From an uncultured Planctomycetia bacterium (GTDB taxonomy: Bacteria; Omnitrophota; Gorgyraeia; Tantalellales; Tantalellaceae), in the NCBI GenBank assembly GCA_964527765.1, contig CAZGQR010000002.1:135701-199700 (forward strand): a DNA stretch of 64,000 bases, given 5' to 3'. The notes below the pieces were generated by a model. It saw only the letters and a list, made by a program, of their open reading frames with translations. It had not been told where the DNA came from and did no database searches. Every line of letters begins with the position of its first letter. Position 1 is the first letter of the stretch. Positions 1-64,000 of the stretch are shown in pieces. The translations under genes were made by a program, and so were the position numbers.

Positions 1-3000
1 AAAGCCCTGGAGAAAGCGCTGGATATATATAAACCCTATCTTCTGGTCGCCTCTTATATGACGCGTTCCGTGATAGGCGGAATGATCAGGCATTACAAAA
101 CGTGCGTAACGATCGAGAACCGTTTCAGGGAAGGGGCTTTTGATAAGGCGCTTTCACAGATAGAAAAGCTGGAAACCGAGGGCGGCCTGAGCCCGGAAGT
201 CCTGTCTTTTATCGGGAAGAAAGCGGCGAGGATCGGAGACATCCAAAAGGAGATCACGTCGATAAAGGAAAGGTTCGAGTCCGGGGATCTTTCTCTGCGC
301 TCCGCCCGGAACCAGGCCAGGGACATGCAGAAAGAGTGTCCGGGATATCCGGACACAAAGGAATTATTCGAGTATTTTGAACAAAAGAGAATAGAAGTGG
401 CGGGATATTTGGACGGCGCCGGCAGCAGCATTGAACTGCGGCGACCGGATGAGGCTTTTTCATTGATCCGGAAGGCGATGGCGATCGACAAAGAGAACAA
501 AGCGATGGCCAGGCCCCTGGTAAGGATAGCGGAGCTGTACATTCAGGGTAAGGATTTCGACTCAGCGAGAAAGTGTATAGATATCCTGATAGATGTAGAA
601 GGATGGAGGGATGATCCGACAGCTGAAAAACTTATTGTTTTGATCTGGGAATTGTGCCGCTCCGGAAGATATGGGGATGCGATAGAGCTATCCGACCGGC
701 TTTTTGAGAAAAAAATAAGCAGATGGTATAAGACAAAACTAAGGAGAATAAAGTCGGTCGCCGGGGCCAGCACGATCCTGGATGATCTCGATATCCATCT
801 GGCGATGATCAGGAACGCCCTGGAAGCCGAGAAGGCCGAGGAAGCGATAGAGCAGAAGATCCTTAAGCAGTACCGTACGCGTCTCATCGAATATAAGAAG
901 ATCAGCCCCACCAAGACAGGTTTCAGGATAGACAGGTTCAAGCACCTGAAGCCGGAAGAGGTGCGGAAATTGTTCAAGATCGGGGATAGTTTTGAGGTAT
1001 TCGGCCCGCTTCCGGACGGGGATAAAAGCGAAAGTAACGGTCCTGTCGTGGATGTTTCCTTCCGGGTAACGGCGGTCGGGGAAAGGGGCTGGGTGGCGTT
1101 CGAGATGCCGCCGTCCGCTCTGGAAAAGAAAGAGGAATTCATCAGGGATATACCCAGAAGAGGTTTTATCAGGAAACAGCCCAATATCCCGTTCGAACTG
1201 CAGAAAAGCGTGCTGGATGACCTTAAATGGAAATTATGGGAATCATTAAGAGCCGTAGATTATGAGGCGATAGGGAAGAAGGCGTTTTTTGAGCCTACCA
1301 CGGGACATCCCATAATTGATATCGTCCTTGGGTTGAAGGAAGCCCCGAAAAGAAAGGGAAGCGTTTCCTATGGGGGAGAGGGCCCCTGGGATGAGTGGCA
1401 GAGGAAGGCCATTGCAAGCGCCACGGACCTTTCTATCCCGGTAACCATAATTCACGGCCCCGGCGGAACGGGAAAAACCACGGTCACCGTGGAAGCTACC
1501 AGACAGCTTTCCGGAGAGATAATCAGGCAATTTTCGAAGAAGAAGAGCAGGATCCTTATAACCTCCCAGTCCAACCCTGCGGTGGACAATATCTGGAAAA
1601 GGGCCGCGTCCAAGGGATTAAAATTCATCCGCCTGGCTTTCAAGAGCTCTTCCATAGATACCAAAGTGATGAGGAACTGGGAGAGAAGACAGAAACATCT
1701 GGAAGATGCCAGGAAGAGGTATTACGGGGAAGAAGGCGCAGGGCCGGTCTATATCGGCACCAACATGGGCTGGGCGAATGATCCGTATGTCCGCAATAGC
1801 GCTTTTTATCTTGAACCGGATGTGGTCATAATAGACGAGGGAGGCAGGTCCACTCCCGGCGAGACCCTTTACGCGATATCCAGGATCAAACCTGACGGTA
1901 AAGTGATCATAGTCGGGGACCATCTGCAGTTGAGGCCGCACGGTTTTACCAGGGAGGATGTGGTCCGGATAAAAAGCGCGCTTTCATATAAAGAGAGAGA
2001 ACTGGAAAGATTATACACAGAGGAAAATCTCAGCAAGGTCACGACGTCCCTCTTTGAGAAGCTCTGCCAGCGCAGGGATATAGACTATCATCTCCTCCCC
2101 GTGAACAGGCGCTCTCATCCCGCAATAACGGGGTTTGTCAACGCTTTCGGGTATCTGAGGCACGGCGTCAAACTTCTTCCGCGCGATTGGGATAAGGAGA
2201 AGAAGGAGCCCTGCGAGAAGGATATAGTCACCGTGATAGATTATGGTGACGGCAAGATCCATGAGAGACTGGAGAGGGACGGTCAGGACCGCGTGCTAAA
2301 TGGGCGTATATACAATACCAGAGAAGTGAACGAGGTGATCGCCGAGATAGACAGATTCCTCAATATGAAACACCGGGGCCGCCCCAGATATGGCCCTGCC
2401 GATATTACCATCATCACGCCTTACAAAGCCCAGATCAGAGCCATAACGGAAGCGCTGAAGATAAAGGCGATAGTGAACGATCTGGATGAAGGCGTGATCG
2501 CGGACAGGAAAGAAGCCGTCGCTGTATTATCCGACCTGCCCCTGAGGAAGATCTCAAAAAGGATGTTTCCCCATATTGTTCAGGACGTAAAGATCGCTTC
2601 CGGCATGATCGAAGAACTCATCGGGAAGTTGAAAAACAATACCCGCATTTCACCGAGGGAGATGAGGATATATGCCAGAATAATAAGGAACGCGGCTCTT
2701 TACAACATAAGAAAGAAACACGGCCCGCGCAGCGTCGGCTATAAGGACATAACGAGTATCAGGCGGGTAAAATTGACTGCCGAAGGCGTCGAAGATGAAG
2801 AAGAGGTCATGGAAGGGGATGAGGAGCTCGATGTAGCGACCATAGATTCCATACAGGGTTCGGAGAACAAGGTCATCATCTGGTCGCTTGTGAGGAGTAA
2901 CAGACAGAACGATATCGGCTTCCTGGGCGCTCATGACGGCCCGAACAGAAACCTTGTTGCCGCCGGGAGGGCGGAAGAATATCTGACCGTCATAGGCGAT

Positions 3001-6000
3001 ATAAGCCACACGCTCGCCTGGGCCGATTATGGTCTGGAAAAAACGAATTATTCGGACTTGAGAAAGGCAAGTATCCGCCAGACCGCCGCGGCGTTCAGAG
3101 ACGGCCTGGAGCATTGCCGGGCGAACAATACGATCATAAGGACAAGCACCGACAGGAGAACAGGCAGGAACTCCGAAAATGACAGGCCCCGCAGCCCCTT
3201 GGGCGGCGTGCACGAGGGGTTTCTCCAGCTCCCCATGAGGCTCTTTTTCCGGAGCGCGGCTTACTTATCGGGTGCTTTACTGGCCGGTTTAACTTCGCTG
3301 CTCTTTTCTCATTCGGCAAAAGACCCCGCACCTATAAAAAAAGATATAGGTGAAAAAGATACAGCCGGGTATGACAGGATCGAAAGCGACCCCGCCAAGA
3401 TCGACCCCGCCCGCCTTACTGAAGCGCTGAAAGAACACCTGGGCTTTTTGATGTTTCATGATAAGGACGCCCGGGCCCAGATTTCAAAGTATTTAGAAGA
3501 TAAGAAATGCCTGACGGCTGTTACAGAAGACGGGGAGGTTGCGGGGTGCCTGATCTTTACCGTCGATGAAGAGAAGCTGTCGGCGCGCCAAATGGACATA
3601 TACGTCAGATGCTACCAGGCGGATCGGGGCATCGGCAGGGCGCTCTGGGAAGAGGCGAAAGAATACTTTGCGCGGAAGGGCATAACCAAGGCGGAAGCCC
3701 TGTGCGACAGGCCCGTACAGAGGGATTTCTGGGAGCATATCAGGGAAAATTACGGCGGCCCGCTTGAAATGATCATCAGGGACAGGGATGAAGGCGCGGA
3801 ACGGTTTTACTCGGTTTATGCGTTCGCGCCGCTTGCGTTTCTGCCTTTTGTTACGGTGGTGCCGGGTCTGAGTATCCTTATACTGGCGAGCACTGCCGCA
3901 TTTGTCCTTCTTGCCACGCTTTCAAGCCGGGGGGATCTTCGTCGGTATGAAAAATCCCTGTTCCTTTCCTCGTTCGGCAACGCGCGCGGGTCCACCAACG
4001 ATACTGATAATATTGACATGGAAATGCTATACAAAGCCTCCAGGCCCATAACGATCAAGGATGTCGGCATACCCTGGGCGGTATTTCCGAAGACCGGGGT
4101 TATGAATAAGATCGAGTTCCGCAGCATACCCTGCAGTGTTCTGGATTCTTCGGCCGCCGTTTACCGGGACAGTAAAAGGGATAAATATGTGATATTTATC
4201 GCTTCGCTGCTTTTGCGCAAAAAACACAGATCGGACATAGCGCTGTATTTCGCTCTTATCGACATATTTCTGGTCCTGCATGACGGGATACTTGAAAGAT
4301 CGGGCGCCTTTGACCCGAAACGGACGAATATCCTGGCATCCCAGGGCGGATTTTACCGGGAGGTCGTTTGCGCCATGCTGAACGGCGGCATGGCTGAAGA
4401 ATTCAGGATAGCGGCCCGCTTGGAAACCGAATTAAGCGGCAGGGAAAAAGCGTCTTTCAGGGGCGAGGATGTCCTGAGCGAAGGGGACAGGGAACATTCG
4501 GACATGGAAAAGAGCGTCGCGGGCAGATCCATAATAAATTTCATCGAATGGATGAAGGAGCCGGAAGTCACGGTAGTGGATTTTTCCGGCGAGATCAAAA
4601 AGGCGGAGAAGGTGTACAGGCCCGCCAGGACGGACATGTCCGCCAGGAAGCATCAGAAGCGTATGGCTTTCTGGAGCGAACACAGACAGATGATAGGAAG
4701 GTTCATACGGGGAGAATACAGGGACGATCCGGACCGCGCGCGGATCCTGCGAAAACTGGACGGCGCGGAAAGTCTCGTTTTTATCAAAAGCGGCATAGTC
4801 CCGTTCTCCAGGACGAGAGTGCGCCCCCCGATAAAGAAAGGCGTGCGGAGTTTTGCCGGCAAGGAGAACTGGCTGCGCATCAGGACAAAGATAGAGAACG
4901 GCAGGCTGAGGATAGAGTATCTCCTGGCCGGTGATCCTTATTTCGCGCATGTAAGTGATAGTTATGAGGAGGGCAGCGAAACACCGCTTTCCTTAGGTAA
5001 AGAACTTATCGAGTGGATGACCGACAAAGAGCGCCCGATGCCGCAGTCGGTACTCTCTATCGAGGCCGATATAAAAGGCAGAGTCCACCTGGGCACGTTT
5101 GACGGTGAGAGCATGTACCTGGATCTCGGGAAGCGCTTCAAAGAGACCGAAGGCGGCCTTCGGAGGAAAGTATGGATAAAAGCCAAGGTCAGCCGCAGGG
5201 ACGCGAAAGAGCTGGCCGTGTACCTGCGTCCCGACGGTCCCGAGATCATGCGTTTCAGGCCGATATACAAGGATGCCTCCGGGAAAAAGCTGGACAGGCT
5301 CGAGAAAAGGAAGGACCTGATACTGGACATGTTCAGCAGGGACGCGCTGGTCCACTGGGCCGGAGGGGGCAAGGTGGACATGGACTCCGACATAGAGTTC
5401 ATCTGGCCGGTAGAAAAGATGAGGATAGTGAAACTCGGTGACGACATGGTCGCTTCCGCGGGAGTGGATTACGAAGGCGACGATATTCTGGTCAGGGGCA
5501 AGGTCAACGTTCCCGGCGAGAAAAGGATAGAGTTCTGCCGTCCGGACGGCAGGCAGGTCCCCGTGCAGGTCAGGTTTTATGACGAGGAGTCCGGAACTCT
5601 CCTGAACGAACTGAGCGAACTGCGAAGAAGATTCGCGAGCTGGGAGGCGGGAGAAGACGCGCCCAATCCCATGGTCATTTCCGGTATCTTCGGGAACGGT
5701 TTTGAGATCGCCGAGGATGTCTTTGTCAGGATACCGAAGGCGGAAAGGGTCAAAAGCGGAAGATACCTGGTGGTGTTCGCGCAGCCCGGGGAGTATAAAG
5801 GTATAAAATTATACGCCCTTAACGGGCAGAACGCCCCCCTTAAATTTATCAGCACCTACTATTTCCATAAGGGAAAAAGGATAAAAACGGGGTGGGATGA
5901 AGAGGCAGAGCTTCTGTCGGCAGAAGATGAGTCCGCCATCAAAGAGATTCTTTGCCGGTGCGGCTACATTGCTTTTTTAAGAGAATCAAGCTTTTCGGCA

Positions 6001-9000
6001 GATAAGCTGGCCAGGTACATTTTACAGACCCTCGGAAGGACGCCGTTAAATGGGGAGGACATCGTTAAAGTAACGGCAGTACATACTCATGCGGCCGGGA
6101 GGGCGATAGAAAAATGCCTCAGCGGGCTTGTCGGGAAAGGTAAGCTTCTCCGGACGGGTTCGGGAATGTACCTGCCGGTGGTCAGGCGAAAATGCGCGAA
6201 TATGGGTCATCATGCGCCCAAGATCTCCCTTGACGGAACGCACTACGCCTTCGGTATTTCTGCCGGAGTGTCGGATGATGCGACCGTGTTCCTGGCTGCC
6301 GAGGCGTCGAACGGGAAAAAATTCCCCATTGCGGTAGTCAAGGACGGAAAGCCCGTCCTATGGTACAGAGTGATTCGCAGAGCGGATGGCGGGGTCGCGT
6401 CCTGCGGCTTGAGATCTTGCCGGTCGGAGATCGAGCTGCTGGGCCGGAAGGGAACCTTCTTTTTTGAGAACTGGCGGGCGAACACGAAGCGCGGAAAGGG
6501 AAGGGGCGTCGCCGGCAGGATCGGGGACACCGTGATCAAGGGAAAACCCGGTGAATATTTCAGCGGGATAGTATCCGACGGAAAGATCGTCCGTCTCGAT
6601 GTATGGCGAAATCCCTGCCATCGCCCGTATAAAGTCGTTGCAAGGCCGCAGGGCGACAAGGGGGTACCGGTATATAAGGTCGATAAGGACTCCGAGGCGT
6701 ATAAACGGGAATATACCACGAAAGAGGACAAGATCAGGTTCTGGGAAAGGGAGCTCTATGACTTGAGCGGGGCAAAGCGCAGAAAGGCCATCCAGCAGCT
6801 GGAAAAGCTGGGAGCGAGGTTCGACGGGATAAGAGCGCTGACCCTCGTGGATTGCCTTAATTCCAACTACGGAGTATCCGAGGGCTGCCGGTTGTTCGTC
6901 AAAACGTTCGGCGTTATCGTTGACGCGTGCATAAAAAGCGCGTGGCGGGACGAGCGATCACGCAAAGAGTTGCTGGAGCTATTATATATCACGGATTCGA
7001 GTGTGATCCGGAAAGCTTTCCGCGGGATCGCTTCCCGGGACCCTTCCTTATACGCGGATATGCTGGGCGCTTACACGAAAAAGTATTCCGCCGACTATAA
7101 AAATCGACACGACGCATATCATCTCGCGTTGTTAGAGGCGCTTCGCGCGGACCTGAAAGCGAAGAGATTCGACAGGTTCCCGGACCGGGCGCTGGACGTG
7201 TTGCGGGAATGGTATGAGCATAAATTACGCAGCCCCGGAAAAACCCCGCACATAAGGGCGAGGACAAAAGAATACCTGAAAACGATCGAGAATTTCCGAA
7301 AAAAGAGCAGAAATTTCAGAAGAAAAAATAAGATCCGGCTTTACAGCATAGACCCCTTTACGGCCGGTCTGGCCGCGGCCGGGGTAAGCTCCCTGTTCGG
7401 GAGCATCGGCGTCAGCATACTCAGCCCTCTGGTATTAACGGTCGCAGCCATAATATTCTCGTTCAGCTGGTTTGCCGCCGGGGGCGAGGATGCGGGCAAG
7501 GGCAAGAAGGAGGACGCGAAAGCGAAAGGGCCGCAGAAAGATTCCCCGCTGGCCCACTTGCCCGACCTGCACAAGAGGTTTGCCGTCAAAAAGAAAATAG
7601 GCGTAGGGGGGATGGGGGTGGTATATCTGGTCTTTGACGTGAACCTCCGGCGCGAAGCCGCGCTTAAGATACTGTTTGACCAGAGCGAAAGAGCGCGGGA
7701 AAGGTTCCGGAGGGAGATCAAGCGCCTGCGCAGCCTCAGGCACCCGAACATAGTCAAGGTACTGGGTTCCAGTTCCGTGCGGAAGGATTACAAAGGCCCG
7801 TCCTATATCGTAATGGAATACGTGGAGGGCGAGTCCCTGATGAAGTTTTACAGAAAAAGAAAGTATAACAACGAGAAAGCGCTGCTGGAATTGATATCCG
7901 ATATTCTCCTGCCCGTCGCCAAAGGCATCAGGTACATACACGGCAAGAATATAATCCACAGGGACTTGAAGCCGGACAATATACTCATTTCAAAGACGGG
8001 CGTTCCCAAGATCGCCGATTTTGGCATAGCCAAGCTCGGCGCCGGAGCTACCAGGTCCGATGAACATTCACTGACAAAGACCGGCTATGTCGTGGGGTCC
8101 CCCAGTTACATGGCTCCGGAGACTTTCAGGAACATGATCGAGACATGGATACCCGATGATATTGAATCCCTGCTGCCTGATAAGAAGAGTCCGGGATACA
8201 AGGAATGGAAGAAGAGCCCGCGATATAAACCGTATGAATATTTGAAAGAGTTAAGAAGGTTGGTAAATAAAAGGCAGTTCAAAAAGATGTCGGTACAGGC
8301 GGATATATATTCCCTGGGGCTGATCTTCTGCGAGACCTGTACCGGTAAGCTGCCGTTCAAGTATGAAGGGGACGACGGGATAAAGAAGCTTAGATCGAAA
8401 GTCTTTGAACGTATCCCGCTCGATGAGATAGCTCCCAAACTGTATTCCGAGTTCCGGAAGCTGATAGAAGACATGCTGGATCTGGACCCCAATAAGCGCC
8501 CCACATCAAAACAGCTGGTCCGGAAACTGGAAAGGATCGAGAAGAAGCTCAAGAAGCGCCTGGAAGAGAAGAAAAAACCCGTGTTTAAGACCGTTCTTAA
8601 ATACGGCCTGATCGCCGCGGGCATCGGGGCGACGGCGCTGGTCACGCATCTTCTCTTTCCGGGACTGATCCGTTCCATACTGAACTGGCTGGGTATCGGT
8701 TTTATCCTGACGGCGGGAACCATGGTAAGCGTGACCGGTGACGGCGGCCCCGGGACAGAAACCGAGGAGCTGTCACGCTCAAGCGTCAAGGATCTTCTTG
8801 CCCTGGAAAATGAATTAAGTGATAGCAGCGCGGAAGTCCGCGCGGATGCGATAGCGAAACTGGGTCCTGTTTATACCGCGTTCATCGGTCAGGGCAGGGA
8901 TGTCAGGGACCGCGTTTTCAACCTGGAGCAGAAACTGGCCGATAATCATCCGGCTGTCCGCGAGGCCGCCGGGTCGGCGCTGAGATCCATCTACGCGGCA

Positions 9001-12000
9001 TTAGCCGCCGAAACAAAAAGCATCAGGCTTTATGAATCCAGGTTAAGAAGAAGAATGGGCGCGGATGTTCGGGAGGTATCTGTCCGCAGGGCTGCGGTAA
9101 CGGCACTGGGTCTTCTTTACGCGGCATTGATCGACCACGGGAGGAAAATCGATGTTTCGATGCTGGAACAGAGGTTAAAGGATCCCGATATGCAGGTTTC
9201 CGAAGCCGCGGCGAACGCGTTAAGCTCTGTCTATGTGGCTCAGATCAACGCCAAAGGGGATGTCGATATATCCGCATTGGAACAAAGACTGAATGCCGAT
9301 CGTCACCTCGTCCGCGAAAAGGCAATAAAAGCCCTGGGGCCGGTCTACAGGGCCTTGATCGAAAAAGGGAAGCAGGTCGATCTATCCGATCTAAAGAAAA
9401 TGCTGGGGAATGCCTGCTACTGGCAGGTCCGCAGGGCCGCAACAACGGCGCTGGGCCTTGTTTACGTTTCCCTGATCGAACAGGGAAGAAAGGAAGAGAT
9501 CGATCTACCGCTGTTGAGGGAGATGCTGAATGATATAGACCTGGGCATTCGCAGGGTCGCGGTCAGCGCGGTGGGGGAAGTTTATGCTGCCCTGATCAGG
9601 CAGGGAGAAAAGGTTGATTTTTCCGATATCGAGGAGAAATTGAACAGGTATGACGAAGAGCTCCGCAGGCGCGCGGCAGAACAGCTCTCCCTTATCCATG
9701 ACGCGCTGGAGGGAAGAGATAGGGAAACCGATCTATCCTCTCCGGAGGAAACAGGCCCCGCCGGTATCGCGGGGATAGAGTCCGGCATCATCCTGGATCA
9801 GGATTATGCAAAATACCTATTCTGGACAAGAGAGAAGCTTCCCTACCACGAAGCGGTCATAGATGAATATCTGGCGTCCTCCCAGCCTCAGATATTCATA
9901 AGTGATCTGAAGCGCCGGGCCGAACGGTGCGTCCGGAAAGGGTTTGATCCCGAGGACCGGAGACAGCTGTGGCTTGCCTTTGTCGGAGCGAAGCTGAACG
10001 GGATAGACATTACGCATCATGATTTTACTGAACGGGTTGAAAGATTGGTCGAATTCGATGAAAAACACCCCGGTTATTTTTCCGACCTTTTCGGCAAGAA
10101 CAAGAAACTTAAAGCGATAGAGATAGCTGCCGGCGAGACACACGTCGTGGACACAAGCGAAGTCGATCATGCGGTCCTGGATGCCCATCTGGAAGAACTG
10201 TCAAGTATAAAGGAAAGGGTGGACAGTTGCCGGTGGCTTTCGGAAGATTTCCCGAAGCATAAATACTTCAACCTGCGAAACCTGTATTACCAGTTAAAAC
10301 GCGAGCAGGCGAGACAGGCGGGAGAGTACACCGGCGGAAAGTTTTTCATAATATTACCTTCGGAAGACCGGATGAGGGAAGAGATCGCCGGGAACAGGAA
10401 ACTTTTCTACAGGATCGTTTTCAAGGCGGCGTATCTCCGTCTGGGCGATAGGGAAATATCGGGAAATTGTCTTGAGCTGATGCGGGACCTGGTAATAAGC
10501 GATATTCTGTCGGATGATGCCATGAAAGGACAGCTTCATTCCTCAGATCCCGAGACCAGGGTAACCGCGCTTAAGGTCTTCTATGAGGATTACAAGAACC
10601 ACCTGCCGGATGCCTCGGGAATAGGCATGGAAAAAGTCAGGGGCCTGCAAAAAGCGCTGGATGAACTGTCCGGGGAAATATACGCCGAAATGGCCAAGAT
10701 AAAGATCGTCCGCCGGAAAAGGCGCGAGACCTATCGCCTGATCCCGCAAGGATTTTTAAGCGTCTTTCGCGGGAGAGCCGGCATTATCGACTGCTCCTTT
10801 GACGCGGAATATCACGGTTCAGCTTTTACCCGGGCGATGCATGAGGATACGGGTTATTATTTTGTTTATAACAAAAAGCTGAAGGGATACGTGGGGCTGT
10901 GCGAAGGCCTGACGGAAAAAGGCGAAAAGGTCCTGACCGTAGATACCATTAATTCTCCCTCCCTGGACGGCGAGGAGATGCTGATCAATCTGTTCGTGGA
11001 ATTGGAAGAGGCGGCCAGAGAGCTGGGATGCAAGGGGATCGCCCTGCCGGAGAACATGGTCCGCTCCTTTAATTTTGATAACAAATACACCATTTCCGGC
11101 ATGGATGCGTACAGGAAAGCCAGGCCCATAAAGGTGGTTCCCGTGCATTCGAGCAGCTGGAAACGGCTTGCCGATACATTCGGGAAAGATTCATATAATT
11201 CTATGGAAAGCGGCAGGTTCAAGCTGCTTGATCTTGATTCCCTGCGCCCTCCCGCTCCGGTCAGCAAGAGCTATGAAGACGGCGACATCGGGATAGAACA
11301 GGTAGATGCCCGGGGCTGGCCGGAAATAAAAGACGACATAATGAAGGTGGAAGAAGAGTCCTTTACCGGTCCCCTGAGACAGACCGAGGAGGATATCTCG
11401 GAGACCTTTGAGGACCCTGATTCCATTTGCCTGGTCCTGAAGGATAAGGGCGCAATAGTCGGTTACATGATGGGAGGTCCCCTGGAGGACTATTATTACC
11501 TGGCCGGAATAGAGGAAGACCCCGGCTATGGCGAAGAAAATACCGTTTATATCGAGTCCATTGCCCTGTTGCGGCCATATCAAAGGTCGGGATTAGGCAA
11601 AAAACTCAGAAATAAATTCCTTGATATTGCTCAGCAGAGAGGGTACCGGCAGGTCAGCGGCCATATAAGAGAGGAAGTGGCCCGGAGCAGGGGGGATAAC
11701 ATACTGGGCGCATTCGGGGAATGGCAGGGGACGGACACCACTTTTTGTTATTACAGTAACCCCATCAGATCGAAAAAGGCGGAGAAAAAGCACGCGCTGC
11801 GCCTGATCTCGGAACTCGTCACCAGATCGCAGGATCATGACTGGGAAGCGGCCGACCGCGCGGGGGAACTTCCCGACTTGAAAGGCCTTTTGCTGGGGGC
11901 GACCGACGGGCACGGAAGGATCACGTTCCGGCCGGTCAGGAACTATCCGTTCGAATGGGCCATGCTCGGTTCCGAGGAAAAGGGGTGGGAGGCTGTTGTT

Positions 12001-15000
12001 TCGGAAAGCGGTGTCCGGAACGGGCGTTTTGAATTTACCGTGAGATTTACCAAAGAGGGCAGAGAGCCCGTGAAGAAGGTCTTTCAGGTAGGTCCTTACA
12101 CAAGGGAACTGACAGGCCGCAATAAAGCGGAAGGAAAAACGCTTACGGTGCTGGATATCGACGACCGCCCCGGACTTAAAGCCGTTGCCGAACTCATTGC
12201 CAGGCCTCCCGGATATAACTGGGAGACCGCCGAAAATGACGGCAGGATCCCCGACCTGAAAGGCCTCCGGCTGGGGGCCGTGGACGGCCGCGGAAGGATC
12301 AATTTTTCTCCCGTCAAGGGTTATCCGTTCCAGTGGCACGTGCTGGGGTTCTACGAAGAAGGATGGGAAGCCGTTATCGTGGAAACTGAGGCGTGGAAAG
12401 AATATTTTCAGTTCAGTGTGGAGCTTACCAAGCCGGGCAGGGAACCCCTCAGAAAGGTCTTCCAGATAGGTTCCCTCACGAAGGATCTGTCCGGACAGTA
12501 TACGGAAAAGGGAAAAACCTGCAAGGTGTTGGATATTGACGACCGTCTCGGCCTTAGGGCCATTTCCGGGCTTATTACCAGACCGCAGGATTATGACTGG
12601 GGCTCCGCCGTGCGCGACGGCAGGCTTCCCGACCTGAGGGGCCTGCGGCTGGGAGTGACCGGAACACAAGGAAAAATCAGTTTCCATCCCGTTACGAATT
12701 ATTTATTCCAGTGGCATGTCCTCGGCTTTGATGAAGAAGGGTGGGAAGCGGTTATCGTGGGCAGCAGCGTGCATAACGGGCATTTTCAGTTTCTTGTAAA
12801 ACTTACCAGAGAGGGAAGAGAACCGATCCACAGGATATTCCAGATAGGCCCTTATGCCAGGATCATATACGGCCAGAACAGGGAGCGAAGAACGAAAAGG
12901 CACGTTCTGGATATCGTGAGCCTGCGGGCCGTGGAGCGATTGATGAATAAGGAGGAATATGTCAGGAAAAACGGGAAGGCGGCCTGGAATGAAAGGACGA
13001 ATGTTTACGAAGTTGCGTCCCCGGAAACTTTAGATCCCGTTGAGAGCGAGGAACTGGTGCAGAAAGTATCCCAGAATTTACTCGCAGTTATCGCATCTAT
13101 GACGGACGAGGAACGTGAAATAGTCTTGCGAATAGTAAGAAGAGATACGGGTCACAACATCGTTTCCGAGGGGTATGCGCCGGCAGATGTCCTGAACGTG
13201 AAGAGGAAAATAAACAGCGCGCTTAATCCTTTGCTTGATGAATACGGCCTGATCGGCAAGCACGCCGTCGTCAAGGGCATCCGGGCGGACGAGAAGACAG
13301 GAGAGATGACGGCCCGGATAAAGATCGTGGGTTCCGACGAAGAAGTGCCGCCCCTTATCCTGTCCCCCGGAGGAAAGCTGGATGTCCGCGCCTTGAAAAC
13401 GGCATTTGAGAGCATGGAAGAAGTGAAGTCAAAATACAACAAGGGAATGATCCTTTCCATGCTGGACCTGCTCGAAGGATCACCGCCCGAACTTTATACT
13501 TATGACGTTCTTGTGGAGGACCTTTTCGGTTTTGTTTCGGGCGAGCGCGATCTTATTGCCCTTCATGAAAGCGCAGCTTCCGACCCCATGGCCTTGTTCC
13601 ATGAGGCCGGTGAGTATCTTATAAAGAAAAAGATATTAAAGCTGAAACTGAGGCATGAAAGACTGGTGATCTCGACAGGTAAACGCGAGACGTTCACTCT
13701 CAACCTGGGCGGCGAGGCGCTGGCCGTTGCCAGGAAGAACACGGCCAGTCCCCACTATCTTTTCAGGGCTTTGCAGAGACAGATATTCAAGGAGAGGGAC
13801 GGGGATCTGACGGTAAGGATAAAGAACGAGCAGAAGAAAAAACTGTCGCATTCAACTATAAAAAATATTCTTATCATAGGGCAAAAACTGGATGACAGGG
13901 ACTGGCGCGTAGCCACGGCCGCGATCAAGACATTGGCTTCCATTTATATCTTCCTGATCAAGCAGGGCAAAGACGTTGACCTTGCCGCGTTTAAGCGGAA
14001 GATCAAGAATAAGGACTGGTACGTGCGCAAGGCCGCGTTCGCCGCGTTAAAACGCGTTTGCGACGCTCAGGCCGAGCAGGTAAAGGGTACCGATGAAGAG
14101 GCGCTCGGCCTTATCCGGGAATTCGAGCACACTTACCGGTGGCAGAATATCGAAACCGCACCCGAATCGATGGATGCCATGCTCATCAACATGTTTGAAT
14201 GGGGTCAGATGTCCCTGGCCGAGCTGGAAGGGAAAACCGGGAGCAATGATATGAAAGTCAGTGAAGCCGCGGCCAAAGCTTTGTGTTCCGTCTATATTAC
14301 CGCGTTTAACGAAGGCGGGATCCCCAGGTCTTACCTGGAGAGGCAGCTGAACGACAAGAACTGGTATCTCCGCAGAGCGGCGATGGCAGCGTTAAGCTCT
14401 ATTTATGCTGATCTGGTCAGGCAGGGAGAAAAGGTCGATCTGTCCCTTTTTGAAGAGGGGCTGGAACATGATTACTGGCGCTTTAAAGAAGGGCGCCCGT
14501 TACTGGATGCCGTTTACGTCAGTCTGGTCAGGGAAGGAAAAATGTCCTCGTCCGATATAGAACAGAAACTGGATCACAGGCAACTTCATATCCAGGAATC
14601 CGCGACAAAGGCATTGGGCCCTGCGTATATGATAGAAGTTAAGCAGGGAAGAGTGCCTTTGTCCGCCTTGAAGCAAAAATTGGATCACCATAAGGACTGG
14701 CGTGTCCGCAGGGCCGCGCTTTCGGCATTGGAACCGTTTTGCATCGATGCGATCGAGCAGGACGGAGTTCTCGACGATGATTATGAAAAACATCTGATCT
14801 GGCAGAAAGAAGGCTTCCCCTATCAGGAAGAGGTGTTCAGCCGGTTCCTGGCCTCCCCCCGGCCGGATGACCCGCGGCGTTTTATAGATTCCCTGTTCAG
14901 GCAGAGGATCCTTGAGGGCATGGAGAAGGATGTAATGCCCTGCCTGGTGAACGCGCTGATCGCCGTTTCGGAAAGGAAGGAAAAGGTCATCCTGGCCCTT

Positions 15001-15558
15001 GACATTGATCTCGGGGAAGGCCAGATAAACACCCTTCTTGAAAAGTTGATCAGGGTGATCCCCGCGCTTAAAGACAATAACGAGGACCTGAAAAGGTTCC
15101 TGGATAATCTGCATGTGATCAAGGGCACGGGCAGGGATCTCAGTCTCAGGCTTAATAACGTGACCGATCCTTCCAGGGGTTCCGCGAAGAAGGAAGACGT
15201 GATAATCGTGACCAAGGACTCGAACGCGGAGCATTTCAGGGATTTCAAGGGCGCGGCTACCATGGCTGTTGTTGATGACGGCGCGTTCCCGGAGACGGCT
15301 TACCTGCCGCTTCTGGAGATCATGCTGTTTGCGATCAGCAAGCACCTCGGGTGGGATAAGAAGGCCCTTCTCAAATATTACGGGATGATACCGAACGTGG
15401 TTTCCGTAGAAGATCTGAATCCCGGGGATTATGCCGGGCTGTTCGGCGGGGATGAGAGGCTTCTGGTGATAAGGCTCGTGCCGGACGCCGTGCAGTTCGA
15501 CAAGGAAGAGCTCAGGGAGATGATGGACAGCATAAAGGTCATGCTGGCCAGGGCGTAA
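1..15558 (+). CDS. Giant multidomain protein (>=5166 aa; first ATG at 58, but the frame is open with no stop back to nt 1, so probably 5'-truncated by the window). Domain order: N-terminal helical region / SF1B Upf1-like helicase / GNAT-1 / TM hairpin / ~1100 aa unknown / TM hairpin / Ser-Thr kinase / TM hairpin / HEAT array 1 / unknown / GNAT-2 / 3x tandem 126-aa repeats / unknown / HEAT array 2 / conserved C-terminal domain
   Basis: Single uninterrupted ORF in frame 1. Recognisable motifs: helicase Walker A HGPGGTGKTT, motif II VVIIDEGG, ITPYKAQ and a GSENKVIIWSLVRSN motif-VI-like stretch; GNAT RGIGRAL and QRSGLGKKL motifs; kinase IGVGGMGVVY / ALKIL / HRDLKPDNILI / DFGIAK / SYMAPE. Strong AGGAGG RBS of the next gene follows 50 nt after the stop. 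No ATG-proximal SD at 58, so 58 is probably an internal Met. Confidence 0.85.
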   Translation, partial: KALEKALDIYKPYLLVASYMTRSVIGGMIRHYKTCVTIENRFREGAFDKALSQIEKLETEGGLSPEVLSFIGKKAARIGDIQKEITSIKERFESGDLSLRSARNQARDMQKECPGYPDTKELFEYFEQKRIEVAGYLDGAGSSIELRRPDEAFSLIRKAMAIDKENKAMARPLVRIAELYIQGKDFDSARKCIDILIDVEGWRDDPTAEKLIVLIWELCRSGRYGDAIELSDRLFEKKISRWYKTKLRRIKSVAGASTILDDLDIHLAMIRNALEAEKAEEAIEQKILKQYRTRLIEYKKISPTKTGFRIDRFKHLKPEEVRKLFKIGDSFEVFGPLPDGDKSESNGPVVDVSFRVTAVGERGWVAFEMPPSALEKKEEFIRDIPRRGFIRKQPNIPFELQKSVLDDLKWKLWESLRAVDYEAIGKKAFFEPTTGHPIIDIVLGLKEAPKRKGSVSYGGEGPWDEWQRKAIASATDLSIPVTIIHGPGGTGKTTVTVEATRQLSGEIIRQFSKKKSRILITSQSNPAVDNIWKRAASKGLKFIRLAFKSSSIDTKVMRNWERRQKHLEDARKRYYGEEGAGPVYIGTNMGWANDPYVRNSAFYLEPDVVIIDEGGRSTPGETLYAISRIKPDGKVIIVGDHLQLRPHGFTREDVVRIKSALSYKERELERLYTEENLSKVTTSLFEKLCQRRDIDYHLLPVNRRSHPAITGFVNAFGYLRHGVKLLPRDWDKEKKEPCEKDIVTVIDYGDGKIHERLERDGQDRVLNGRIYNTREVNEVIAEIDRFLNMKHRGRPRYGPADITIITPYKAQIRAITEALKIKAIVNDLDEGVIADRKEAVAVLSDLPLRKISKRMFPHIVQDVKIASGMIEELIGKLKNNTRISPREMRIYARIIRNAALYNIRKKHGPRSVGYKDITSIRRVKLTAEGVEDEEEVMEGDEELDVATIDSIQGSENKVIIWSLVRSNRQNDIGFLGAHDGPNRNLVAAGRAEEYLTVIGDISHTLAWADYGLEKTNYSDLRKASIRQTAAAFRDGLEHCRANNTIIRTSTDRRTGRNSENDRPRSPLGGVHEGFLQLPMRLFFRSAAYLSGALLAGLTSLLFSHSAKDPAPIKKDIGEKDTAGYDRIESDPAKIDPARLTEALKEHLGFLMFHDKDARAQISKYLEDKKCLTAVTEDGEVAGCLIFTVDEEKLSARQMDIYVRCYQADRGIGRALWEEAKEYFARKGITKAEALCDRPVQRDFWEHIRENYGGPLEMIIRDRDEGAERFYSVYAFAPLAFLPFVTVVPGLSILILASTAAFVLLATLSSRGDLRRYEKSLFLSSFGNARGSTNDTDNIDMEMLYKASRPITIKDVGIPWAVFPKTGVMNKIEFRSIPCSVLDSSAAVYRDSKRDKYVIFIASLLLRKKHRSDIALYFALIDIFLVLHDGILERSGAFDPKRTNILASQGGFYREVVCAMLNGGMAEEFRIAARLETELSGREKASFRGEDVLSEGDREHSDMEKSVAGRSIINFIEWMKEPEVTVVDFSGEIKKAEKVYRPARTDMSARKHQKRMAFWSEHRQMIGRFIRGEYRDDPDRARILRKLDGAESLVFIKSGIVPFSRTRVRPPIKKGVRSFAGKENWLRIRTKIENGRLRIEYLLAGDPYFAHVSDSYEEGSETPLSLGKELIEWMTDKERPMPQSVLSIEADIKGRVHLGTFDGESMYLDLGKRFKETEGGLRRKVWIKAKVSRRDAKELAVYLRPDGPEIMRFRPIYKDASGKKLDRLEKRKDLILDMFSRDALVHWAGGGKVDMDSDIEFIWPVEKMRIVKLGDDMVASAGVDYEGDDILVRGKVNVPGEKRIEFCRPDGRQVPVQVRFYDEESGTLLNELSELRRRFASWEAGEDAPNPMVISGIFGNGFEIAEDVFVRIPKAERVKSGRYLVVFAQPGEYKGIKLYALNGQNAPLKFISTYYFHKGKRIKTGWDEEAELLSAEDESAIKEILCRCGYIAFLRESSFSADKLARYILQTLGRTPLNGEDIVKVTAVHTHAAGRAIEKCLSGLVGKGKLLRTGSGMYLPVVRRKCANMGHHAPKISLDGTHYAFGISAGVSDDATVFLAAEASNGKKFPIAVVKDGKPVLWYRVIRRADGGVASCGLRSCRSEIELLGRKGTFFFENWRANTKRGKGRGVAGRIGDTVIKGKPGEYFSGIVSDGKIVRLDVWRNPCHRPYKVVARPQGDKGVPVYKVDKDSEAYKREYTTKEDKIRFWERELYDLSGAKRRKAIQQLEKLGARFDGIRALTLVDCLNSNYGVSEGCRLFVKTFGVIVDACIKSAWRDERSRKELLELLYITDSSVIRKAFRGIASRDPSLYADMLGAYTKKYSADYKNRHDAYHLALLEALRADLKAKRFDRFPDRALDVLREWYEHKLRSPGKTPHIRARTKEYLKTIENFRKKSRNFRRKNKIRLYSIDPFTAGLAAAGVSSLFGSIGVSILSPLVLTVAAIIFSFSWFAAGGEDAGKGKKEDAKAKGPQKDSPLAHLPDLHKRFAVKKKIGVGGMGVVYLVFDVNLRREAALKILFDQSERARERFRREIKRLRSLRHPNIVKVLGSSSVRKDYKGPSYIVMEYVEGESLMKFYRKRKYNNEKALLELISDILLPVAKGIRYIHGKNIIHRDLKPDNILISKTGVPKIADFGIAKLGAGATRSDEHSLTKTGYVVGSPSYMAPETFRNMIETWIPDDIESLLPDKKSPGYKEWKKSPRYKPYEYLKELRRLVNKRQFKKMSVQADIYSLGLIFCETCTGKLPFKYEGDDGIKKLRSKVFERIPLDEIAPKLYSEFRKLIEDMLDLDPNKRPTSKQLVRKLERIEKKLKKRLEEKKKPVFKTVLKYGLIAAGIGATALVTHLLFPGLIRSILNWLGIGFILTAGTMVSVTGDGGPGTETEELSRSSVKDLLALENELSDSSAEVRADAIAKLGPVYTAFIGQGRDVRDRVFNLEQKLADNHPAVREAAGSALRSIYAALAAETKSIRLYESRLRRRMGADVREVSVRRAAVTALGLLYAALIDHGRKIDVSMLEQRLKDPDMQVSEAAANALSSVYVAQINAKGDVDISALEQRLNADRHLVREKAIKALGPVYRALIEKGKQVDLSDLKKMLGNACYWQVRRAATTALGLVYVSLIEQGRKEEIDLPLLREMLNDIDLGIRRVAVSAVGEVYAALIRQGEKVDFSDIEEKLNRYDEELRRRAAEQLSLIHDALEGRDRETDLSSPEETGPAGIAGIESGIILDQDYAKYLFWTREKLPYHEAVIDEYLASSQPQIFISDLKRRAERCVRKGFDPEDRRQLWLAFVGAKLNGIDITHHDFTERVERLVEFDEKHPGYFSDLFGKNKKLKAIEIAAGETHVVDTSEVDHAVLDAHLEELSSIKERVDSCRWLSEDFPKHKYFNLRNLYYQLKREQARQAGEYTGGKFFIILPSEDRMREEIAGNRKLFYRIVFKAAYLRLGDREISGNCLELMRDLVISDILSDDAMKGQLHSSDPETRVTALKVFYEDYKNHLPDASGIGMEKVRGLQKALDELSGEIYAEMAKIKIVRRKRRETYRLIPQGFLSVFRGRAGIIDCSFDAEYHGSAFTRAMHEDTGYYFVYNKKLKGYVGLCEGLTEKGEKVLTVDTINSPSLDGEEMLINLFVELEEAARELGCKGIALPENMVRSFNFDNKYTISGMDAYRKARPIKVVPVHSSSWKRLADTFGKDSYNSMESGRFKLLDLDSLRPPAPVSKSYEDGDIGIEQVDARGWPEIKDDIMKVEEESFTGPLRQTEEDISETFEDPDSICLVLKDKGAIVGYMMGGPLEDYYYLAGIEEDPGYGEENTVYIESIALLRPYQRSGLGKKLRNKFLDIAQQRGYRQVSGHIREEVARSRGDNILGAFGEWQGTDTTFCYYSNPIRSKKAEKKHALRLISELVTRSQDHDWEAADRAGELPDLKGLLLGATDGHGRITFRPVRNYPFEWAMLGSEEKGWEAVVSESGVRNGRFEFTVRFTKEGREPVKKVFQVGPYTRELTGRNKAEGKTLTVLDIDDRPGLKAVAELIARPPGYNWETAENDGRIPDLKGLRLGAVDGRGRINFSPVKGYPFQWHVLGFYEEGWEAVIVETEAWKEYFQFSVELTKPGREPLRKVFQIGSLTKDLSGQYTEKGKTCKVLDIDDRLGLRAISGLITRPQDYDWGSAVRDGRLPDLRGLRLGVTGTQGKISFHPVTNYLFQWHVLGFDEEGWEAVIVGSSVHNGHFQFLVKLTREGREPIHRIFQIGPYARIIYGQNRERRTKRHVLDIVSLRAVERLMNKEEYVRKNGKAAWNERTNVYEVASPETLDPVESEELVQKVSQNLLAVIASMTDEEREIVLRIVRRDTGHNIVSEGYAPADVLNVKRKINSALNPLLDEYGLIGKHAVVKGIRADEKTGEMTARIKIVGSDEEVPPLILSPGGKLDVRALKTAFESMEEVKSKYNKGMILSMLDLLEGSPPELYTYDVLVEDLFGFVSGERDLIALHESAASDPMALFHEAGEYLIKKKILKLKLRHERLVISTGKRETFTLNLGGEALAVARKNTASPHYLFRALQRQIFKERDGDLTVRIKNEQKKKLSHSTIKNILIIGQKLDDRDWRVATAAIKTLASIYIFLIKQGKDVDLAAFKRKIKNKDWYVRKAAFAALKRVCDAQAEQVKGTDEEALGLIREFEHTYRWQNIETAPESMDAMLINMFEWGQMSLAELEGKTGSNDMKVSEAAAKALCSVYITAFNEGGIPRSYLERQLNDKNWYLRRAAMAALSSIYADLVRQGEKVDLSLFEEGLEHDYWRFKEGRPLLDAVYVSLVREGKMSSSDIEQKLDHRQLHIQESATKALGPAYMIEVKQGRVPLSALKQKLDHHKDWRVRRAALSALEPFCIDAIEQDGVLDDDYEKHLIWQKEGFPYQEEVFSRFLASPRPDDPRRFIDSLFRQRILEGMEKDVMPCLVNALIAVSERKEKVILALDIDLGEGQINTLLEKLIRVIPALKDNNEDLKRFLDNLHVIKGTGRDLSLRLNNVTDPSRGSAKKEDVIIVTKDSNAEHFRDFKGAATMAVVDDGAFPETAYLPLLEIMLFAISKHLGWDKKALLKYYGMIPNVVSVEDLNPGDYAGLFGGDERLLVIRLVPDAVQFDKEELREMMDSIKVMLARA
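1390..3010 (+). other. Domain of giant ORF: SF1B (Upf1/DNA2/NAM7-like, AAA_11/AAA_12-type) helicase
   Basis: WQRKAIASA..IIHGPGGTGKTT (Walker A at ~1456-1482), DVVIIDEGG (~1819-1845), IIVGDHLQLRP, YNTREVNEV, ITIITPYKAQIRAI, IDSIQGSENKVIIWSLVRS, NRNLVAAGRAEEYLTVIGD. Order and spacing are typical of Upf1-like helicases. Confidence 0.75.
3410..3780 (+). other. Domain of giant ORF: GNAT-family N-acetyltransferase-like domain 1
   Basis: Beta-strand/acetyl-CoA loop pattern ..VAGCLIFTVDEE..IYVRCYQADRGIGRALWEEAKEYFARKGITKAEA.. (R/QxxGxG/A motif). Confidence 0.55.
7565..8545 (+). other. Domain of giant ORF: Hanks-type Ser/Thr protein kinase catalytic domain, flanked by predicted TM hairpins at ~7340-7490 and ~8590-8745
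   Basis: GxGxxG (IGVGGMGVVY), VAxK-like ALKIL, HRDLKPDN catalytic loop (~7958-7981), DFG (~8017-8025), APE (SYMAPE). Hydrophobic stretches LAAAGVSSLFGSIGVSILSPLVLTVAAIIFSFSWF and LIAAGIGATALVTHLLF / ILNWLGIGFILTAGTMVSV lie on either side. Confidence 0.8.
8800..9700 (+). repeat. Domain of giant ORF: HEAT-like repeat array 1 (about 8 units of ~38-40 aa: VRxAAxxALGxVYxALIxQGxxVDxSxLEQxL)
   Basis: Recurring VRADAIAKLGPVY / VREAAGSALRSIY / VRRAAVTALGLLY / VSEAAANALSSVY / VREKAIKALGPVY / VRRAATTALGLVY / IRRVAVSAVGEVY units. Confidence 0.7.
11290..11700 (+). other. Domain of giant ORF: GNAT-family acetyltransferase-like domain 2
   Basis: ..ICLVLKDKGAIVGYMMG..VYIESIALLRPYQRSGLGKKLRNKFLDIAQQRGYRQVSGH.. 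(canonical QxxGxG/A acetyl-CoA motif). Confidence 0.6.
11830..12945 (+). repeat. Three tandem in-frame repeats of ~378 nt / 126 aa in the giant ORF (unit: DWExA..DGRxPDLKGLRLGxxDGxGRIxFxPVxNYPFxWxVLGxxEEGWEAVIVxS..F.F.V.LTKxGREPxxKxFQxGxxTxxLxGxxxEKxKTxxVLDIDDRxGL)
   Basis: Units at ~11830-12215, 12216-12590 and 12591-12945; roughly 50-60% aa identity between units judged by eye; no family assignment possible. Confidence 0.8.
13860..14790 (+). repeat. Domain of giant ORF: HEAT-like repeat array 2
   Basis: DWRVATAAIKTLASIYIFLIKQGKDVDL.., WYVRKAAFAALKRV, VSEAAAKALCSVYITAFNEG, WYLRRAAMAALSSIYADLVRQGEKVDLS, WRVRRAALSALEPF. Same repeat flavour as array 1. Confidence 0.65.
14935..15555 (+). other. 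C-terminal ~205-aa domain of the giant ORF, homologous (~60% aa identity) to the C-terminus of the downstream 1450-aa protein; family unknown
   Basis: [92 protein letters not shown] aligns colinearly with 19340-19957 of the next gene. Both proteins end with ML-A-K/R-A stop. Confidence 0.8.
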
Positions 15559-15607
15559 TGCGGTACATGATCGAAGAATAATATTCAAATAAATAAGGAG
15601 GAGAAAA

Positions 15608-18600
15608 ATGAGCGGTTTGCGCAAAAATCTTGTAAGAAGCATTGTTTTTATAACGGTCATTTCAATGGTCTGGCAAGGTGTTGTCTGGGCCGATCCGGGT
15701 GTTATCCAGCCGGATAGACTGCAGGTCAGGACCCTTTTTAGTCTCCCGGACATGGAAGAGCGGGTCTCTCCCCTGGTTTCCGGTTATGTCGTCAAAAGGC
15801 TTGCTGAATTTGAACGGGACCTAACGAAGCAACACCCTTCGCGCATCGAAGATGCGGCTAAGGAACTTATTGTACAGATCAAGAAAGACGCTGATATTCC
15901 GGAAGATCTTTTGAAAATCGCTGCTTCCTCCGCGAAAGGGGAACTGGTAGTAATCCTGGGTTCACATGCGGTGAGATATTACAATCACAGAAGAGAGGAC
16001 ACGCAGGATCCGGGTCCCGGCCGCAAGGTTATCAAAGACATGAAAATAGGGGGATATTTTTCAAGGCAAATACTTGAGGTTTCCGGTAAGGAATACTTCT
16101 CGGGCGGTGCCGAGGTCTACTGGTCCGAATGGGAAGTCGTTAATTCTAACACATTGCGCGCCAGGGGCCGGAAGGGCATAATCGCGAAACGCGGCCCGGA
16201 CGGGAAATTCGATATAATGAGCGGCGGGCTGCCGGTCGATCCGGTCGATAAAGAAGTAGAGGATCATATCCAGGCCTTGAAAGATAAAAATAAGAATGTC
16301 CGCATAGCCGCGATAGGGAATTTAGGCAAAATAGGCGATGAAAAGGCGGTTCAGCCCCTTATCAAGGTCTTGAGGAGTGCGGATTGGACTGTCCGCGGAG
16401 CTGCGGCAGTAGCTTTAGGCAAAATAGGCGATGAAAGAGCAGTATTGCCTCTTATCCAAGCCTTAAAAGATACGACTGCGTATGTCCGTTCCGCCGCCGC
16501 GGAAGCTTTGGGAAAAATAGGCGATAAAAAAGCAGTTGAGCCGCTTATCCAAGTTGCTTTAAAGGACCAGGAAAAACGTGTCCGCGGAACCGCGGCGGAA
16601 GCTTTAGGCGCAATAAATGATGAAAGTGCTGTCCAGTCTCTTATCCTGGCTTCAAAAGATGAAGATCTACATATCTGCGAAGCCGCAACGAAAGCTTTAG
16701 GCAAAATGGGAGAGCCGTCGGTTGAGTTGCTCGTCCAGGCCTTAAAAGATCGGGATGAACGTGTCCGCAAAACCGCGGCAGAGGCTTTAGGTGAAATAAA
16801 TGATGAAAGAGCAGTTCCGCATCTTGTCCGGGCTTTAAAAGATACGGAGTGGATTGTCCGTGGAAATGCAGCGATAGCTTTAGGTGAAATAGGTGACGAA
16901 AACGCGGTCCCGCTTCTTATCCGGACTTTAAGAGATGAAGATTCGTATGTCCGCTTTACTGCGGTGCATGCCTTGGGGCAAATAAGCGATGAAAGAGCAG
17001 TTAAACCTCTTATCCGGGCTTTAGAAGATGAAGATTTAGATGTCCGTGAAGCCGCAGCGGAAGCCTTGGGTAAGATCGGTAAACCGGCGATTGAGCTGCT
17101 TATCCAGGCTTTAACAAAAGATGAAAGTAAGAGTGTCCGCGCAGGTGCGGCGGAAGCCTTAGGCAAAATAGGCGATAAAAGCACGGTCCGGTTTCTGGCC
17201 CAGGCTTTAATAAAAGATGAAAATGAGCGTGTCCGCGAAGCCGCAGCGAAGGCCTTAGGCGAGGTGGGCGATAAAGAAGTAGCCGGGCTTCTGGTTCAAG
17301 TCCTTATCAAAAACGATGAAGACCCAGATGTTCGCAAAGCTGCGGTAGAAGCTTTAGGTAGGATAGGCGATGAAAAGGCAGTTCTGTCTCTTATCCGAAT
17401 TTTTAATGACAAGAGCATGGTGGGGTACATAGGGCGTGTTCCCGAAGCCATAATAAGATCCTTAGGCGAAATAGGCGGTGAAAAAGCGGCCGAGTTTCTT
17501 ATTCAGCTTTTGAAAGATGAAGATTATTCTGCTCGTATAATCGCGGCAGAAGCCTTGGGCAAAATAGGTGATGATAAAGCGACCCAGGTTCTTACCCGAA
17601 CTTCAAAACAGGATAAAGATATGTATGTCCGCCGAGCCGCAGCGGAAGCTCTGAAGGCAATACGTAATAAGGCCGCGGCAGCGGTAGAATACTTCTCAAG
17701 CGGTGCCGAGGTCAACTGGTCCGAATGGGAAGCCGTTGATTCTAATACGCTGCGCGCCAAAGGCCAGAAGGGCATAATCGCGAAACGCGGCCTGGACGGG
17801 AAATTCGATATAATGAGCGGCGGGCTTTTTGCTGATATCACCGCTTCGGATAACGAACCGGAAAATAATGAGCTAAACATTGCGAAGATCGTTCCTTCGG
17901 AAACTACCTGTCTTGGTAAGCCCACGGTGAGGCTTGATGTTGAGTTATTGGGAGGCGCGAAGGGACACTTCGTCGTTCCGGCCGGGACCTCAACAGGCGA
18001 GGACGAAGCCAGGACAGTGGGCGTTGAAAAAGCAGTGAAGAACCTGGCCGGGATCCATACTGAAGTCACGGATAGAGGATTGAAAGCCGATCAGCTGACG
18101 GATATTGCCCGGGTAATGCTGGAAATGGGCAAGGATAAACTGGGCGCTGAAGCAACCCTGTCTTATCAGATGGCTTCGGCCTGGGCTGCGGCCCGCCAGA
18201 GAGGTTTTGAGCCCTATGAATTTATCCGGGAGATCGCTCCTGATATTGCTTCCAGATCCGTTCCCAAAACGAAAATACAATATAACATCACCAACGGAGG
18301 GGAACATGCCGAAAATGATCTGAACATGCAGGAATTCATGGTTGTTCCTGTAGGCAGATCCACGGCGGAAGCGAACCGGATGTGTGATGAGATAGACAGG
18401 CAACTGGGGCTTATTTACCGGAGCCTGGGATTAAGCGCCGATCCCGATGATAAGGGAGTGGGAGAAAAACGCGGCAAGGAAGGCGGTTACAAGATCGCGG
18501 ACCTGACCAGCGAGAGATTAAAGGAGATCTACGCGAATCCCCCCGAAAAGAGCTTTGAATATCTGAACGTGGCCGAGTTAAAGAAACGCGGCAATATCGG

Positions 18601-19960
18601 TGTCCACGACTTTGTCCTGGAATGCATGGTCGCCGCCGTTAAAAACGCCGGTTACGTACCGTCGACTTCCGGGGAGATCGGGACCGTGGCTATTGCCCTG
18701 GACCCGGCTACCAGTTCCATGGTGGTCGAAGGACACAAGGACCTTTATCATTATGAAGGTGCGCAGATCGGCTCAAAAGATCTGGCCGGCATATTCGAAA
18801 GATGGGTTGCAAGATACCCCATAACTTCCATCGAGGACGGCATGGGTGAAAATGACTGGGACGGCTGGATGCGCCTTGTCGATAAAGTCGGCGACAAAGT
18901 CCTGTTGATCGGCGATGACAGTCTTGTGACCCAGGCGGCCCGCTTGACAAAGTTCATCGAGCTGCTCAGGGAGAAAGGGTATGTTGATAAAAAGACCGGT
19001 AAGGTTACCAGGAAGATCGGCATCCTGATCAAATTGAACCAGAATGGTTTTCTGATCACCGGCATAAATGATCCCGGTAAAGGTTACTTGGGAACTTTAG
19101 AGGTTATTCGCCTGGCGAAACGCCATGGGATCGAGGTTGTAGTATCTCATCGATCCAAGGAAGCGGAACCCGGGGAAAGGGAAGTCTCTATCGCTGAGCT
19201 TGCGGCCGGGGTGGATGCCTATGCCCTGAAGTCCGGCGATCATGTTCAGGGGATCCGAGCTGTCAAAGAGGACAGACTGGCCGAGATCGACAGGAGAGAA
19301 CGGGAACTTTTCGTGAAAAAGGTAATGGATAACGCCGAGACCGTGATACCCGGTCTTGTGGATGCGTTGATAACCGCTTCGGAAAAAGATAAAAAGGTCG
19401 TTCTGGCATTCGATACCGACCTTGGGGGAGGGCGGATGAACGTTCTGCTCGGAGAACTGATCGAGGCCATCTCCGGGCTTAAGGATAATAATGAAGATCT
19501 GAAGAGGTTCTTGGCCAATCTGTATATGATCAAAGGCAAAGGTAAGGATCTTGGTTCGAGGCTGGGCAATATAACCGATCCTTCCAAAGGTTCCGTGAAG
19601 AAAGAGAACGTTATAGTCGTAGCCAAGGGCTCAAATGAGGAATATTTCAAAAGCCTTAAAGGCACAGCTACCATGGCTATTGTCGACGACAGCGCGTTCC
19701 CGGAAACAGCTCACTTACCCTTGCTGGATGTTATGCTTCTGGCGGTCGGCAGTTATCTTGGGTGGAGCGAGAACAGACTGTATGAGATTTACAGCAGCAT
19801 TCCGGACGTTGAGTCTCTCAGTCTTGAGGAATATGTTAAATTGTGCAAGAAAGATCAAAGATCCCTGATAATAAAACTTGTGCCCAATGCCGTGCAGCTT
19901 GAGACAGAAAAGCGCAGGGAGATAATAGACGCAATAAAAGATATGCTTGCCAAGGCATAG
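15608..19960 (+). CDS. 1450-aa secreted/periplasmic (signal peptide) protein: N-terminal unknown region / 47-aa module / about 15 PBS-lyase-type HEAT repeats / second copy of the 47-aa module / complete enolase-like domain / shared C-terminal domain
   Basis: AAGGAGG RBS 8 nt upstream of the ATG; N-terminal [28 protein letters not shown] signal-like sequence; HEAT units [27 protein letters not shown]; enolase motifs (see the domain feature below). Confidence 0.85.
16091..16240 (+). repeat. Copy 1 of a ~150-bp intragenic direct repeat (about 90% nt identity to 17686-17835) encoding [47 protein letters not shown]
   Basis: Compared by eye with copy 2; long identical runs, e.g. gggcataatcgcgaaacgcggcc and gacgggaaattcgatataatgagcggcgggct. 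Confidence 0.8.
16255..17680 (+). repeat. HEAT repeat array (PBS lyase / HEAT_2 type, about 15 units of 31 aa) within the 1450-aa protein
   Basis: [73 protein letters not shown] and further units with a 93-nt period. Confidence 0.85.
17686..17835 (+). repeat. Copy 2 of the ~150-bp intragenic direct repeat ([47 protein letters not shown])
   Basis: See copy 1. The two copies bracket the HEAT array. Confidence 0.8.
17870..19200 (+). other. Enolase-like domain (full-length, ~440 aa) embedded in the 1450-aa protein; catalytic and metal-binding residues appear conserved
   Basis: Colinear with enolase: [12 protein letters not shown] (cf. PSGASTGxxEA), [23 protein letters not shown] (cf. INGGxHAxNxxDxQEFMI), [10 protein letters not shown] (cf. 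GDEGG), AIALDPATS (cf. AMDxAASE), [17 protein letters not shown] (cf. PIVSIEDxxxExDWxG), [10 protein letters not shown] (cf. LVGDDLxVT), ILIKLNQNG (cf. ILIKxNQIG), [13 protein letters not shown] (cf. ISHRSGETED, with an insertion), ALKSGD (cf. IKTG). Confidence 0.8.
19340..19957 (+). other. C-terminal ~205-aa domain of the 1450-aa protein, homologous to the giant-ORF C-terminus
   Basis: [112 protein letters not shown]. Confidence 0.8.
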
Positions 19961-19970
19961 GTTCGTACAG

Positions 19971-20000
19971 TGCATGACGCATGCAGGTTTAAACCCGCAT
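19971..20000. terminator. Possible bidirectional terminator hairpins between the convergent 1450-aa gene and the chorismate-utilising enzyme gene
   Basis: tgcatg-acg-catgca (perfect 6-bp stem) overlapping atgcaggttt/aaacccgcat (imperfect palindrome centred on gtttaaac) in a 44-nt convergent intergenic gap; no T-run. Confidence 0.3.
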
Positions 20001-20004
20001 TCGC

Positions 20005-21417
20005 TTATAGCTTACAGCTTTCTATAAGTGCCCGCGCTTTATCCAATGTTTCCCTGTATTCCGCTTCCGGGTCGGAGTCGGCGACGATGCCGCCCCCGGC
20101 CTGGAAATAGACATCCCGTCCTTTCATTATCATGGTGCGGATAGCGATATTCAGGTCCATGGTGCCGTGAAAACTGATATAACCTATCGAACCGGTATAG
20201 ACATTCCTTCTGGTCGGCTCCAGTTCGTCGATTATCTCCATGGCGCGTATCTTGGGGCACCCTGATATGGATCCCCCGGGAAACGCGGCTTTTATTATAT
20301 CGATAAGGCCCGTATCGCTGTTTATCCTCCCCTTTACCACGGATATGGTCTGGAACACCGTCGGGTAGGTCTCTATTCTCCTGTGCTCGGCGACTTTCAC
20401 GGAGCCCGGTATCGCTATCTTGCCGAGGTCGTTCCTTTCAAGGTCCACGATCATGGAGAGTTCCGCCCCGTCCTTGCCGCTTTTTCTCAAGGCGGCTTCA
20501 AAAGCGGAATCTTCTTCGGCATTGTTTCCGCGCGGCCGGGTGCCTTTCATCGGCCTGGTCTCGACGACGTCATCCCTGACCCTGAGAAAAAGTTCCGGGG
20601 AGGAAGAGATTATCCTGGACCGGCTGAAATTCAGATAAGCGCTGAAAGGGGACGGGTTTATCCTGTTCAATTTCAGGTAAAGCTCATAAGGGTGCAGCGG
20701 CCACCCGGTCCTGAATCTCTGCGACAGGCATGCCTGGTATATGTCGCCGGCGCGGATATAGTCTATGACCTTCCGTACGGATCTTGTATAACCCGCTTTC
20801 GAGAAATTCGACCTGAAGACGGGCTTAAAGGATCCCGCCGGCGGGGGCGTACCTGTTTTCAAAGGCGCGGACCTGACAGTCCCTTTTATTTTGTTCATGA
20901 GCCGGCCTGCTTTTTCATGCCCGCCGGAGCCGGTACCCAGTACGCTTATATATAATTGGCCGGGTTCAAGTTTGTCATGGATGAGCAGCGCCCGGTAGAA
21001 GGCGAAATATATATCGGGCAGGTTCAGGTCATCCTTTGATCTTTTCGGGAGTTTCTCGACGGCGTCCTTGAGGTCGTAGGATAAGTAACCGATCCCTCCT
21101 GCCGTGAAGGGCAGGGGAGCGGGGTTATCGGTCCTGTATGTCCTGATGATGGAGTCGAGACATTCAAAAGGGTTGCTCTTGACCGCGAGACTGTGGCCGT
21201 TGAACTTGAGCCGGAGGTCGTTATCCTTGCCGCTCAGGACAAGGAACGGTTCTATCCCGATAAATGAATACCTGCCCGCGTCGGTTTTCATGGAGCTGTT
21301 CAGAAGAGAGCTTTCCGGAAGATCAGCGAAGCGCATGAACAGTTCCTCCGGCGGACAGTTCAAGCTGATCTTTTCAATGACAGGCGCTCGGCTTATTTCG
21401 GGAAGATATCTTTCCAT
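20005..21417 (-). CDS. Chorismate-utilising enzyme, aminodeoxychorismate synthase / anthranilate synthase component I (PabB/TrpE family); PabB is favoured by the folate genes folC and folE in the window and the absence of trp genes
   Basis: C-terminal chorismate-binding motifs: RPMKGTRPRG, SISGCPKIRAMEIIDELE, RNVYTGSIGYISFHGTMDLNIAIRT, FQAGGGIVADSDPEAEYRET; overlaps the upstream GATase gene by 1 nt. Confidence 0.8.
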   Translation of the reverse strand: MERYLPEISRAPVIEKISLNCPPEELFMRFADLPESSLLNSSMKTDAGRYSFIGIEPFLVLSGKDNDLRLKFNGHSLAVKSNPFECLDSIIRTYRTDNPAPLPFTAGGIGYLSYDLKDAVEKLPKRSKDDLNLPDIYFAFYRALLIHDKLEPGQLYISVLGTGSGGHEKAGRLMNKIKGTVRSAPLKTGTPPPAGSFKPVFRSNFSKAGYTRSVRKVIDYIRAGDIYQACLSQRFRTGWPLHPYELYLKLNRINPSPFSAYLNFSRSRIISSSPELFLRVRDDVVETRPMKGTRPRGNNAEEDSAFEAALRKSGKDGAELSMIVDLERNDLGKIAIPGSVKVAEHRRIETYPTVFQTISVVKGRINSDTGLIDIIKAAFPGGSISGCPKIRAMEIIDELEPTRRNVYTGSIGYISFHGTMDLNIAIRTMIMKGRDVYFQAGGGIVADSDPEAEYRETLDKARALIESCKL

Positions 21418-21418
21418 G

Positions 21419-21976
21419 TTACATCTCTATGAAGTTCTTTATCAGCCTGTGGCCGTTCTCCGTAAGGAACGATTCGGGATGGAACTGCAGGCCCACCAGC
21501 GGCCATTCTTTATGCTCGAGGCCCATTATGACCTTGTCTTCGGTCCAGGCGGTGATCTCCAGGCAGGAAGGCACGTCACTTGCCCTGAGAGAATGATACC
21601 GCGCTCCCGAAAAAGGACTTGGAATACCCCTGAATATCTTCCCGCCGTTATGATAGATGGGGGAGGTTTTCCCGTGCACTATTTCGGAGACCCGCGAGAT
21701 CCTGCCCCCGAAAACGCCGGCGATGCACTGGTGCCCGAGGCAGATCCCCAGTATAGGCGTGCCGGGGCCGATTTTTTTTATGACCTCGTTCGATATACCG
21801 GCGTCGGCCGGCGTCCTGGGCCCCGGCGAGATAATGATCTTATCCGGATTCAGCGACTCTATTTCGTCTATACCGATCTTGTCGTTCCTTTTTACCAGGA
21901 GTTTCACGCCATGCTCGGCAAAGATCTGGTAGAGGTTATAAGTGAAGGAGTCGTAGTTATCGATCAAGAGGTACAT
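21419..21976 (-). CDS. Glutamine amidotransferase class I, component II of ADC/anthranilate synthase (PabA/TrpG)
   Basis: MYLLIDNYDSFTYNLYQ.., catalytic GICLGHQ, ..HPES near the C-terminus. Confidence 0.85.
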   Translation of the reverse strand: MYLLIDNYDSFTYNLYQIFAEHGVKLLVKRNDKIGIDEIESLNPDKIIISPGPRTPADAGISNEVIKKIGPGTPILGICLGHQCIAGVFGGRISRVSEIVHGKTSPIYHNGGKIFRGIPSPFSGARYHSLRASDVPSCLEITAWTEDKVIMGLEHKEWPLVGLQFHPESFLTENGHRLIKNFIEM

Positions 21977-22811
21977 TTGGCAACTTTCTCAGCGATTTTA
22001 CAACTTCCCGGGTAATACGGTCCGGGGTGGATGCCCCGGCCATTATACCCACATTTCTGGCGTTTCTGAACCACGCCGGTTTCAGATCTAAAGCGCATTC
22101 TATCCAGTAAGTTCTTTTATTTATTTTCCTGGATATCTGGTAAAGTCTTTTGGTGTTGGCGCTTGTTCTTGATCCGATGATGAGGACCAGGTCGTTCTTC
22201 TCGGGGAGAGACTTGATCTCTTTCTGTTTTATTCTGGTTATCCGGCACGTCGTATTGTAGAGTTTCACCCGGGGTATGATCTTCTTCAGGCGTTCCATTA
22301 TTTCGTTTATGTTATCGATCGTCTGGGTCGATTGCGTTATTACCGCAGCTCTTTTTATGCGGGCCAGTTTCCTGACCGGGATATCGCGGGGGGATTCTAT
22401 GGTTATGGGCTTTTTCCTGAGCTGTCCGGCGATACCTTTTACTTCCTCGTGGTTGTTGTCCCCGATTATTATTATTTTGCTGTTTTTCTCCAGGCGCCTG
22501 GCGATCCTGTATATATCCTTGACCATCGGGCATGTCGCGTCCACTATCTTGTATCCGCATGCTTTGGCCTTACGGAAGGTCCTTTTCGGGGCGCCATGCG
22601 CCCTTATGATGAGAATGTTATCCTTACCCGGCTTTATCCTGCTGATCTTCCTGATGCCTTTTTCTTCAAGTTCCCGGACGACAAAATCGTTGTGTACTAT
22701 GTCGCCCAGTACGCAGGCAGTCTTTTCCTTGTCGGCCAGCTTTTTGCTTATCTCTATGGCCCGTTTTACGCCGAAGCAGAATCCTGAACTTTTTGCGACA
22801 TTTATTTTCAT
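21957..22811 (-). CDS. ispH: 4-hydroxy-3-methylbut-2-enyl diphosphate reductase (IspH/LytB)
   Basis: MKINVAKSSGFCFGVKRAIEI.., VLGDIVHN, ATCPMV, GASTPD. Confidence 0.85.
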   Translation of the reverse strand: MKINVAKSSGFCFGVKRAIEISKKLADKEKTACVLGDIVHNDFVVRELEEKGIRKISRIKPGKDNILIIRAHGAPKRTFRKAKACGYKIVDATCPMVKDIYRIARRLEKNSKIIIIGDNNHEEVKGIAGQLRKKPITIESPRDIPVRKLARIKRAAVITQSTQTIDNINEIMERLKKIIPRVKLYNTTCRITRIKQKEIKSLPEKNDLVLIIGSRTSANTKRLYQISRKINKRTYWIECALDLKPAWFRNARNVGIMAGASTPDRITREVVKSLRKLPNVPLDR

Positions 22812-23914
22812 TTTTGCAGTTTCAGTGAAGCTGTTTTTGAAAGCGACTCCCGGATCAGCCGTTTGAGGGAGGTTTTATATTCCCTTTTCATCCGCAGGCC
22901 GGCCAGGATCGTATCCGCTTCCCGGAGGAGGGCGTCCGTTTTTTTCAGACAATACCTGTCGGCCCCGGCTGTTTTTATCAGCTGCCGGAATTTTAGGAGA
23001 TCCTTGCGGGTTTTCTTATTCTTTTCCAGGAGGTGTTTAAGAAGTTTCCTGTCCTTTCCGGCAAGGTTTTTATATGTTTTCCATACGAGAAGGGTTTTTT
23101 TGGATTCCGCGAGGTCGGAAAGGACGGATTTCCCGATTCTTTTGCTTGTGGAAAACGCGTCAAGCAGGTCATCCTGCACCTGAAAAGCCAGGCCGAGGGC
23201 GATCCCCAGTCTGGATAGTTTCCTCAGCTCCTGTTTTCCCGCACCGGCCAGTATGGCGCCGGTAAGTAGCGGGCTCTCGAAAGTGTATTTTGCCGTTTTC
23301 AGGGTATAGGTGAGCAGGATCTCTTTTTCTGTGATCTTCTCGACCTTTTTCGTGTCATTCACGACGTCGCTAAATTCGCCTATTCCCGTGCGCGCGGCTG
23401 TTTTGCTGAATTCCAGGATCGCCTGTTCTTTCCGGGCGGGGTCTTCGTCAAGCGAGAGCAGGGCGCGTGTTGCCAGGGCGAATATCACGTCACCGGCGAC
23501 AATGCTCAGGCTGACGCCAAGATCATCTTTCGACGGGACCCCGAACCTCTTGTTGAACAGTCTGTGCAGCGTCGGTTTTCCGCGCCGCAGGACCGATTTG
23601 TCGATAATGTCATCATGCACGAGCAAAAAGCTGTGCAATAGCTCCAGGGAAAGGGAGCATCGAAGGAGGTCCTTATAAGAGGATTTCCCTCTTTTGGTGT
23701 AGCCCAGGTAGCTTATGGCCAGCAGCATGGGGCGCAGCCTTTTTCCCCCGCGCTCGACGAAATCCTTAATGCCGCTGTAGAGAAGCGGGGAACCCGCCTT
23801 CAGGCCAAGGTCGGTCGCTGCATCTTTCAGGAATGATCTCAGTTCCGCATCTATGTCTTTTTTCAGTTTTTTCAGCATGTTCATTACTTTAACACAACTG
23901 TAATCCGGCGGCAA
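22808..23914 (-). CDS. Polyprenyl diphosphate synthase (IspB/GGPPS family; chain length not determinable). The true start may be the internal Met at ~23884 (MNMLKKL).
   Basis: First DDxxD motif LLVHDDIIDKS..RRGKPT, second FQVQDDLLD; overlaps ispH by 4 nt. Confidence 0.8.
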   Translation of the reverse strand: MPPDYSCVKVMNMLKKLKKDIDAELRSFLKDAATDLGLKAGSPLLYSGIKDFVERGGKRLRPMLLAISYLGYTKRGKSSYKDLLRCSLSLELLHSFLLVHDDIIDKSVLRRGKPTLHRLFNKRFGVPSKDDLGVSLSIVAGDVIFALATRALLSLDEDPARKEQAILEFSKTAARTGIGEFSDVVNDTKKVEKITEKEILLTYTLKTAKYTFESPLLTGAILAGAGKQELRKLSRLGIALGLAFQVQDDLLDAFSTSKRIGKSVLSDLAESKKTLLVWKTYKNLAGKDRKLLKHLLEKNKKTRKDLLKFRQLIKTAGADRYCLKKTDALLREADTILAGLRMKREYKTSLKRLIRESLSKTASLKLQK

Positions 23915-24003
23915 TAGATAAAATCGACCGTGTCGTTACGAATGAAATTTCTTGAAACAAAAGTAGTTATGTGCTATTTTCGTTAAGGAACAGGAGAGAT
24001 ATC

Positions 24004-25428
24004 ATGCCGAAAATAAAGACGGAGATCCCCGAACAGTACCGCGGCGAGTTCCTGAAGCAGCAGATCGGATTTATTAAGGGCAGAGTGTATCTTTTCTGTG
24101 TATTGACCATAGCTATTTATTTTTCGGCATCAGTGGCGGGTATAATAATAAATCCGCGCGCGTTCAAGCTCCTTGAACTTTCCATCGGCCTGGCTCTTGC
24201 GGCAGGCGCTGTTATCATCGTTTATGTCAACTACAGGGTCAGGACCCTCCGCGCCACAAAGGCCAATGCCTATTTATTTACCGCGCTTCTCCTGGCGCTC
24301 TTGACAAAACTGGGCATCGGTTATGCCGATATCCCGCTGGTCAGCGCTTCGCTCTTTGTCTTCAGTCTTTTTCTCGTGGCCATGACCATACCCTGGACGC
24401 CTTTCGAAGTGACCCCTATATGGGCCATGCACGTGATCGCCTTCACGGTTTCTTTTCTTGGTGTCAAGTATTTGCCGGAAGTGGTCGGGGAGGATTTCAG
24501 TCTGAGGGAATATCTTGACGGGATCCTGTTCCTGACGATGGCTTTCTGTCTATGCCTGGTGGTGCGGAGAAAGGAGACCGCCAGGGATATCGAGAACTTC
24601 GTGCTCCTCAAGGAGGTCGAGGACAAGAACGCTCAGATGAACAGGGAGCTCGAGTGGGCCACGCGCATCCATAAGACCATCATTCCTGATTCCACCAGTA
24701 CCGATAAAGTCGATATCGCGGTAGATTATCTTCCGGTATATTATATCGGGGGAGATTATGTGAAGTTCGACTTCCAGGACCACGACAGGCTGGTCTTTAT
24801 TATAAGCGATATCACCGGTCACGGAGTGCCGGCGGCCCTGCTCGTGAACAGGATGCATACGGAGTTTGAACGGCTTGCGAAAGAGAATAAAGAACCGGGG
24901 CTTCTGCTCAAGGAACTCAATGAGTTCATCAAGAGGGATTTCGAGGGGTCCGACATGTATCTCAGCGCTTTTTGCGGGCTTCTGGACCTTAAAAGAGCGC
25001 AGCTTTTATATTCCAATTACGGTCATCCGCCGCAGTACGTTTACAGCGAGAAAGAAGGCCGCATACACCGGCTTTCCGCCCAGACAAGCCTGCTGGGGAT
25101 ACCCGTGGATGATGAGAACGTCTATCAGGACGATATGAGGATCGGCGAAAAGGACAGGGTGCTGCTTTTCACCGACGGCATCATCGAGGCTGTCGGCCGC
25201 GGAGGGGAAGAGTACGGGAGCGAAAGGCTGGAGGATTTTTTGAGGAAACACCATGACCTGCCGCCTGAAGAGTTCAATGCGAACCTGCTGAAGGAACTGA
25301 ATGCGTTCAAGGATGAAAGTTTCAGGGACGATATATGCATCATGAGCATAGGCATAAAGCCTCACCCGTCGCTTTTTGAACTCGGCAGCCAGATCTTCAA
25401 ATATCAGCATAAGGAAGCCGAGGCTTGA
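24004..25428 (+). CDS. Membrane-anchored PP2C-family (SpoIIE/RsbU-like) serine phosphatase with an N-terminal polytopic membrane domain
   Basis: GGAACAGGAGAG RBS before ATG 24004 (the ORF track starts earlier at 23971); about 6 hydrophobic helices followed by GGDYVKFDF..FIISDITGHGVPAALL..LFTDGIIEA.., a SpoIIE phosphatase signature. Confidence 0.75.
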   Translation: MPKIKTEIPEQYRGEFLKQQIGFIKGRVYLFCVLTIAIYFSASVAGIIINPRAFKLLELSIGLALAAGAVIIVYVNYRVRTLRATKANAYLFTALLLALLTKLGIGYADIPLVSASLFVFSLFLVAMTIPWTPFEVTPIWAMHVIAFTVSFLGVKYLPEVVGEDFSLREYLDGILFLTMAFCLCLVVRRKETARDIENFVLLKEVEDKNAQMNRELEWATRIHKTIIPDSTSTDKVDIAVDYLPVYYIGGDYVKFDFQDHDRLVFIISDITGHGVPAALLVNRMHTEFERLAKENKEPGLLLKELNEFIKRDFEGSDMYLSAFCGLLDLKRAQLLYSNYGHPPQYVYSEKEGRIHRLSAQTSLLGIPVDDENVYQDDMRIGEKDRVLLFTDGIIEAVGRGGEEYGSERLEDFLRKHHDLPPEEFNANLLKELNAFKDESFRDDICIMSIGIKPHPSLFELGSQIFKYQHKEAEA

Positions 25429-25480
25429 CCCGGTCGTCGGATAGAACAGTATGAACTGTGAACTGAAAAGGAGATAGACA

Positions 25481-25792
25481 ATGAAACCTCGAAAGAAATT
25501 CCGCTCTCGCCCGAAAAAAAGCGGCGCTAAGAAAAGACAGAAGATCTTAGCCCAAAAGCGAAGATTAACGGCAGCCGGATACGACAAGGATCTTCTCGAT
25601 AAGATGACGATCATCGAGATCAGGGAGCTCCTGAAGAAAGCGGCAAGAAAGAAAGTCCAGGCCCCGCGGAAAGCCCGCAAAGCAAGACCCAAAAAAATCC
25701 GCAAAACAAGACCGAAAGTAAAACCGAAAGCAAGGCCAAAAGCCGGCGCGAAAGAAAAGGTAAAGCCGAAGACAGGATCAAAAAAGAGCTGA
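25481..25792 (+). CDS. Small highly basic Lys/Arg/Pro-rich protein with a SAP/HeH-like motif and a histone-H1-like tail (putative nucleoid-associated protein)
   Basis: Strong AAGGAG RBS; DLLDKMTIIEIRELLKKA (SAP/Rho-N-like helix-extended-helix) followed by KKVQAPRKARKARPKKIRKTRPKVKPKARPKAGAKEKVKPK. Confidence 0.6.
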   Translation: MKPRKKFRSRPKKSGAKKRQKILAQKRRLTAAGYDKDLLDKMTIIEIRELLKKAARKKVQAPRKARKARPKKIRKTRPKVKPKARPKAGAKEKVKPKTGSKKS

Positions 25793-25794
25793 GC

Positions 25795-27042
25795 CTACCT
25801 TAATTTGGCGTAGAACGAAAGGTTTTTTTCGGCTATTTTTGTCCAGCAGAATTCTTTCCTGGCCAGCTTAAAGCCGTTTTTCGCGATCTTTCTTCTGAAG
25901 GTGTAATTTTGGTTGAGCACGTGAAACGCCCAGCTCAGGTCTTTTTTGTTGAAAGGATTGACGATCAGGCAGTCGTGTTTGTTCTTAAGATATTTCCTGA
26001 TCCCCGCGCGGCTGCTGATTATTGCAGGCGTCCCGCAGGCCAGGGCCTCGGCGGCCGTCATGCCGAAGGGTTCGAATTTTGAGGGAAGTACGAAGAACTT
26101 GGCCCTGCGGTAGTAAGAGGGCATAAGTTTGTCCTTTATATGTTTTGTGAAAAACACCCTGTTCTTGATCTGCGACGAAACGATTATCTTCTGAAGGTCC
26201 TTTTTTAGTTTCTTTTCCTTGGGAATGGGGTTCTTGGAGCCGCCCCCTATGACAAGGAACAGGTCTTTTTCCTTTCTGACTATTTCCGCGAATGCCCGAA
26301 GGAGATAGTCGAGCCCCTTGTTGGTGTCGAACCTTCCGGTCCAGAACGCGTAGTTCTGCGGAACATCGACCCTTTTTTCCCTTTCTCTTTTTTTAAGAGG
26401 GCGGAATATTTCCGTATTCACGCCCGCCGGGATCACGATGTAGTTCTTGCCCCTGTAATTGTAGAATTTTCTGGAACGTTTTATCATCTCCGAGCTTGTC
26501 ATGACCAGGGCACGGACTTTCCTGAAGATCATTCTTTCGCGTTTGATCCTTTCCTTGAACCTGTAAAGTTTTTCCATCTCACCGGGTTTTCCGCCCATCT
26601 GTTCCTTTTTCCATGCTCCGAGAGAGTGGAAAGTGTGGACAAAAAAGCCGTTAAGGCGTTCGGTGAGCTTCATCGCGACGTATCCGGCGTCCCAGTAATG
26701 TGAGTGGAAGATGTCGTATTCCAGCCCTTCTTTTTTGATGAAACGTTCCATGTTCCTGGCGAACGTGTTCAGGCAGGGGAAGATCTTCTCTTTCGGGATG
26801 AATTTATTCCCGCCGCAGGGGATCCTTATGATCCGCACGTTCCTGCACACCCGCTCCATGGTTTTTCTGTTCTGGAACCTGCGCGTGTATATATCGACTT
26901 TTATCCCTTTTTTTGCGAGCGCCTTGGAAAGTTCCAGGACGTAAGTCACCTGTCCGCCGGTATCCGTTTTTCCCAAAATGGGCTTTGGATCAACATAACC
27001 ATGCGTGCTGAGCATGCAGATACTTTTTATATCCTTCTTCAT
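25795..27042 (-). CDS. GT4 glycosyltransferase with a sucrose-phosphate-synthase-like N-terminal domain (SPS-like sugar-phosphate synthase; acceptor unknown)
   Basis: CMLSTHGYVDPKPILGKTDTGGQVTYVLELSKALAKKG (cf. SPS GxDTGGQVxYvxEL); C-terminal GT-B half with E..E features (FEPFGMTAAEALACGTP). Confidence 0.7.
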   Translation of the reverse strand: MKKDIKSICMLSTHGYVDPKPILGKTDTGGQVTYVLELSKALAKKGIKVDIYTRRFQNRKTMERVCRNVRIIRIPCGGNKFIPKEKIFPCLNTFARNMERFIKKEGLEYDIFHSHYWDAGYVAMKLTERLNGFFVHTFHSLGAWKKEQMGGKPGEMEKLYRFKERIKRERMIFRKVRALVMTSSEMIKRSRKFYNYRGKNYIVIPAGVNTEIFRPLKKREREKRVDVPQNYAFWTGRFDTNKGLDYLLRAFAEIVRKEKDLFLVIGGGSKNPIPKEKKLKKDLQKIIVSSQIKNRVFFTKHIKDKLMPSYYRRAKFFVLPSKFEPFGMTAAEALACGTPAIISSRAGIRKYLKNKHDCLIVNPFNKKDLSWAFHVLNQNYTFRRKIAKNGFKLARKEFCWTKIAEKNLSFYAKLR

Positions 27043-27698
27043 TTTTGTTTTTTGCTTTCCGAGGCCAGCGAATAGTCCTTTTTTGCCGTTATATGCGCCA
27101 GTTTCCTGTGTTTGGAAATGATCCTGTGTTCTATGGCGAGGATCTTTTTATCAAACGCGTCGATCTTTTCTCTTTTTCTTGCCATCCGCGTCCTTAGGGT
27201 GTCCTTATATGTACGCGAAAGAAAGATCTTCTTGTCGACCCCTTTAAGCAAAGCGGCATATGTCCCGTCCACGATCAGGACCTTTGCATTTTTGCACGGG
27301 ATGGTCTCACTCCCGATCCTGTCCTCCTTGAAATAGACAAGGGGCTTCCGGAGCCGGGCGGTGCGGGAGTCCCTGAAACTCTTTATGTGCTTGTTCAAGA
27401 GGGAAAGCCTGACCTCTTTCGTGCCCACCCGAGACATGTCTTCGCGCCGCATCCTGTAATTGGTTTTCGGCGGGTAGCGGAAATAATCGTCCTGGTGGAC
27501 GGTTATGCTTCTGATGCCGTTTTTTCTCAGGATCCTCGCAAGTTCATGGGCTATTTCTGTTTTTCCCGAGCCGGACTCGCCTGAGACCGTGACGACGTAC
27601 CTGGAACGGGAAGAGCGTATCTCCGGGATCAGGACCCCGGCTATTTTCCGCGCCGCCCTAACGTGATATTTCCTTATTAGTAATATATCCCCGCGCAT
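27039..27698 (-). CDS. P-loop kinase of the uridine kinase / phosphoribulokinase (PRK) family, co-transcribed with the SPS-like GT (4-nt overlap); substrate unknown
   Basis: VTVSGESGSGKTEIAHELARIL...ITVHQDDYFR resembles Udk IGIAGGSGSGKTT...IxQDxYY. Confidence 0.55.
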   Translation of the reverse strand: MRGDILLIRKYHVRAARKIAGVLIPEIRSSRSRYVVTVSGESGSGKTEIAHELARILRKNGIRSITVHQDDYFRYPPKTNYRMRREDMSRVGTKEVRLSLLNKHIKSFRDSRTARLRKPLVYFKEDRIGSETIPCKNAKVLIVDGTYAALLKGVDKKIFLSRTYKDTLRTRMARKREKIDAFDKKILAIEHRIISKHRKLAHITAKKDYSLASESKKQK

Positions 27699-27744
27699 GT
27701 TATCAAGTTCCGGTCTTTAGCAAGGATGTTAAAGATAATTTCTA

Positions 27745-27772
27745 TTGCGATAAAGTATATAATACGTATAAT
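27745..27772 (+). promoter_or_regulatory. Candidate sigma70-like promoter for the gene at 27830 (TTGCGA-N16-TATAAT) in an AT-rich divergent region
   Basis: ttgcga at 27745-27750, tataat at 27767-27772. Confidence 0.3.
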
Positions 27773-27829
27773 ATTAGACAAGCGCAAGGGGTTTTTAAAT
27801 GGTGCTGTGCGCTTGGTTAAGGAGGGGTC

Positions 27830-28900
27830 ATGAAAGTAGCCATGATGGGCGCTTGGAACACTGATTCGGGGGCTTCGATACATGCGGAGCTCGTGGGAAG
27901 GGAGTGGGTGGAGAAAGGCATAGACCTAAGGGTCTTTTCCTTTTATAAAAATGCCTTTCACGGGACCGCGCTTACCAAAAAAGAGGACGAAGATTATGTT
28001 ACCAGATGTTTTAAAGCGTATGGATTCCCGAATCCCAAGATGGAGACCGCCCCGATCCTTGAAGCAGATTTTGATATATTCGTTGCCCAGGACCTGGGTA
28101 TGCTTCCCATGGCGCATCTTTTGGACATCTTTCCCGAGATCAAGAAAAAAGCAAAGACCGTGAGCGTTGTCCATGACGGGGAACTTTCCAGAAAACCCGG
28201 TTATTTTAAATTCGATTGGGACCATGTGGTATGTTTTGATGACAGGTATTATGATTTTTTGAAGCACGCGTATCCGGAGGGCATCCTGAGCATTATCCCG
28301 TACCCCTCATATCCTTTGAAGCCCGGCGATATGGCGAAAGCCAGAAAGGAATTGGGGCTTCCCAAGGATAAAAAATTGGTCCTTTTATTCGGCCAGGCCG
28401 CCGAGCACGCCTTGAATACGGTCCTTGTCCTGGACCGGCTGGTGGATAAGTACGATATATGCCTGCTTCTGGTCACGGAAGTCGAAAAAGTCCTTAGCGA
28501 GTTCAGGCGTATCCAGGACAGGGTGAAGTTCGATTTTAAGATCGTGAAAAGATCCCCGGGTCAGGAGCTTTTGTATAAATATCTCCACGCGTCGGATTGC
28601 CTGATCTACAACAAACATCAGGCGCCGGTGGTCGTGGTAGGGAGCAGCATATTCCAGTGTCTCGGTTCGACGTGCCCCATTCTCGCCCGGGACACCAATT
28701 ATACCTATGCTTTCAATAAGGAGATCTTGAAACACAGGCATTATTATGATCTGGAGGATAACCTGATCGATGTTTTTGAAAAAGGCAGGAGATATCAGAT
28801 GCAGCAGAGGAGCGTTGAAGATTACCTGGAAGATAACGCTGCTGAGCCGACCGCCGAGAAATTTCTTGCGCTTTTTGAGGACCTTTTGAAAAAAGGCTAA
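27830..28900 (+). CDS. Hypothetical protein, possibly a GT-B-fold glycosyltransferase-like protein
   Basis: AGGAGG RBS; N-terminal MMGAWNTDSGASIHAELV (GT4-like N-terminal glycine-rich start); C-terminal half KKLVLLFGQAAEH..ASDCLIYN.. resembles a GT-B C-domain; sits in a carbohydrate cluster. Weak. Confidence 0.4.
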   Translation: MKVAMMGAWNTDSGASIHAELVGREWVEKGIDLRVFSFYKNAFHGTALTKKEDEDYVTRCFKAYGFPNPKMETAPILEADFDIFVAQDLGMLPMAHLLDIFPEIKKKAKTVSVVHDGELSRKPGYFKFDWDHVVCFDDRYYDFLKHAYPEGILSIIPYPSYPLKPGDMAKARKELGLPKDKKLVLLFGQAAEHALNTVLVLDRLVDKYDICLLLVTEVEKVLSEFRRIQDRVKFDFKIVKRSPGQELLYKYLHASDCLIYNKHQAPVVVVGSSIFQCLGSTCPILARDTNYTYAFNKEILKHRHYYDLEDNLIDVFEKGRRYQMQQRSVEDYLEDNAAEPTAEKFLALFEDLLKKG

Positions 28901-28916
28901 GGGAAAGGAGCACAAA

Positions 28917-29840
28917 ATGGTGTTGAAGAGATATAAGGGTAATCCGATTCTGGCTCCCAGGGAAGAGAACCCGTGGGAATCGATTATGGTCTACAACTGC
29001 GCGGCGGTGTACGTGGGCGGGAAGGTGCACATTCTCTACAGGGCCCAGGGGGCAAAAACAGGCGTTTCGAGGATCGGGTACGCCTCCAGCAAGGACGGGT
29101 TCCATATCGACGAAAGGCTTGATCACCCGGTTTTCGGGCCGAACCCGGCAAGCGATCTTGAATATCTCGGCATAGAGGACCCGCGCCTGACGCAGATAGA
29201 GGACAGGATCTATCTGAATTATACCGCTTACGGCAGCAATATGGGTATGGTGTTTCCCGTGGTCGGTGTCCAGGCCGCATATACATCTATTTCCGTAGAT
29301 GACTTTCTGAATAAAAGATGGAACTGGGGGGAGAGGATATATCCCTTTTACAGGGTGGACAATAAGAACTCGTTCTTTTTCCCTGAAAAAATAAACGGCA
29401 AATATGTTTTTATACACAGGATTCCTCCGCACATGTGGATAGCATATTCCGACGACATGAGGGCCTGGGAGAACCAGAAGATATTAATGAGCCCTCAGTT
29501 CGAATGGGAATATTTTAAGATCGGAGGAGGCGCCCCTCCCATAAAGACGGAAAAGGGATGGATCTTGATATATCACGGCGTGGACAGGAGAATGCAATAC
29601 CGTCTGGGGCTCGCGCTTCTGGATCTGAAAGACCCCGGAAAAGTCGTGGCCAGATACGATAAACCTTTCCTTGAGCCCGAGACCGACTACGAGGTCACCG
29701 GCGTCGTGCCGAACGTGACCTTTACCTGCGGGGCTGTCGCGATAGACGACACTCTGTTCCTGTATTACGGGGGAGCCGATACCGTTGTTTGCGTGGCAAC
29801 AGCCAGGATCAAAGATGTCCTGGATCTTCTCGGAGTATAG
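28917..29840 (+). CDS. Glycoside hydrolase family 130 (DUF377) beta-mannoside phosphorylase/glycosidase-like 5-bladed propeller protein
   Basis: MVLKRYKGNPILAPREENPWES..YNCAAV..RIGYASSKDGFH..GIEDPRLTQIEDRIYLNYTAY..PEKINGKYVFIHR..GGGAPPIKTEKGWILIYHGV. Confidence 0.8.
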   Translation: MVLKRYKGNPILAPREENPWESIMVYNCAAVYVGGKVHILYRAQGAKTGVSRIGYASSKDGFHIDERLDHPVFGPNPASDLEYLGIEDPRLTQIEDRIYLNYTAYGSNMGMVFPVVGVQAAYTSISVDDFLNKRWNWGERIYPFYRVDNKNSFFFPEKINGKYVFIHRIPPHMWIAYSDDMRAWENQKILMSPQFEWEYFKIGGGAPPIKTEKGWILIYHGVDRRMQYRLGLALLDLKDPGKVVARYDKPFLEPETDYEVTGVVPNVTFTCGAVAIDDTLFLYYGGADTVVCVATARIKDVLDLLGV

Positions 29841-29899
29841 CTTGCTGCAAAAATGCGGCCGGGATCAGGGTCCCGGCCGCCTGCTGTGATGATCTGCCC

Positions 29900-32374
29900 A
29901 TGAGTAATGATCAGTCCAAACCGCCGGGAAACCCTCAAACTAGAGGTGCGCCCAAAGGGGCTGTCGTGGAAAGCCTGAAAAGCGCATTTCTCCGCAACCG
30001 GAAGTTTTCTCTCGCGAAGGACCTTTATACCGCCACCGATTACGATAATTTCCAATCCATTGCGATAACGATCCGGGACCGTCTCATCGAGAAATGGATA
30101 CTTACCCAGCAGAGATATCACGATGAGAACTGTAAAAGGGTGTATTATCTTTCCCTTGAGTTTCTTCCCGGGCGCCTTTTGGCCAATAACATATTCAATC
30201 TTGACCTGGAAGAGGAAAGCAAGAAAGCCATGGAGGACCTGGGTCTGGACCTGGAGGACCTTTACGAGCAGGAGATCGACCCGGGGCTCGGTAACGGCGG
30301 GCTGGGCCGGCTTGCCGCCTGTTTTCTGGATTCCATGGCCACGCTCGGCATACCGGCTACCGGCTACGGCATCAGGTACGATTACGGTATATTCAACCAG
30401 AGGATAGTCAACGGATTTCAGGTGGAACTTCCCGATGAATGGCTGAGCCTCGGGAATCCATGGGAGTTCGAGAGGCCGGAATTCACGCTGAAAGTGCAGT
30501 TTTACGGGAAGACCGTCAAGCGCAAAGATAAGAGCGGCAAACTGCGCGTCGATTGGATAGACACGAACGATGTCCTTGCGATGGCATACGATACACCCAT
30601 CCCGGGGTACGGGAACGAGGTGGTCAATAACCTGAGACTTTGGTCGGCCAGAAGCACGGCTGAATTCGACCTCGAATATTTTAACGACGGTGATTATATC
30701 CGCGCGTGCGAGAACAAGATCGTCTCCGAGAATATCTCGCGCGTGCTCTACCCGAGCGATAATGTGTATAAAGGTCTTGAACTGCGCCTGAAACAGGAGT
30801 ACTTTTTCACGGCGGCCTCGATACAGGATATAATCCGCAGGTTCAAGATGCACAATGAGGATTTTCGCTTCTTTCCAGACAAGGTCGCCATTCAACTGAA
30901 CGATACGCATCCCGCCATCGCCATCGCGGAGCTGATGCGCGTTCTGATAGACATGGAACAGCTGGACTGGGATGCCGCCTGGGATATAACGGTCAGGACG
31001 TTCGCTTATACGAATCATACCATCATGCCGGAAGCGCTGGAGAGCTGGCCGGAATCGCTTTTCGGGGAACTTCTGCCCAGGCATCTGGAGCTGATACACG
31101 AGATCGACAGGCGTTTCATGCGCGAGGTCGCAGGCCGTTATCCGCGGGATCATGACAGGGCCCGGCGCATGTCCCTGATAGAAGAGGGACCGGAAAAGAG
31201 ATTAAGGATGAGCCATCTCTGCATTGTCGGGAGCCATTCGGTGAACGGGGTTTCCCGCCTTCATACCGAACTTTTGAAAACGATGCTTTTCAAGGATTTT
31301 TTCGATCTTTACCCGGACAGATTTAACTCGAAGACGAACGGAATAACGCAGAGACGATGGCTCGGGAAAGCGAACCTGCGCCTGTCCGCGCTCATCAACG
31401 ACACGATAGGGGGCGGGTGGGTCACGGACCTGACCCGGCTGAAAAAACTCTCCTCTTTTGCCGCGGACAGTTCGTTCCGCGAAAAATGGAGATCCGTAAA
31501 AAGGGATAACAAGAGGCAATTCGCCGGGTATGTTAAGGACAAGACCGGGATCGTTATCGATACCGATTCCATTTTTGACGTTCAGGTAAAAAGGATCCAT
31601 GAATATAAAAGACAGGTCCTGTTCGCCCTTTATCTGATCTCCCGGTACGTGAAGATAAAAGACAGTCCGGGTAAGAATGTGGTCCCCAGAACGGCCATAG
31701 TCGGCGGGAAAGCCGCTCCGGGCTATGCCATGGCTAAACTTATCATTAAGTTCATAAACAGCATTGCCGATGTCATCAACAAAGACCCCGATATGAAGGA
31801 TAAGCTGAAAGTGGTCTTCATGGAGAATTATTGTGTTTCCCTGGCCGAGCGGATATTTCCCGCCAGCGACCTGTCGGAGCAGATATCCACCGCCGGCAGG
31901 GAAGCTTCCGGCACCGGCAACATGAAGTTCATGCTTAACGGGGCCGTCACTATCGGGACCTGGGACGGGGCAAATATAGAGATCGCGGAAGAGGTCGGCC
32001 CCGACAATATCTTTATCTTCGGCCTTAAAGCGCATGAGATCTTCGATCTAAAGTCTTCCGGCTATGACCCGCGGGAGTATGTAGAGAAAGATCCGGCCCT
32101 GAAAGAGGTGCTTCGCCTGGTCCGGGAGGATTTTTTCTCGCGGTCGGAACCGCAGATATTCAAGCCCCTTTACGATTCGCTCCTCGGGCATGACGAATTC
32201 ATGGTATTCGCCGATTTCAAAGATTATGTCTCCGCGCAGGATAAGGTCTCGCGCGCTTATCAGGACAAGGAAGAATGGACCAGAAGGTCCGTAATGAACA
32301 CCGCCGGTTCAGGCAGGTTTTCCAGTGACAGGACGGTGGCGGAATACGCGAAAGATATCTGGAAAGTGGGATGA
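29900..32374 (+). CDS. glgP: Alpha-glucan (glycogen/maltodextrin) phosphorylase
   Basis: LSLEFLPGRLLANN, GNGGLGRLAACFLDSMATLGIPATGYGIRYDYGIF, PLP-lysine motif EASGTGNMKFMLNG. Start chosen at the in-frame ATG 29900 (MSNDQ..); the ORF-track start at 29789 overlaps the GH130 gene. Confidence 0.9.
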   Translation: MSNDQSKPPGNPQTRGAPKGAVVESLKSAFLRNRKFSLAKDLYTATDYDNFQSIAITIRDRLIEKWILTQQRYHDENCKRVYYLSLEFLPGRLLANNIFNLDLEEESKKAMEDLGLDLEDLYEQEIDPGLGNGGLGRLAACFLDSMATLGIPATGYGIRYDYGIFNQRIVNGFQVELPDEWLSLGNPWEFERPEFTLKVQFYGKTVKRKDKSGKLRVDWIDTNDVLAMAYDTPIPGYGNEVVNNLRLWSARSTAEFDLEYFNDGDYIRACENKIVSENISRVLYPSDNVYKGLELRLKQEYFFTAASIQDIIRRFKMHNEDFRFFPDKVAIQLNDTHPAIAIAELMRVLIDMEQLDWDAAWDITVRTFAYTNHTIMPEALESWPESLFGELLPRHLELIHEIDRRFMREVAGRYPRDHDRARRMSLIEEGPEKRLRMSHLCIVGSHSVNGVSRLHTELLKTMLFKDFFDLYPDRFNSKTNGITQRRWLGKANLRLSALINDTIGGGWVTDLTRLKKLSSFAADSSFREKWRSVKRDNKRQFAGYVKDKTGIVIDTDSIFDVQVKRIHEYKRQVLFALYLISRYVKIKDSPGKNVVPRTAIVGGKAAPGYAMAKLIIKFINSIADVINKDPDMKDKLKVVFMENYCVSLAERIFPASDLSEQISTAGREASGTGNMKFMLNGAVTIGTWDGANIEIAEEVGPDNIFIFGLKAHEIFDLKSSGYDPREYVEKDPALKEVLRLVREDFFSRSEPQIFKPLYDSLLGHDEFMVFADFKDYVSAQDKVSRAYQDKEEWTRRSVMNTAGSGRFSSDRTVAEYAKDIWKVG

Positions 32375-32856
32375 TAGAAAGGCGGGCATGCATGGAAAGA
32401 AGCAGGGGAATAACGATCTACGGTACGGTGATCATCATATTCGGGGCTTATAATCTGATCGGCATCGGGAGCTACAAGCAGTTTTCGATGATGTTCCAGC
32501 CGCTCTCGTCGGTTCTCATCATAGCGCTTTACATGTTCACGATACTTTACGGTATTTGCGGCGTTTATTGCGGGATCAGGATATTAAAACTCGAGGACTG
32601 GGCAAGGCAGGTGATCGTGGGCCTGGCTGCCGTCAGCGTGATCTCGGGCCTCCTGCTGAACAGGATGGTGATGTCGAATTTCAGGGATTTTCTCCTGTCG
32701 GAACAATCCGGCATCTCGCCTGAGCTGATCGAGCCGGTGTACAGGTACACGGTGTTGCTCAGCGCCTTGATCACCGTGTTTGAATTGTCAGTGATATACT
32801 TTTTCACGCGCCCCAAAGTCGTTAACCAGTTCCGGCGGCGGGGATCTGTAAAATAA
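32371..32856 (+). CDS. Hypothetical small integral membrane protein (4 predicted TM helices)
   Basis: ATGA overlap with the glgP stop; hydrophobic segments TVIIIFGAYNLIGIG, VLIIALYMFTILYGICGVY, VIVGLAAVSVISGLLL, VLLSALITVFELSVIYFF. Confidence 0.5.
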   Translation: MIERRACMERSRGITIYGTVIIIFGAYNLIGIGSYKQFSMMFQPLSSVLIIALYMFTILYGICGVYCGIRILKLEDWARQVIVGLAAVSVISGLLLNRMVMSNFRDFLLSEQSGISPELIEPVYRYTVLLSALITVFELSVIYFFTRPKVVNQFRRRGSVK

Positions 32857-34904
32857 TGAAAAAATACGTTTTAAAAGAATCTGCCGGAAGGGTCGAGACA
32901 CATATCGATTTTAAAGGCAACCTGAACCGGCAGCAGTACGAGGTGGTGACAGGCGCGGAAGGGCCGTGTCTTGTCCTGGCCGGCGCGGGCAGCGGGAAAA
33001 CGAGAACGCTCATATACCGGCTCGCGTACCTGCTTGAAAGAGGCGTCTCTCCCAAAAATATCCTCCTCATGACCTTTACGAACAAGGCCGCGCGCGAGAT
33101 GCGGGACCGCACGGAGATGCTTTTGAAATACAGCCCCAAGGGGCTATGGAGCGGGACGTTTCATCATGTCGGGAACAGGTCCCTGCGCATGTACGCCCCG
33201 GAGATAGGATTTAAAAGGGATTTCGGCATACTCGATGAGCATGATTCCCGCGACCTTATAAAGGCCTGCATGAAGAAGGCGAGCGCCAGGTCAAAAGAAG
33301 AAAGATTTCCGAAGCCGTCCGTAGTCCGGTCGATAATAAGCCTTTCCGTGAACACCAAGGACACCGTCGAGGAGGTGCTGGAGGAGAGGTATCCCTATTT
33401 CGCGAGGTTCACGAAGGAGATCGAAGACATAAGGGATCTGTACGAAAAGAAAAAACAGCGTTCGGGCAACATGGATTTCGATGATCTTCTTTCTAAATGG
33501 AAGTGGATGCTTGAGAATGTGCCGGCGGCAAAGCGCCGGTTCAGCGAGCAGTTCAGATACATCATGGTAGATGAGTATCAGGACACCAACTTTTTGCAGG
33601 CGGATATAATAGACGCGCTCGGCGAACGTCACCGTAACGTTCTCGTGGTGGGGGACGACGCGCAGTCGATCTACTCGTTCCGCGGCGCCAGGGTAAAGAA
33701 CATACTTCAATTCCCGGAGAGGTTCAGTGACGCCAGGATATTCAAGCTGGAGACCAATTACCGCTCCACCCCCGAGATACTGGACCTCGCCAATGATTCC
33801 CTGCGGAATAACCGCGACCAGTTCGCAAAGGTGCTCCGGGCGGTGAATCCGTCCTTGGAGGTGCCGGCCCTTGTGGAAGTAAAGGACCTTTATTCCCAGG
33901 CGGGCTTTGTGGCCCAGAGGGTGCTGGAGATGCGCGAGGAAGGGGCGGAACTGAAGGATATCGCCGTTCTTTTCAGGGCTCATTACCAGTCGGCGGAACT
34001 GGAGATGGAACTTGTCAAGCGGGGTATCCCTTACATCGTCCGCGGCGGGATCCGTTTCTTCGAACAGGCCCATATCAAGGATGTGCTGGCTTACCTGAAG
34101 ATCACGGTCAACCCGCTGGATGAAATAGCCTGGGTACGGGCGCTGACGCTTTGTCCGGGGATCGGTCCCGGGTATGCTGAGAAGATATATGAATCTTTTC
34201 GCAAGAGCTCGAGGGACATCACCGCTTTTATACGGAGCCAGGATATTTCCGCAATTGTCCCCAAAAAGGCGCAGAAGGGATATGAGAAATTCCGGGATAT
34301 AATGAAAGCGATAACGGCTCCGGAAGCCGGCAGGGTCCCGGGGGAGCTGGTAAGCATGATACTGGAGTCGGGGTACGAGACGCATGTCCTGACCAATTTC
34401 GAGAACGCCAAGGACAGGATAGATGACATACGCGAGCTTATAAATTTTTCGCATGAATACGAGACCGTTAATACTTTTCTGAACGATATAACGCTGAGGG
34501 AGAGCTTCCGCGGGGAAACTGTCACCGACGGCCCGGAGGAAGATGAGCACCTCGTGCTTTCCACCATACACCAGGCCAAGGGGCTTGAGTGGGAGACGGT
34601 CGTGCTTATAGGGCTTTGCGAAGGGCAGTTCCCGCACCCCAAGGCCATCAAGGAAGAACCGGAGATGGAAGAGGAAAGACGTCTTTTTTACGTGGCCGTG
34701 ACAAGGGCGGAAAAATACCTTTACCTGATCCATCCCCTTACGCGGTATGATTACCAGATGGGTACGGTGATAGCCCGGCGCAGCCGGTTCCTGGAAGAGC
34801 TGCAAAGTGAAGATTATGAGGTGTGGGAAGTCGATTCCTCCCCGGCGCTGGAGGGCGGGACAGGCGAAAATGAAAATAATGATACGGTCATCGAACTTGA
34901 TTAG
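32856..34904 (+). CDS. ATP-dependent DNA helicase, UvrD/PcrA/Rep family (SF1A)
   Basis: LNRQQYEVVTGAEGPCLVLAGAGSGKTRTLIYRLAYLL, LMTFTNKAAREM, IMVDEYQDTN, LETNYRST, TIHQAKGLEWETV, YVAVTRA. Confidence 0.9.
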   Translation: MKKYVLKESAGRVETHIDFKGNLNRQQYEVVTGAEGPCLVLAGAGSGKTRTLIYRLAYLLERGVSPKNILLMTFTNKAAREMRDRTEMLLKYSPKGLWSGTFHHVGNRSLRMYAPEIGFKRDFGILDEHDSRDLIKACMKKASARSKEERFPKPSVVRSIISLSVNTKDTVEEVLEERYPYFARFTKEIEDIRDLYEKKKQRSGNMDFDDLLSKWKWMLENVPAAKRRFSEQFRYIMVDEYQDTNFLQADIIDALGERHRNVLVVGDDAQSIYSFRGARVKNILQFPERFSDARIFKLETNYRSTPEILDLANDSLRNNRDQFAKVLRAVNPSLEVPALVEVKDLYSQAGFVAQRVLEMREEGAELKDIAVLFRAHYQSAELEMELVKRGIPYIVRGGIRFFEQAHIKDVLAYLKITVNPLDEIAWVRALTLCPGIGPGYAEKIYESFRKSSRDITAFIRSQDISAIVPKKAQKGYEKFRDIMKAITAPEAGRVPGELVSMILESGYETHVLTNFENAKDRIDDIRELINFSHEYETVNTFLNDITLRESFRGETVTDGPEEDEHLVLSTIHQAKGLEWETVVLIGLCEGQFPHPKAIKEEPEMEEERRLFYVAVTRAEKYLYLIHPLTRYDYQMGTVIARRSRFLEELQSEDYEVWEVDSSPALEGGTGENENNDTVIELD

Positions 34905-34915
34905 AGGAGCGGATC

Positions 34916-35344
34916 TTGGCTGAGAGGCAGTTTGCCGCGGGCGGCATAGTGATCAAGAAAGAGAGAGGAAGGCCGAGGGTGCTCCTCATAAAGGACAGTT
35001 ACGGACGCTGGATCTGGGCCAAGGGGCACATCGAAAAGAAGGAAACCGTAGAAAAAGCGGCGATAAGGGAAGTTTCCGAGGAAACCGGCCTTAAGGAACT
35101 CCGGATAGTGGAGCGGCTGGGAAAACAGGAGTATTATTTTACGCTTAAAGGGAAGCGCATATTCAAAACGGTCTACGTCTTTCTGATAAAGGCCTCTTCC
35201 AGGGAGAAGCTGGCTATCCAGAGATCGGAGATACAGGCCGCCAGGTGGTTCTGGCCGGAAGAGGCCCTGGAAAAGATCGAGTATAAAGGGTCGCGTGACC
35301 TTCTGAAAAAAGCGATCAGCGTCTTCCGCAGAAAATTCTGTTAA
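34916..35344 (+). CDS. Nudix hydrolase (TTG start as drawn in the ORF track)
   Basis: Nudix box GHIEKKETVEKAAIREVSEETGL (Gx5Ex7REUxEExGU). Confidence 0.75.
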   Translation: MAERQFAAGGIVIKKERGRPRVLLIKDSYGRWIWAKGHIEKKETVEKAAIREVSEETGLKELRIVERLGKQEYYFTLKGKRIFKTVYVFLIKASSREKLAIQRSEIQAARWFWPEEALEKIEYKGSRDLLKKAISVFRRKFC

Positions 35345-35350
35345 TTTCTT

Positions 35351-35974
35351 ATGAACAATAAACCGATCAAAGCCATATTTTTTGACCTTGGCAACGTCAT
35401 CGTCGGCGTGGATCCGGAAGCGGCCGGCAGGAAGTACCACGCCCGCTGTAAGGCGGAAGAGGACGAGATCCTCGATTATATCAGGGATTCGGATAACATG
35501 AACAGGTACCAGCGGGGGAAGCTGACCTCTTCGCAATTTTACAATAAGACCTGCAGAGCTTTAAGAATGGATATGGCTTTCAATGAATTTTACGGCGTAT
35601 GGAACAGCATGTTTTATCCATACCCGGAGACAGAAGAAATCATAAGGGCCGTCAGGAAAGATTACCCGGACATTAAACTTATCCTCGTGTCCGACACGAA
35701 CGAAGCGCATTACGAATTCATAAAACAGCAGTACAGGGTCCTGGACCTTCTGGATGCGTGCATATTATCGTACGAAGTGGGAAGGCTTAAGCCGCATCCG
35801 GAGGTATTCAACAGGGCATTAAACGCCGCCGGCAGCATTCCCAGGGATACGTTCTATACCGATGACCGCCGGGACTACATTGACGCCGCCAGGATCATGG
35901 GCATCCGCGCTTTTCAATTTACCGGCCAGGAGCAGTTGAGGGAACAGCTGGCCAGGTGCGGGGTCCGCGTTTAA
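35351..35974 (+). CDS. HAD-superfamily hydrolase (subfamily IA-like); motif I reads FDLGNV (DxG rather than DxD)
   Basis: IKAIFFDLGNVIV.., ..LVSDTNEAH.., ..FYTDDRRDYIDAARIMG.. (motif III/IV-like). Confidence 0.65.
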   Translation: MNNKPIKAIFFDLGNVIVGVDPEAAGRKYHARCKAEEDEILDYIRDSDNMNRYQRGKLTSSQFYNKTCRALRMDMAFNEFYGVWNSMFYPYPETEEIIRAVRKDYPDIKLILVSDTNEAHYEFIKQQYRVLDLLDACILSYEVGRLKPHPEVFNRALNAAGSIPRDTFYTDDRRDYIDAARIMGIRAFQFTGQEQLREQLARCGVRV

Positions 35975-36867
35975 TCCGAATACCCCATTTCCCTGAGGGC
36001 CCGGGGATCTTTTTTCCACTTTTCGTGGACCTTCACCCAGAGATCGAGATACACGTGCCTTGACAGGAGGCGCTCTATGTCGGCGCGGGCGAGTTGGCCG
36101 ATCCTTTTCATCATCCTGCCGTCCTTGCCGATGACAATGGATTTTTGGGAGGCGCGTTCCACAAAGACCGTCGCGTGGATATTCAGCACTCCGCTTGTCT
36201 CATCCTCGCGCATTTCATCGATGACCACCGCGACCGAGTGGGGGATCTCCTCGTAGGTTTCCGTCAGTATCTTTTCCCTGATGATCTCCCGGACCAGGAA
36301 TAGCTCGCTCTTGTCGGTCAGCTGGTCCTCGGGGTAGAGAAAAGGGCCTTCGGGCAGGTAGGATTTTATTGTTTCCAGGAGCCTGTCCACGTCACCTTCA
36401 TCGAGCGCGCACATGGGGACGATCTCGCTGAAGGGATACAGTTTAGAGGCCTTTTCCATAATGGGCAGGAGAAGCCGTTTATCCTTCACTTTATCGGCCT
36501 TGTTGATCACGAAGATGACCTTTTTACCTTTTTTCGGATCGGGCAGGCGGGCGAAGATATTCTTGTCGTCTTTGTTGAACGCGGTCCTTTTCTCGGTAAT
36601 GAACAGGATTATGTCCGATTCCATCAGTGAGGACTGAGCGCGGGAAAGCATCATCTTTCCAAGAAGGTCATGCGGTTTGTGTATCCCGGGGGTATCGATA
36701 AAGATTATCTGGAAGCCCCTCTCGGTGAGTATGCCGCGTATGACGTCGCGGGTAGTCTCCGGTTTTTTACTGATGATGGCGACCTTTTCTTTTAGAAAGC
36801 CGTTCAGCAGTGTCGATTTCCCCACGTTCGGTTGTCCTGATATGGCAACGATCCCGGATCTTTGCAT
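35971..36867 (-). CDS. era: GTPase Era (GTP-binding domain plus C-terminal KH domain)
   Basis: GIVAISGQPNVGKSTLLN, TTRDVIRGI, DTPGIHKP, NKADKV; C-terminal KH-like region; 4-nt overlap with the HAD gene on the opposite strand. Confidence 0.9.
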   Translation of the reverse strand: MQRSGIVAISGQPNVGKSTLLNGFLKEKVAIISKKPETTRDVIRGILTERGFQIIFIDTPGIHKPHDLLGKMMLSRAQSSLMESDIILFITEKRTAFNKDDKNIFARLPDPKKGKKVIFVINKADKVKDKRLLLPIMEKASKLYPFSEIVPMCALDEGDVDRLLETIKSYLPEGPFLYPEDQLTDKSELFLVREIIREKILTETYEEIPHSVAVVIDEMREDETSGVLNIHATVFVERASQKSIVIGKDGRMMKRIGQLARADIERLLSRHVYLDLWVKVHEKWKKDPRALREMGYSD

Positions 36868-36899
36868 GATTAGAATAATTATAACACATTTCCCAACTA

Positions 36900-37110
36900 G
36901 TAGGGACGTTTCTCATTTTGTTCCTAGACCGTGAATGGTTTTAATCCCAGACCTGTCCCCAATTTTGTTCTCAGACCTGTCCCCCCCTTTTTTTAAGTAT
37001 TGGGGACAGGTCTAGGATTGAGTGCGGGGACAAGTCTGGGATTGAATTTGGGACAGGTCCAAGTTCAAAATTTTTTACGGTCTGAGTTCAATTTGAGAAA
37101 CGTCCCTTGT
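36900..37110. repeat. Complex ~210-bp imperfect palindrome built from a 22-bp unit (ttttRWTCyCAGACCTGTCCCC): three direct copies followed by three inverted copies, enclosed by an outer inverted pair (gggacgtttctca ... tgagaaacgtccc). MITE-like element or operator array in the divergent era/mgtE intergenic region.
   Basis: Direct copies at ~36917-36931 (partial), 36940-36961, 36965-36986; inverted copies ggggacaggtctaggattga (37013-37032), ggggacaagtctgggattga (37026-37045), gggacaggtccaagttcaaaa (37050-37070); outer arms 36903-36915 / 37093-37105; further tandem cgtcccttgtaa x2 at 37101-37124. Confidence 0.7.
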
Positions 37111-37133
37111 AACTCGTCCCTTGTAAAAAAAGA

Positions 37134-37161
37134 TTGGCAATTTGGATTTTAGCCGTATAAT
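37134..37161 (+). promoter_or_regulatory. Candidate sigma70-like promoter for mgtE (TTGGCA-N16-TATAAT), ~35 nt upstream of the start codon
   Basis: ttggca at 37134-37139, tataat at 37156-37161. Confidence 0.4.
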
Positions 37162-37195
37162 AATTATGTTAATATTTAAGCATAGGCGGTAAATA

Positions 37196-38569
37196 ATGGT
37201 TGAGCGCAGAAAAAACCCCAAAAAGCGGAAAGCGCGGACTATCGAGGAACGGGTCCGGCAGCTTAACGATCTCCTGGAAAAGAACAGGGACGAGGACATG
37301 CGGCATTTCCTCCATGAGATGGCTCCCGAGGATATCGCTGAAGTACTGGGAGAATTTTCCGCAGAAGATAAGTTAAGGATATTCAATTTTCTCGATATCG
37401 GGAATGCTGCCGTCGTTCTCGACGATACCGACCCCCAGAGCCGGCTTCAGATCCTCCAGAAGCTCGAGAGCGATAAACTGGCCAGGGTCCTTGATGAGAT
37501 GCCCGTTGATGAAGCGGCTGATATTATCGAGGAAGTGCCGGAAAAGGACAGGGAAGACATCCTGGACCTGATGGAGGAAAAGGATGCCGAAGAGGTCGAG
37601 GAGATCCTCGGCTATCCGGAGGACAGTGCCGGCCGGGTCATGAACCCCGAGTTTGTTTCTGTCAGGGAGAACAATGATGTCGAGGACGCCATCAGGCATA
37701 TCCGGAGCCTGGAAGTCGATGAGCAGGTTTTTTATGTTTACGTCATGGATGAGGATGAGAAGCTCCGCGGGGTGGTCCCCATCAGAAAACTATTGACCGC
37801 GCCGAAAGGTACCATCATAAAAGATATCCTGGAGGAAGATATCCGCGCCATTCTTGTCGATGAAGATCAGGAGAAAGCCGCCCTTCTGATGAAGAAATAC
37901 GATCTTTTCTCTCTGCCGGTCGTGGATAATGAGGGACGCCTGGTCGGGCGTATAACCGCCGATGATATCATAGATGTCATGGACGAAGAACGCGGGGAAG
38001 ATATAAGTAAAATGACCGGTACCATTGAAGAAGAACAGGGCACCGAGACGACGTTAAGGGCGACGCAGAACAGGCTTCCCTGGCTTATCACGTGCATGCT
38101 GGGAAGTATCATCACGGGGCTTGTCATACAGATGTACAGGATAACGCTTGCGGAAACCCTGGCGCTCATTTCGTTCATCCCGGTCATCACCGCGACCGGA
38201 GGGAATTCAGGGGTCCAGGCCTCGACTGTCGTGGTCAGGGAAATAGCCCTCGGGTCCATGGACTTTTCCCGGGTCGGGGAGGAAATATGGAGGCAGCTTA
38301 AGATAGCGCTCGGTCTCGGTCTTATGTGCGGGATAGTGCTGAGCATCCTGGCGAATATCTGGGTGAAAAACAGCATGATAGGCCTGATCGTGGGGCTGTC
38401 GATCTTTCTGGTCGTGGTCTGGTCGAACTTTGTCGGCGTGCTGACACCTGTCATCTTCAAAAAAATACATCTGGATCCGGCAATATCCTCCGGCCCGCTT
38501 ATTACCACGCTGAATGATATAATAGGGGTGTTTATCTATCTGAGCATCGCGACTTTTCTTTTGACATGA
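37196..38569 (+). CDS. mgtE: Magnesium transporter MgtE (MgtE_N domain, CBS pair, C-terminal TM domain)
   Basis: PEDIAEVLGEFSAEDKLRIFNFLD, tandem CBS-like segments, IPVITATGGNSGVQASTVVVREIALG, 5 C-terminal TM helices. Confidence 0.9.
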   Translation: MVERRKNPKKRKARTIEERVRQLNDLLEKNRDEDMRHFLHEMAPEDIAEVLGEFSAEDKLRIFNFLDIGNAAVVLDDTDPQSRLQILQKLESDKLARVLDEMPVDEAADIIEEVPEKDREDILDLMEEKDAEEVEEILGYPEDSAGRVMNPEFVSVRENNDVEDAIRHIRSLEVDEQVFYVYVMDEDEKLRGVVPIRKLLTAPKGTIIKDILEEDIRAILVDEDQEKAALLMKKYDLFSLPVVDNEGRLVGRITADDIIDVMDEERGEDISKMTGTIEEEQGTETTLRATQNRLPWLITCMLGSIITGLVIQMYRITLAETLALISFIPVITATGGNSGVQASTVVVREIALGSMDFSRVGEEIWRQLKIALGLGLMCGIVLSILANIWVKNSMIGLIVGLSIFLVVVWSNFVGVLTPVIFKKIHLDPAISSGPLITTLNDIIGVFIYLSIATFLLT

Positions 38570-38660
38570 CGGGAAAACGCGCGGCAAAGGCGTTGACACC
38601 ATTTGAAGCATTTGATATACTCAATTTCCCTTGTGGAATTTTTAAAACGGAGGTGACAAA

Positions 38661-38858
38661 ATGGGAAAGGTTTTGAGCTTATTGATCGGAGCGGTCGTGG
38701 CGCTTGTCGGGTTGATCCTTCTTATTGCCTGGTGGTATGAACTTTTATTCATTCTAAGGGGAGTGGTACCTCTAATGCTTATACTGGGCGGAGTGATAGC
38801 CGTCATAGCGGGTTTCAGCGAGCTCAAGGATGTCCTGAAAAAGAAGGAAGGAAAATAA
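38661..38858 (+). CDS. Hypothetical small membrane protein (65 aa, two TM helices)
   Basis: GGAGGTGA RBS; MGKVLSLLIGAVVALVGLILLIAWWYELLFILRGVVPLMLILGGVIAVIAGF. Confidence 0.5.
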   Translation: MGKVLSLLIGAVVALVGLILLIAWWYELLFILRGVVPLMLILGGVIAVIAGFSELKDVLKKKEGK

Positions 38859-38870
38859 GTCAGGTCCGGG

Positions 38871-39443
38871 ATGTTTTTGCGTACCAGGATTATAACAGGT
38901 CTAGCGGCGTGTCTTTTGTGCCTGGCATTCCAAGGGTGCCTTGAAGACCGGGCCGAGCTTGAAAAAAGAATACTGGCGCACGATCCGTCTTTCCAGAAGA
39001 CCCTCGACAGCAGGGACTCCCTGCGCGAACAGCTGGATTCCCAAAAGGCGATCTTTCTCAGGCGGGAAAGCGAGGCGAACAGCCTGATAAAGGCCCTGAA
39101 GCAGAAGAAGATAGACGCGAAGAAAGAATATTCAGCGCAGGTGGAAAAAATAAGACGGCAGATCCAGCCAGAAAAAAGACAGCTGCGGAGATCTCTCATA
39201 GATATAAAACGCCAGTATAAATGCAAAGAGCAGGAGATCGGCCATATAGACAAGGATATAAACGAGATCACCGCTCTGATAAAGAAAAAAGACGCGCTGG
39301 CCCTGACCCAGGATGAAATACGGACCTGGAACGAAAGATTGTCTTCTCTGATAAAGAAAAAAAACGAGATCAGCGCCGAAAAGGATAAACTCGGGAAAGA
39401 GATCGAGATAACGAAATTGAAGATAAAGGTCCTCGGGGTCTGA
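38871..39443 (+). CDS. Hypothetical exported/lipoprotein-like coiled-coil protein (Lys/Glu-rich)
   Basis: N-terminal MFLRTRIITGLAAC (LAAC lipobox-like) followed by an extended coiled-coil-type sequence (KKIDAKKEYSAQVEKIRRQIQ...). Confidence 0.5.
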   Translation: MFLRTRIITGLAACLLCLAFQGCLEDRAELEKRILAHDPSFQKTLDSRDSLREQLDSQKAIFLRRESEANSLIKALKQKKIDAKKEYSAQVEKIRRQIQPEKRQLRRSLIDIKRQYKCKEQEIGHIDKDINEITALIKKKDALALTQDEIRTWNERLSSLIKKKNEISAEKDKLGKEIEITKLKIKVLGV

Positions 39444-39462
39444 TAAGGCAAGGAGAATGTGA

Positions 39463-41028
39463 GTGAAAGTACTAAGAGCGCTGGTAAGCGTGTCGGACAA
39501 AACGGGACTGGAAAGCTTTGTTAAGGGGCTGAACCGGCTGGGTATCGAGATAATATCCACCGGAGGGACCGCCAGCGAGATCAGCTCGCTTGGTATCCCG
39601 GTAACAGAAGTAAGTTCTTATACCGCCTTTCCGGAGATGCTCGACGGAAGGGTCAAGACCCTTCACCCCAAGATACACGCCGGCCTCCTGGCCGTGAGAG
39701 ATAACGCCGAACACATGCGCCAGTTGAAAGCAAACGGTATCCTGCCGATCGATATGGTGGTCGTGAACCTTTATCCTTTCGAGGAAACGGTGGCCCGCAG
39801 CGGCGTGACGATGGAAGAGGCTATTGAGAATATCGATATCGGCGGGCCGACGATGCTTCGCAGCGCCGCCAAGAATTTCCGCTCGGTTGCCGTTGTCAGT
39901 TCTCCCGCCCAGTACGGTCAGGTCTTACGCGAGCTGGAAGATTCGGGAGGCGAACTTTCGGAACCTACCCTGAAGGGCCTGGCGGTGGAGGTTTTTGCCG
40001 GGACCTCCCGCTACGACGGTCTTATAACGCGTTACCTGTCGGAAGGAGCCGCTGCCGGCAGCGAAGAAAAGGTTTTTCCAGACCATGTCGATATAAAGAT
40101 GAGCAAGATCGGGGACCTGAGGTACGGAGAGAACCCGCACCAGCAGGCGGCATTTTACCGGGACGACGCCGCCGCCGGTACGGGAATAACCGATGCCGAA
40201 CAGATCCAGGGGAAGGAGCTTTCCTTCAACAACATACTCGACCTTAACACCGCCCGGGCGATAGTGATGGATTTTGACGACCCCGCCGTCAGCATTGTCA
40301 AGCATAACAACCCTTCAGGCAGCGCGACAGCCGGCACGCTGGAGAAGGCCTATCTGGACGCGCTTGATTGCGACCCCATGAGCGCGTTCGGCAGCGTCAT
40401 GGGTTTTAACCGCCCGGTCGACGGACGCACGGCAAGGACCATACTGGATAAAGTCGATTTTGTGGAATGTATCATCGCGCCGGAATACGAGGAAAAAGCG
40501 CTGGAGGTTTTTGCCGCCAAAAAGAACCTCAGGATTCTGAAGGTCTCTTTTTCCGGCCGCGCATCGCTGGGAGAAAAAGACCTGAAAAAGATCCCCGGCG
40601 GAATGCTGCTTCAGGATGCGGACGTAAAAGAACTGTCCCCCGGGGACGTAAAGGCGGTCACCGAGAAGAAACCTTCGGAAAAACTGCTGGACTCGCTGAT
40701 GTTCGGATGGAAGATCGTGAAATACGTGAAAAGTAACGCTATCGTGTTGTGCCAGGGGACAAAGACGGTAGGAATAGGCGCCGGCCAGATGTCACGGGTA
40801 GATTCAGTTATCATCGCCATCCGCAAGGCCGCCGGCAGGGCGAAGGGTGCCGTATTGGCCAGTGACGCTTTTTTCCCCAAGGCGGATTCCATCGAAGAAG
40901 CCGGCAAGGCAGGTATTGCCGCCATCATACAGCCGGGCGGGTCGATACACGACGATGAAGTGATCGCCGCATGCAACCGCTTCAACATCCCTATGGTATT
41001 TACGGGGATAAGACATTTCAGACATTAA
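39463..41028 (+). CDS. purH: Bifunctional AICAR transformylase / IMP cyclohydrolase PurH (GTG start, AAGGAG RBS)
   Basis: VKVLRALVSVSDKTGLESFVKGLNRLGIEIISTGGTA (MGS-like N-terminus), central AICARFT region, C-terminal ..GGSIHDDEVIAACN.. Confidence 0.9.
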   Translation: MKVLRALVSVSDKTGLESFVKGLNRLGIEIISTGGTASEISSLGIPVTEVSSYTAFPEMLDGRVKTLHPKIHAGLLAVRDNAEHMRQLKANGILPIDMVVVNLYPFEETVARSGVTMEEAIENIDIGGPTMLRSAAKNFRSVAVVSSPAQYGQVLRELEDSGGELSEPTLKGLAVEVFAGTSRYDGLITRYLSEGAAAGSEEKVFPDHVDIKMSKIGDLRYGENPHQQAAFYRDDAAAGTGITDAEQIQGKELSFNNILDLNTARAIVMDFDDPAVSIVKHNNPSGSATAGTLEKAYLDALDCDPMSAFGSVMGFNRPVDGRTARTILDKVDFVECIIAPEYEEKALEVFAAKKNLRILKVSFSGRASLGEKDLKKIPGGMLLQDADVKELSPGDVKAVTEKKPSEKLLDSLMFGWKIVKYVKSNAIVLCQGTKTVGIGAGQMSRVDSVIIAIRKAAGRAKGAVLASDAFFPKADSIEEAGKAGIAAIIQPGGSIHDDEVIAACNRFNIPMVFTGIRHFRH

Positions 41029-41037
41029 TACTGGCTC

Positions 41038-42354
41038 ATGCCGACCTATAATGAAACCCTTAAATATCTGGACTCTTTCGTTGACTACGAAAGGGCCGGT
41101 CTTGACGGCATTGGAAAAGATTTTGACCTGGACAAATTGCGCGCCGTGCTGGAAAAACTGGGGAACCCGCATCGCGATTACCGCTGCGTCCATGTCGCGG
41201 GGACCAAAGGCAAGGGGTCCGTATGTTCGTTTACCTCTTCTATCCTGGAGAGCGCCGGTTATCGTGTCGGCCTTTATACTTCGCCGCACCTGGTCACCGC
41301 TTTCGAGCGCATCAAAATAAATAACAGAAATATCGGAGAGGAAGATCTTATCCGCGCTGTCGGCCGCCTGCGGGAATACATCGACCCTGCTCCCGATAAA
41401 GGGTTTACTTTTTTCGAGGTGTATACGCTGGTCGCGATGCTGCACTTCAGCATGAAGAAAGCGGATTTTGCCGTTTTTGAGGTGGGGATGGGCGGGCGCC
41501 TCGATGCCACCAACGTGATCGACGCGGAGGTCTGCGGGATAAGCCCAGTAAGCTATGATCACACCCGGGTGCTCGGCGGAAGGATCGAACAGATAGCGCG
41601 CGAGAAATCAGCTATCATCAAGCGCGGCGCGCACTGCGTGAGTTCCCCCCAGCGCGCGGAAGCGCTTCGCGTGATCAGGCGGAAATGTTCCGAGGAAGGC
41701 GCTTCATTGTCGCTCGTGGGAAAAGATATAACCTACCGTATCAACAGTTTTGATGAGAAAGGGAGCAGTTTTGATGTCCGCGGCAGGGCAGGCCGTTATG
41801 AGGGATGCCGGACCGGGATGCTCGGGGATTTCCAGGTGTCCAATTGCGCCACTGCCATAGGCATCTGCGAGCACCTGCTTGGCGATAATGAAAATAATGA
41901 AGACGTGTTCAGGAGGGGTATCGAGCGCGTTTTCATCCCCGGAAGGATGGAGGTCCTGCGCCGCCGCCCGCTTATCGTTATTGACGGAGCTCAGAACGGC
42001 GACAGCGCGATGCGGTTGAGACATTCAGTTGAACAGATCTTCAGATATGATAGATTGATACTTTTGCTGGGACTTTCGCGCGACAAGGACATCAAGAACG
42101 TGTGCGCCTGCCTTGCGCCGCTTGCGGACGAGATAGTGCTTTCCCGTGCCTCGGTAAGCCGTGCCGCCGACCCGTACCTGATAAAGGGATATATAAAGAC
42201 CAGGAGCGTCAGCGTAACGGAAGACGTAAAGGAAGGACTCGGCACGGCGTTCAGCCTGGCGGGCGAGAACGATATGATACTGGCGACAGGCTCGTTTTAT
42301 CTTATCGGAGAAGTGCGGGAATTGATCCCGGAGCGGGTTTTAACCGGACATTAA
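41038..42354 (+). CDS. folC: Folylpolyglutamate synthase / dihydrofolate synthase (Mur-ligase family)
   Basis: YNETLKYLDSF.., VHVAGTKGKGSVCSFTSSILESAGYRVGLYTSPHL, VFEVGMGGRLDATNVI. Confidence 0.85.
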   Translation: MPTYNETLKYLDSFVDYERAGLDGIGKDFDLDKLRAVLEKLGNPHRDYRCVHVAGTKGKGSVCSFTSSILESAGYRVGLYTSPHLVTAFERIKINNRNIGEEDLIRAVGRLREYIDPAPDKGFTFFEVYTLVAMLHFSMKKADFAVFEVGMGGRLDATNVIDAEVCGISPVSYDHTRVLGGRIEQIAREKSAIIKRGAHCVSSPQRAEALRVIRRKCSEEGASLSLVGKDITYRINSFDEKGSSFDVRGRAGRYEGCRTGMLGDFQVSNCATAIGICEHLLGDNENNEDVFRRGIERVFIPGRMEVLRRRPLIVIDGAQNGDSAMRLRHSVEQIFRYDRLILLLGLSRDKDIKNVCACLAPLADEIVLSRASVSRAADPYLIKGYIKTRSVSVTEDVKEGLGTAFSLAGENDMILATGSFYLIGEVRELIPERVLTGH

Positions 42355-42373
42355 ACTTCGGTGCAGCTGCCTT

Positions 42374-43765
42374 ATGGATATGAATAATAACGATACGATC
42401 GCGGCGGTTTCCACTCCTCCCGGGGAAGGGGGGATAGGCATAGTGCGCATGAGCGGGAAAGATTCGCTCACTATCGCTGACAGGATATTCACCTCTTCCG
42501 GTGGGCGGCGGCCGTCTTCCTGCGCGAGCCATACGGTGCATCACGGGCACGTGAAGATGCCGGGATCGGGGGAAATGGTGGATGAGATCCTTCTTGCTGT
42601 CATGCGCGCGCCGAAGACCTATACCGGCGAAGACGTGGCGGAAATGAACTGCCACGGCGGGATCATGTCCGTGAAAAAGGTGCTTCAGCTGTGCATCCGC
42701 GAAGGAGCGAGACTGGCGGAGCCCGGGGAATTTACCAGGAGAGCTTTTCTGAACGGGAGGATAGACCTGCCCCAGGCGGAAGCCGTTCTGGACGTGATAA
42801 GGTCCGAGACCGACGCGGCGCAGAAGGTAGCGATCGAGCAGCTGCGCGGCGGGTTCTCCGGAGAGATACTTGACCTGCGCAACTCAGCGATCGAGGCATT
42901 GTCCATGATAGAGCTTGCGATAGATTTTTCGCAGGAGGACGTGGAATTTCCGCGCGCCGAAAAGATCACCAAACACGTGGAAGACCTGCTCCTTCGCGTT
43001 AAAAAGATGCTGGAGACCTCCGAGAAGGGAATGCTCCTGCGCGAGGGCGCCAGTGTGGTGATATGCGGCAGGCCGAATGTCGGCAAGTCAAGCCTCATGA
43101 ACGCCCTGTTGAAACATGACAGGGTGATCGTCACCCCCGTGGCGGGGACGACCAGGGACGTCATCGAGGAATTCATAAACATCGCCGGCGTCAAGGTCAG
43201 GATAAGCGATACCGCGGGCATCATTGACACGGAGGACAGGGTCGAGATAGAAGGCATTAAACGTTCCAGGGAAAAACTCGCCGCCGCCGACGTGGTGATC
43301 TTCATGCTGGACTCCAGCTGCCGGCTCTCCCCCAGGGACGAAAAGATATACGGGACGATCGGGAATAAAAAGAGCGTGATCGTCGCGAACAAGACGGACC
43401 TGCCGCGTAAACTGGATATCGAAAAAGCCAGGAAGCGATTCGCGCGGGAAGAGATACTGGAGGTCTCGGCCCTGAAAAAAGAAGGCCTGGAAAAGGTGGA
43501 GGACGCGATAGCCGGGAAGCTTTTCGGCGGCAGTATCGGGCCGCAGGAAGGGCTCATGGTGACGAACGTCCGGCATAAGGATATTCTCGGAAAGGCCGCC
43601 CGGGCGATGGAAAGGGCCATGAAGGTCACGGGCAGGAGTTACAACGGAGAGCTTCTCGCAAGCGACCTTAACGAGGCGGTCCACCAGCTGGGGCTGATCA
43701 TCGGCGAATCCGTTGAGGATGGCGTTCTGGACAGGATATTTTCGCAGTTTTGCATAGGGAAGTGA
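42374..43765 (+). CDS. mnmE: tRNA modification GTPase MnmE (TrmE)
   Basis: [23 protein letters not shown]-domain [25 protein letters not shown]-terminal ..FCIGK. Confidence 0.9.
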
Positions 43766-43775
43766 GGGAGAAAAC

Positions 43776-44342
43776 ATGGATAAGAAGAAAATAAAAAAGG
43801 CAGTGGAGGAAATACTGCACGCCATAGGCGACGATCCCGAGAGAGAAGGCATTAAAAACACCCCTCAGAGGGTCGCGGATATGTATGAGGAGATACTGGG
43901 GGGCACGTACAGGAATGCCGACGATGATATCGAGGTCTTTTTCGAAAAGGAACATGACGAGATCATCCTTCTTAAGGATATTCCCTTATATTCGGTGTGC
44001 GAGCACCACATGGTGCCGTTTGTCGGAAGGGCGCACGTGGCGTATATACCGGACGGGAACAGGATCACCGGGCTGAGCAAGATCGCCAGGGTCGTTGATA
44101 CCTTCTCCAGGAGGCTCCAGGTCCAGGAGCGCCTTACCACCGAGATAGCCGAAACCCTTATGCGGAAACTCAAGCCCAAGGGTGTCCTCGTGGTCATCGA
44201 GGCGGAGCATCTCTGCATGAGCATGAGGGGGATCAAGAAACCGGGTATTATCACCACCACGAGCGCCGTAAGGGGCATATTCCGCAGCAGCCAGAAGACA
44301 CGGTCGGAGGCCCTGTCGCTCATAAGGCACCAAAGGCGGTGA
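43776..44342 (+). CDS. folE: GTP cyclohydrolase I (FolE)
   Basis: ..[20 protein letters not shown].., ..RLQVQERLT.. Confidence 0.9.
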
Positions 44343-44459
44343 GAAACTTTAAATTGTTTGATTTTTGCCTCTACATATAATATAATTGTGAAAATCAAAT
44401 TAATACAACTGGGCTTATTATAAGGTCTTAGTGAGGATGAAAGAAGGGTTTTCAGGGAT

Positions 44460-44921
44460 ATGAGCGGACATGGTGCCTTGTGGCATTTTTTCCATAACGA
44501 TGTCATCATTGCTACCTTTTTCGGCTGGTTCACCGCGCAGATCATCAAGGTGATCATAGGCGTCGTGACGGAAAAACGGTTCAATTTCAAGTGGTTCGTA
44601 GGCACGGGAGGCATGCCGAGTTCCCATGTCGCGGGGGCAACGGCCCTCGCTACCAGCGTCGGCCTTTACGAAGGGGTCTCAACGGCGCTTTTCGGCGTAA
44701 CGCTCATGTTCACGGTTGTGGTGATATTTGACGCGCAGGGAGTGCGCCGGGCCACGGGCAAACAGGCTGAAATATTAAATACGATAATGGAAGACATCTA
44801 CTGGAAGAAAAAGATACATGAGGACAAGCTCAAGGAGCTCATAGGGCATACCCCGATACAGGTATTCGCGGGCATATTCATAGGGCTTGCCGTCGCGTTC
44901 GGGCTGTATTTGCTTTTTTAA
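44460..44921 (+). CDS. Divergent PAP2 / acid-phosphatase-vanadium-haloperoxidase-related membrane protein (YuiD/DUF212 family)
   Basis: ..FNFKWFVGTGGMPSSHVAGATALATSVGLYEG.. with about 4 TM segments, typical of the YuiD family. Confidence 0.6.
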   Translation: MSGHGALWHFFHNDVIIATFFGWFTAQIIKVIIGVVTEKRFNFKWFVGTGGMPSSHVAGATALATSVGLYEGVSTALFGVTLMFTVVVIFDAQGVRRATGKQAEILNTIMEDIYWKKKIHEDKLKELIGHTPIQVFAGIFIGLAVAFGLYLLF

Positions 44922-44935
44922 AAAGGAGAAAGATC

Positions 44936-45865
44936 GTGAGAAGAAATACCGGGTTCCTGCTGATCGTCTTTTTCATGGTCCTTATTATCACTGCGGCATC
45001 GTTCCTGGTCCTGAGGAAAGCGCCTGAAGGACTGATAGATACCGCCAGGCCGGATAAGGCGGAGCTGATATACGCGAAAGCGGAAGAGTTCCTGAAATCC
45101 GGCGAGCGGAACAGAGCCGCAGGCGCGCTGTCGATGCTGATCAATGAATACCCGGATTCCGAATACGCGGCAAAAGCTCTTAACAAACTGGCCTCCATCA
45201 GCCTCCATGAAGGCGATCACGGCAAAGCGCGATATTATTACAAAAGACTGCTCAAGGATTTTCCCGAGATAAAGGACGCCGCCGCGATCCGGTCCTCTCT
45301 GGAAGACATCAACATGAGGATGATGCTCTCGCCCGTTGTCACCGAAGGCAGCATTGAATACGAGGTCAAGCCGGGAGATACCCTTTTCGGCATCGCCGGG
45401 AACTCCAACACGACCGTAGCGCTCATAAAAAAGGTCAACTCCCTGCAGGGCGACGTGATAAGGCCGGGGCAGAAACTGAAGGTGATCACCTCAAGGTTCT
45501 CGATCCTGGTGGACAAATCCCGTAACGTGCTCATATTGGAAGCCGACGGCGAGCCGTTCAAGACGTACGGCGTTTCGACCGGCAAGGACAACTGTACCCC
45601 GGTCGGCGTATTTAAGATCGAGGAGAAAATGGTAAAGCCCGTCTGGTACAAGGTAGGCGCCGTTGTGGCCCCCGACAGCGAGGAATACGAACTCGGCGAA
45701 AGGTGGATGGGACTTTCCGTCGAAGGGTACGGCATACACGGGACGTCCGATGAAAGTACCATCGGCAAACAGATAACCCAGGGCTGCGTGAGGATGCGCA
45801 ACAATGATGTTATAGAGTTGTTTGATATCGTTCCCAGCGGAACCGAAGTGGAGATCGTGGATTAA
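44936..45865 (+). CDS. L,D-transpeptidase (YkuD catalytic domain) with a LysM domain and an N-terminal TM/TPR-like region; GTG start
   Basis: LysM: YEVKPGDTLFGIAG..LIKKVNSL..IRPGQKLKV; YkuD: GIHGTSDESTIGKQITQGCVRMRNND; AAGGAG RBS. Confidence 0.8.
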   Translation: MRRNTGFLLIVFFMVLIITAASFLVLRKAPEGLIDTARPDKAELIYAKAEEFLKSGERNRAAGALSMLINEYPDSEYAAKALNKLASISLHEGDHGKARYYYKRLLKDFPEIKDAAAIRSSLEDINMRMMLSPVVTEGSIEYEVKPGDTLFGIAGNSNTTVALIKKVNSLQGDVIRPGQKLKVITSRFSILVDKSRNVLILEADGEPFKTYGVSTGKDNCTPVGVFKIEEKMVKPVWYKVGAVVAPDSEEYELGERWMGLSVEGYGIHGTSDESTIGKQITQGCVRMRNNDVIELFDIVPSGTEVEIVD

Positions 45866-45866
45866 C

Positions 45867-46823
45867 ATGGCCATTGTGCTTGAGTTCGAAAAACCCATAA
45901 TAGACCTGGAAAACAAGATCGAAGAACTGAAAAGGTTCACCAAGGATGAAAGGATCGATCTTTCCGATGAGATAACCAGGCTTCAGGATCGGCTGGAGAG
46001 GCTCAGAAAAGAGGTCTTTGACAACCTGACGTCCTGGCAGAAGGTCCAGCTTTCCCGGCATCCTGACCGCCCTTATACGTTGGATTATCTAAGCATGATC
46101 GCCGAGGACTTTATCGAGATACACGGGGACCGTCATTTTGCCGATGACAGGGCTTTGATAACCGGACTGGCCCGTATCGGCAGCTGGAAGGTAATGGTCA
46201 TCGGACACCAAAAGGGCCGCGATATGAAGGAGAACCTGGAAAGGAATTTTGGATGCGCCCACCCCGAGGGATACCGCAAGGCGATCCGGCTTATGCAGAT
46301 GGCCGATAAGTTCGGTATACCCATAGTCACTTTTATAGATACCCCCGGCGCTTATCCCGGCGTGGGAGCCGAAGAACGCGGGCAGGCGGAAGCCATCGCC
46401 TATAACCTTCGGGAAATGGCGGGACTCGGGGTGCCCATTGTCATATTCGTTATCGGGGAAGGAGGGTCCGGCGGGGCCCTGGGCATAGGCCTCGGGGACA
46501 GGATATTCGTCCTGGAAAATTCATATTATTCCGTGATCTCGCCGGAAGGATGCGCGGCGATCCTCTGGCGGGAGCGTTCCAAAGCCCCCTTCGCGGCGCA
46601 GGCGCTTAAGCTGACGGCGCCGGAACTTCTCGAGCTGGGGATAATAGACGGCATAATACCGGAGCCCCTGGGAGGGGCTCACAGAAATCCGAAGCTGGCG
46701 GCGGAAGAGATCAAAAAGAACATAGACAGGGCGCTCGGGGAACTCTCCAAACTGACACCGGAAGAGCTAGTGGAAGCCAGATACGGGAAATACAGGGATG
46801 TGGGGATCTATAAAGAAGGTTAA
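45867..46823 (+). CDS. accA: Acetyl-CoA carboxylase carboxyltransferase subunit alpha (AccA). Start chosen at ATG 45867, since the ORF-track start at 45822 overlaps the previous gene.
   Basis: LEFEKPIIDLENKIEELK.., ..FIDTPGAYPGVGAEERGQAEAIA.., ..IVIGEGGSGGAL.. Confidence 0.9.
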   Translation: MAIVLEFEKPIIDLENKIEELKRFTKDERIDLSDEITRLQDRLERLRKEVFDNLTSWQKVQLSRHPDRPYTLDYLSMIAEDFIEIHGDRHFADDRALITGLARIGSWKVMVIGHQKGRDMKENLERNFGCAHPEGYRKAIRLMQMADKFGIPIVTFIDTPGAYPGVGAEERGQAEAIAYNLREMAGLGVPIVIFVIGEGGSGGALGIGLGDRIFVLENSYYSVISPEGCAAILWRERSKAPFAAQALKLTAPELLELGIIDGIIPEPLGGAHRNPKLAAEEIKKNIDRALGELSKLTPEELVEARYGKYRDVGIYKEG

Positions 46824-46832
46824 CCTAAAGTC

Positions 46833-47237
46833 ATGAGGACAATGATCGCCAACGACAATCATCTTTTAAAAGAAGCGAGCAAGAAACTTATAAATGCACT
46901 TAAAAGAAAAGGCGTCAACGAGGACGTTATTTTTGATATCCATGTCGGGTTTGAAGAGGCCCTTCGTAACGCCATGATACACGGGAATAAGATGGATTCC
47001 TCCAAGAAAGTCGCGATCGAGACGGAGATGGAGGGGAACACGGTGGTGATACGTGTTGAGGATGAAGGAGAAGGGTTCGATCCGGAAACGCTTCCGGACC
47101 CCACGCTGAACGAGAACTTGCTCAAAGAAGGCGGGCGCGGCGTGTATCTCATAAAGCATCTCATGGATGAAGTGAAGTATGAGAACGGCGGCAGAAGGGT
47201 CGTCATGAAAAAATACCTGGACAGGAAACATCTATAA
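46833..47237 (+). CDS. Anti-sigma-factor-type serine protein kinase (RsbW/SpoIIAB-like GHKL ATPase)
   Basis: ..EALRNAMIHGNKMDSSKKVAIE..VVIRVEDEGEGFDPE..GGRGVYLIKHLMDEV.. Confidence 0.75.
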   Translation: MRTMIANDNHLLKEASKKLINALKRKGVNEDVIFDIHVGFEEALRNAMIHGNKMDSSKKVAIETEMEGNTVVIRVEDEGEGFDPETLPDPTLNENLLKEGGRGVYLIKHLMDEVKYENGGRRVVMKKYLDRKHL

Positions 47238-47582
47238 ATGGAGGCGGATATGCAGATCAAGCTGGAGGAAAAAAGCGGGATATCGATCTTCAGGGTAGCC
47301 GGCGATATTGATATCAACAGCTCCCCGGAGGTGAAAAAATTCCTTGATAAGACGATATCACCGAAGAACAACAGGGTCGTGATAAACCTGAAAGAAGTGG
47401 GTTACGTGGACAGCTCCGGCCTTGCCACTCTCGTCGAGATCCTGAAAAACCTGCGCGCGTACGGAGGCACGCTGAAGCTGACCAACCTTTCCAATAAGGT
47501 CAGGGGGCTTTTCGAGATAACCAAACTGGACAAACTGTTCGATATCTCGGCGCATGAAGATGATGCTCTGAGTTCTTTCTGA
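47238..47582 (+). CDS. STAS-domain anti-sigma-factor antagonist (RsbV/SpoIIAA-like; could also be a MlaB-like STAS partner of the downstream Mla ATPase). An alternative start at 47250 has a better GGAGG spacing.
   Basis: ..FRVAGDIDINSSPEVKKFLDK..VVINLKEVGYVDSSGLATLVEIL..GGTLKLTNLSNKVRGLFEITKLDKLF.. Confidence 0.8.
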   Translation: MEADMQIKLEEKSGISIFRVAGDIDINSSPEVKKFLDKTISPKNNRVVINLKEVGYVDSSGLATLVEILKNLRAYGGTLKLTNLSNKVRGLFEITKLDKLFDISAHEDDALSSF

Positions 47583-47600
47583 GCGGGGGATGACTGAAAA

Positions 47601-48398
47601 ATGGAAAACCCGGTAGCGATCACAGGAAAAATAGCGATTGATCTTATAAAACACATACGGGATATACTGTCGCTTCTTTTCAACACCGTCTGGTGGATAG
47701 TCGTGGGCCCGTTCAAGGGCAAGGAGGCCAGCAGGCAGAATATCTTTCAGCAGCTGGTGTTCGCCGGAGTCCAGTCCGTTATTATAGTATTTTTTATATC
47801 CCTTTTCACGGGTATAGTCATAGCCATGCAAAGCGCCTATCAGCTGAGGCAGCTGGGCGCCATCATATATGTGGCTCCCATGGTAAGCATAAGCATGGCC
47901 AGGGAACTTGGGCCCGTTTTCACGGCTCTGGTGGTCGCCGGCAGGGTAGGATCGGCCATAGCCGCGGAACTGGGGACCATGAAGGTCTCCGAGCAGATAG
48001 AGGCCCTCGAGACCATCGCGCTCGATCCCGTGAGGTTCCTCGTAGTCCCGCGCTTTATCGCGCTTCTGGTGATGCTTCCGTGCCTGACGATCATGAGCGA
48101 TATCATAGGGATATTGGGGGGCTTTATTGTCGGGGTGTTTAACCTCCAGCTTAATCCTTACAGATATTTGAGATTTTCGTTCGATCTCATGACCTGGAAG
48201 GACGTGTGGACCGGGCTGATAAAAAGCGGGCTGTTCGCGGTCATTATTTCCATGATCGCGTGCTATGTGGGGCTCGAGACCCGGGGCGGCGCCGAAGGGG
48301 TCGGAAAATCAACAACGCTCAGCGTTGTCATCAGTTTCATATTGATAGTCCTTTTTGATTGCATACTGACAGGGCTGTTCTATTTCTCTAATATGTAA
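47601..48398 (+). CDS. mlaE: ABC transporter permease MlaE (phospholipid/lipid asymmetry maintenance family)
   Basis: ..FQQLVFAGVQSVIIVFFISLFTGIVIAMQSAYQLRQLGA.., ..EALETIALDPVRFLVVPRF.. Confidence 0.85.
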   Translation: MENPVAITGKIAIDLIKHIRDILSLLFNTVWWIVVGPFKGKEASRQNIFQQLVFAGVQSVIIVFFISLFTGIVIAMQSAYQLRQLGAIIYVAPMVSISMARELGPVFTALVVAGRVGSAIAAELGTMKVSEQIEALETIALDPVRFLVVPRFIALLVMLPCLTIMSDIIGILGGFIVGVFNLQLNPYRYLRFSFDLMTWKDVWTGLIKSGLFAVIISMIACYVGLETRGGAEGVGKSTTLSVVISFILIVLFDCILTGLFYFSNM

Positions 48399-48409
48399 GC
48401 GGTTCAAAC

Positions 48410-49210
48410 ATGGAAAAGAAGGAAGTCGTCATAGCGGTAAGGGACCTGGTGAAAAAATTCGGGGACAGGGTCATCCTCAACGGCGTCGATCTTGAGATAT
48501 TCAGGGGGGAGACGTTCGTTATCATGGGCGGTTCCGGCTGCGGCAAAAGCACGCTGCTCAGGCATATGATCGGGAATCTGAAGCCCTCTTCCGGCAGGGT
48601 CGCTCTGCTCGGCGAGGATATAACCGACCTTTACGGAGCCGAGCTGGACGATGTCCGCAAGAAGATCGGCATGTCGTTCCAGTCATCCGCGCTTTTCGAC
48701 TCCATGACGGTCGGCGAGAACGTGAGCCTGCCGCTTCGGGAACACACAAAGCTCTCAAAGAGCGTTATAGATATCATAGTTACGATGAAACTGGAGCTCG
48801 TCGGTCTCAGGGGGTTCGAGGATCTCATGCCCAGCGAGCTTTCCGGAGGCATGAAAAAAAGAGTGGGGCTGGCCAGGGCCATAGCGATGGACCCGCAGAT
48901 CATTTTTTATGACGAACCCACCGCCGGCCTGGACCCGATCGTGGCGGCCGTGATAGACAAGCTGATCATCGATCTTTCAAAGAAGCTGTCCGTTACCAGT
49001 GTCGTGGTCACGCATGACATGAAGAGCGTCATGACCGTGGGGGACAGGATAGCCATGCTGTACGAAGGAAAGATCCTTGAGGTCGGCACGCCCGACGAGA
49101 TAAAAAATTCCAGCAACGAAATGGTCCAGCAGTTCATAAAAGGCAAGCACGACGGGCCTATACGGTTTTTTCAGCAAAAAGATGATTATCTGGAGCATTT
49201 GACCCGATAA
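48410..49210 (+). CDS. mlaF: ABC transporter ATP-binding protein MlaF
   Basis: Walker A GGSGCGKST, signature LSGGMKKRVGLARA, Walker B IIFYDEPTAGLD. Confidence 0.9.
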   Translation: MEKKEVVIAVRDLVKKFGDRVILNGVDLEIFRGETFVIMGGSGCGKSTLLRHMIGNLKPSSGRVALLGEDITDLYGAELDDVRKKIGMSFQSSALFDSMTVGENVSLPLREHTKLSKSVIDIIVTMKLELVGLRGFEDLMPSELSGGMKKRVGLARAIAMDPQIIFYDEPTAGLDPIVAAVIDKLIIDLSKKLSVTSVVVTHDMKSVMTVGDRIAMLYEGKILEVGTPDEIKNSSNEMVQQFIKGKHDGPIRFFQQKDDYLEHLTR

Positions 49211-49227
49211 ACAAAAGGAGAATCAAA

Positions 49228-49821
49228 ATGAGACTTTCCAATGAGATAAAAGCGGGCCTGGTCGTTGTAGTGGCGATCATCATCGCTGCCATGTTTTTCC
49301 TTAAGACCGCGACTTTTTACCACCGTAAATACGCCCTGAAGACCTTTTTCACGTACGCGGGGGACCTTAAGACCGACGCCGTGGTGAAACTTGCGGGCAT
49401 CGAAGTGGGAAGGGTAAAGGTCATAGACTTTGTCTATGACCGGGCGACGAAGGTAAAATGCGTGCTCGAACTTGATACGGACGCCAGGGTCCGGGCGGAT
49501 TCCATCGCCTATATCGGGACCGCGGGGTTTGTCGGGGACGCGTACGTGGGCCTCACGCCGGGGACATCTGAGGAATTTCTCAAGGCCGGCAGTGTCGTGG
49601 AAAGCGAAGACCCCGTTCAGATGCGCCTTGTCTGGAAAAAGGCGGAAAATATAGCGGACAATCTTGACGGGATCCTCACCGAGGTAAGGTCCCTGGTCGT
49701 TGACAACAGGCAGAACCTGGATAACATAATCGTCAACCTGGAAGCGACCACCGAGAATTTCAAGGAGTTCAGCGCGGATGTAAAACAACATCCCTGGAAA
49801 CTTTTGTTCAAGGGGGAATAG
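49228..49821 (+). CDS. mlaD: MCE-domain substrate-binding protein MlaD
   Basis: N-terminal TM followed by ..AGDLKTDAVVKLAGIEVGRVKVIDF.. (MCE domain). Confidence 0.8.
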   Translation: MRLSNEIKAGLVVVVAIIIAAMFFLKTATFYHRKYALKTFFTYAGDLKTDAVVKLAGIEVGRVKVIDFVYDRATKVKCVLELDTDARVRADSIAYIGTAGFVGDAYVGLTPGTSEEFLKAGSVVESEDPVQMRLVWKKAENIADNLDGILTEVRSLVVDNRQNLDNIIVNLEATTENFKEFSADVKQHPWKLLFKGE

Positions 49822-49831
49822 GGGGTTCGAC

Positions 49832-50605
49832 ATGAAAAAATTCCTGATCTTACTGGTATGCGTTATGTTCACGGCATGCCTGAACCAGACCGCTTTCAGC
49901 GCTGAAGAAACGGTTATCGTTATCTCTTATGCCGGCGACGTAAAGGTCGTGCCCGCGGGCCAGGTCAAGCCCCTGGCGTGCAGACCGGGCATGCTCCTTT
50001 CCGAAGGCACCCGTATCATCACCGGGGAGGAGTCGTATGTGGAAATAGCTTTTGACAAGCCCAGGAGCAATATCTTAAAGGTCAAGGAGAACAGCGAGGT
50101 GGTCCTTAAGTTCAACGATTCCGACAAGGTCGAGCTTATAGACGGAAAAGTATTCGTCCTGCTGCGGGACCTCAAAAGAGGAAGCGCCTTTCGCGTGAGG
50201 ACGCCGTGCGCCGTGTGCGGCGCGCGCGGGACGGGCTGGGGCGTGATAACGGACAGCAAGATCACGGATGTGGCTGTTTTTGAGGCAAAAGTGTTCGTCA
50301 GGGGCCTTAAGAAAGACGGGTCAGCCATGGATGAGGAATACTGGATCGAAAAGGGGTTCGAGAGGAAGGTAAAAAAGTTTGAATCCCCTGGGGAGCTGTT
50401 AAAGGTCTCCGATGAAAGGCTGGCCGAGATGGAAGCGGAATTCGGCCTTGATGCAGGCAAGAAAAAGAGCAGGGAGAATAAATTTAAAGGTTTCGGCAAG
50501 AACAACACCATGCGGGAAGAACAGATGGAAAGTATCCTGGAACGTAAAGATGACGCACGGCTCGATAAGATGCGGGAAAAAAGAAGCAGCGGCGGAAAAA
50601 GATAA
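49832..50605 (+). CDS. Secreted FecR-domain protein, paralog 1
   Basis: Signal peptide MKKFLILLVCVMFTACLNQTAFSA; ..SYAGDVKVVPAGQ..PGMLLSEGTRIITGEESYVEIAFDK..LKVKENSEVVL..VRTPCAVCGARGTGW.. (FecR-like beta-sandwich). Confidence 0.65.
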   Translation: MKKFLILLVCVMFTACLNQTAFSAEETVIVISYAGDVKVVPAGQVKPLACRPGMLLSEGTRIITGEESYVEIAFDKPRSNILKVKENSEVVLKFNDSDKVELIDGKVFVLLRDLKRGSAFRVRTPCAVCGARGTGWGVITDSKITDVAVFEAKVFVRGLKKDGSAMDEEYWIEKGFERKVKKFESPGELLKVSDERLAEMEAEFGLDAGKKKSRENKFKGFGKNNTMREEQMESILERKDDARLDKMREKRSSGGKR

Positions 50606-50671
50606 AGAAAAAACCGTAAGAATAATATATATAATATGTTAGGTGAAACACTGGCTTTTGTATCTCTTATC

Positions 50672-50700
50672 TTGTCTTCTCTCCAGGCCTGGGTTATACT
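50672..50700 (+). promoter_or_regulatory. Candidate sigma70-like promoter (TTGTCT-N17-TATACT) for FecR paralog 2
   Basis: ttgtct at 50672-50677, tatact at 50695-50700; downstream GGGGAGGG RBS before ATG 50765. Confidence 0.35.
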
Positions 50701-50764
50701 TTAAATGTATAGTATTAAAATTCAAGTTGCCGGGCTTTTAACGCAATAAACAGGGGAGGGAAAA

Positions 50765-51748
50765 ATGAAAAAGTTCTTAACTATAATATTATGTCTTACA
50801 TTTGCCGGATATCTGGCCGGCGCCGCGCAGGCTTTGGAAAGAACCGTGAGAGTCGCGTCGTATGCCGGTGACGTAAAGATCGTGCCCGTCGGCGCGGCAA
50901 AAGGCGAAGCATGCCGGGCCGGCATGAAACTCAAAGCAGGCACCCGGGTCATCACCGGGGAAGAGGCTTCCGTCGAAGTGACCTTTGACAAGCCGGGGCG
51001 TAACGTTTTGAAGATAAAAGAGAACAGCGAGGTGGTGATAAAACTGGAAGATGCCGACAGGATCGATCTTGTCGACGGCGAGATCATTACCGTGCTGCGG
51101 GACCTTAAAAGAGGTGAAACGTTCCGCGTGAGGACACCCTGCGCCACGTGCGGCGCGCGGGGAACCGGCTGGAACACGAAAACGGACAAGAACATCACTA
51201 ACGTGGCTGTTTTCGACGGCGAGATCTTTGTCCGGGGCATCAAGAAGGACGGGTCCGCCATGGATGAAGAGTACCGGGTAAAGAGGGGGTTCGAAAGAAA
51301 GATAAGGAAGTTCGAACGCCCCGCGAAGATGGAAAAGATATCCGAAGCCAGGTTTTCCAGGATGGAAAGGGAAGTCGAAAGGCTGGTAAAACCAAAAGGC
51401 GAGCTTGGGGAAAAACCGGCCAGACCCTCGGTAATCACTCCTCGAAAACCGGAGGGGGTAGCGGAAAAGAAAGCCGAAGTAACAGAGAGAAGAGAGAAGG
51501 TAACGGAAAAGAGAGCCGAGATGGCGGAAAGAAAAGAGAAGGTAGCGGAAAAGAAAGCCGAAATAGCGGAGAGGAAAGAAAGGGTAGCGGAAAAGAAAGA
51601 AAAAATTATTGAAAAGCGCGAAAAAATCGAAAAGATGATAGAAAAAGGCGCGGCTATGAGAGAAGAGCGCAGGGAAAGCGTCATCGAGCGCAAGGATGAC
51701 GAAAGGATCGACAAGATCGGCGAAAGCCGTATTAATACCGACGGATAA
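50765..51748 (+). CDS. Secreted FecR-domain protein, paralog 2, with a C-terminal Glu/Lys/Arg-rich repetitive coiled-coil tail
   Basis: ~55% identity to paralog 1 over the FecR region (..SYAGDVKIVPVG..RTPCATCGARGTGW..); tail AEKKAEVTERREKVTEKRAEMAERKEKVAEKKAEIAERKERVAEKKEKIIEKREKIEK. Confidence 0.65.
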   Translation: MKKFLTIILCLTFAGYLAGAAQALERTVRVASYAGDVKIVPVGAAKGEACRAGMKLKAGTRVITGEEASVEVTFDKPGRNVLKIKENSEVVIKLEDADRIDLVDGEIITVLRDLKRGETFRVRTPCATCGARGTGWNTKTDKNITNVAVFDGEIFVRGIKKDGSAMDEEYRVKRGFERKIRKFERPAKMEKISEARFSRMEREVERLVKPKGELGEKPARPSVITPRKPEGVAEKKAEVTERREKVTEKRAEMAERKEKVAEKKAEIAERKERVAEKKEKIIEKREKIEKMIEKGAAMREERRESVIERKDDERIDKIGESRINTDG

Positions 51749-51754
51749 TATCAC

Positions 51755-52837
51755 ATGGCCGGAAAGGAGATGCGTTTGCCCTCAAAATATTTTCGAGCGT
51801 CGAAGATCTTCATTTTTCTGTTCATATTCCTGACAGCATCTCTATGGAGCTTTTCACCGTCGTTCGCTATTGACGAAGAAGTGATCGACAGGTACCCGTC
51901 CGCCGAACCTCCCCCTCAGGAAATGGAAAAAAGGGAAGAGAAGGAACACGTCTTTTATAAGCCGAAAGAGCGCCTTGAGGTCACCGCGTTCGCGGATGTG
52001 CAGCAGGGATACGATAACAACGTGGACCTTGACTCGGAACACCACAGGGACGGTTTCCTTCAGGGAACGGCGAACCTGGATGTCGGCTATGAGGCAATGG
52101 ACAACCTGAAGCTGAAGGGCGGCATTGATATCTTTGAGACGATCTATTACAAGTATAACGTCAACAACCTGTCGGATATCTCGCCCTACGCGGGATTCGA
52201 TCTTGAGATCAGCCCGGAGATCATCTCCCGCAATCGTTTTATTTTTGATTATTTTGCGTACCCGAACGAGAAGGAGAGCACGTATGCGGGGATCGCGCTC
52301 ACGTCTTACCTTCGCCACTATATCTCGGAGGATATCTATCATGAGGGAGGGTTTGAGTACCTGAGGCGCTGGTACCCGGACCGGAAGAGATTTCTCTCAA
52401 CTGCCGTAAAAGGCAATAAAGACCGCGTCGACAGCCGCTACAGGGTCAAGTACAATGTCGGCGTTTATACGGAGCGTTTTCTCGTAAAGGTGAGCAACCA
52501 GCTGAGCTATAACGATTCGAATGATCTGTACCAGGACTATTACGATTACTGGATGTACAGGCTGAAACCGTCGGTGATGTTCTTTTTCACGGATAAGTTT
52601 TACACGGACGTCAGCCTTATCTACAAATATACATGGTACAGGAACCGCACCACCACGCAGGACGCCAGCAAGAAAGAGCGCGATAATACCTACATGCTGA
52701 ACACGTCGCTATATTACGATATTTCAAAGAACATCACGTTCGGCGTCACGTATTCTTACAGCGAGAACGTGTCCAACGATCCGTTCCAGAAATATTCCGA
52801 CAGTATCGTGTCAGGCGGGATCTATTACAGTTTCTGA
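51755..52837 (+). CDS. Putative outer-membrane beta-barrel protein (hypothetical)
   Basis: N-terminal hydrophobic signal-like segment IFIFLFIFLTASLWSFSPSFA; Tyr/Asn-rich alternating amphipathic strands; C-terminal ..SGGIYYSF aromatic terminus typical of OMPs. Confidence 0.45.
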   Translation: MAGKEMRLPSKYFRASKIFIFLFIFLTASLWSFSPSFAIDEEVIDRYPSAEPPPQEMEKREEKEHVFYKPKERLEVTAFADVQQGYDNNVDLDSEHHRDGFLQGTANLDVGYEAMDNLKLKGGIDIFETIYYKYNVNNLSDISPYAGFDLEISPEIISRNRFIFDYFAYPNEKESTYAGIALTSYLRHYISEDIYHEGGFEYLRRWYPDRKRFLSTAVKGNKDRVDSRYRVKYNVGVYTERFLVKVSNQLSYNDSNDLYQDYYDYWMYRLKPSVMFFFTDKFYTDVSLIYKYTWYRNRTTTQDASKKERDNTYMLNTSLYYDISKNITFGVTYSYSENVSNDPFQKYSDSIVSGGIYYSF

Positions 52838-54753
52838 TGAAAAAGTTCGATACGATAAAATTAATCTACTTTGTCCTGGCGATTTTCCTTGCGGCCCTTT
52901 TTCTTTTCTTCTCCTACACAAGGGTATTCGATGAGTTTGAATACAGCACGCTCGATTTCAGATACAAGTCAAGACCACCGCAGGCCGTAAACAAGGACAT
53001 AGTCATCATCGAGGTAGGGGACGATTCCATAGAAAAAATAAGCAAGTGGCCGTTCCCCCGCAATTATCACGCGCTTTTGATCAAGGCCCTTAAGACCTCG
53101 GGGGCGGAGACCATTGTTTTTGATATATTCTTCAGCGAGGAAAAAGAAGGGGATGAGAAGTTCGCGGCGGCGGTCAGGGAGGCCGGCGAAGTGTACCTGC
53201 CGTATGTTTTCGATCTGGACAGGGACAGCACCGACAAAACGCGGGTCCATGCCGCCGGTTATACCGCACCCCTGATCGATGTGCTGGGAAAAGCGGCCAA
53301 GGGCACGGGATTTATAAATGTCGAGCCCGATATCGACGGCAAGATACGCAGGATACCTCCTTTTATCGAATACAAGGGGGTGTTCTATCCCCACCTGACG
53401 GTCCTGGTCGCGTTGAACCATTTCGGCTACAGGTTTGACCAGGTAAAGATAGTCCCCGGCGACAAGATGATCGCCGGGCAAGATGTGAGGATCCCGCTGA
53501 ACGAGGATTCTTCGATGCTGGTCAATTATCCCGCGACATGGGGCAAGGCGTTCCGCCACTATTCCTACGTTGATATACTGCAGTCTTATCTGGCCGATGT
53601 GACGGGCCAGGAACCCACGGTGGACCTGGGCGAGCTCAAGGACACGGTATGTTTTGTCGGGCTGACCGCGACCGCGGCCCCGGACGCTCACCCGTCCCCG
53701 ACGGAACCGCTGTATCCGGGGATCGGCGTACATACCAGTATCTACAACAGCATCATCGAAAAGGCCTTCCTGCGGAGACTGAACAAGTGGTGGAACCTTC
53801 TTATACTTGTCATCATGTGGCTCATCACCGGGTACATTACGCAGAAGAGCCGCAAACGGTTCGCTATATTGTCCATTTTGCTTGTCATGATACTGTACGT
53901 TCTTGTTGCCATGGTATTTTTCTGGCCGTTCGGCATATGGATAGATGTTTTTTATCCGCTCGTGAGCATAGGCGCCATTTACGCTATTTTTACGTTCAAG
54001 AAGTACCTGACCGAGACCCAGAAAAGGGAACTTATAGAAAAAGAACTTAACATAGCGAAAGATATCCAGCAGAGCTTCCTGCCAACGGAGATCCCGGCCA
54101 TAGGGGGCATGGATATAAGCGTCAGGATGGATACGGCGCGTCAGGTCGGAGGCGATCTTTATGATATAGTCCAGCTGGACGGCAAGAAGCTGGGGATCAT
54201 GATAGGGGATGTCTCCGGCAAAGGGGTCCCCGCCGCCCTTTACATGGCCAGGGTGGTAAGCGTGTTCAAGACTTTTGTCAGGGAAGGCACCGCGGCCGGC
54301 GTTCTTAAGAGCGTTAACGACCGGCTCGTGGGCGAAGGCGGGAGCAATCTCTTCGTCACGCTCACGTTCATGGTGTTCGATACGGAATCGGAAAGCATCA
54401 CTTTTGCCATCGGCGGGCATCTGCCGACCATCCTGGTGGAGCCCGACGGGAACGTGGAGCTCCTTGACGTGTCGGAAGGCTTTCCGCTGGGGCTGATAGA
54501 AGGGGATTTTTCCGAGGTCAAGCGGTACTTTAAGGCGGGAAGCACTTTTATTTTTTATACTGACGGCGTGACCGAAGCCATGAACGCCAGGGAAGAGATG
54601 TTCGGTCAGGACCGTCTTGTCGAACTGGCCAAAGGGCTGAGGGGGCTTTCGGCCAGGGAAGCCGTATCCGCCATACATGATGCGGTGTCGGCCTTTGCGG
54701 GAAAAGCGAAACAGCACGACGATATTACCGTGATAGCGGTAAAGTACAGATAA
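52837..54753 (+). CDS. CHASE2 extracytoplasmic sensor domain / TM region / PP2C-family (SpoIIE) serine phosphatase
   Basis: N-terminal TM, ~300-aa periplasmic region with CHASE2-like features (..IVIIEVGDDSIEK..WPFPRNYHA.. GFINVEPDIDGKIRRIP..), 3 TM helices, then GGDLYDIV..IMIGDVSGKGVPAALYMARV..FYTDGVTEA..ITVIAVKY. Confidence 0.75.
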   Translation: MKKFDTIKLIYFVLAIFLAALFLFFSYTRVFDEFEYSTLDFRYKSRPPQAVNKDIVIIEVGDDSIEKISKWPFPRNYHALLIKALKTSGAETIVFDIFFSEEKEGDEKFAAAVREAGEVYLPYVFDLDRDSTDKTRVHAAGYTAPLIDVLGKAAKGTGFINVEPDIDGKIRRIPPFIEYKGVFYPHLTVLVALNHFGYRFDQVKIVPGDKMIAGQDVRIPLNEDSSMLVNYPATWGKAFRHYSYVDILQSYLADVTGQEPTVDLGELKDTVCFVGLTATAAPDAHPSPTEPLYPGIGVHTSIYNSIIEKAFLRRLNKWWNLLILVIMWLITGYITQKSRKRFAILSILLVMILYVLVAMVFFWPFGIWIDVFYPLVSIGAIYAIFTFKKYLTETQKRELIEKELNIAKDIQQSFLPTEIPAIGGMDISVRMDTARQVGGDLYDIVQLDGKKLGIMIGDVSGKGVPAALYMARVVSVFKTFVREGTAAGVLKSVNDRLVGEGGSNLFVTLTFMVFDTESESITFAIGGHLPTILVEPDGNVELLDVSEGFPLGLIEGDFSEVKRYFKAGSTFIFYTDGVTEAMNAREEMFGQDRLVELAKGLRGLSAREAVSAIHDAVSAFAGKAKQHDDITVIAVKYR

Positions 54754-54773
54754 AGCCGCGGGTACAGATATAG

Positions 54774-56402
<1,629 letters not shown>

Positions 56403-56455
56403 CTTGACGGATACGGGTCTCGGCAATACAATTGTTTTTCTGAAGAATCGAACAT

Positions 56456-56543
56456 GCCGGAGTGGCGGAATTGGCAGACGCGCTGGACTCAAAATCCAGT
56501 GGGGTATCCCCCCATGTGGGTTCGACTCCCACCTCCGGCACCA
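56456..56543 (+). tRNA. tRNA-Leu (anticodon CAA), type II with a long variable arm, 3' CCA encoded
   Basis: Acceptor gccggag/ctccggc, anticodon stem ctgga/tccag with loop cuCAAaa, variable hairpin tgggg-tat-cccc, T-arm gtggg-ttcgact-cccac, discriminator A, CCA. Confidence 0.85.
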
Positions 56544-56587
56544 TACTTTCGAAACGGGAGTCGGCACCACCTAACAGGAAGGAAAAA

Positions 56588-58477
56588 ATGAACGAAAAAG
56601 TATTATCTCCACATGGCGGGTGCGGTCTCGTCAACAGGATCATCCCTGAGGTCGAGAGGAAGTACCTTTTTTCAAGGGCCTCCAAGTATAAGCCCTATAC
56701 CGTTACCAGCGAGGATCTTTCGATCTTTTACAGGATAGCCGACGGCACGCTGTCTCCGCTGGAAGGTCCGATGACCGAAAGCGAATTTTATAAGGTGCTG
56801 GATGAGGAATTCATAGAACGGAACGGCAAGAAATATGCCTGGACGATCCCTCTTGCCTTTCCCGTGACAAAGAGAGAGAAAGAGCGGCTTGAAACCGGGG
56901 AAACCGTCGTGCTGAAGAATGAATACGGGCTGATCATCGGCATCCTGGAAATATCGGATATCTATCATTTTGATAAGGCCAGGTACAATCAAGCCGTGTA
57001 CGGCACCGAGAGAAGGGACCACCCCGGCCCCCGCATAGTCAACAATGACCCCCGGGATTATCTCCTGGGCGGCAAGATATGGGCCCTTCCGCCGCTGAAC
57101 TACCCTTCCTACGGCAAGTACATGCTTTCCCCGGAAGAGGCCAGGGAAGTGTTCAGGGAGCGGAAGTGGGACAGGATCGTCGCGTTCCAGACCAGGAACG
57201 CCCTGCACCGCGCTCATGAATATACAATGGTGTACGCGGCGGAAAAACTCACGAAAGAAGGTTTTTTCGCCGGGGTCGTATTGAATCCGCTGGTGGGAGC
57301 GACCAAGAAGGACGATATTCCAGCCGATGTCAGGATGAGAACATACGAAGTCGAGCTTGATAAAAGGATCCTGGGCCACGGCGATAAAGATATCGGGTTC
57401 TGGAAGAAGAAAGGTTACGATTTCAGCGACCAGGTCTTTCTGATAGGGCTTGACATGAAGATGTTCTACGCGGGCCCCAAAGAAGCGGTCATGCACGCCA
57501 TCTACAGGCAGAATTACGGTTTTACCGACATTATCATCGGCAGGAAGCACGCGGACGCCCATTTTGATGACGGGGCGCCCGTCTGGGGGGATTTTGACGC
57601 CCAGCATAAATTTGAAGAATTGAAGGGCGAGCTTCTGATAAAACCGCTCAAGATAGGATTCGCGTCCTACTTCAGGGAGATAGAAAGAGTGGGGCTGGTG
57701 GAAGAATTTAAGACAAAGGGCTATCACCCGGTGACTATTTCCGGCAAGGAGCTGAGGAAAAAACTGGAAAATGAGGAGCCTGTCGACGAGCGGATCATGC
57801 GGGAACCGGTCGTGAAGGTCCTGGAGGACTTTTACCATAAAAAAAGGGAACGGGAGCAAAAGATAAAGAGCACGAACATCACCTGGCACGAAACGGGGAT
57901 ATCGAAACAGTACAGGGAAAAACAGAACGGCCACAGGGGCGCGGTCATCTGGATCACGGGGCTTCCCTGTTCGGGCAAATCCACGGTAGCCGTGGAACTG
58001 CAGGCTTTGTTATTTGAAGCCGGGTGCAAGACCTTCGTTCTCGACGGTGACAACATAAGGCACGGGCTCAATAAGGATCTGGGCTTTTCCCCCGAGGACC
58101 GCGAAGAAAATATAAGGCGCATCGGGGAGGTCGCGAAACTGTTCGCCGAAGCCGGGTTCCTGGTCATAACGGCTTTTGTTTCCCCGTACAGGAGGGACAG
58201 GGATAACGTCAGGGGGCTCGTGGCGGAAGGCGATTTTGTAGAGGCGTTCATAAAGGCCGGCGTTTCCACGTGCGAAAAAAGGGACGCAAAAGGCCTTTAC
58301 GGCAAGGCGCGCAGGGGAGAGATAAAGGATTTCACCGGGATATCGGCCCCGTACGAAGAACCGGAGCGCCCGGAACTCATAATCGACACGGAGATAGAGA
58401 CAAAAGAGGAAAGCGCGGGGCGCATTTTTAAATATCTGAAGGAAAAAGGATATATTTATAAAGAGATCTCATTTTAA
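56588..58477 (+). CDS. Bifunctional sulfate adenylyltransferase (ATP sulfurylase) / adenylyl-sulfate kinase (Sat-CysC fusion). Start placed at ATG 56588, after the tRNA that the ORF-track coordinates overlap.
   Basis: ATP sulfurylase: [11 protein letters not shown], ..[11 protein letters not shown]..; APS kinase: [65 protein letters not shown]. Confidence 0.85.
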
Positions 58478-58532
58478 ATTGACAGTGCTCCGGTGCGATG
58501 ATATATTGTTTTTTCAGTAATTTACCCGGTGT

Positions 58533-58608
58533 GGGGCTGTAGCTCAGCTGGGAGAGCGCGTGCATGGCATGCATGAGGTCAGGGGTTCGATCCCCCTCAG
58601 CTCCACCA
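58533..58608 (+). tRNA. tRNA-Ala (anticodon GGC), 3' CCA encoded
   Basis: Acceptor ggggctg/cagctcc with G3:U70, D-arm gctc-agctgggaga-gagc, anticodon stem cgtgc/gcatg with loop auGGCau, T-arm gtcag-gggttcgatccc-ctcag. Confidence 0.85.
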
Positions 58609-58632
58609 CTTTATTTTTTTTGACTTTTACTA

Positions 58633-58661
58633 TTGACAAACCGCCTCAATGAAAATATACT
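58633..58661 (+). promoter_or_regulatory. Strong sigma70-consensus promoter (TTGACA-N17-TATACT) for the speH polyamine cluster, followed by a ~125-nt U-tract-rich leader
   Basis: ttgaca at 58633-58638, tatact at 58656-58661. Confidence 0.5.
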
Positions 58662-58789
58662 TTTGTAAACTGGATTAATATATATCAGCTGAGCAGATAA
58701 GGTTAAGTGGGTCAGGGGAGTTTTTTTTCGCTCTGTTTTTTTTCGAACTTTCCTGGCCGGAAAGCGCTGACAAAAATGGAGGAAGAAAA

Positions 58790-59206
58790 ATGAAAGAGGT
58801 GAGAACGGAAACATTTGGTCCGCATTTGATGCTGGACCTCATGGAGTGCAACACCGAAAAGCTCGGGGATTACAACCTGGTATTTGACGTCCTGAACGAT
58901 CTTCCTGAAAAGATCGGTATGACAAAGATCACCCAGCCGTATGTATTCCCTTATTCGGGTCTTGTCCCGGAGGATAAAGGGGTGACCGGGACCGTGATCA
59001 TCGCCGAAAGCCACATCTCGGTGCATACATTTCAGGAGAAGGACCATTGTTTCGTGGATGTATTTTCCTGCAAGCATTTTGACGTGGACTTTGCCGCTGA
59101 GTACCTCATAAACGCTTTTGAGTCAAAGAGGTACGACAAGTACGTTGTTAACAGGGGCAAAAACTTTGTAAGATACGGACAGCCCGAAGAAGCAGCGGTC
59201 GCTTGA
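58790..59206 (+). CDS. speH: S-adenosylmethionine decarboxylase proenzyme, small (class 1b, SpeH-type)
   Basis: GPHLMLDL..C, ..IAESHISVHTFQEK.. (autoprocessing/pyruvoyl site ES). Confidence 0.85.
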   Translation: MKEVRTETFGPHLMLDLMECNTEKLGDYNLVFDVLNDLPEKIGMTKITQPYVFPYSGLVPEDKGVTGTVIIAESHISVHTFQEKDHCFVDVFSCKHFDVDFAAEYLINAFESKRYDKYVVNRGKNFVRYGQPEEAAVA

Positions 59207-59226
59207 CCCCGCGTTTGGAAATATCG

Positions 59227-60093
59227 ATGAATAAGCAAAGTTGCTTTGGGGGCTTGGACAGGGTATTCACGGAATGGGACAGGTCGGAGATAGCGATCCT
59301 CCCAGTCCCTTATGACAAGACAAGCACATGGATCAAGGGGGCCGACAAGGGCCCCCTTGCTATTATAGAGGCCTCCTCCGCCGTCGAGCTTTACGACATC
59401 GAGACGGACCTTGAGGTCTATAAGCGGGGCATACATACCTGCGGTCCGCTCGCGACAAGCTCTCCTCCGGAGGAGATGGTCCGCGAGGCCGAAGGAAAGG
59501 TCCTTGAGCTCCTGGAAGCGGGCAAGTTCGTCGTGACGCTCGGCGGGGAGCACTCGGTCAGTATCGGTCCCGTGAAAGCGCACAGCGCCAGATTCAAGGA
59601 CTTCTCCGTCCTCCAGCTTGACGCGCACCTGGACATGAGGGACGAATACGAGGGCAGCCGCTGCAACCACGCGTGCGTCGCATCCCGCGTGAGGGAAATA
59701 TGCCCGGTCGTCCAGGTGGGCATAAGGAGCATGTCCGTGGAAGAAAAGAGCGGCCTGGATGCCGAGAACGTGTTCTTTGCCAGGGATATCATCGGGGAAG
59801 GCGCCTGGATAAGCAGGGTGGTGGAACGGCTTTCACGGAACGTGTATGTCACCATAGACCTTGATGTCTTTGACCCGTCCATAATGCCGTCCACGGGGAC
59901 TCCGGAGCCGGGCGGGCTCACATGGTACCCGGTCATCGATCTTTTGAAAGCCGTGACCGAAAAAAGGAACGTAGCGGGTTTTGACGTCGTGGAACTCTGC
60001 CCGGTCGAAACCGACAGGTCACCGGACTTCATGGCGGCAAAACTGGTTTACAAGTTCTTAAGCTACATATACAAGGGCAGGCCTGTATCGTAA
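59227..60093 (+). CDS. speB: Agmatinase (ureohydrolase/arginase family). ATG 59227 is preferred over the TTG at 59203.
   Basis: ..GGEHSVSIG.., LQLDAHLDMRDEYEGS, VTIDLDVFDPSIMPSTGTPEPGGL. Confidence 0.85.
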   Translation: MNKQSCFGGLDRVFTEWDRSEIAILPVPYDKTSTWIKGADKGPLAIIEASSAVELYDIETDLEVYKRGIHTCGPLATSSPPEEMVREAEGKVLELLEAGKFVVTLGGEHSVSIGPVKAHSARFKDFSVLQLDAHLDMRDEYEGSRCNHACVASRVREICPVVQVGIRSMSVEEKSGLDAENVFFARDIIGEGAWISRVVERLSRNVYVTIDLDVFDPSIMPSTGTPEPGGLTWYPVIDLLKAVTEKRNVAGFDVVELCPVETDRSPDFMAAKLVYKFLSYIYKGRPVS

Positions 60094-60109
60094 AGAGGGA
60101 AGTGGAAAT

Positions 60110-61126
60110 ATGAAGAAAAAAGACATTCTTAAAGATCCCGTGAAGCACGTCGATATAAAAAGCTTTGACGCGACGGATATCGTGGAATCCATGAAGGAGA
60201 TGTCGTTCACCGCCCGCGATCTGGGCCGCGCGTCGGAGATATTCGACATGATGCTTCGCGACAAGGGCTGCACGATATTTCTGGCGCTCGCCGGCAGCAC
60301 CAGCGCCGGGGGATGCATGCAAGTTTACACCGATATGGTCAAGAGCAACATGGTCGATGCCGTGATCGCCACGGGCGCCAGCATCGTGGACATGGATTTC
60401 TTCGAGGCGCTGGGGTTCAGGCATTACAAGGGGACACAGAACATTGACGACAATAAACTGAGGCGCCTTTATATCGACAGGATATACGACACCTTCATCG
60501 ACGAGGAAGATCTCCAGAAGTGCGACGCGACCGTCGCGAAGATAGCCGATTCCCTCGAAAAGCGCCCGTATTCGTCCCGCGAATTCATACGGGAAATGGG
60601 CAAATACCTCACCAAAAAAGCGAAAAAGAAGGATTCCCTGATCCAGGCCTCTTACGAAAAGGGCGTCCCGATATTCTGCCCGGCATTCTCGGACTCCAGC
60701 GCGGGGTTCGGGCTTGTCCTCCATCAGTGGAAGAACAAAAAAGATCATCTCTCCATAGATTCGGTGAAGGATTTTCTGGAACTTACAAAAATAAAGATAG
60801 CGTCCAAGAGCTCAGGGCTTCTTATTATCGGCGGCGGGGTGCCGAAGAATTTCGTCCAGGATACCGTGATCTGTGCCGAGATCCTGGGGGAGAAGGTGGA
60901 CATGCACAAGTACGCCGTGCAGATCACCGTGGCGGATGCCCGCGACGGCGCCTGTTCGGGTTCCACGCTGCAGGAGGCGTCCTCGTGGGGCAAGGTCGAT
61001 ACGGCCTACGAGCAGATGGTCTACGCCGAAGCCACGTCCGTCCTGCCTCTTCTGGCCAGCTACGCCTACCATAAAGGAAGCTGGAAAAAACGCAAGAAGC
61101 GGAACTGGGCGAAACTGTTCGACTGA
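60110..61126 (+). CDS. Deoxyhypusine synthase-like protein (DHS family; in bacteria it often acts as a homospermidine synthase-type enzyme)
   Basis: ..SFTARDLGRASEIFDMM..CTIFLALAGSTSAGG..VDAVIATGASIVDMDFFEALG.. NAD-binding DHS fold signature. Confidence 0.8.
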   Translation: MKKKDILKDPVKHVDIKSFDATDIVESMKEMSFTARDLGRASEIFDMMLRDKGCTIFLALAGSTSAGGCMQVYTDMVKSNMVDAVIATGASIVDMDFFEALGFRHYKGTQNIDDNKLRRLYIDRIYDTFIDEEDLQKCDATVAKIADSLEKRPYSSREFIREMGKYLTKKAKKKDSLIQASYEKGVPIFCPAFSDSSAGFGLVLHQWKNKKDHLSIDSVKDFLELTKIKIASKSSGLLIIGGGVPKNFVQDTVICAEILGEKVDMHKYAVQITVADARDGACSGSTLQEASSWGKVDTAYEQMVYAEATSVLPLLASYAYHKGSWKKRKKRNWAKLFD

Positions 61127-61163
61127 CCGGACGCCCGCGCCGCGCTTTTTCACGAAGATCGAT

Positions 61164-63626
61164 ATGGCAAACTACGATTTCAATAAGATCGAGAAAAAAT
61201 GGCAGAAGCGCTGGAAAAAGGAAAAGCTCTTTGAGGCCGATATAAAAGATCCTTCCGACAAGTATTACTGCCTCATGATGTTCCCTTACCCCTCGGCGGC
61301 GCTTCACGTGGGGCACGGCCGCAACTATATCATAGGGGACGTCGTGGCCAGGTACAACATGATGAGAGGGCTGAATGTCCTGACGCCAATGGGGTGGGAC
61401 GCGTTCGGCCTTCCGGCGGAGAACGCCGCCATAAAGGACGGCCTTCACCCGAAGGAATCCACCATGGCCAATATCGCCAGGATGAAACGCCAGATGGATT
61501 CCTGGGGCGTCGAGTATGACTGGAGCCGCGAGGTCACATCATGCCGGCCGGATTACTATAAATGGACGCAGTGGATATTCCTTAAGCTCTTCGAGAAGGG
61601 CCTGGCCTACCGGAAGAAGGCGTTCGTCAACTGGTGCCCTTCCTGCAATACGGTGCTCGCCAACGAACAGGTCATCGACGGGGCCTGCGAGAGGTGCGAC
61701 AGCCAGGTGGAACAGAAGGAGCTGGAGCAGTGGTTTTTCCGGATCACCGATTACGCGCAGAAACTCCTGGATGACCTTGACAAGCTGGACGAATGGCCGG
61801 AGAAGGTAAGGATAATGCAGCGCAACTGGATCGGCCGTTCCGAGGGGGTGAATATAGATTTTCCGATAGCGGGTTCCGACAGGAAGCTCACCTGTTTCAC
61901 CACGCGCGTGGACACCATCTACGGCTGCACCTACATGGTCCTTTCCGCCGAACACCCGATGATAGAGGAGCTCATAGCGGGCAGCCCGGAGAAGGACAAG
62001 ATCAGGAAGTTCGTCCGCGAGGTCCGTAATGAATCGAAGATAAAACGGGTCCAGGCGGGGGAAGAAAAAAAGGGCATATTCACCGGAAAGCACGTGATAA
62101 ACCGGATAAACGGCAGGGAGATCCCGCTGTGGGTAGCCGATTACGTACTTATGGAATACGGCACCGGCGCCGTCATGGCGGTCCCGGCGCATGACCAGAG
62201 GGATTTTGAGTTCGCCAAGAAATACGGCCTCCCCATAGAGGTGGTCATCGATGACCCTTCGGGCCATCTGGAAGCGGATAAAATGACCGCCGCTTATGAG
62301 GATGAAGGCGTCCTTATCAATTCGGCGCAGTTCGACGGCAAGAACAATATAGACGCCATGGACGCCATAGCCGATCACATGGAAAAGGAGAAGATCGGCT
62401 GCAGGGCGGTCCATTACCGCCTGCGCGACTGGCTCATCTCGCGGCAGAGGTACTGGGGAGCCCCCATCCCGGTCGTTTACTGCGACAAGTGCGGCACGGT
62501 CCCCGTCCCCGAGGATGAGCTTCCCGTTCTGCTTCCGGAAGGCATCGAGTTCCGCCCGACGGGGGAGTCGCCCCTGAAAGACGCGCCTGACTTCGTGAGC
62601 GCGAAATGCCCCTCATGCGGCGGCGCGGCGCGGCGCGAGATCGATACCATGGACACCTTTGTCGATTCCAGCTGGTACTACCTGAGATACATATCCCCCA
62701 AAGAGGATAAAAAACCCTTTGACACGAAGGATGTGAACAACTGGCTGCCCGTGGACCAGTATATAGGAGGCGTGGAGCACGCCATACTGCATCTTTTGTA
62801 TTCCCGTTTCATAACCAAGTTCCTCTGCGACACGGGCCGGGTGGGGTTTGACGAGCCGTTCAAGCGGCTTTTCACGCAGGGGATGATCATAAGGAACGGC
62901 GCCAAGATGTCCAAATCCAAGGGCAACGTCGTCAGCCCGGACGAACTGATAAAGAAGTACGGCGCCGATACCGTCCGCCTGTACACGCTGTTCATCGGCC
63001 CTCCCGAGAAAGACGCCGAGTGGTCGGACAGGGGGGTCGAAGGGGCTTACCGGTTCCTGAAAAGGGCGTGGAACCTTCTTGAGATCCTGGAGGGCGCGCC
63101 CGAGTCGGGCGGCGATAAAGAAGCCCAGGAAGAACTTCTGCGCAAGATGCACCAGACCATAAAGAAGGTCACCGAGGACATAGACGAAGAGTTCCATTTC
63201 AATACGGCCATAAGCGCGGTCATGGAACTGGTCAACCGGATATACGCGGGGCTGAGCGAGAAGGGCGGGAACTGTTACGCGAAGAAATGCATCGAGGAGG
63301 TCATTAGGAATATGATCCTGCTCCTGGCGCCCTTCGTGCCGCATATAGCCGAGGAGATGAACGAGAAGATGGGAGCCCAAAAAAGCGCTTTCAAGTGCGG
63401 CTGGCCCGCCTTCCGTAAAGATATGCTTCAGGCGGATACGGTCGTCGTTCCCGTGCAGATCAACGGTAAACTGCGGGCCACCATCGAGCTTGCGCGCGGC
63501 CTGGAAGAGAGCAGGGTAAAAGAGATCGTTCTCGGCGACAAGAAGGTCAAGGAATGGCTCGCCGGCAAGAACGTGCGCAAGTGGATAATACTGCCGGACA
63601 AACTGGTGAATATAGTCGCCCAGTGA
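61164..63626 (+). CDS. leuS: Leucyl-tRNA synthetase. Start at ATG 61164 (MANYDFNKIEKKWQ); the ORF-track start at 60873 runs through the previous gene.
   Basis: ..YCLMMFPYPSAALHVGHGRNYIIGDV (HIGH), ..KMSKSKGNVV.. (KMSKS), editing and anticodon-binding regions. Confidence 0.9.
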   Translation: MANYDFNKIEKKWQKRWKKEKLFEADIKDPSDKYYCLMMFPYPSAALHVGHGRNYIIGDVVARYNMMRGLNVLTPMGWDAFGLPAENAAIKDGLHPKESTMANIARMKRQMDSWGVEYDWSREVTSCRPDYYKWTQWIFLKLFEKGLAYRKKAFVNWCPSCNTVLANEQVIDGACERCDSQVEQKELEQWFFRITDYAQKLLDDLDKLDEWPEKVRIMQRNWIGRSEGVNIDFPIAGSDRKLTCFTTRVDTIYGCTYMVLSAEHPMIEELIAGSPEKDKIRKFVREVRNESKIKRVQAGEEKKGIFTGKHVINRINGREIPLWVADYVLMEYGTGAVMAVPAHDQRDFEFAKKYGLPIEVVIDDPSGHLEADKMTAAYEDEGVLINSAQFDGKNNIDAMDAIADHMEKEKIGCRAVHYRLRDWLISRQRYWGAPIPVVYCDKCGTVPVPEDELPVLLPEGIEFRPTGESPLKDAPDFVSAKCPSCGGAARREIDTMDTFVDSSWYYLRYISPKEDKKPFDTKDVNNWLPVDQYIGGVEHAILHLLYSRFITKFLCDTGRVGFDEPFKRLFTQGMIIRNGAKMSKSKGNVVSPDELIKKYGADTVRLYTLFIGPPEKDAEWSDRGVEGAYRFLKRAWNLLEILEGAPESGGDKEAQEELLRKMHQTIKKVTEDIDEEFHFNTAISAVMELVNRIYAGLSEKGGNCYAKKCIEEVIRNMILLLAPFVPHIAEEMNEKMGAQKSAFKCGWPAFRKDMLQADTVVVPVQINGKLRATIELARGLEESRVKEIVLGDKKVKEWLAGKNVRKWIILPDKLVNIVAQ

Positions 63627-63648
63627 ATTCCGGCGGGGACCTGAAAAT

Positions 63649-64000
63649 ATGAAAAGGCTGTTTACGATAATAGCGCTGCTCTTCCTTACGCTGTCATCCG
63701 GCCCCGCCTTTCCGGAAACCCCCGCTTTGGAACGAACCGAAGATTACGCGCCGAACATGCCCGTCCGCGTGATCAGGAAGATCTCCCTCCCGGACGGTTA
63801 TCACGAGGGCCTTTTCTTTGACGTGGATTACATATGGGTGAGTAACGGGAAGGGCCAGAAGACCTGGATCATCGAGATAGACAGCGGAACAGTGGTGTCA
63901 AAGATAGAACCGGTCGGCAGTTTTACCGAGGGCATAGCGCCGGCCGGCGACGGCACTTACTGGGTGACGGACTGGGAAGACAAAAGACTGTACCGCGTGA
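63649..64000 (+). CDS. Secreted protein, 3'-truncated by the window; possibly a glutamine-cyclotransferase-like beta-propeller protein
   Basis: Signal peptide MKRLFTIIALLFLTLSSGPAFP; ..YHEGLFFD.., ..FTEGIAPAGDGTYWVTDWEDKRLYRV (cf. QC-family FTEGL..G.LY.ST motifs). Weak. Confidence 0.35.
   Translation, partial: MKRLFTIIALLFLTLSSGPAFPETPALERTEDYAPNMPVRVIRKISLPDGYHEGLFFDVDYIWVSNGKGQKTWIIEIDSGTVVSKIEPVGSFTEGIAPAGDGTYWVTDWEDKRLYRV

Follow-up and report, generated by a model that had tools for sequence, protein, structure and literature searches.

Omnitrophota carry a conserved gene block that couples a serine kinase, a STAS-domain substrate and a sensor phosphatase with an Mla-type lipid transporter. 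The block suggests a phosphorylation switch on lipid transport. We put the probability that it encodes a partner-switching relay, with the Mla transporter as output and the STAS protein in the role of MlaB, at about 0.5.

Genes and motifs of the block

The window, the whole stretch of 64,000 nucleotides analysed here, contains the block as nine intact and tightly packed genes on one strand. They are ordered RsbW-like kinase, STAS protein, MlaE, MlaF, MlaD, two FecR-domain proteins, a probable barrel and CHASE2-PP2C (Table 1). The gene identities and the intact catalytic and acceptor motifs are established. Every gene named in the initial annotation was found on the plus strand at or close to its assigned position, and the PVC affiliation implied there fits the source organism, a member of the Omnitrophota. 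The whole region is a dense array of co-directional genes.

Table 1. Coordinates and main assignments of the nine block genes (positions in the window).
Feature	Position	Strand	Length	Assignment
RsbW/SpoIIAB-type GHKL serine kinase	46833-47237	+	134 aa	HATPase_c_2 E=3e-30
Single-domain STAS protein, RsbV/SpoIIAA type	47250-47582	+	110 aa	STAS E=6e-24
MlaE permease	47601-48398	+	265 aa	PF02405 E=1e-78; TIGR00056 above cutoff
MlaF ABC ATPase	48410-49210	+	266 aa	LSGGM signature, C-terminal extension; MlaF model E=8e-77
MlaD, short form	49228-49821	+	197 aa	N-terminal TM helix and single MCE domain; PF02470 E=2e-14
Secreted FecR-domain protein 1	49832-50605	+	257 aa	LipL45/COG4254-like; PF04773 E=7e-10, residues 61-154
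Secreted FecR-domain protein 2	50765-51748	+	327 aa	Tandem paralog; PF04773 E=4e-10; Lys/Glu-rich repeat tail
Probable outer-membrane beta-barrel	51755-52837	+	360 aa	Public gene call starts 51776
Membrane sensor phosphatase (CHASE2-PP2C)	52837-54753	+	638 aa	CHASE2 E=5e-52; SpoIIE E=8e-48

The first gene had been proposed to encode a GHKL serine kinase, which the HATPase_c_2 match confirmed. The best solved homolog of the product is B. subtilis RsbW (6M36, E=1e-11). Its N-box EEALRNAMIHGN, G1 box EDEGxGF and G2 box GGRGVYL are conserved in 17 orthologs.

The second gene, originally placed at 47238-47582, does encode a STAS protein, but its start had to be corrected. The true start is almost certainly the ATG at 47250, because GGAGG lies 5 nt upstream, the homologs are 110 aa long and public gene calls agree. 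The protein scored 87.6 bits with TIGR00377 (cutoff 53.45) and 29.6 bits with the NCBIfam MlaB model (cutoff 90), and MlaB was not among its PDB sequence matches. The AF2 model (pLDDT 92) had its best fold matches in SpoIIAA, TM1442 and RsbV at a TM of about 0.9. SpoIIAA and RsbV from kinase-bound structures matched at 0.8-0.9, and MlaB at 0.6-0.7, at rank 36 and below. In sequence as in fold, the protein resembles RsbV and SpoIIAA and not MlaB. This leaves room for an output at another locus, such as the sigma factor reported in Chlamydia. In the literature, MlaB is operationally defined as a STAS match in synteny with mla genes (PMC10665443), and the protein falls under that definition through its NF033618 match (E=7e-7) and its mla neighbours.

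The motif DSSGL, previously given at about 47405-47420, is present at 47409-47423. The predicted acceptor is Ser55 (codon 47412-47414), directly after Asp. In an alignment with three reference sequences, it falls on the post-Asp Ser of SpoIIAA and RsbV and on the post-Asp Thr of E. coli MlaB (T52, PMC7367683). The longer motif [VI]DSSGLATL[VI]E is kept in every block lineage. Loss of this serine would have spoken against the initial annotation; it is present and invariant in orthologs.

MlaF gave its best PDB matches with MlaF of P. aeruginosa, A. baumannii and E. coli (E=5e-71 to 2e-61). These alignments span the C-terminal extension as well (DGPIRF....DYL), which is kept in 29 block MlaFs. 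Veillonella MlaF also keeps this extension and has no MlaB (PMC10665443), so the extension is not diagnostic of a STAS partner here. A simple hydropathy scan found 5 hydrophobic segments in MlaE. MlaD matched TIGR04430 at E=3e-22, below the cutoff, and its TM helix covers residues 7-25. No MlaC or MlaA gene was found in any block context looked up; MlaEFD by itself is considered the ancestral working core of Mla (PMC10665443).

The last gene encodes a CHASE2-sensor PP2C phosphatase, as first annotated. The protein consists of a TM segment, a periplasmic CHASE2 domain, a hydrophobic block and a cytoplasmic PP2C domain of the SpoIIE/RsbU type, and its best solved homologs are P. aeruginosa RssB, Rv1364c and SpoIIE. 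The PP2C motifs GGDLYD, GDVSGKG, YTDGVTEA and QHDDIT are at least 95% conserved in 26 orthologs, with a few motif positions at 70-95%. The window holds an additional PP2C gene at 23971-25428.

The two FecR-domain proteins are tandem secreted paralogs, as had been described: they share 59% identity over 204 aa, and each has an N-terminal signal-like hydrophobic segment. A 42-bp repeat (3.4 copies, 51457-51600) lies in the gene for FecR protein 2. FecR protein 1 lacks a cytoplasmic anti-sigma domain and is not an anti-sigma FecR. The gene annotated as an outer-membrane barrel is real, and its barrel identity is weakly supported. A Pfam search with the 360-aa product of the window gave no match. 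Among 17 orthologs, 14 had sub-threshold BBP2_2 matches (best E=4e-6) and 7 matched OMP_b-brl. The protein has a signal-like N-terminal segment and ends in YYSF; a single-sequence AF2 model (pLDDT 36) was unusable.

Gene order in related loci

Gene-order counts were drawn from about 105 related loci. In all 89 block loci, RsbW directly precedes the STAS gene. MlaE lies immediately downstream of it in 75 of 75 loci, and the complete MlaEFD set follows in 54 of 54. CHASE2-PP2C was found within 8.5 kb downstream of the STAS gene in 37 of 39 loci. Most loci share a long collinear array of MnmE, FolE, DUF212, LysM/YkuD, AccA, the block and iPGM. The usual upstream neighbour, AccA, is missing in 7 of 62 loci, and the block order is unchanged there. 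The upstream genes of four such loci gave four different contexts: T2SS/T4P genes (L028), trehalose genes and TatD (L034), thiamine and NifUS genes (L036), and HK/GGDEF/BacA/DedA genes (L116). Because the order persists in these differing contexts, the block is a unit and not residual synteny. The downstream flanks vary as well, so the conserved stretch begins and ends with the block itself, at RsbW and PP2C. The initial reading had been staked on conservation of the gene order in relatives, and the order is kept far beyond close relatives, independently of the flanking genes.

The FecR and barrel genes are optional. They are missing in about a third of the lineages that keep the rest of the block; 13 lineages have MlaEFD and the phosphatase but neither FecR nor the barrel. 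Therefore, they cannot be an obligatory input of the relay.

To compare divergence rates, we used partial Mantel tests with AccA distance controlled. These tests were exploratory, covered 30 loci, and are weak and prone to phylogenetic artefacts. STAS divergence correlated with that of MlaD, MlaE and MlaF (partial r 0.36, 0.30 and 0.24; permutation p at most 0.005). The value for STAS and RsbW was -0.08, and that for RsbW and MlaF was 0.32 (p about 0.002).

Proposed switch and alternative readings

In E. coli MlaFEDB, the STAS subunit MlaB binds MlaF through a helical face (PMC7367683). MlaB T52, the equivalent of the acceptor, lies at the centre of this interface, and the phosphomimetic T52E weakens binding (PMC7367683). 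Phosphoregulation of MlaB has been proposed in E. coli; the same paper raises it as an open question and knows of no kinase (PMC7367683). The block resembles the MlaFEDB systems of E. coli, A. baumannii and P. aeruginosa in its clear MlaE, MlaF (LSGGM, C-terminal extension) and short MlaD homologs, in the STAS gene within the operon, and in an acceptor position that aligns with MlaB T52 at the MlaF interface. Unlike in those systems, the STAS protein is of RsbV type with an extra C-terminal helix, its gene stands before mlaE instead of closing the operon, and the block has a dedicated kinase and phosphatase but lacks mlaC and mlaA.

By family knowledge, this STAS protein is the probable substrate of both the kinase and the phosphatase. 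Gene context points to Mla as the output, to binding of MlaF by the STAS protein and to the direction of the effect. In the proposed mechanism, the unphosphorylated STAS protein would bind MlaF via its helical face and promote MlaFED assembly or activity. The RsbW-like kinase would phosphorylate Ser55; because this residue is predicted at the centre of the MlaF-binding face, the STAS protein would be released and transport would fall. CHASE2 would sense a periplasmic envelope signal, upon which PP2C would remove the phosphate and transport would rise. Where present, the FecR-domain proteins and the barrel may modulate the CHASE2 input. L028, L034 and L032 carry additional PP2C genes and L029 an additional STAS gene; together with the second PP2C gene of the window, these suggest a wider network in these genomes, which counts against the proposed relay. 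So do the dense co-directional array of the whole region and the AccA and iPGM flanks common to most loci.

In several partner switches, the STAS protein is toggled between a kinase and a PP2C phosphatase and targets an effector other than a sigma factor, with diguanylate cyclases, secretion or biofilm functions as outputs. Such switches include P. aeruginosa SiaABCD and HsbR/HsbA, Bordetella BtrUVW and Vibrio SypE/SypA (partly summarised in PMC8256260). We found no report in the searchable literature of an ABC lipid transporter as a partner-switch output.

For the input part, a different role of the FecR proteins and the barrel is compatible with the proposed relay and, in our estimate, possible though rather unlikely. 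They would supply the part of the lipid route in the periplasm and outer membrane, and CHASE2 would sense something else. Their genes always lie between mlaD and the PP2C gene, and L036 has them behind MlaD even though CHASE2-PP2C is not present within 7 kb. MlaD is short and MlaC and MlaA are missing from the block; long MlaD proteins of other phyla include an outer-membrane barrel domain, and PVC groups lack this domain (PMC10665443). Long repeats rich in Lys and Glu make up the FecR tails. Against this role, a lipid-binding domain was not detectable in these proteins, and the 13 lineages named above do without them. Moreover, the initial annotation described FecR-like proteins as recurrent neighbours of CHASE2 sensors, and this pattern is documented in Proteobacteria with no Mla in the operon (PMC5192318). 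The 'BiofilmReg' LysM/FecR and CHASE2 histidine-kinase operons of Burkholderia and P. aeruginosa (PA4035/PA4036 type) place a secreted FecR protein beside a CHASE2 sensor (PMC5192318). Their output is a histidine kinase with a response regulator, and their FecR protein carries LysM in addition. The present block differs from them in its PP2C output domain, the Lys/Glu-rich FecR tails and the accompanying barrel protein.

As for the output, the RsbW-like kinase might instead sequester a distant sigma factor, perhaps the primary one, or some other regulator, in a conventional or Chlamydia-like switch. The mla genes would then be operon companions, at most co-expressed envelope genes. We consider this unlikely. 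In its favour, the nearest counterparts of the STAS protein and the kinase in sequence and fold are RsbV/RsbW and SpoIIAA/SpoIIAB, regulators of sigma factors. The modules RsbU-RsbV-RsbW-sigmaB and SpoIIE-SpoIIAA-SpoIIAB-sigmaF of B. subtilis contain the same three protein types and gave the best sequence and fold matches. Common to them and the block are the PP2C phosphatase, the single-domain STAS protein whose acceptor Ser follows Asp, and the small GHKL kinase bearing N, G1 and G2 boxes. However, the block has no sigma gene, its phosphatase is a membrane CHASE2 sensor, and the module sits inside a lipid-transporter operon. Its order of kinase, STAS and mlaEFD also departs from the canonical antagonist, kinase and sigma.

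The C. trachomatis Rsb system (RsbU, RsbV1/V2, RsbW) is similar in its PVC-related lineage, its membrane-anchored PP2C with a periplasmic sensor domain and the lack of a dedicated alternative sigma factor beside its genes (PMC8256260). RsbW is reported there to act on the primary sigma factor sigma-66, which is encoded elsewhere (PMC8256260). Unlike the single block with Mla, its genes are dispersed and its sensor is not CHASE2. For the block, the absence of a nearby sigma factor, noted earlier, held up: tblastn found no sigma-70 or ECF sigma homolog in the window or 34 related loci, in contexts of roughly 20 kb, and the Pfam lists of 11 looked-up contexts contained no sigma factor. MlaEFD is able to work with no STAS subunit (PMC10665443), which again favours a sigma output. 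Contexts of kinase relatives at 40-50% identity bear on both sides. The block was present in 9 of 10, and the exception was a Planctomycetota locus with a plain STAS-RsbW pair, then a rhomboid gene, and no Mla. Its kinase is the closest relative outside the phylum among those examined. In the about 105 loci, the pair was never found apart from MlaEFD, even with both flanks changed, which speaks against a sigma output. STAS divergence tracks the Mla proteins and not the kinase, which is weak evidence against a sigma output.

A third arrangement keeps Mla as the output and exchanges the roles. The RsbW-like protein would be an 'anti-MlaF' that inhibits or tethers the ATPase, and the unphosphorylated STAS protein would capture the kinase and free the transporter, with MlaF in the place of sigma. 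We regard this as improbable; we know of no GHKL anti-sigma kinase that binds an ABC ATPase. Its gene-context evidence is identical to that for the proposed relay, it keeps the canonical RsbW-type logic of two alternative binding partners, and the RsbW-MlaF correlation is at least equal to that of STAS and MlaF. On the other hand, the STAS gene and not the kinase gene adjoins mlaE, and published work documents a STAS protein as the partner of Mla (PMC7367683).

Finally, independent signalling and mla genes held together by inherited synteny in a compact genome are very improbable: although most loci share the collinear array of largely unrelated housekeeping genes and promoter and terminator scans were uninformative, the block is intact where both flanks are replaced and AccA and iPGM are lost, indels (FecR, barrel and extra PP2C genes) are confined to the interior or the end of the block, and its components form a complete, coherent pathway.

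Gene array and predicted partner-switching module

The array comprises nine plus-strand genes, all co-directional, with spacers of 0–18 nt (Table). The sole larger spacer, of 159 nt, lies between the two FecR genes. Pfam and NCBIfam scans agreed with the initial annotation, which had listed an RsbW-like kinase, a STAS antagonist, MlaEFD, two FecR paralogs, an outer-membrane protein and a CHASE2-PP2C phosphatase in this region. A promoter scan of the region gave no excess over the shuffled expectation and a plus-strand terminator scan found none in intergenic position; both scans were uninformative.

Features of the window and of related loci from other genomes (L-handles; coordinates are those of the locus itself)
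Feature	Coordinates	Strand	Size	Evidence
Nine-gene array	46833-54753	+		
RsbW-like kinase		+	134 aa	HATPase_c_2 PF13581 E=3e-30; top named models RsbW and SpoIIAB (Pfam, NCBIfam)
STAS protein	from ATG 47250	+	110 aa	STAS E=6e-24; anti-sigma-antagonist superfamily model exceeds its cutoff
DSSGL motif of STAS	47409-47423	+		
MlaE permease		+		PF02405 E=1e-78; TIGR00056 245.6 bits vs cutoff 212.2
MlaF ABC ATPase		+		top model MlaF, E=8e-77; LSGGM signature
MlaD		+	197 aa	one MCE domain PF02470 E=2e-14; TM helix residues 7-25; short type
Two FecR-domain proteins		+		FecR domain at residues 61-154
42-bp tandem repeat in FecR paralog 2 tail	51457-51600			3.4 copies, 83% matches
Putative outer-membrane barrel		+	360 aa	without any Pfam or NCBIfam match
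CHASE2-PP2C		+	638 aa	CHASE2 PF05226 E=5e-52, residues 19-333; SpoIIE/PP2C PF07228 E=8e-48
Giant ORF	58-15558	+	5166 aa	
HEAT/enolase-like ORF	15608-19960	+	1450 aa	
Second membrane PP2C	23971-25428	+	485 aa	SpoIIE E=2e-42
Product labelled MamI	38661-38858	+	65 aa	public annotation of the identical contig
tRNA-Leu(CAA)	56456-56543			
tRNA-Ala(GGC)	58533-58608			
SpoIIE-only phosphatase, L028	17943-19295			
SpoIIE-only phosphatase, L034	16475-17833			
Second tandem CHASE2-PP2C, L032	16546-18189			
Envelope-themed genes 5′ of block, L116	5077-9539			
CHASE2-cyclase region, L026	9314-15029		911 aa (cyclase)	
Split GTP cyclohydrolase I, L033	5494-7041		515 aa	
PilZ-domain gene, L027, L029, L032, L033	~7100-7560			

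The STAS gene is present as proposed. However, its start is almost certainly the ATG at 47250 and not 47238, because GGAGG lies 5 nt 5′ of this ATG, nearly all of the 120 closest homologs are 110 aa long, and the identical sequence is given the same start in public gene calls. The identical protein is found on 18 public contigs. The DSSGL motif also exists, and its position was adjusted from ~47405-47420 to that in the Table. The motif is invariant among orthologs, [VI]DSSGLATL[VI]E is kept in every lineage carrying the block, and the check for a phospho-acceptor serine was thus answered by Ser55. This residue directly follows the conserved Asp and aligns with the Ser of SpoIIAA (DSSGL) and RsbV (DSTGL); T52 of E. 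coli MlaB, a Thr that likewise comes right behind Asp, occupies the same alignment position (PMC7367683). SpoIIAA, SpoIIAB, RsbV, and E. coli MlaB, MlaF, RpoD and RpoE served as reference sequences; PDB alignments from the searches back the key alignments made with them.

An AF2 model of the STAS protein, built from 48 homologs, has a pLDDT of 92, and helix 55-70 begins with Ser55 in it. The closest folds are those of SpoIIAA, RsbV (both from kinase complexes) and TM1442, with TM scores of 0.8-0.9 (0.90 for SpoIIAA), whereas MlaB chains appear from rank 36 downward with TM scores of 0.59-0.68. With the NCBIfam MlaB model NF033618 the protein scored 29.6 bits, where the cutoff is 90 (E=7e-7). 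By sequence and predicted fold, the STAS protein groups with RsbV and SpoIIAA, not with MlaB.

The kinase keeps its N-box (EEALRNAMIHGN), G1 (EDEGxGF) and G2 (GGRGVYL) motifs across 17 orthologs, and its top solved relative in the PDB search is B. subtilis RsbW. In the phosphatase, the PP2C motifs GGDLYD, GDVSGKG, YTDGVTEA and QHDDIT are at least 95% conserved in 26 orthologs, with a few motif positions at 70-95%. This protein has the complete CHASE2 membrane-sensor architecture: a TM helix at residues 7-25, CHASE2, a hydrophobic region at ~318-391 and then the PP2C output domain. All three parts of a partner-switching module are therefore present, namely a STAS protein with an acceptor Ser, a HATPase_c_2 kinase and a PP2C with its metal motifs. 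From knowledge of these families, the kinase very likely phosphorylates Ser55 and the PP2C domain very likely reverses it.

The window contains a second membrane PP2C, with ~6-7 hydrophobic segments followed by SpoIIE, which may also feed into the STAS protein of the block. Extra genes of these families occur at other loci too. A SpoIIE-only phosphatase gene follows CHASE2-PP2C in L028 and L034, a second tandem CHASE2-PP2C gene follows the first in L032, and L029 has an extra STAS gene.

No sigma-70 or ECF sigma factor was detected in the window, nor any sigma homolog in 34 related loci, by tblastn using RpoD (regions 2-4) and RpoE of E. coli as queries, a search of limited sensitivity for ECF sigma factors. 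The Sigma70 domain was likewise missing from the Pfam lists of 11 looked-up contexts. These results bear out the initial annotation, in which no sigma factor was found nearby. In the window and the tested loci, no gene for a sigma factor, the classical second partner of such a kinase, was found with the module.

Conservation of the block and its facultative genes

A scan with one genome per species gave 22 relatives of CHASE2-PP2C with 47-77% identity, whose labels are Candidatus Omnitrophota, Ca. Makaraimicrobium thalassicum or 'uncultured Planctomycetia' (some third-party assemblies). Wherever the flank suffices, these species carry RsbW, STAS, MlaE, MlaF, MlaD, 0-2 FecR genes, an optional barrel gene and CHASE2-PP2C. 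Their loci also share MnmE, FolE, DUF212, LysM/YkuD and AccA on the 5′ side and iPGM on the 3′ side. Because these housekeeping flanks are also kept, close relatives alone cannot tell function from synteny.

Searched against 1.8 billion representative proteins, the kinase gave 3 matches at E<=1e-30 and then a continuum at 40-46% identity. Profiles from the distant kinase relatives led to database entries, and 10 of their genomic contexts were looked up. The block was present in 9 of the 10. The tenth, from Tepidisphaeraceae (Planctomycetota), has STAS and then the kinase, which is the canonical order, followed by a rhomboid gene, with no Mla. The flanks of several distant blocks are entirely different. 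T2SS/T4P genes lie 5′ and SpoU with a second SpoIIE gene 3′ in L028, whereas the 5′ flanks consist of trehalose-synthesis genes and TatD in L034, thiamine and NifU/NifS genes in L036, and a radical-SAM gene in L031 (the taxonomy of all four loci is by similarity alone). In L116 the 5′ neighbourhood is envelope-themed, unlike the usual AccA flank, with a histidine kinase, a GGDEF response regulator, BacA (undecaprenyl-diphosphatase), a DedA/VTT-like and a Ysc84/EipA-like gene.

A metagenome scan with a profile of the block-type STAS added 80 further loci. Gene order was then counted over ~105 block loci, using only contigs long enough to judge. The kinase was directly 5′ of STAS in 89/89 loci, MlaE directly 3′ of STAS in 75/75, and MlaE-F-D followed STAS in 54/54. 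CHASE2-PP2C was within 8.5 kb 3′ of STAS in 37/39 (the exceptions are L036 and L106), and AccA was 5′ of the block in 55/62. The loci are not independent trials, because they are related and a few are on the same contig. Although they are related, the pattern is clear, and conservation begins and ends where the block does. The initial annotation had made conservation of the gene order a check; the order is kept across these loci, including several with entirely different flanks.

The genes 3′ of MlaD vary. Of the block loci that extend at least 7.8 kb 3′ of STAS, 12 have two FecR genes, the barrel gene and the phosphatase, 10 have one FecR gene with both, 2 have one FecR gene and the phosphatase without the barrel, and 13 have the phosphatase without FecR or barrel. 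The remaining locus, L036, has one FecR gene and the barrel after MlaD with the phosphatase not nearby. FecR and barrel genes are thus facultative, being dispensable in a third of lineages.

The two FecR-domain paralogs are 59% identical across 204 aa. They have a signal-like N-terminal segment and no cytoplasmic anti-sigma domain such as true FecR carries; their nearest named relatives in the NCBIfam scan are the secreted Leptospira proteins LipL45 and Lsa33. An anti-sigma identity of the FecI-FecR-FecA type was rejected, given the 16 bits against a cutoff of 385 with the FecR equivalog, the signal-like N-terminus and the missing ECF sigma factor. In the tail of paralog 2, each unit of the 42-bp tandem repeat encodes 14 Lys/Glu-rich residues, which accounts for the strong purine skew at 50-52 kb.

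The 360-aa protein is probably an outer-membrane barrel. It has a signal-like N-terminus and the C-terminus YYSF, and BBP2_2 matches were found below threshold in 14/17 orthologs (best E=4e-6). A search of the PDB with the family profile returned nothing meaningful, and a single-sequence AF2 model was unusable (pLDDT 36).

FecR proteins had been proposed as co-sensors of CHASE2. The literature supports this, as CHASE2 sensors with adjoining secreted FecR-domain proteins are documented in Burkholderia and Pseudomonas (PMC5192318), although a third of lineages do without FecR and barrel. A less likely alternative is that FecR and barrel form the periplasmic and outer-membrane end of a lipid route, which is compatible with the Mla transporter as output of the relay. 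This alternative arises because the two genes are dispensable, because L036 keeps them with MlaD while CHASE2-PP2C is not nearby, and because the block has a short MlaD and no MlaC or MlaA. MlaC (PF05494) and MlaA (PF04333) gave no match in the block or any of the 11 contexts that were looked up; both are sparse outside Proteobacteria (PMC10665443).

Probable output of the relay

We give a probability of roughly one half to the reading that the output is the Mla transporter, with the STAS protein as a switchable MlaB-like subunit. In a bolder and somewhat less likely reading, the STAS protein would be toggled on and off the MlaF ATPase by a serine kinase of its own and a phosphatase that senses the periplasm, and inter-membrane lipid transport would be gated post-translationally by an envelope signal. 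This signal may be passed from the outer membrane via the barrel and FecR-domain proteins to CHASE2.

Gene order favours an Mla output, since among the ~105 block loci the relay genes were never found apart from mlaEFD and the STAS gene abuts mlaE. It is also favoured by the STAS subunit already known in Mla, E. coli MlaB. This protein binds MlaF via a helical face with T52 at the center, the substitution T52E lowers MlaF binding, and stable association of MlaF needs MlaB (PMC7367683). The authors of the MlaFB structure raised the possibility of phosphoregulation of MlaB at the conserved Thr, with no kinase known (PMC7367683). As the acceptor lies on the face that binds kinases in SpoIIAA and RsbV and MlaF in MlaB, a switch between kinase and MlaF is sterically plausible. 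Furthermore, a phylogenomic study defined MlaB operationally as a STAS match in synteny with mla genes (PMC10665443), and the block STAS falls within this definition, with NF033618 matching at E=7e-7.

The top PDB matches of the ATPase are MlaF proteins, and it scored 258 against the cutoff of 441 for the NCBIfam MlaF equivalog, which is below. The PDB alignment spans the C-terminal extension, which is well conserved among block loci. The extension was dropped as a sign of a STAS partner because Veillonella MlaF keeps one without MlaB (PMC10665443).

To compare divergence between proteins, pairwise matrices from 30 loci were used with the AccA distance regressed out. The residual divergence of STAS correlated with that of MlaD, MlaE and MlaF (r 0.36, 0.30 and 0.24; permutation p<=0.005) and not with that of the kinase (r -0.08), whereas the kinase strongly tracked the phosphatase (r 0.73). 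The test is exploratory, and the correlations are a hint only because partial Mantel tests have a known tendency to be liberal.

Several points weaken the reading of STAS as MlaB and leave room for an output elsewhere, which we consider unlikely. The STAS protein resembles RsbV and SpoIIAA in sequence and predicted fold, a point of limited weight because known MlaB proteins are <20% identical to one another (PMC7367683). MlaEFD is regarded as a self-sufficient ancestral core (PMC10665443). In Chlamydia, the reported target of the Rsb system is the primary sigma factor, which is encoded elsewhere (PMC8256260). Finally, there are more PP2C and STAS genes: the second PP2C in the window, those in L028, L034 and L032, and the STAS gene in L029. 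If the output were a distant sigma factor, the block would still be a conserved envelope-signalling operon of an uncultured phylum.

That the kinase and not STAS is the Mla-binding partner is quite improbable. The absence of any functional link between relay and transporter is very improbable, given that the block stays intact where both flanks are replaced.

Each component is already known, as are partner switching with non-sigma outputs and STAS regulation of MlaF. In contrast, a single conserved block that unites them, with its own kinase and a CHASE2 phosphatase, seems not to have been described before. In the open literature we found no paper joining partner switching with MlaE or MlaF, and none joining Omnitrophota with partner switching or Mla systems. 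MlaB is also absent from a review of STAS-only proteins (PMC8256260). Kinase, phosphatase and RsbV-type STAS are genetically locked to MlaEFD across the sampled Omnitrophota lineages. In the bolder reading, the block would be a natural phospho-switchable 'MlaB' with gating of lipid transport by an envelope signal. If true, an ABC transporter, here one for lipids, would for the first time be shown as a partner-switching output and would join the known non-sigma outputs, and the question of MlaB phosphoregulation would be answered directly. Four small proteins, each soluble or open to truncation, would allow the hypothesis to be tested. We know of no ligand for the CHASE2 sensor domain, and the block would place this domain in a context of envelope and lipid homeostasis.

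Other features of the window and related loci

L026, a locus from Bdellovibrionales, contains a further CHASE2/STAS pairing near an envelope lipid gene and without Mla. Its CHASE2-adenylate/guanylate cyclase gene is divergent to the adjoining STAS gene and 5′ of an LptD-like gene.

Between FolE and DUF212, four loci have a small PilZ-domain gene that is absent from the window. In L033 the GTP cyclohydrolase I gene is split by a LAGLIDADG domain, giving a product much longer than the 188 aa in the window; the insertion resembles an intein. In L027, a LAGLIDADG gene stands on its own 3′ of the block.

In the window, the public Pfam label MamI (magnetosome protein) of the 65-aa product was not reproduced by our own Pfam scan of that product, which gave no match. 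The tRNA-Leu gene directly follows iPGM and closes the long co-directional array holding the block, and the tRNA-Ala gene follows an ATP-sulfurylase/APS-kinase fusion gene. The first 3000 aa of the giant ORF were scanned and contain SF1-helicase-like AAA_11/AAA_12, GNAT acetyltransferase and Ser/Thr protein kinase domains; giant genes are a reported Omnitrophota trait (bioRxiv 10.1101/2023.11.21.568195; PMC10066038). Directly 3′ of it, the next product combines ~ten HEAT repeats with an enolase-like N-terminal/TIM-barrel region, which is an unusual fusion.
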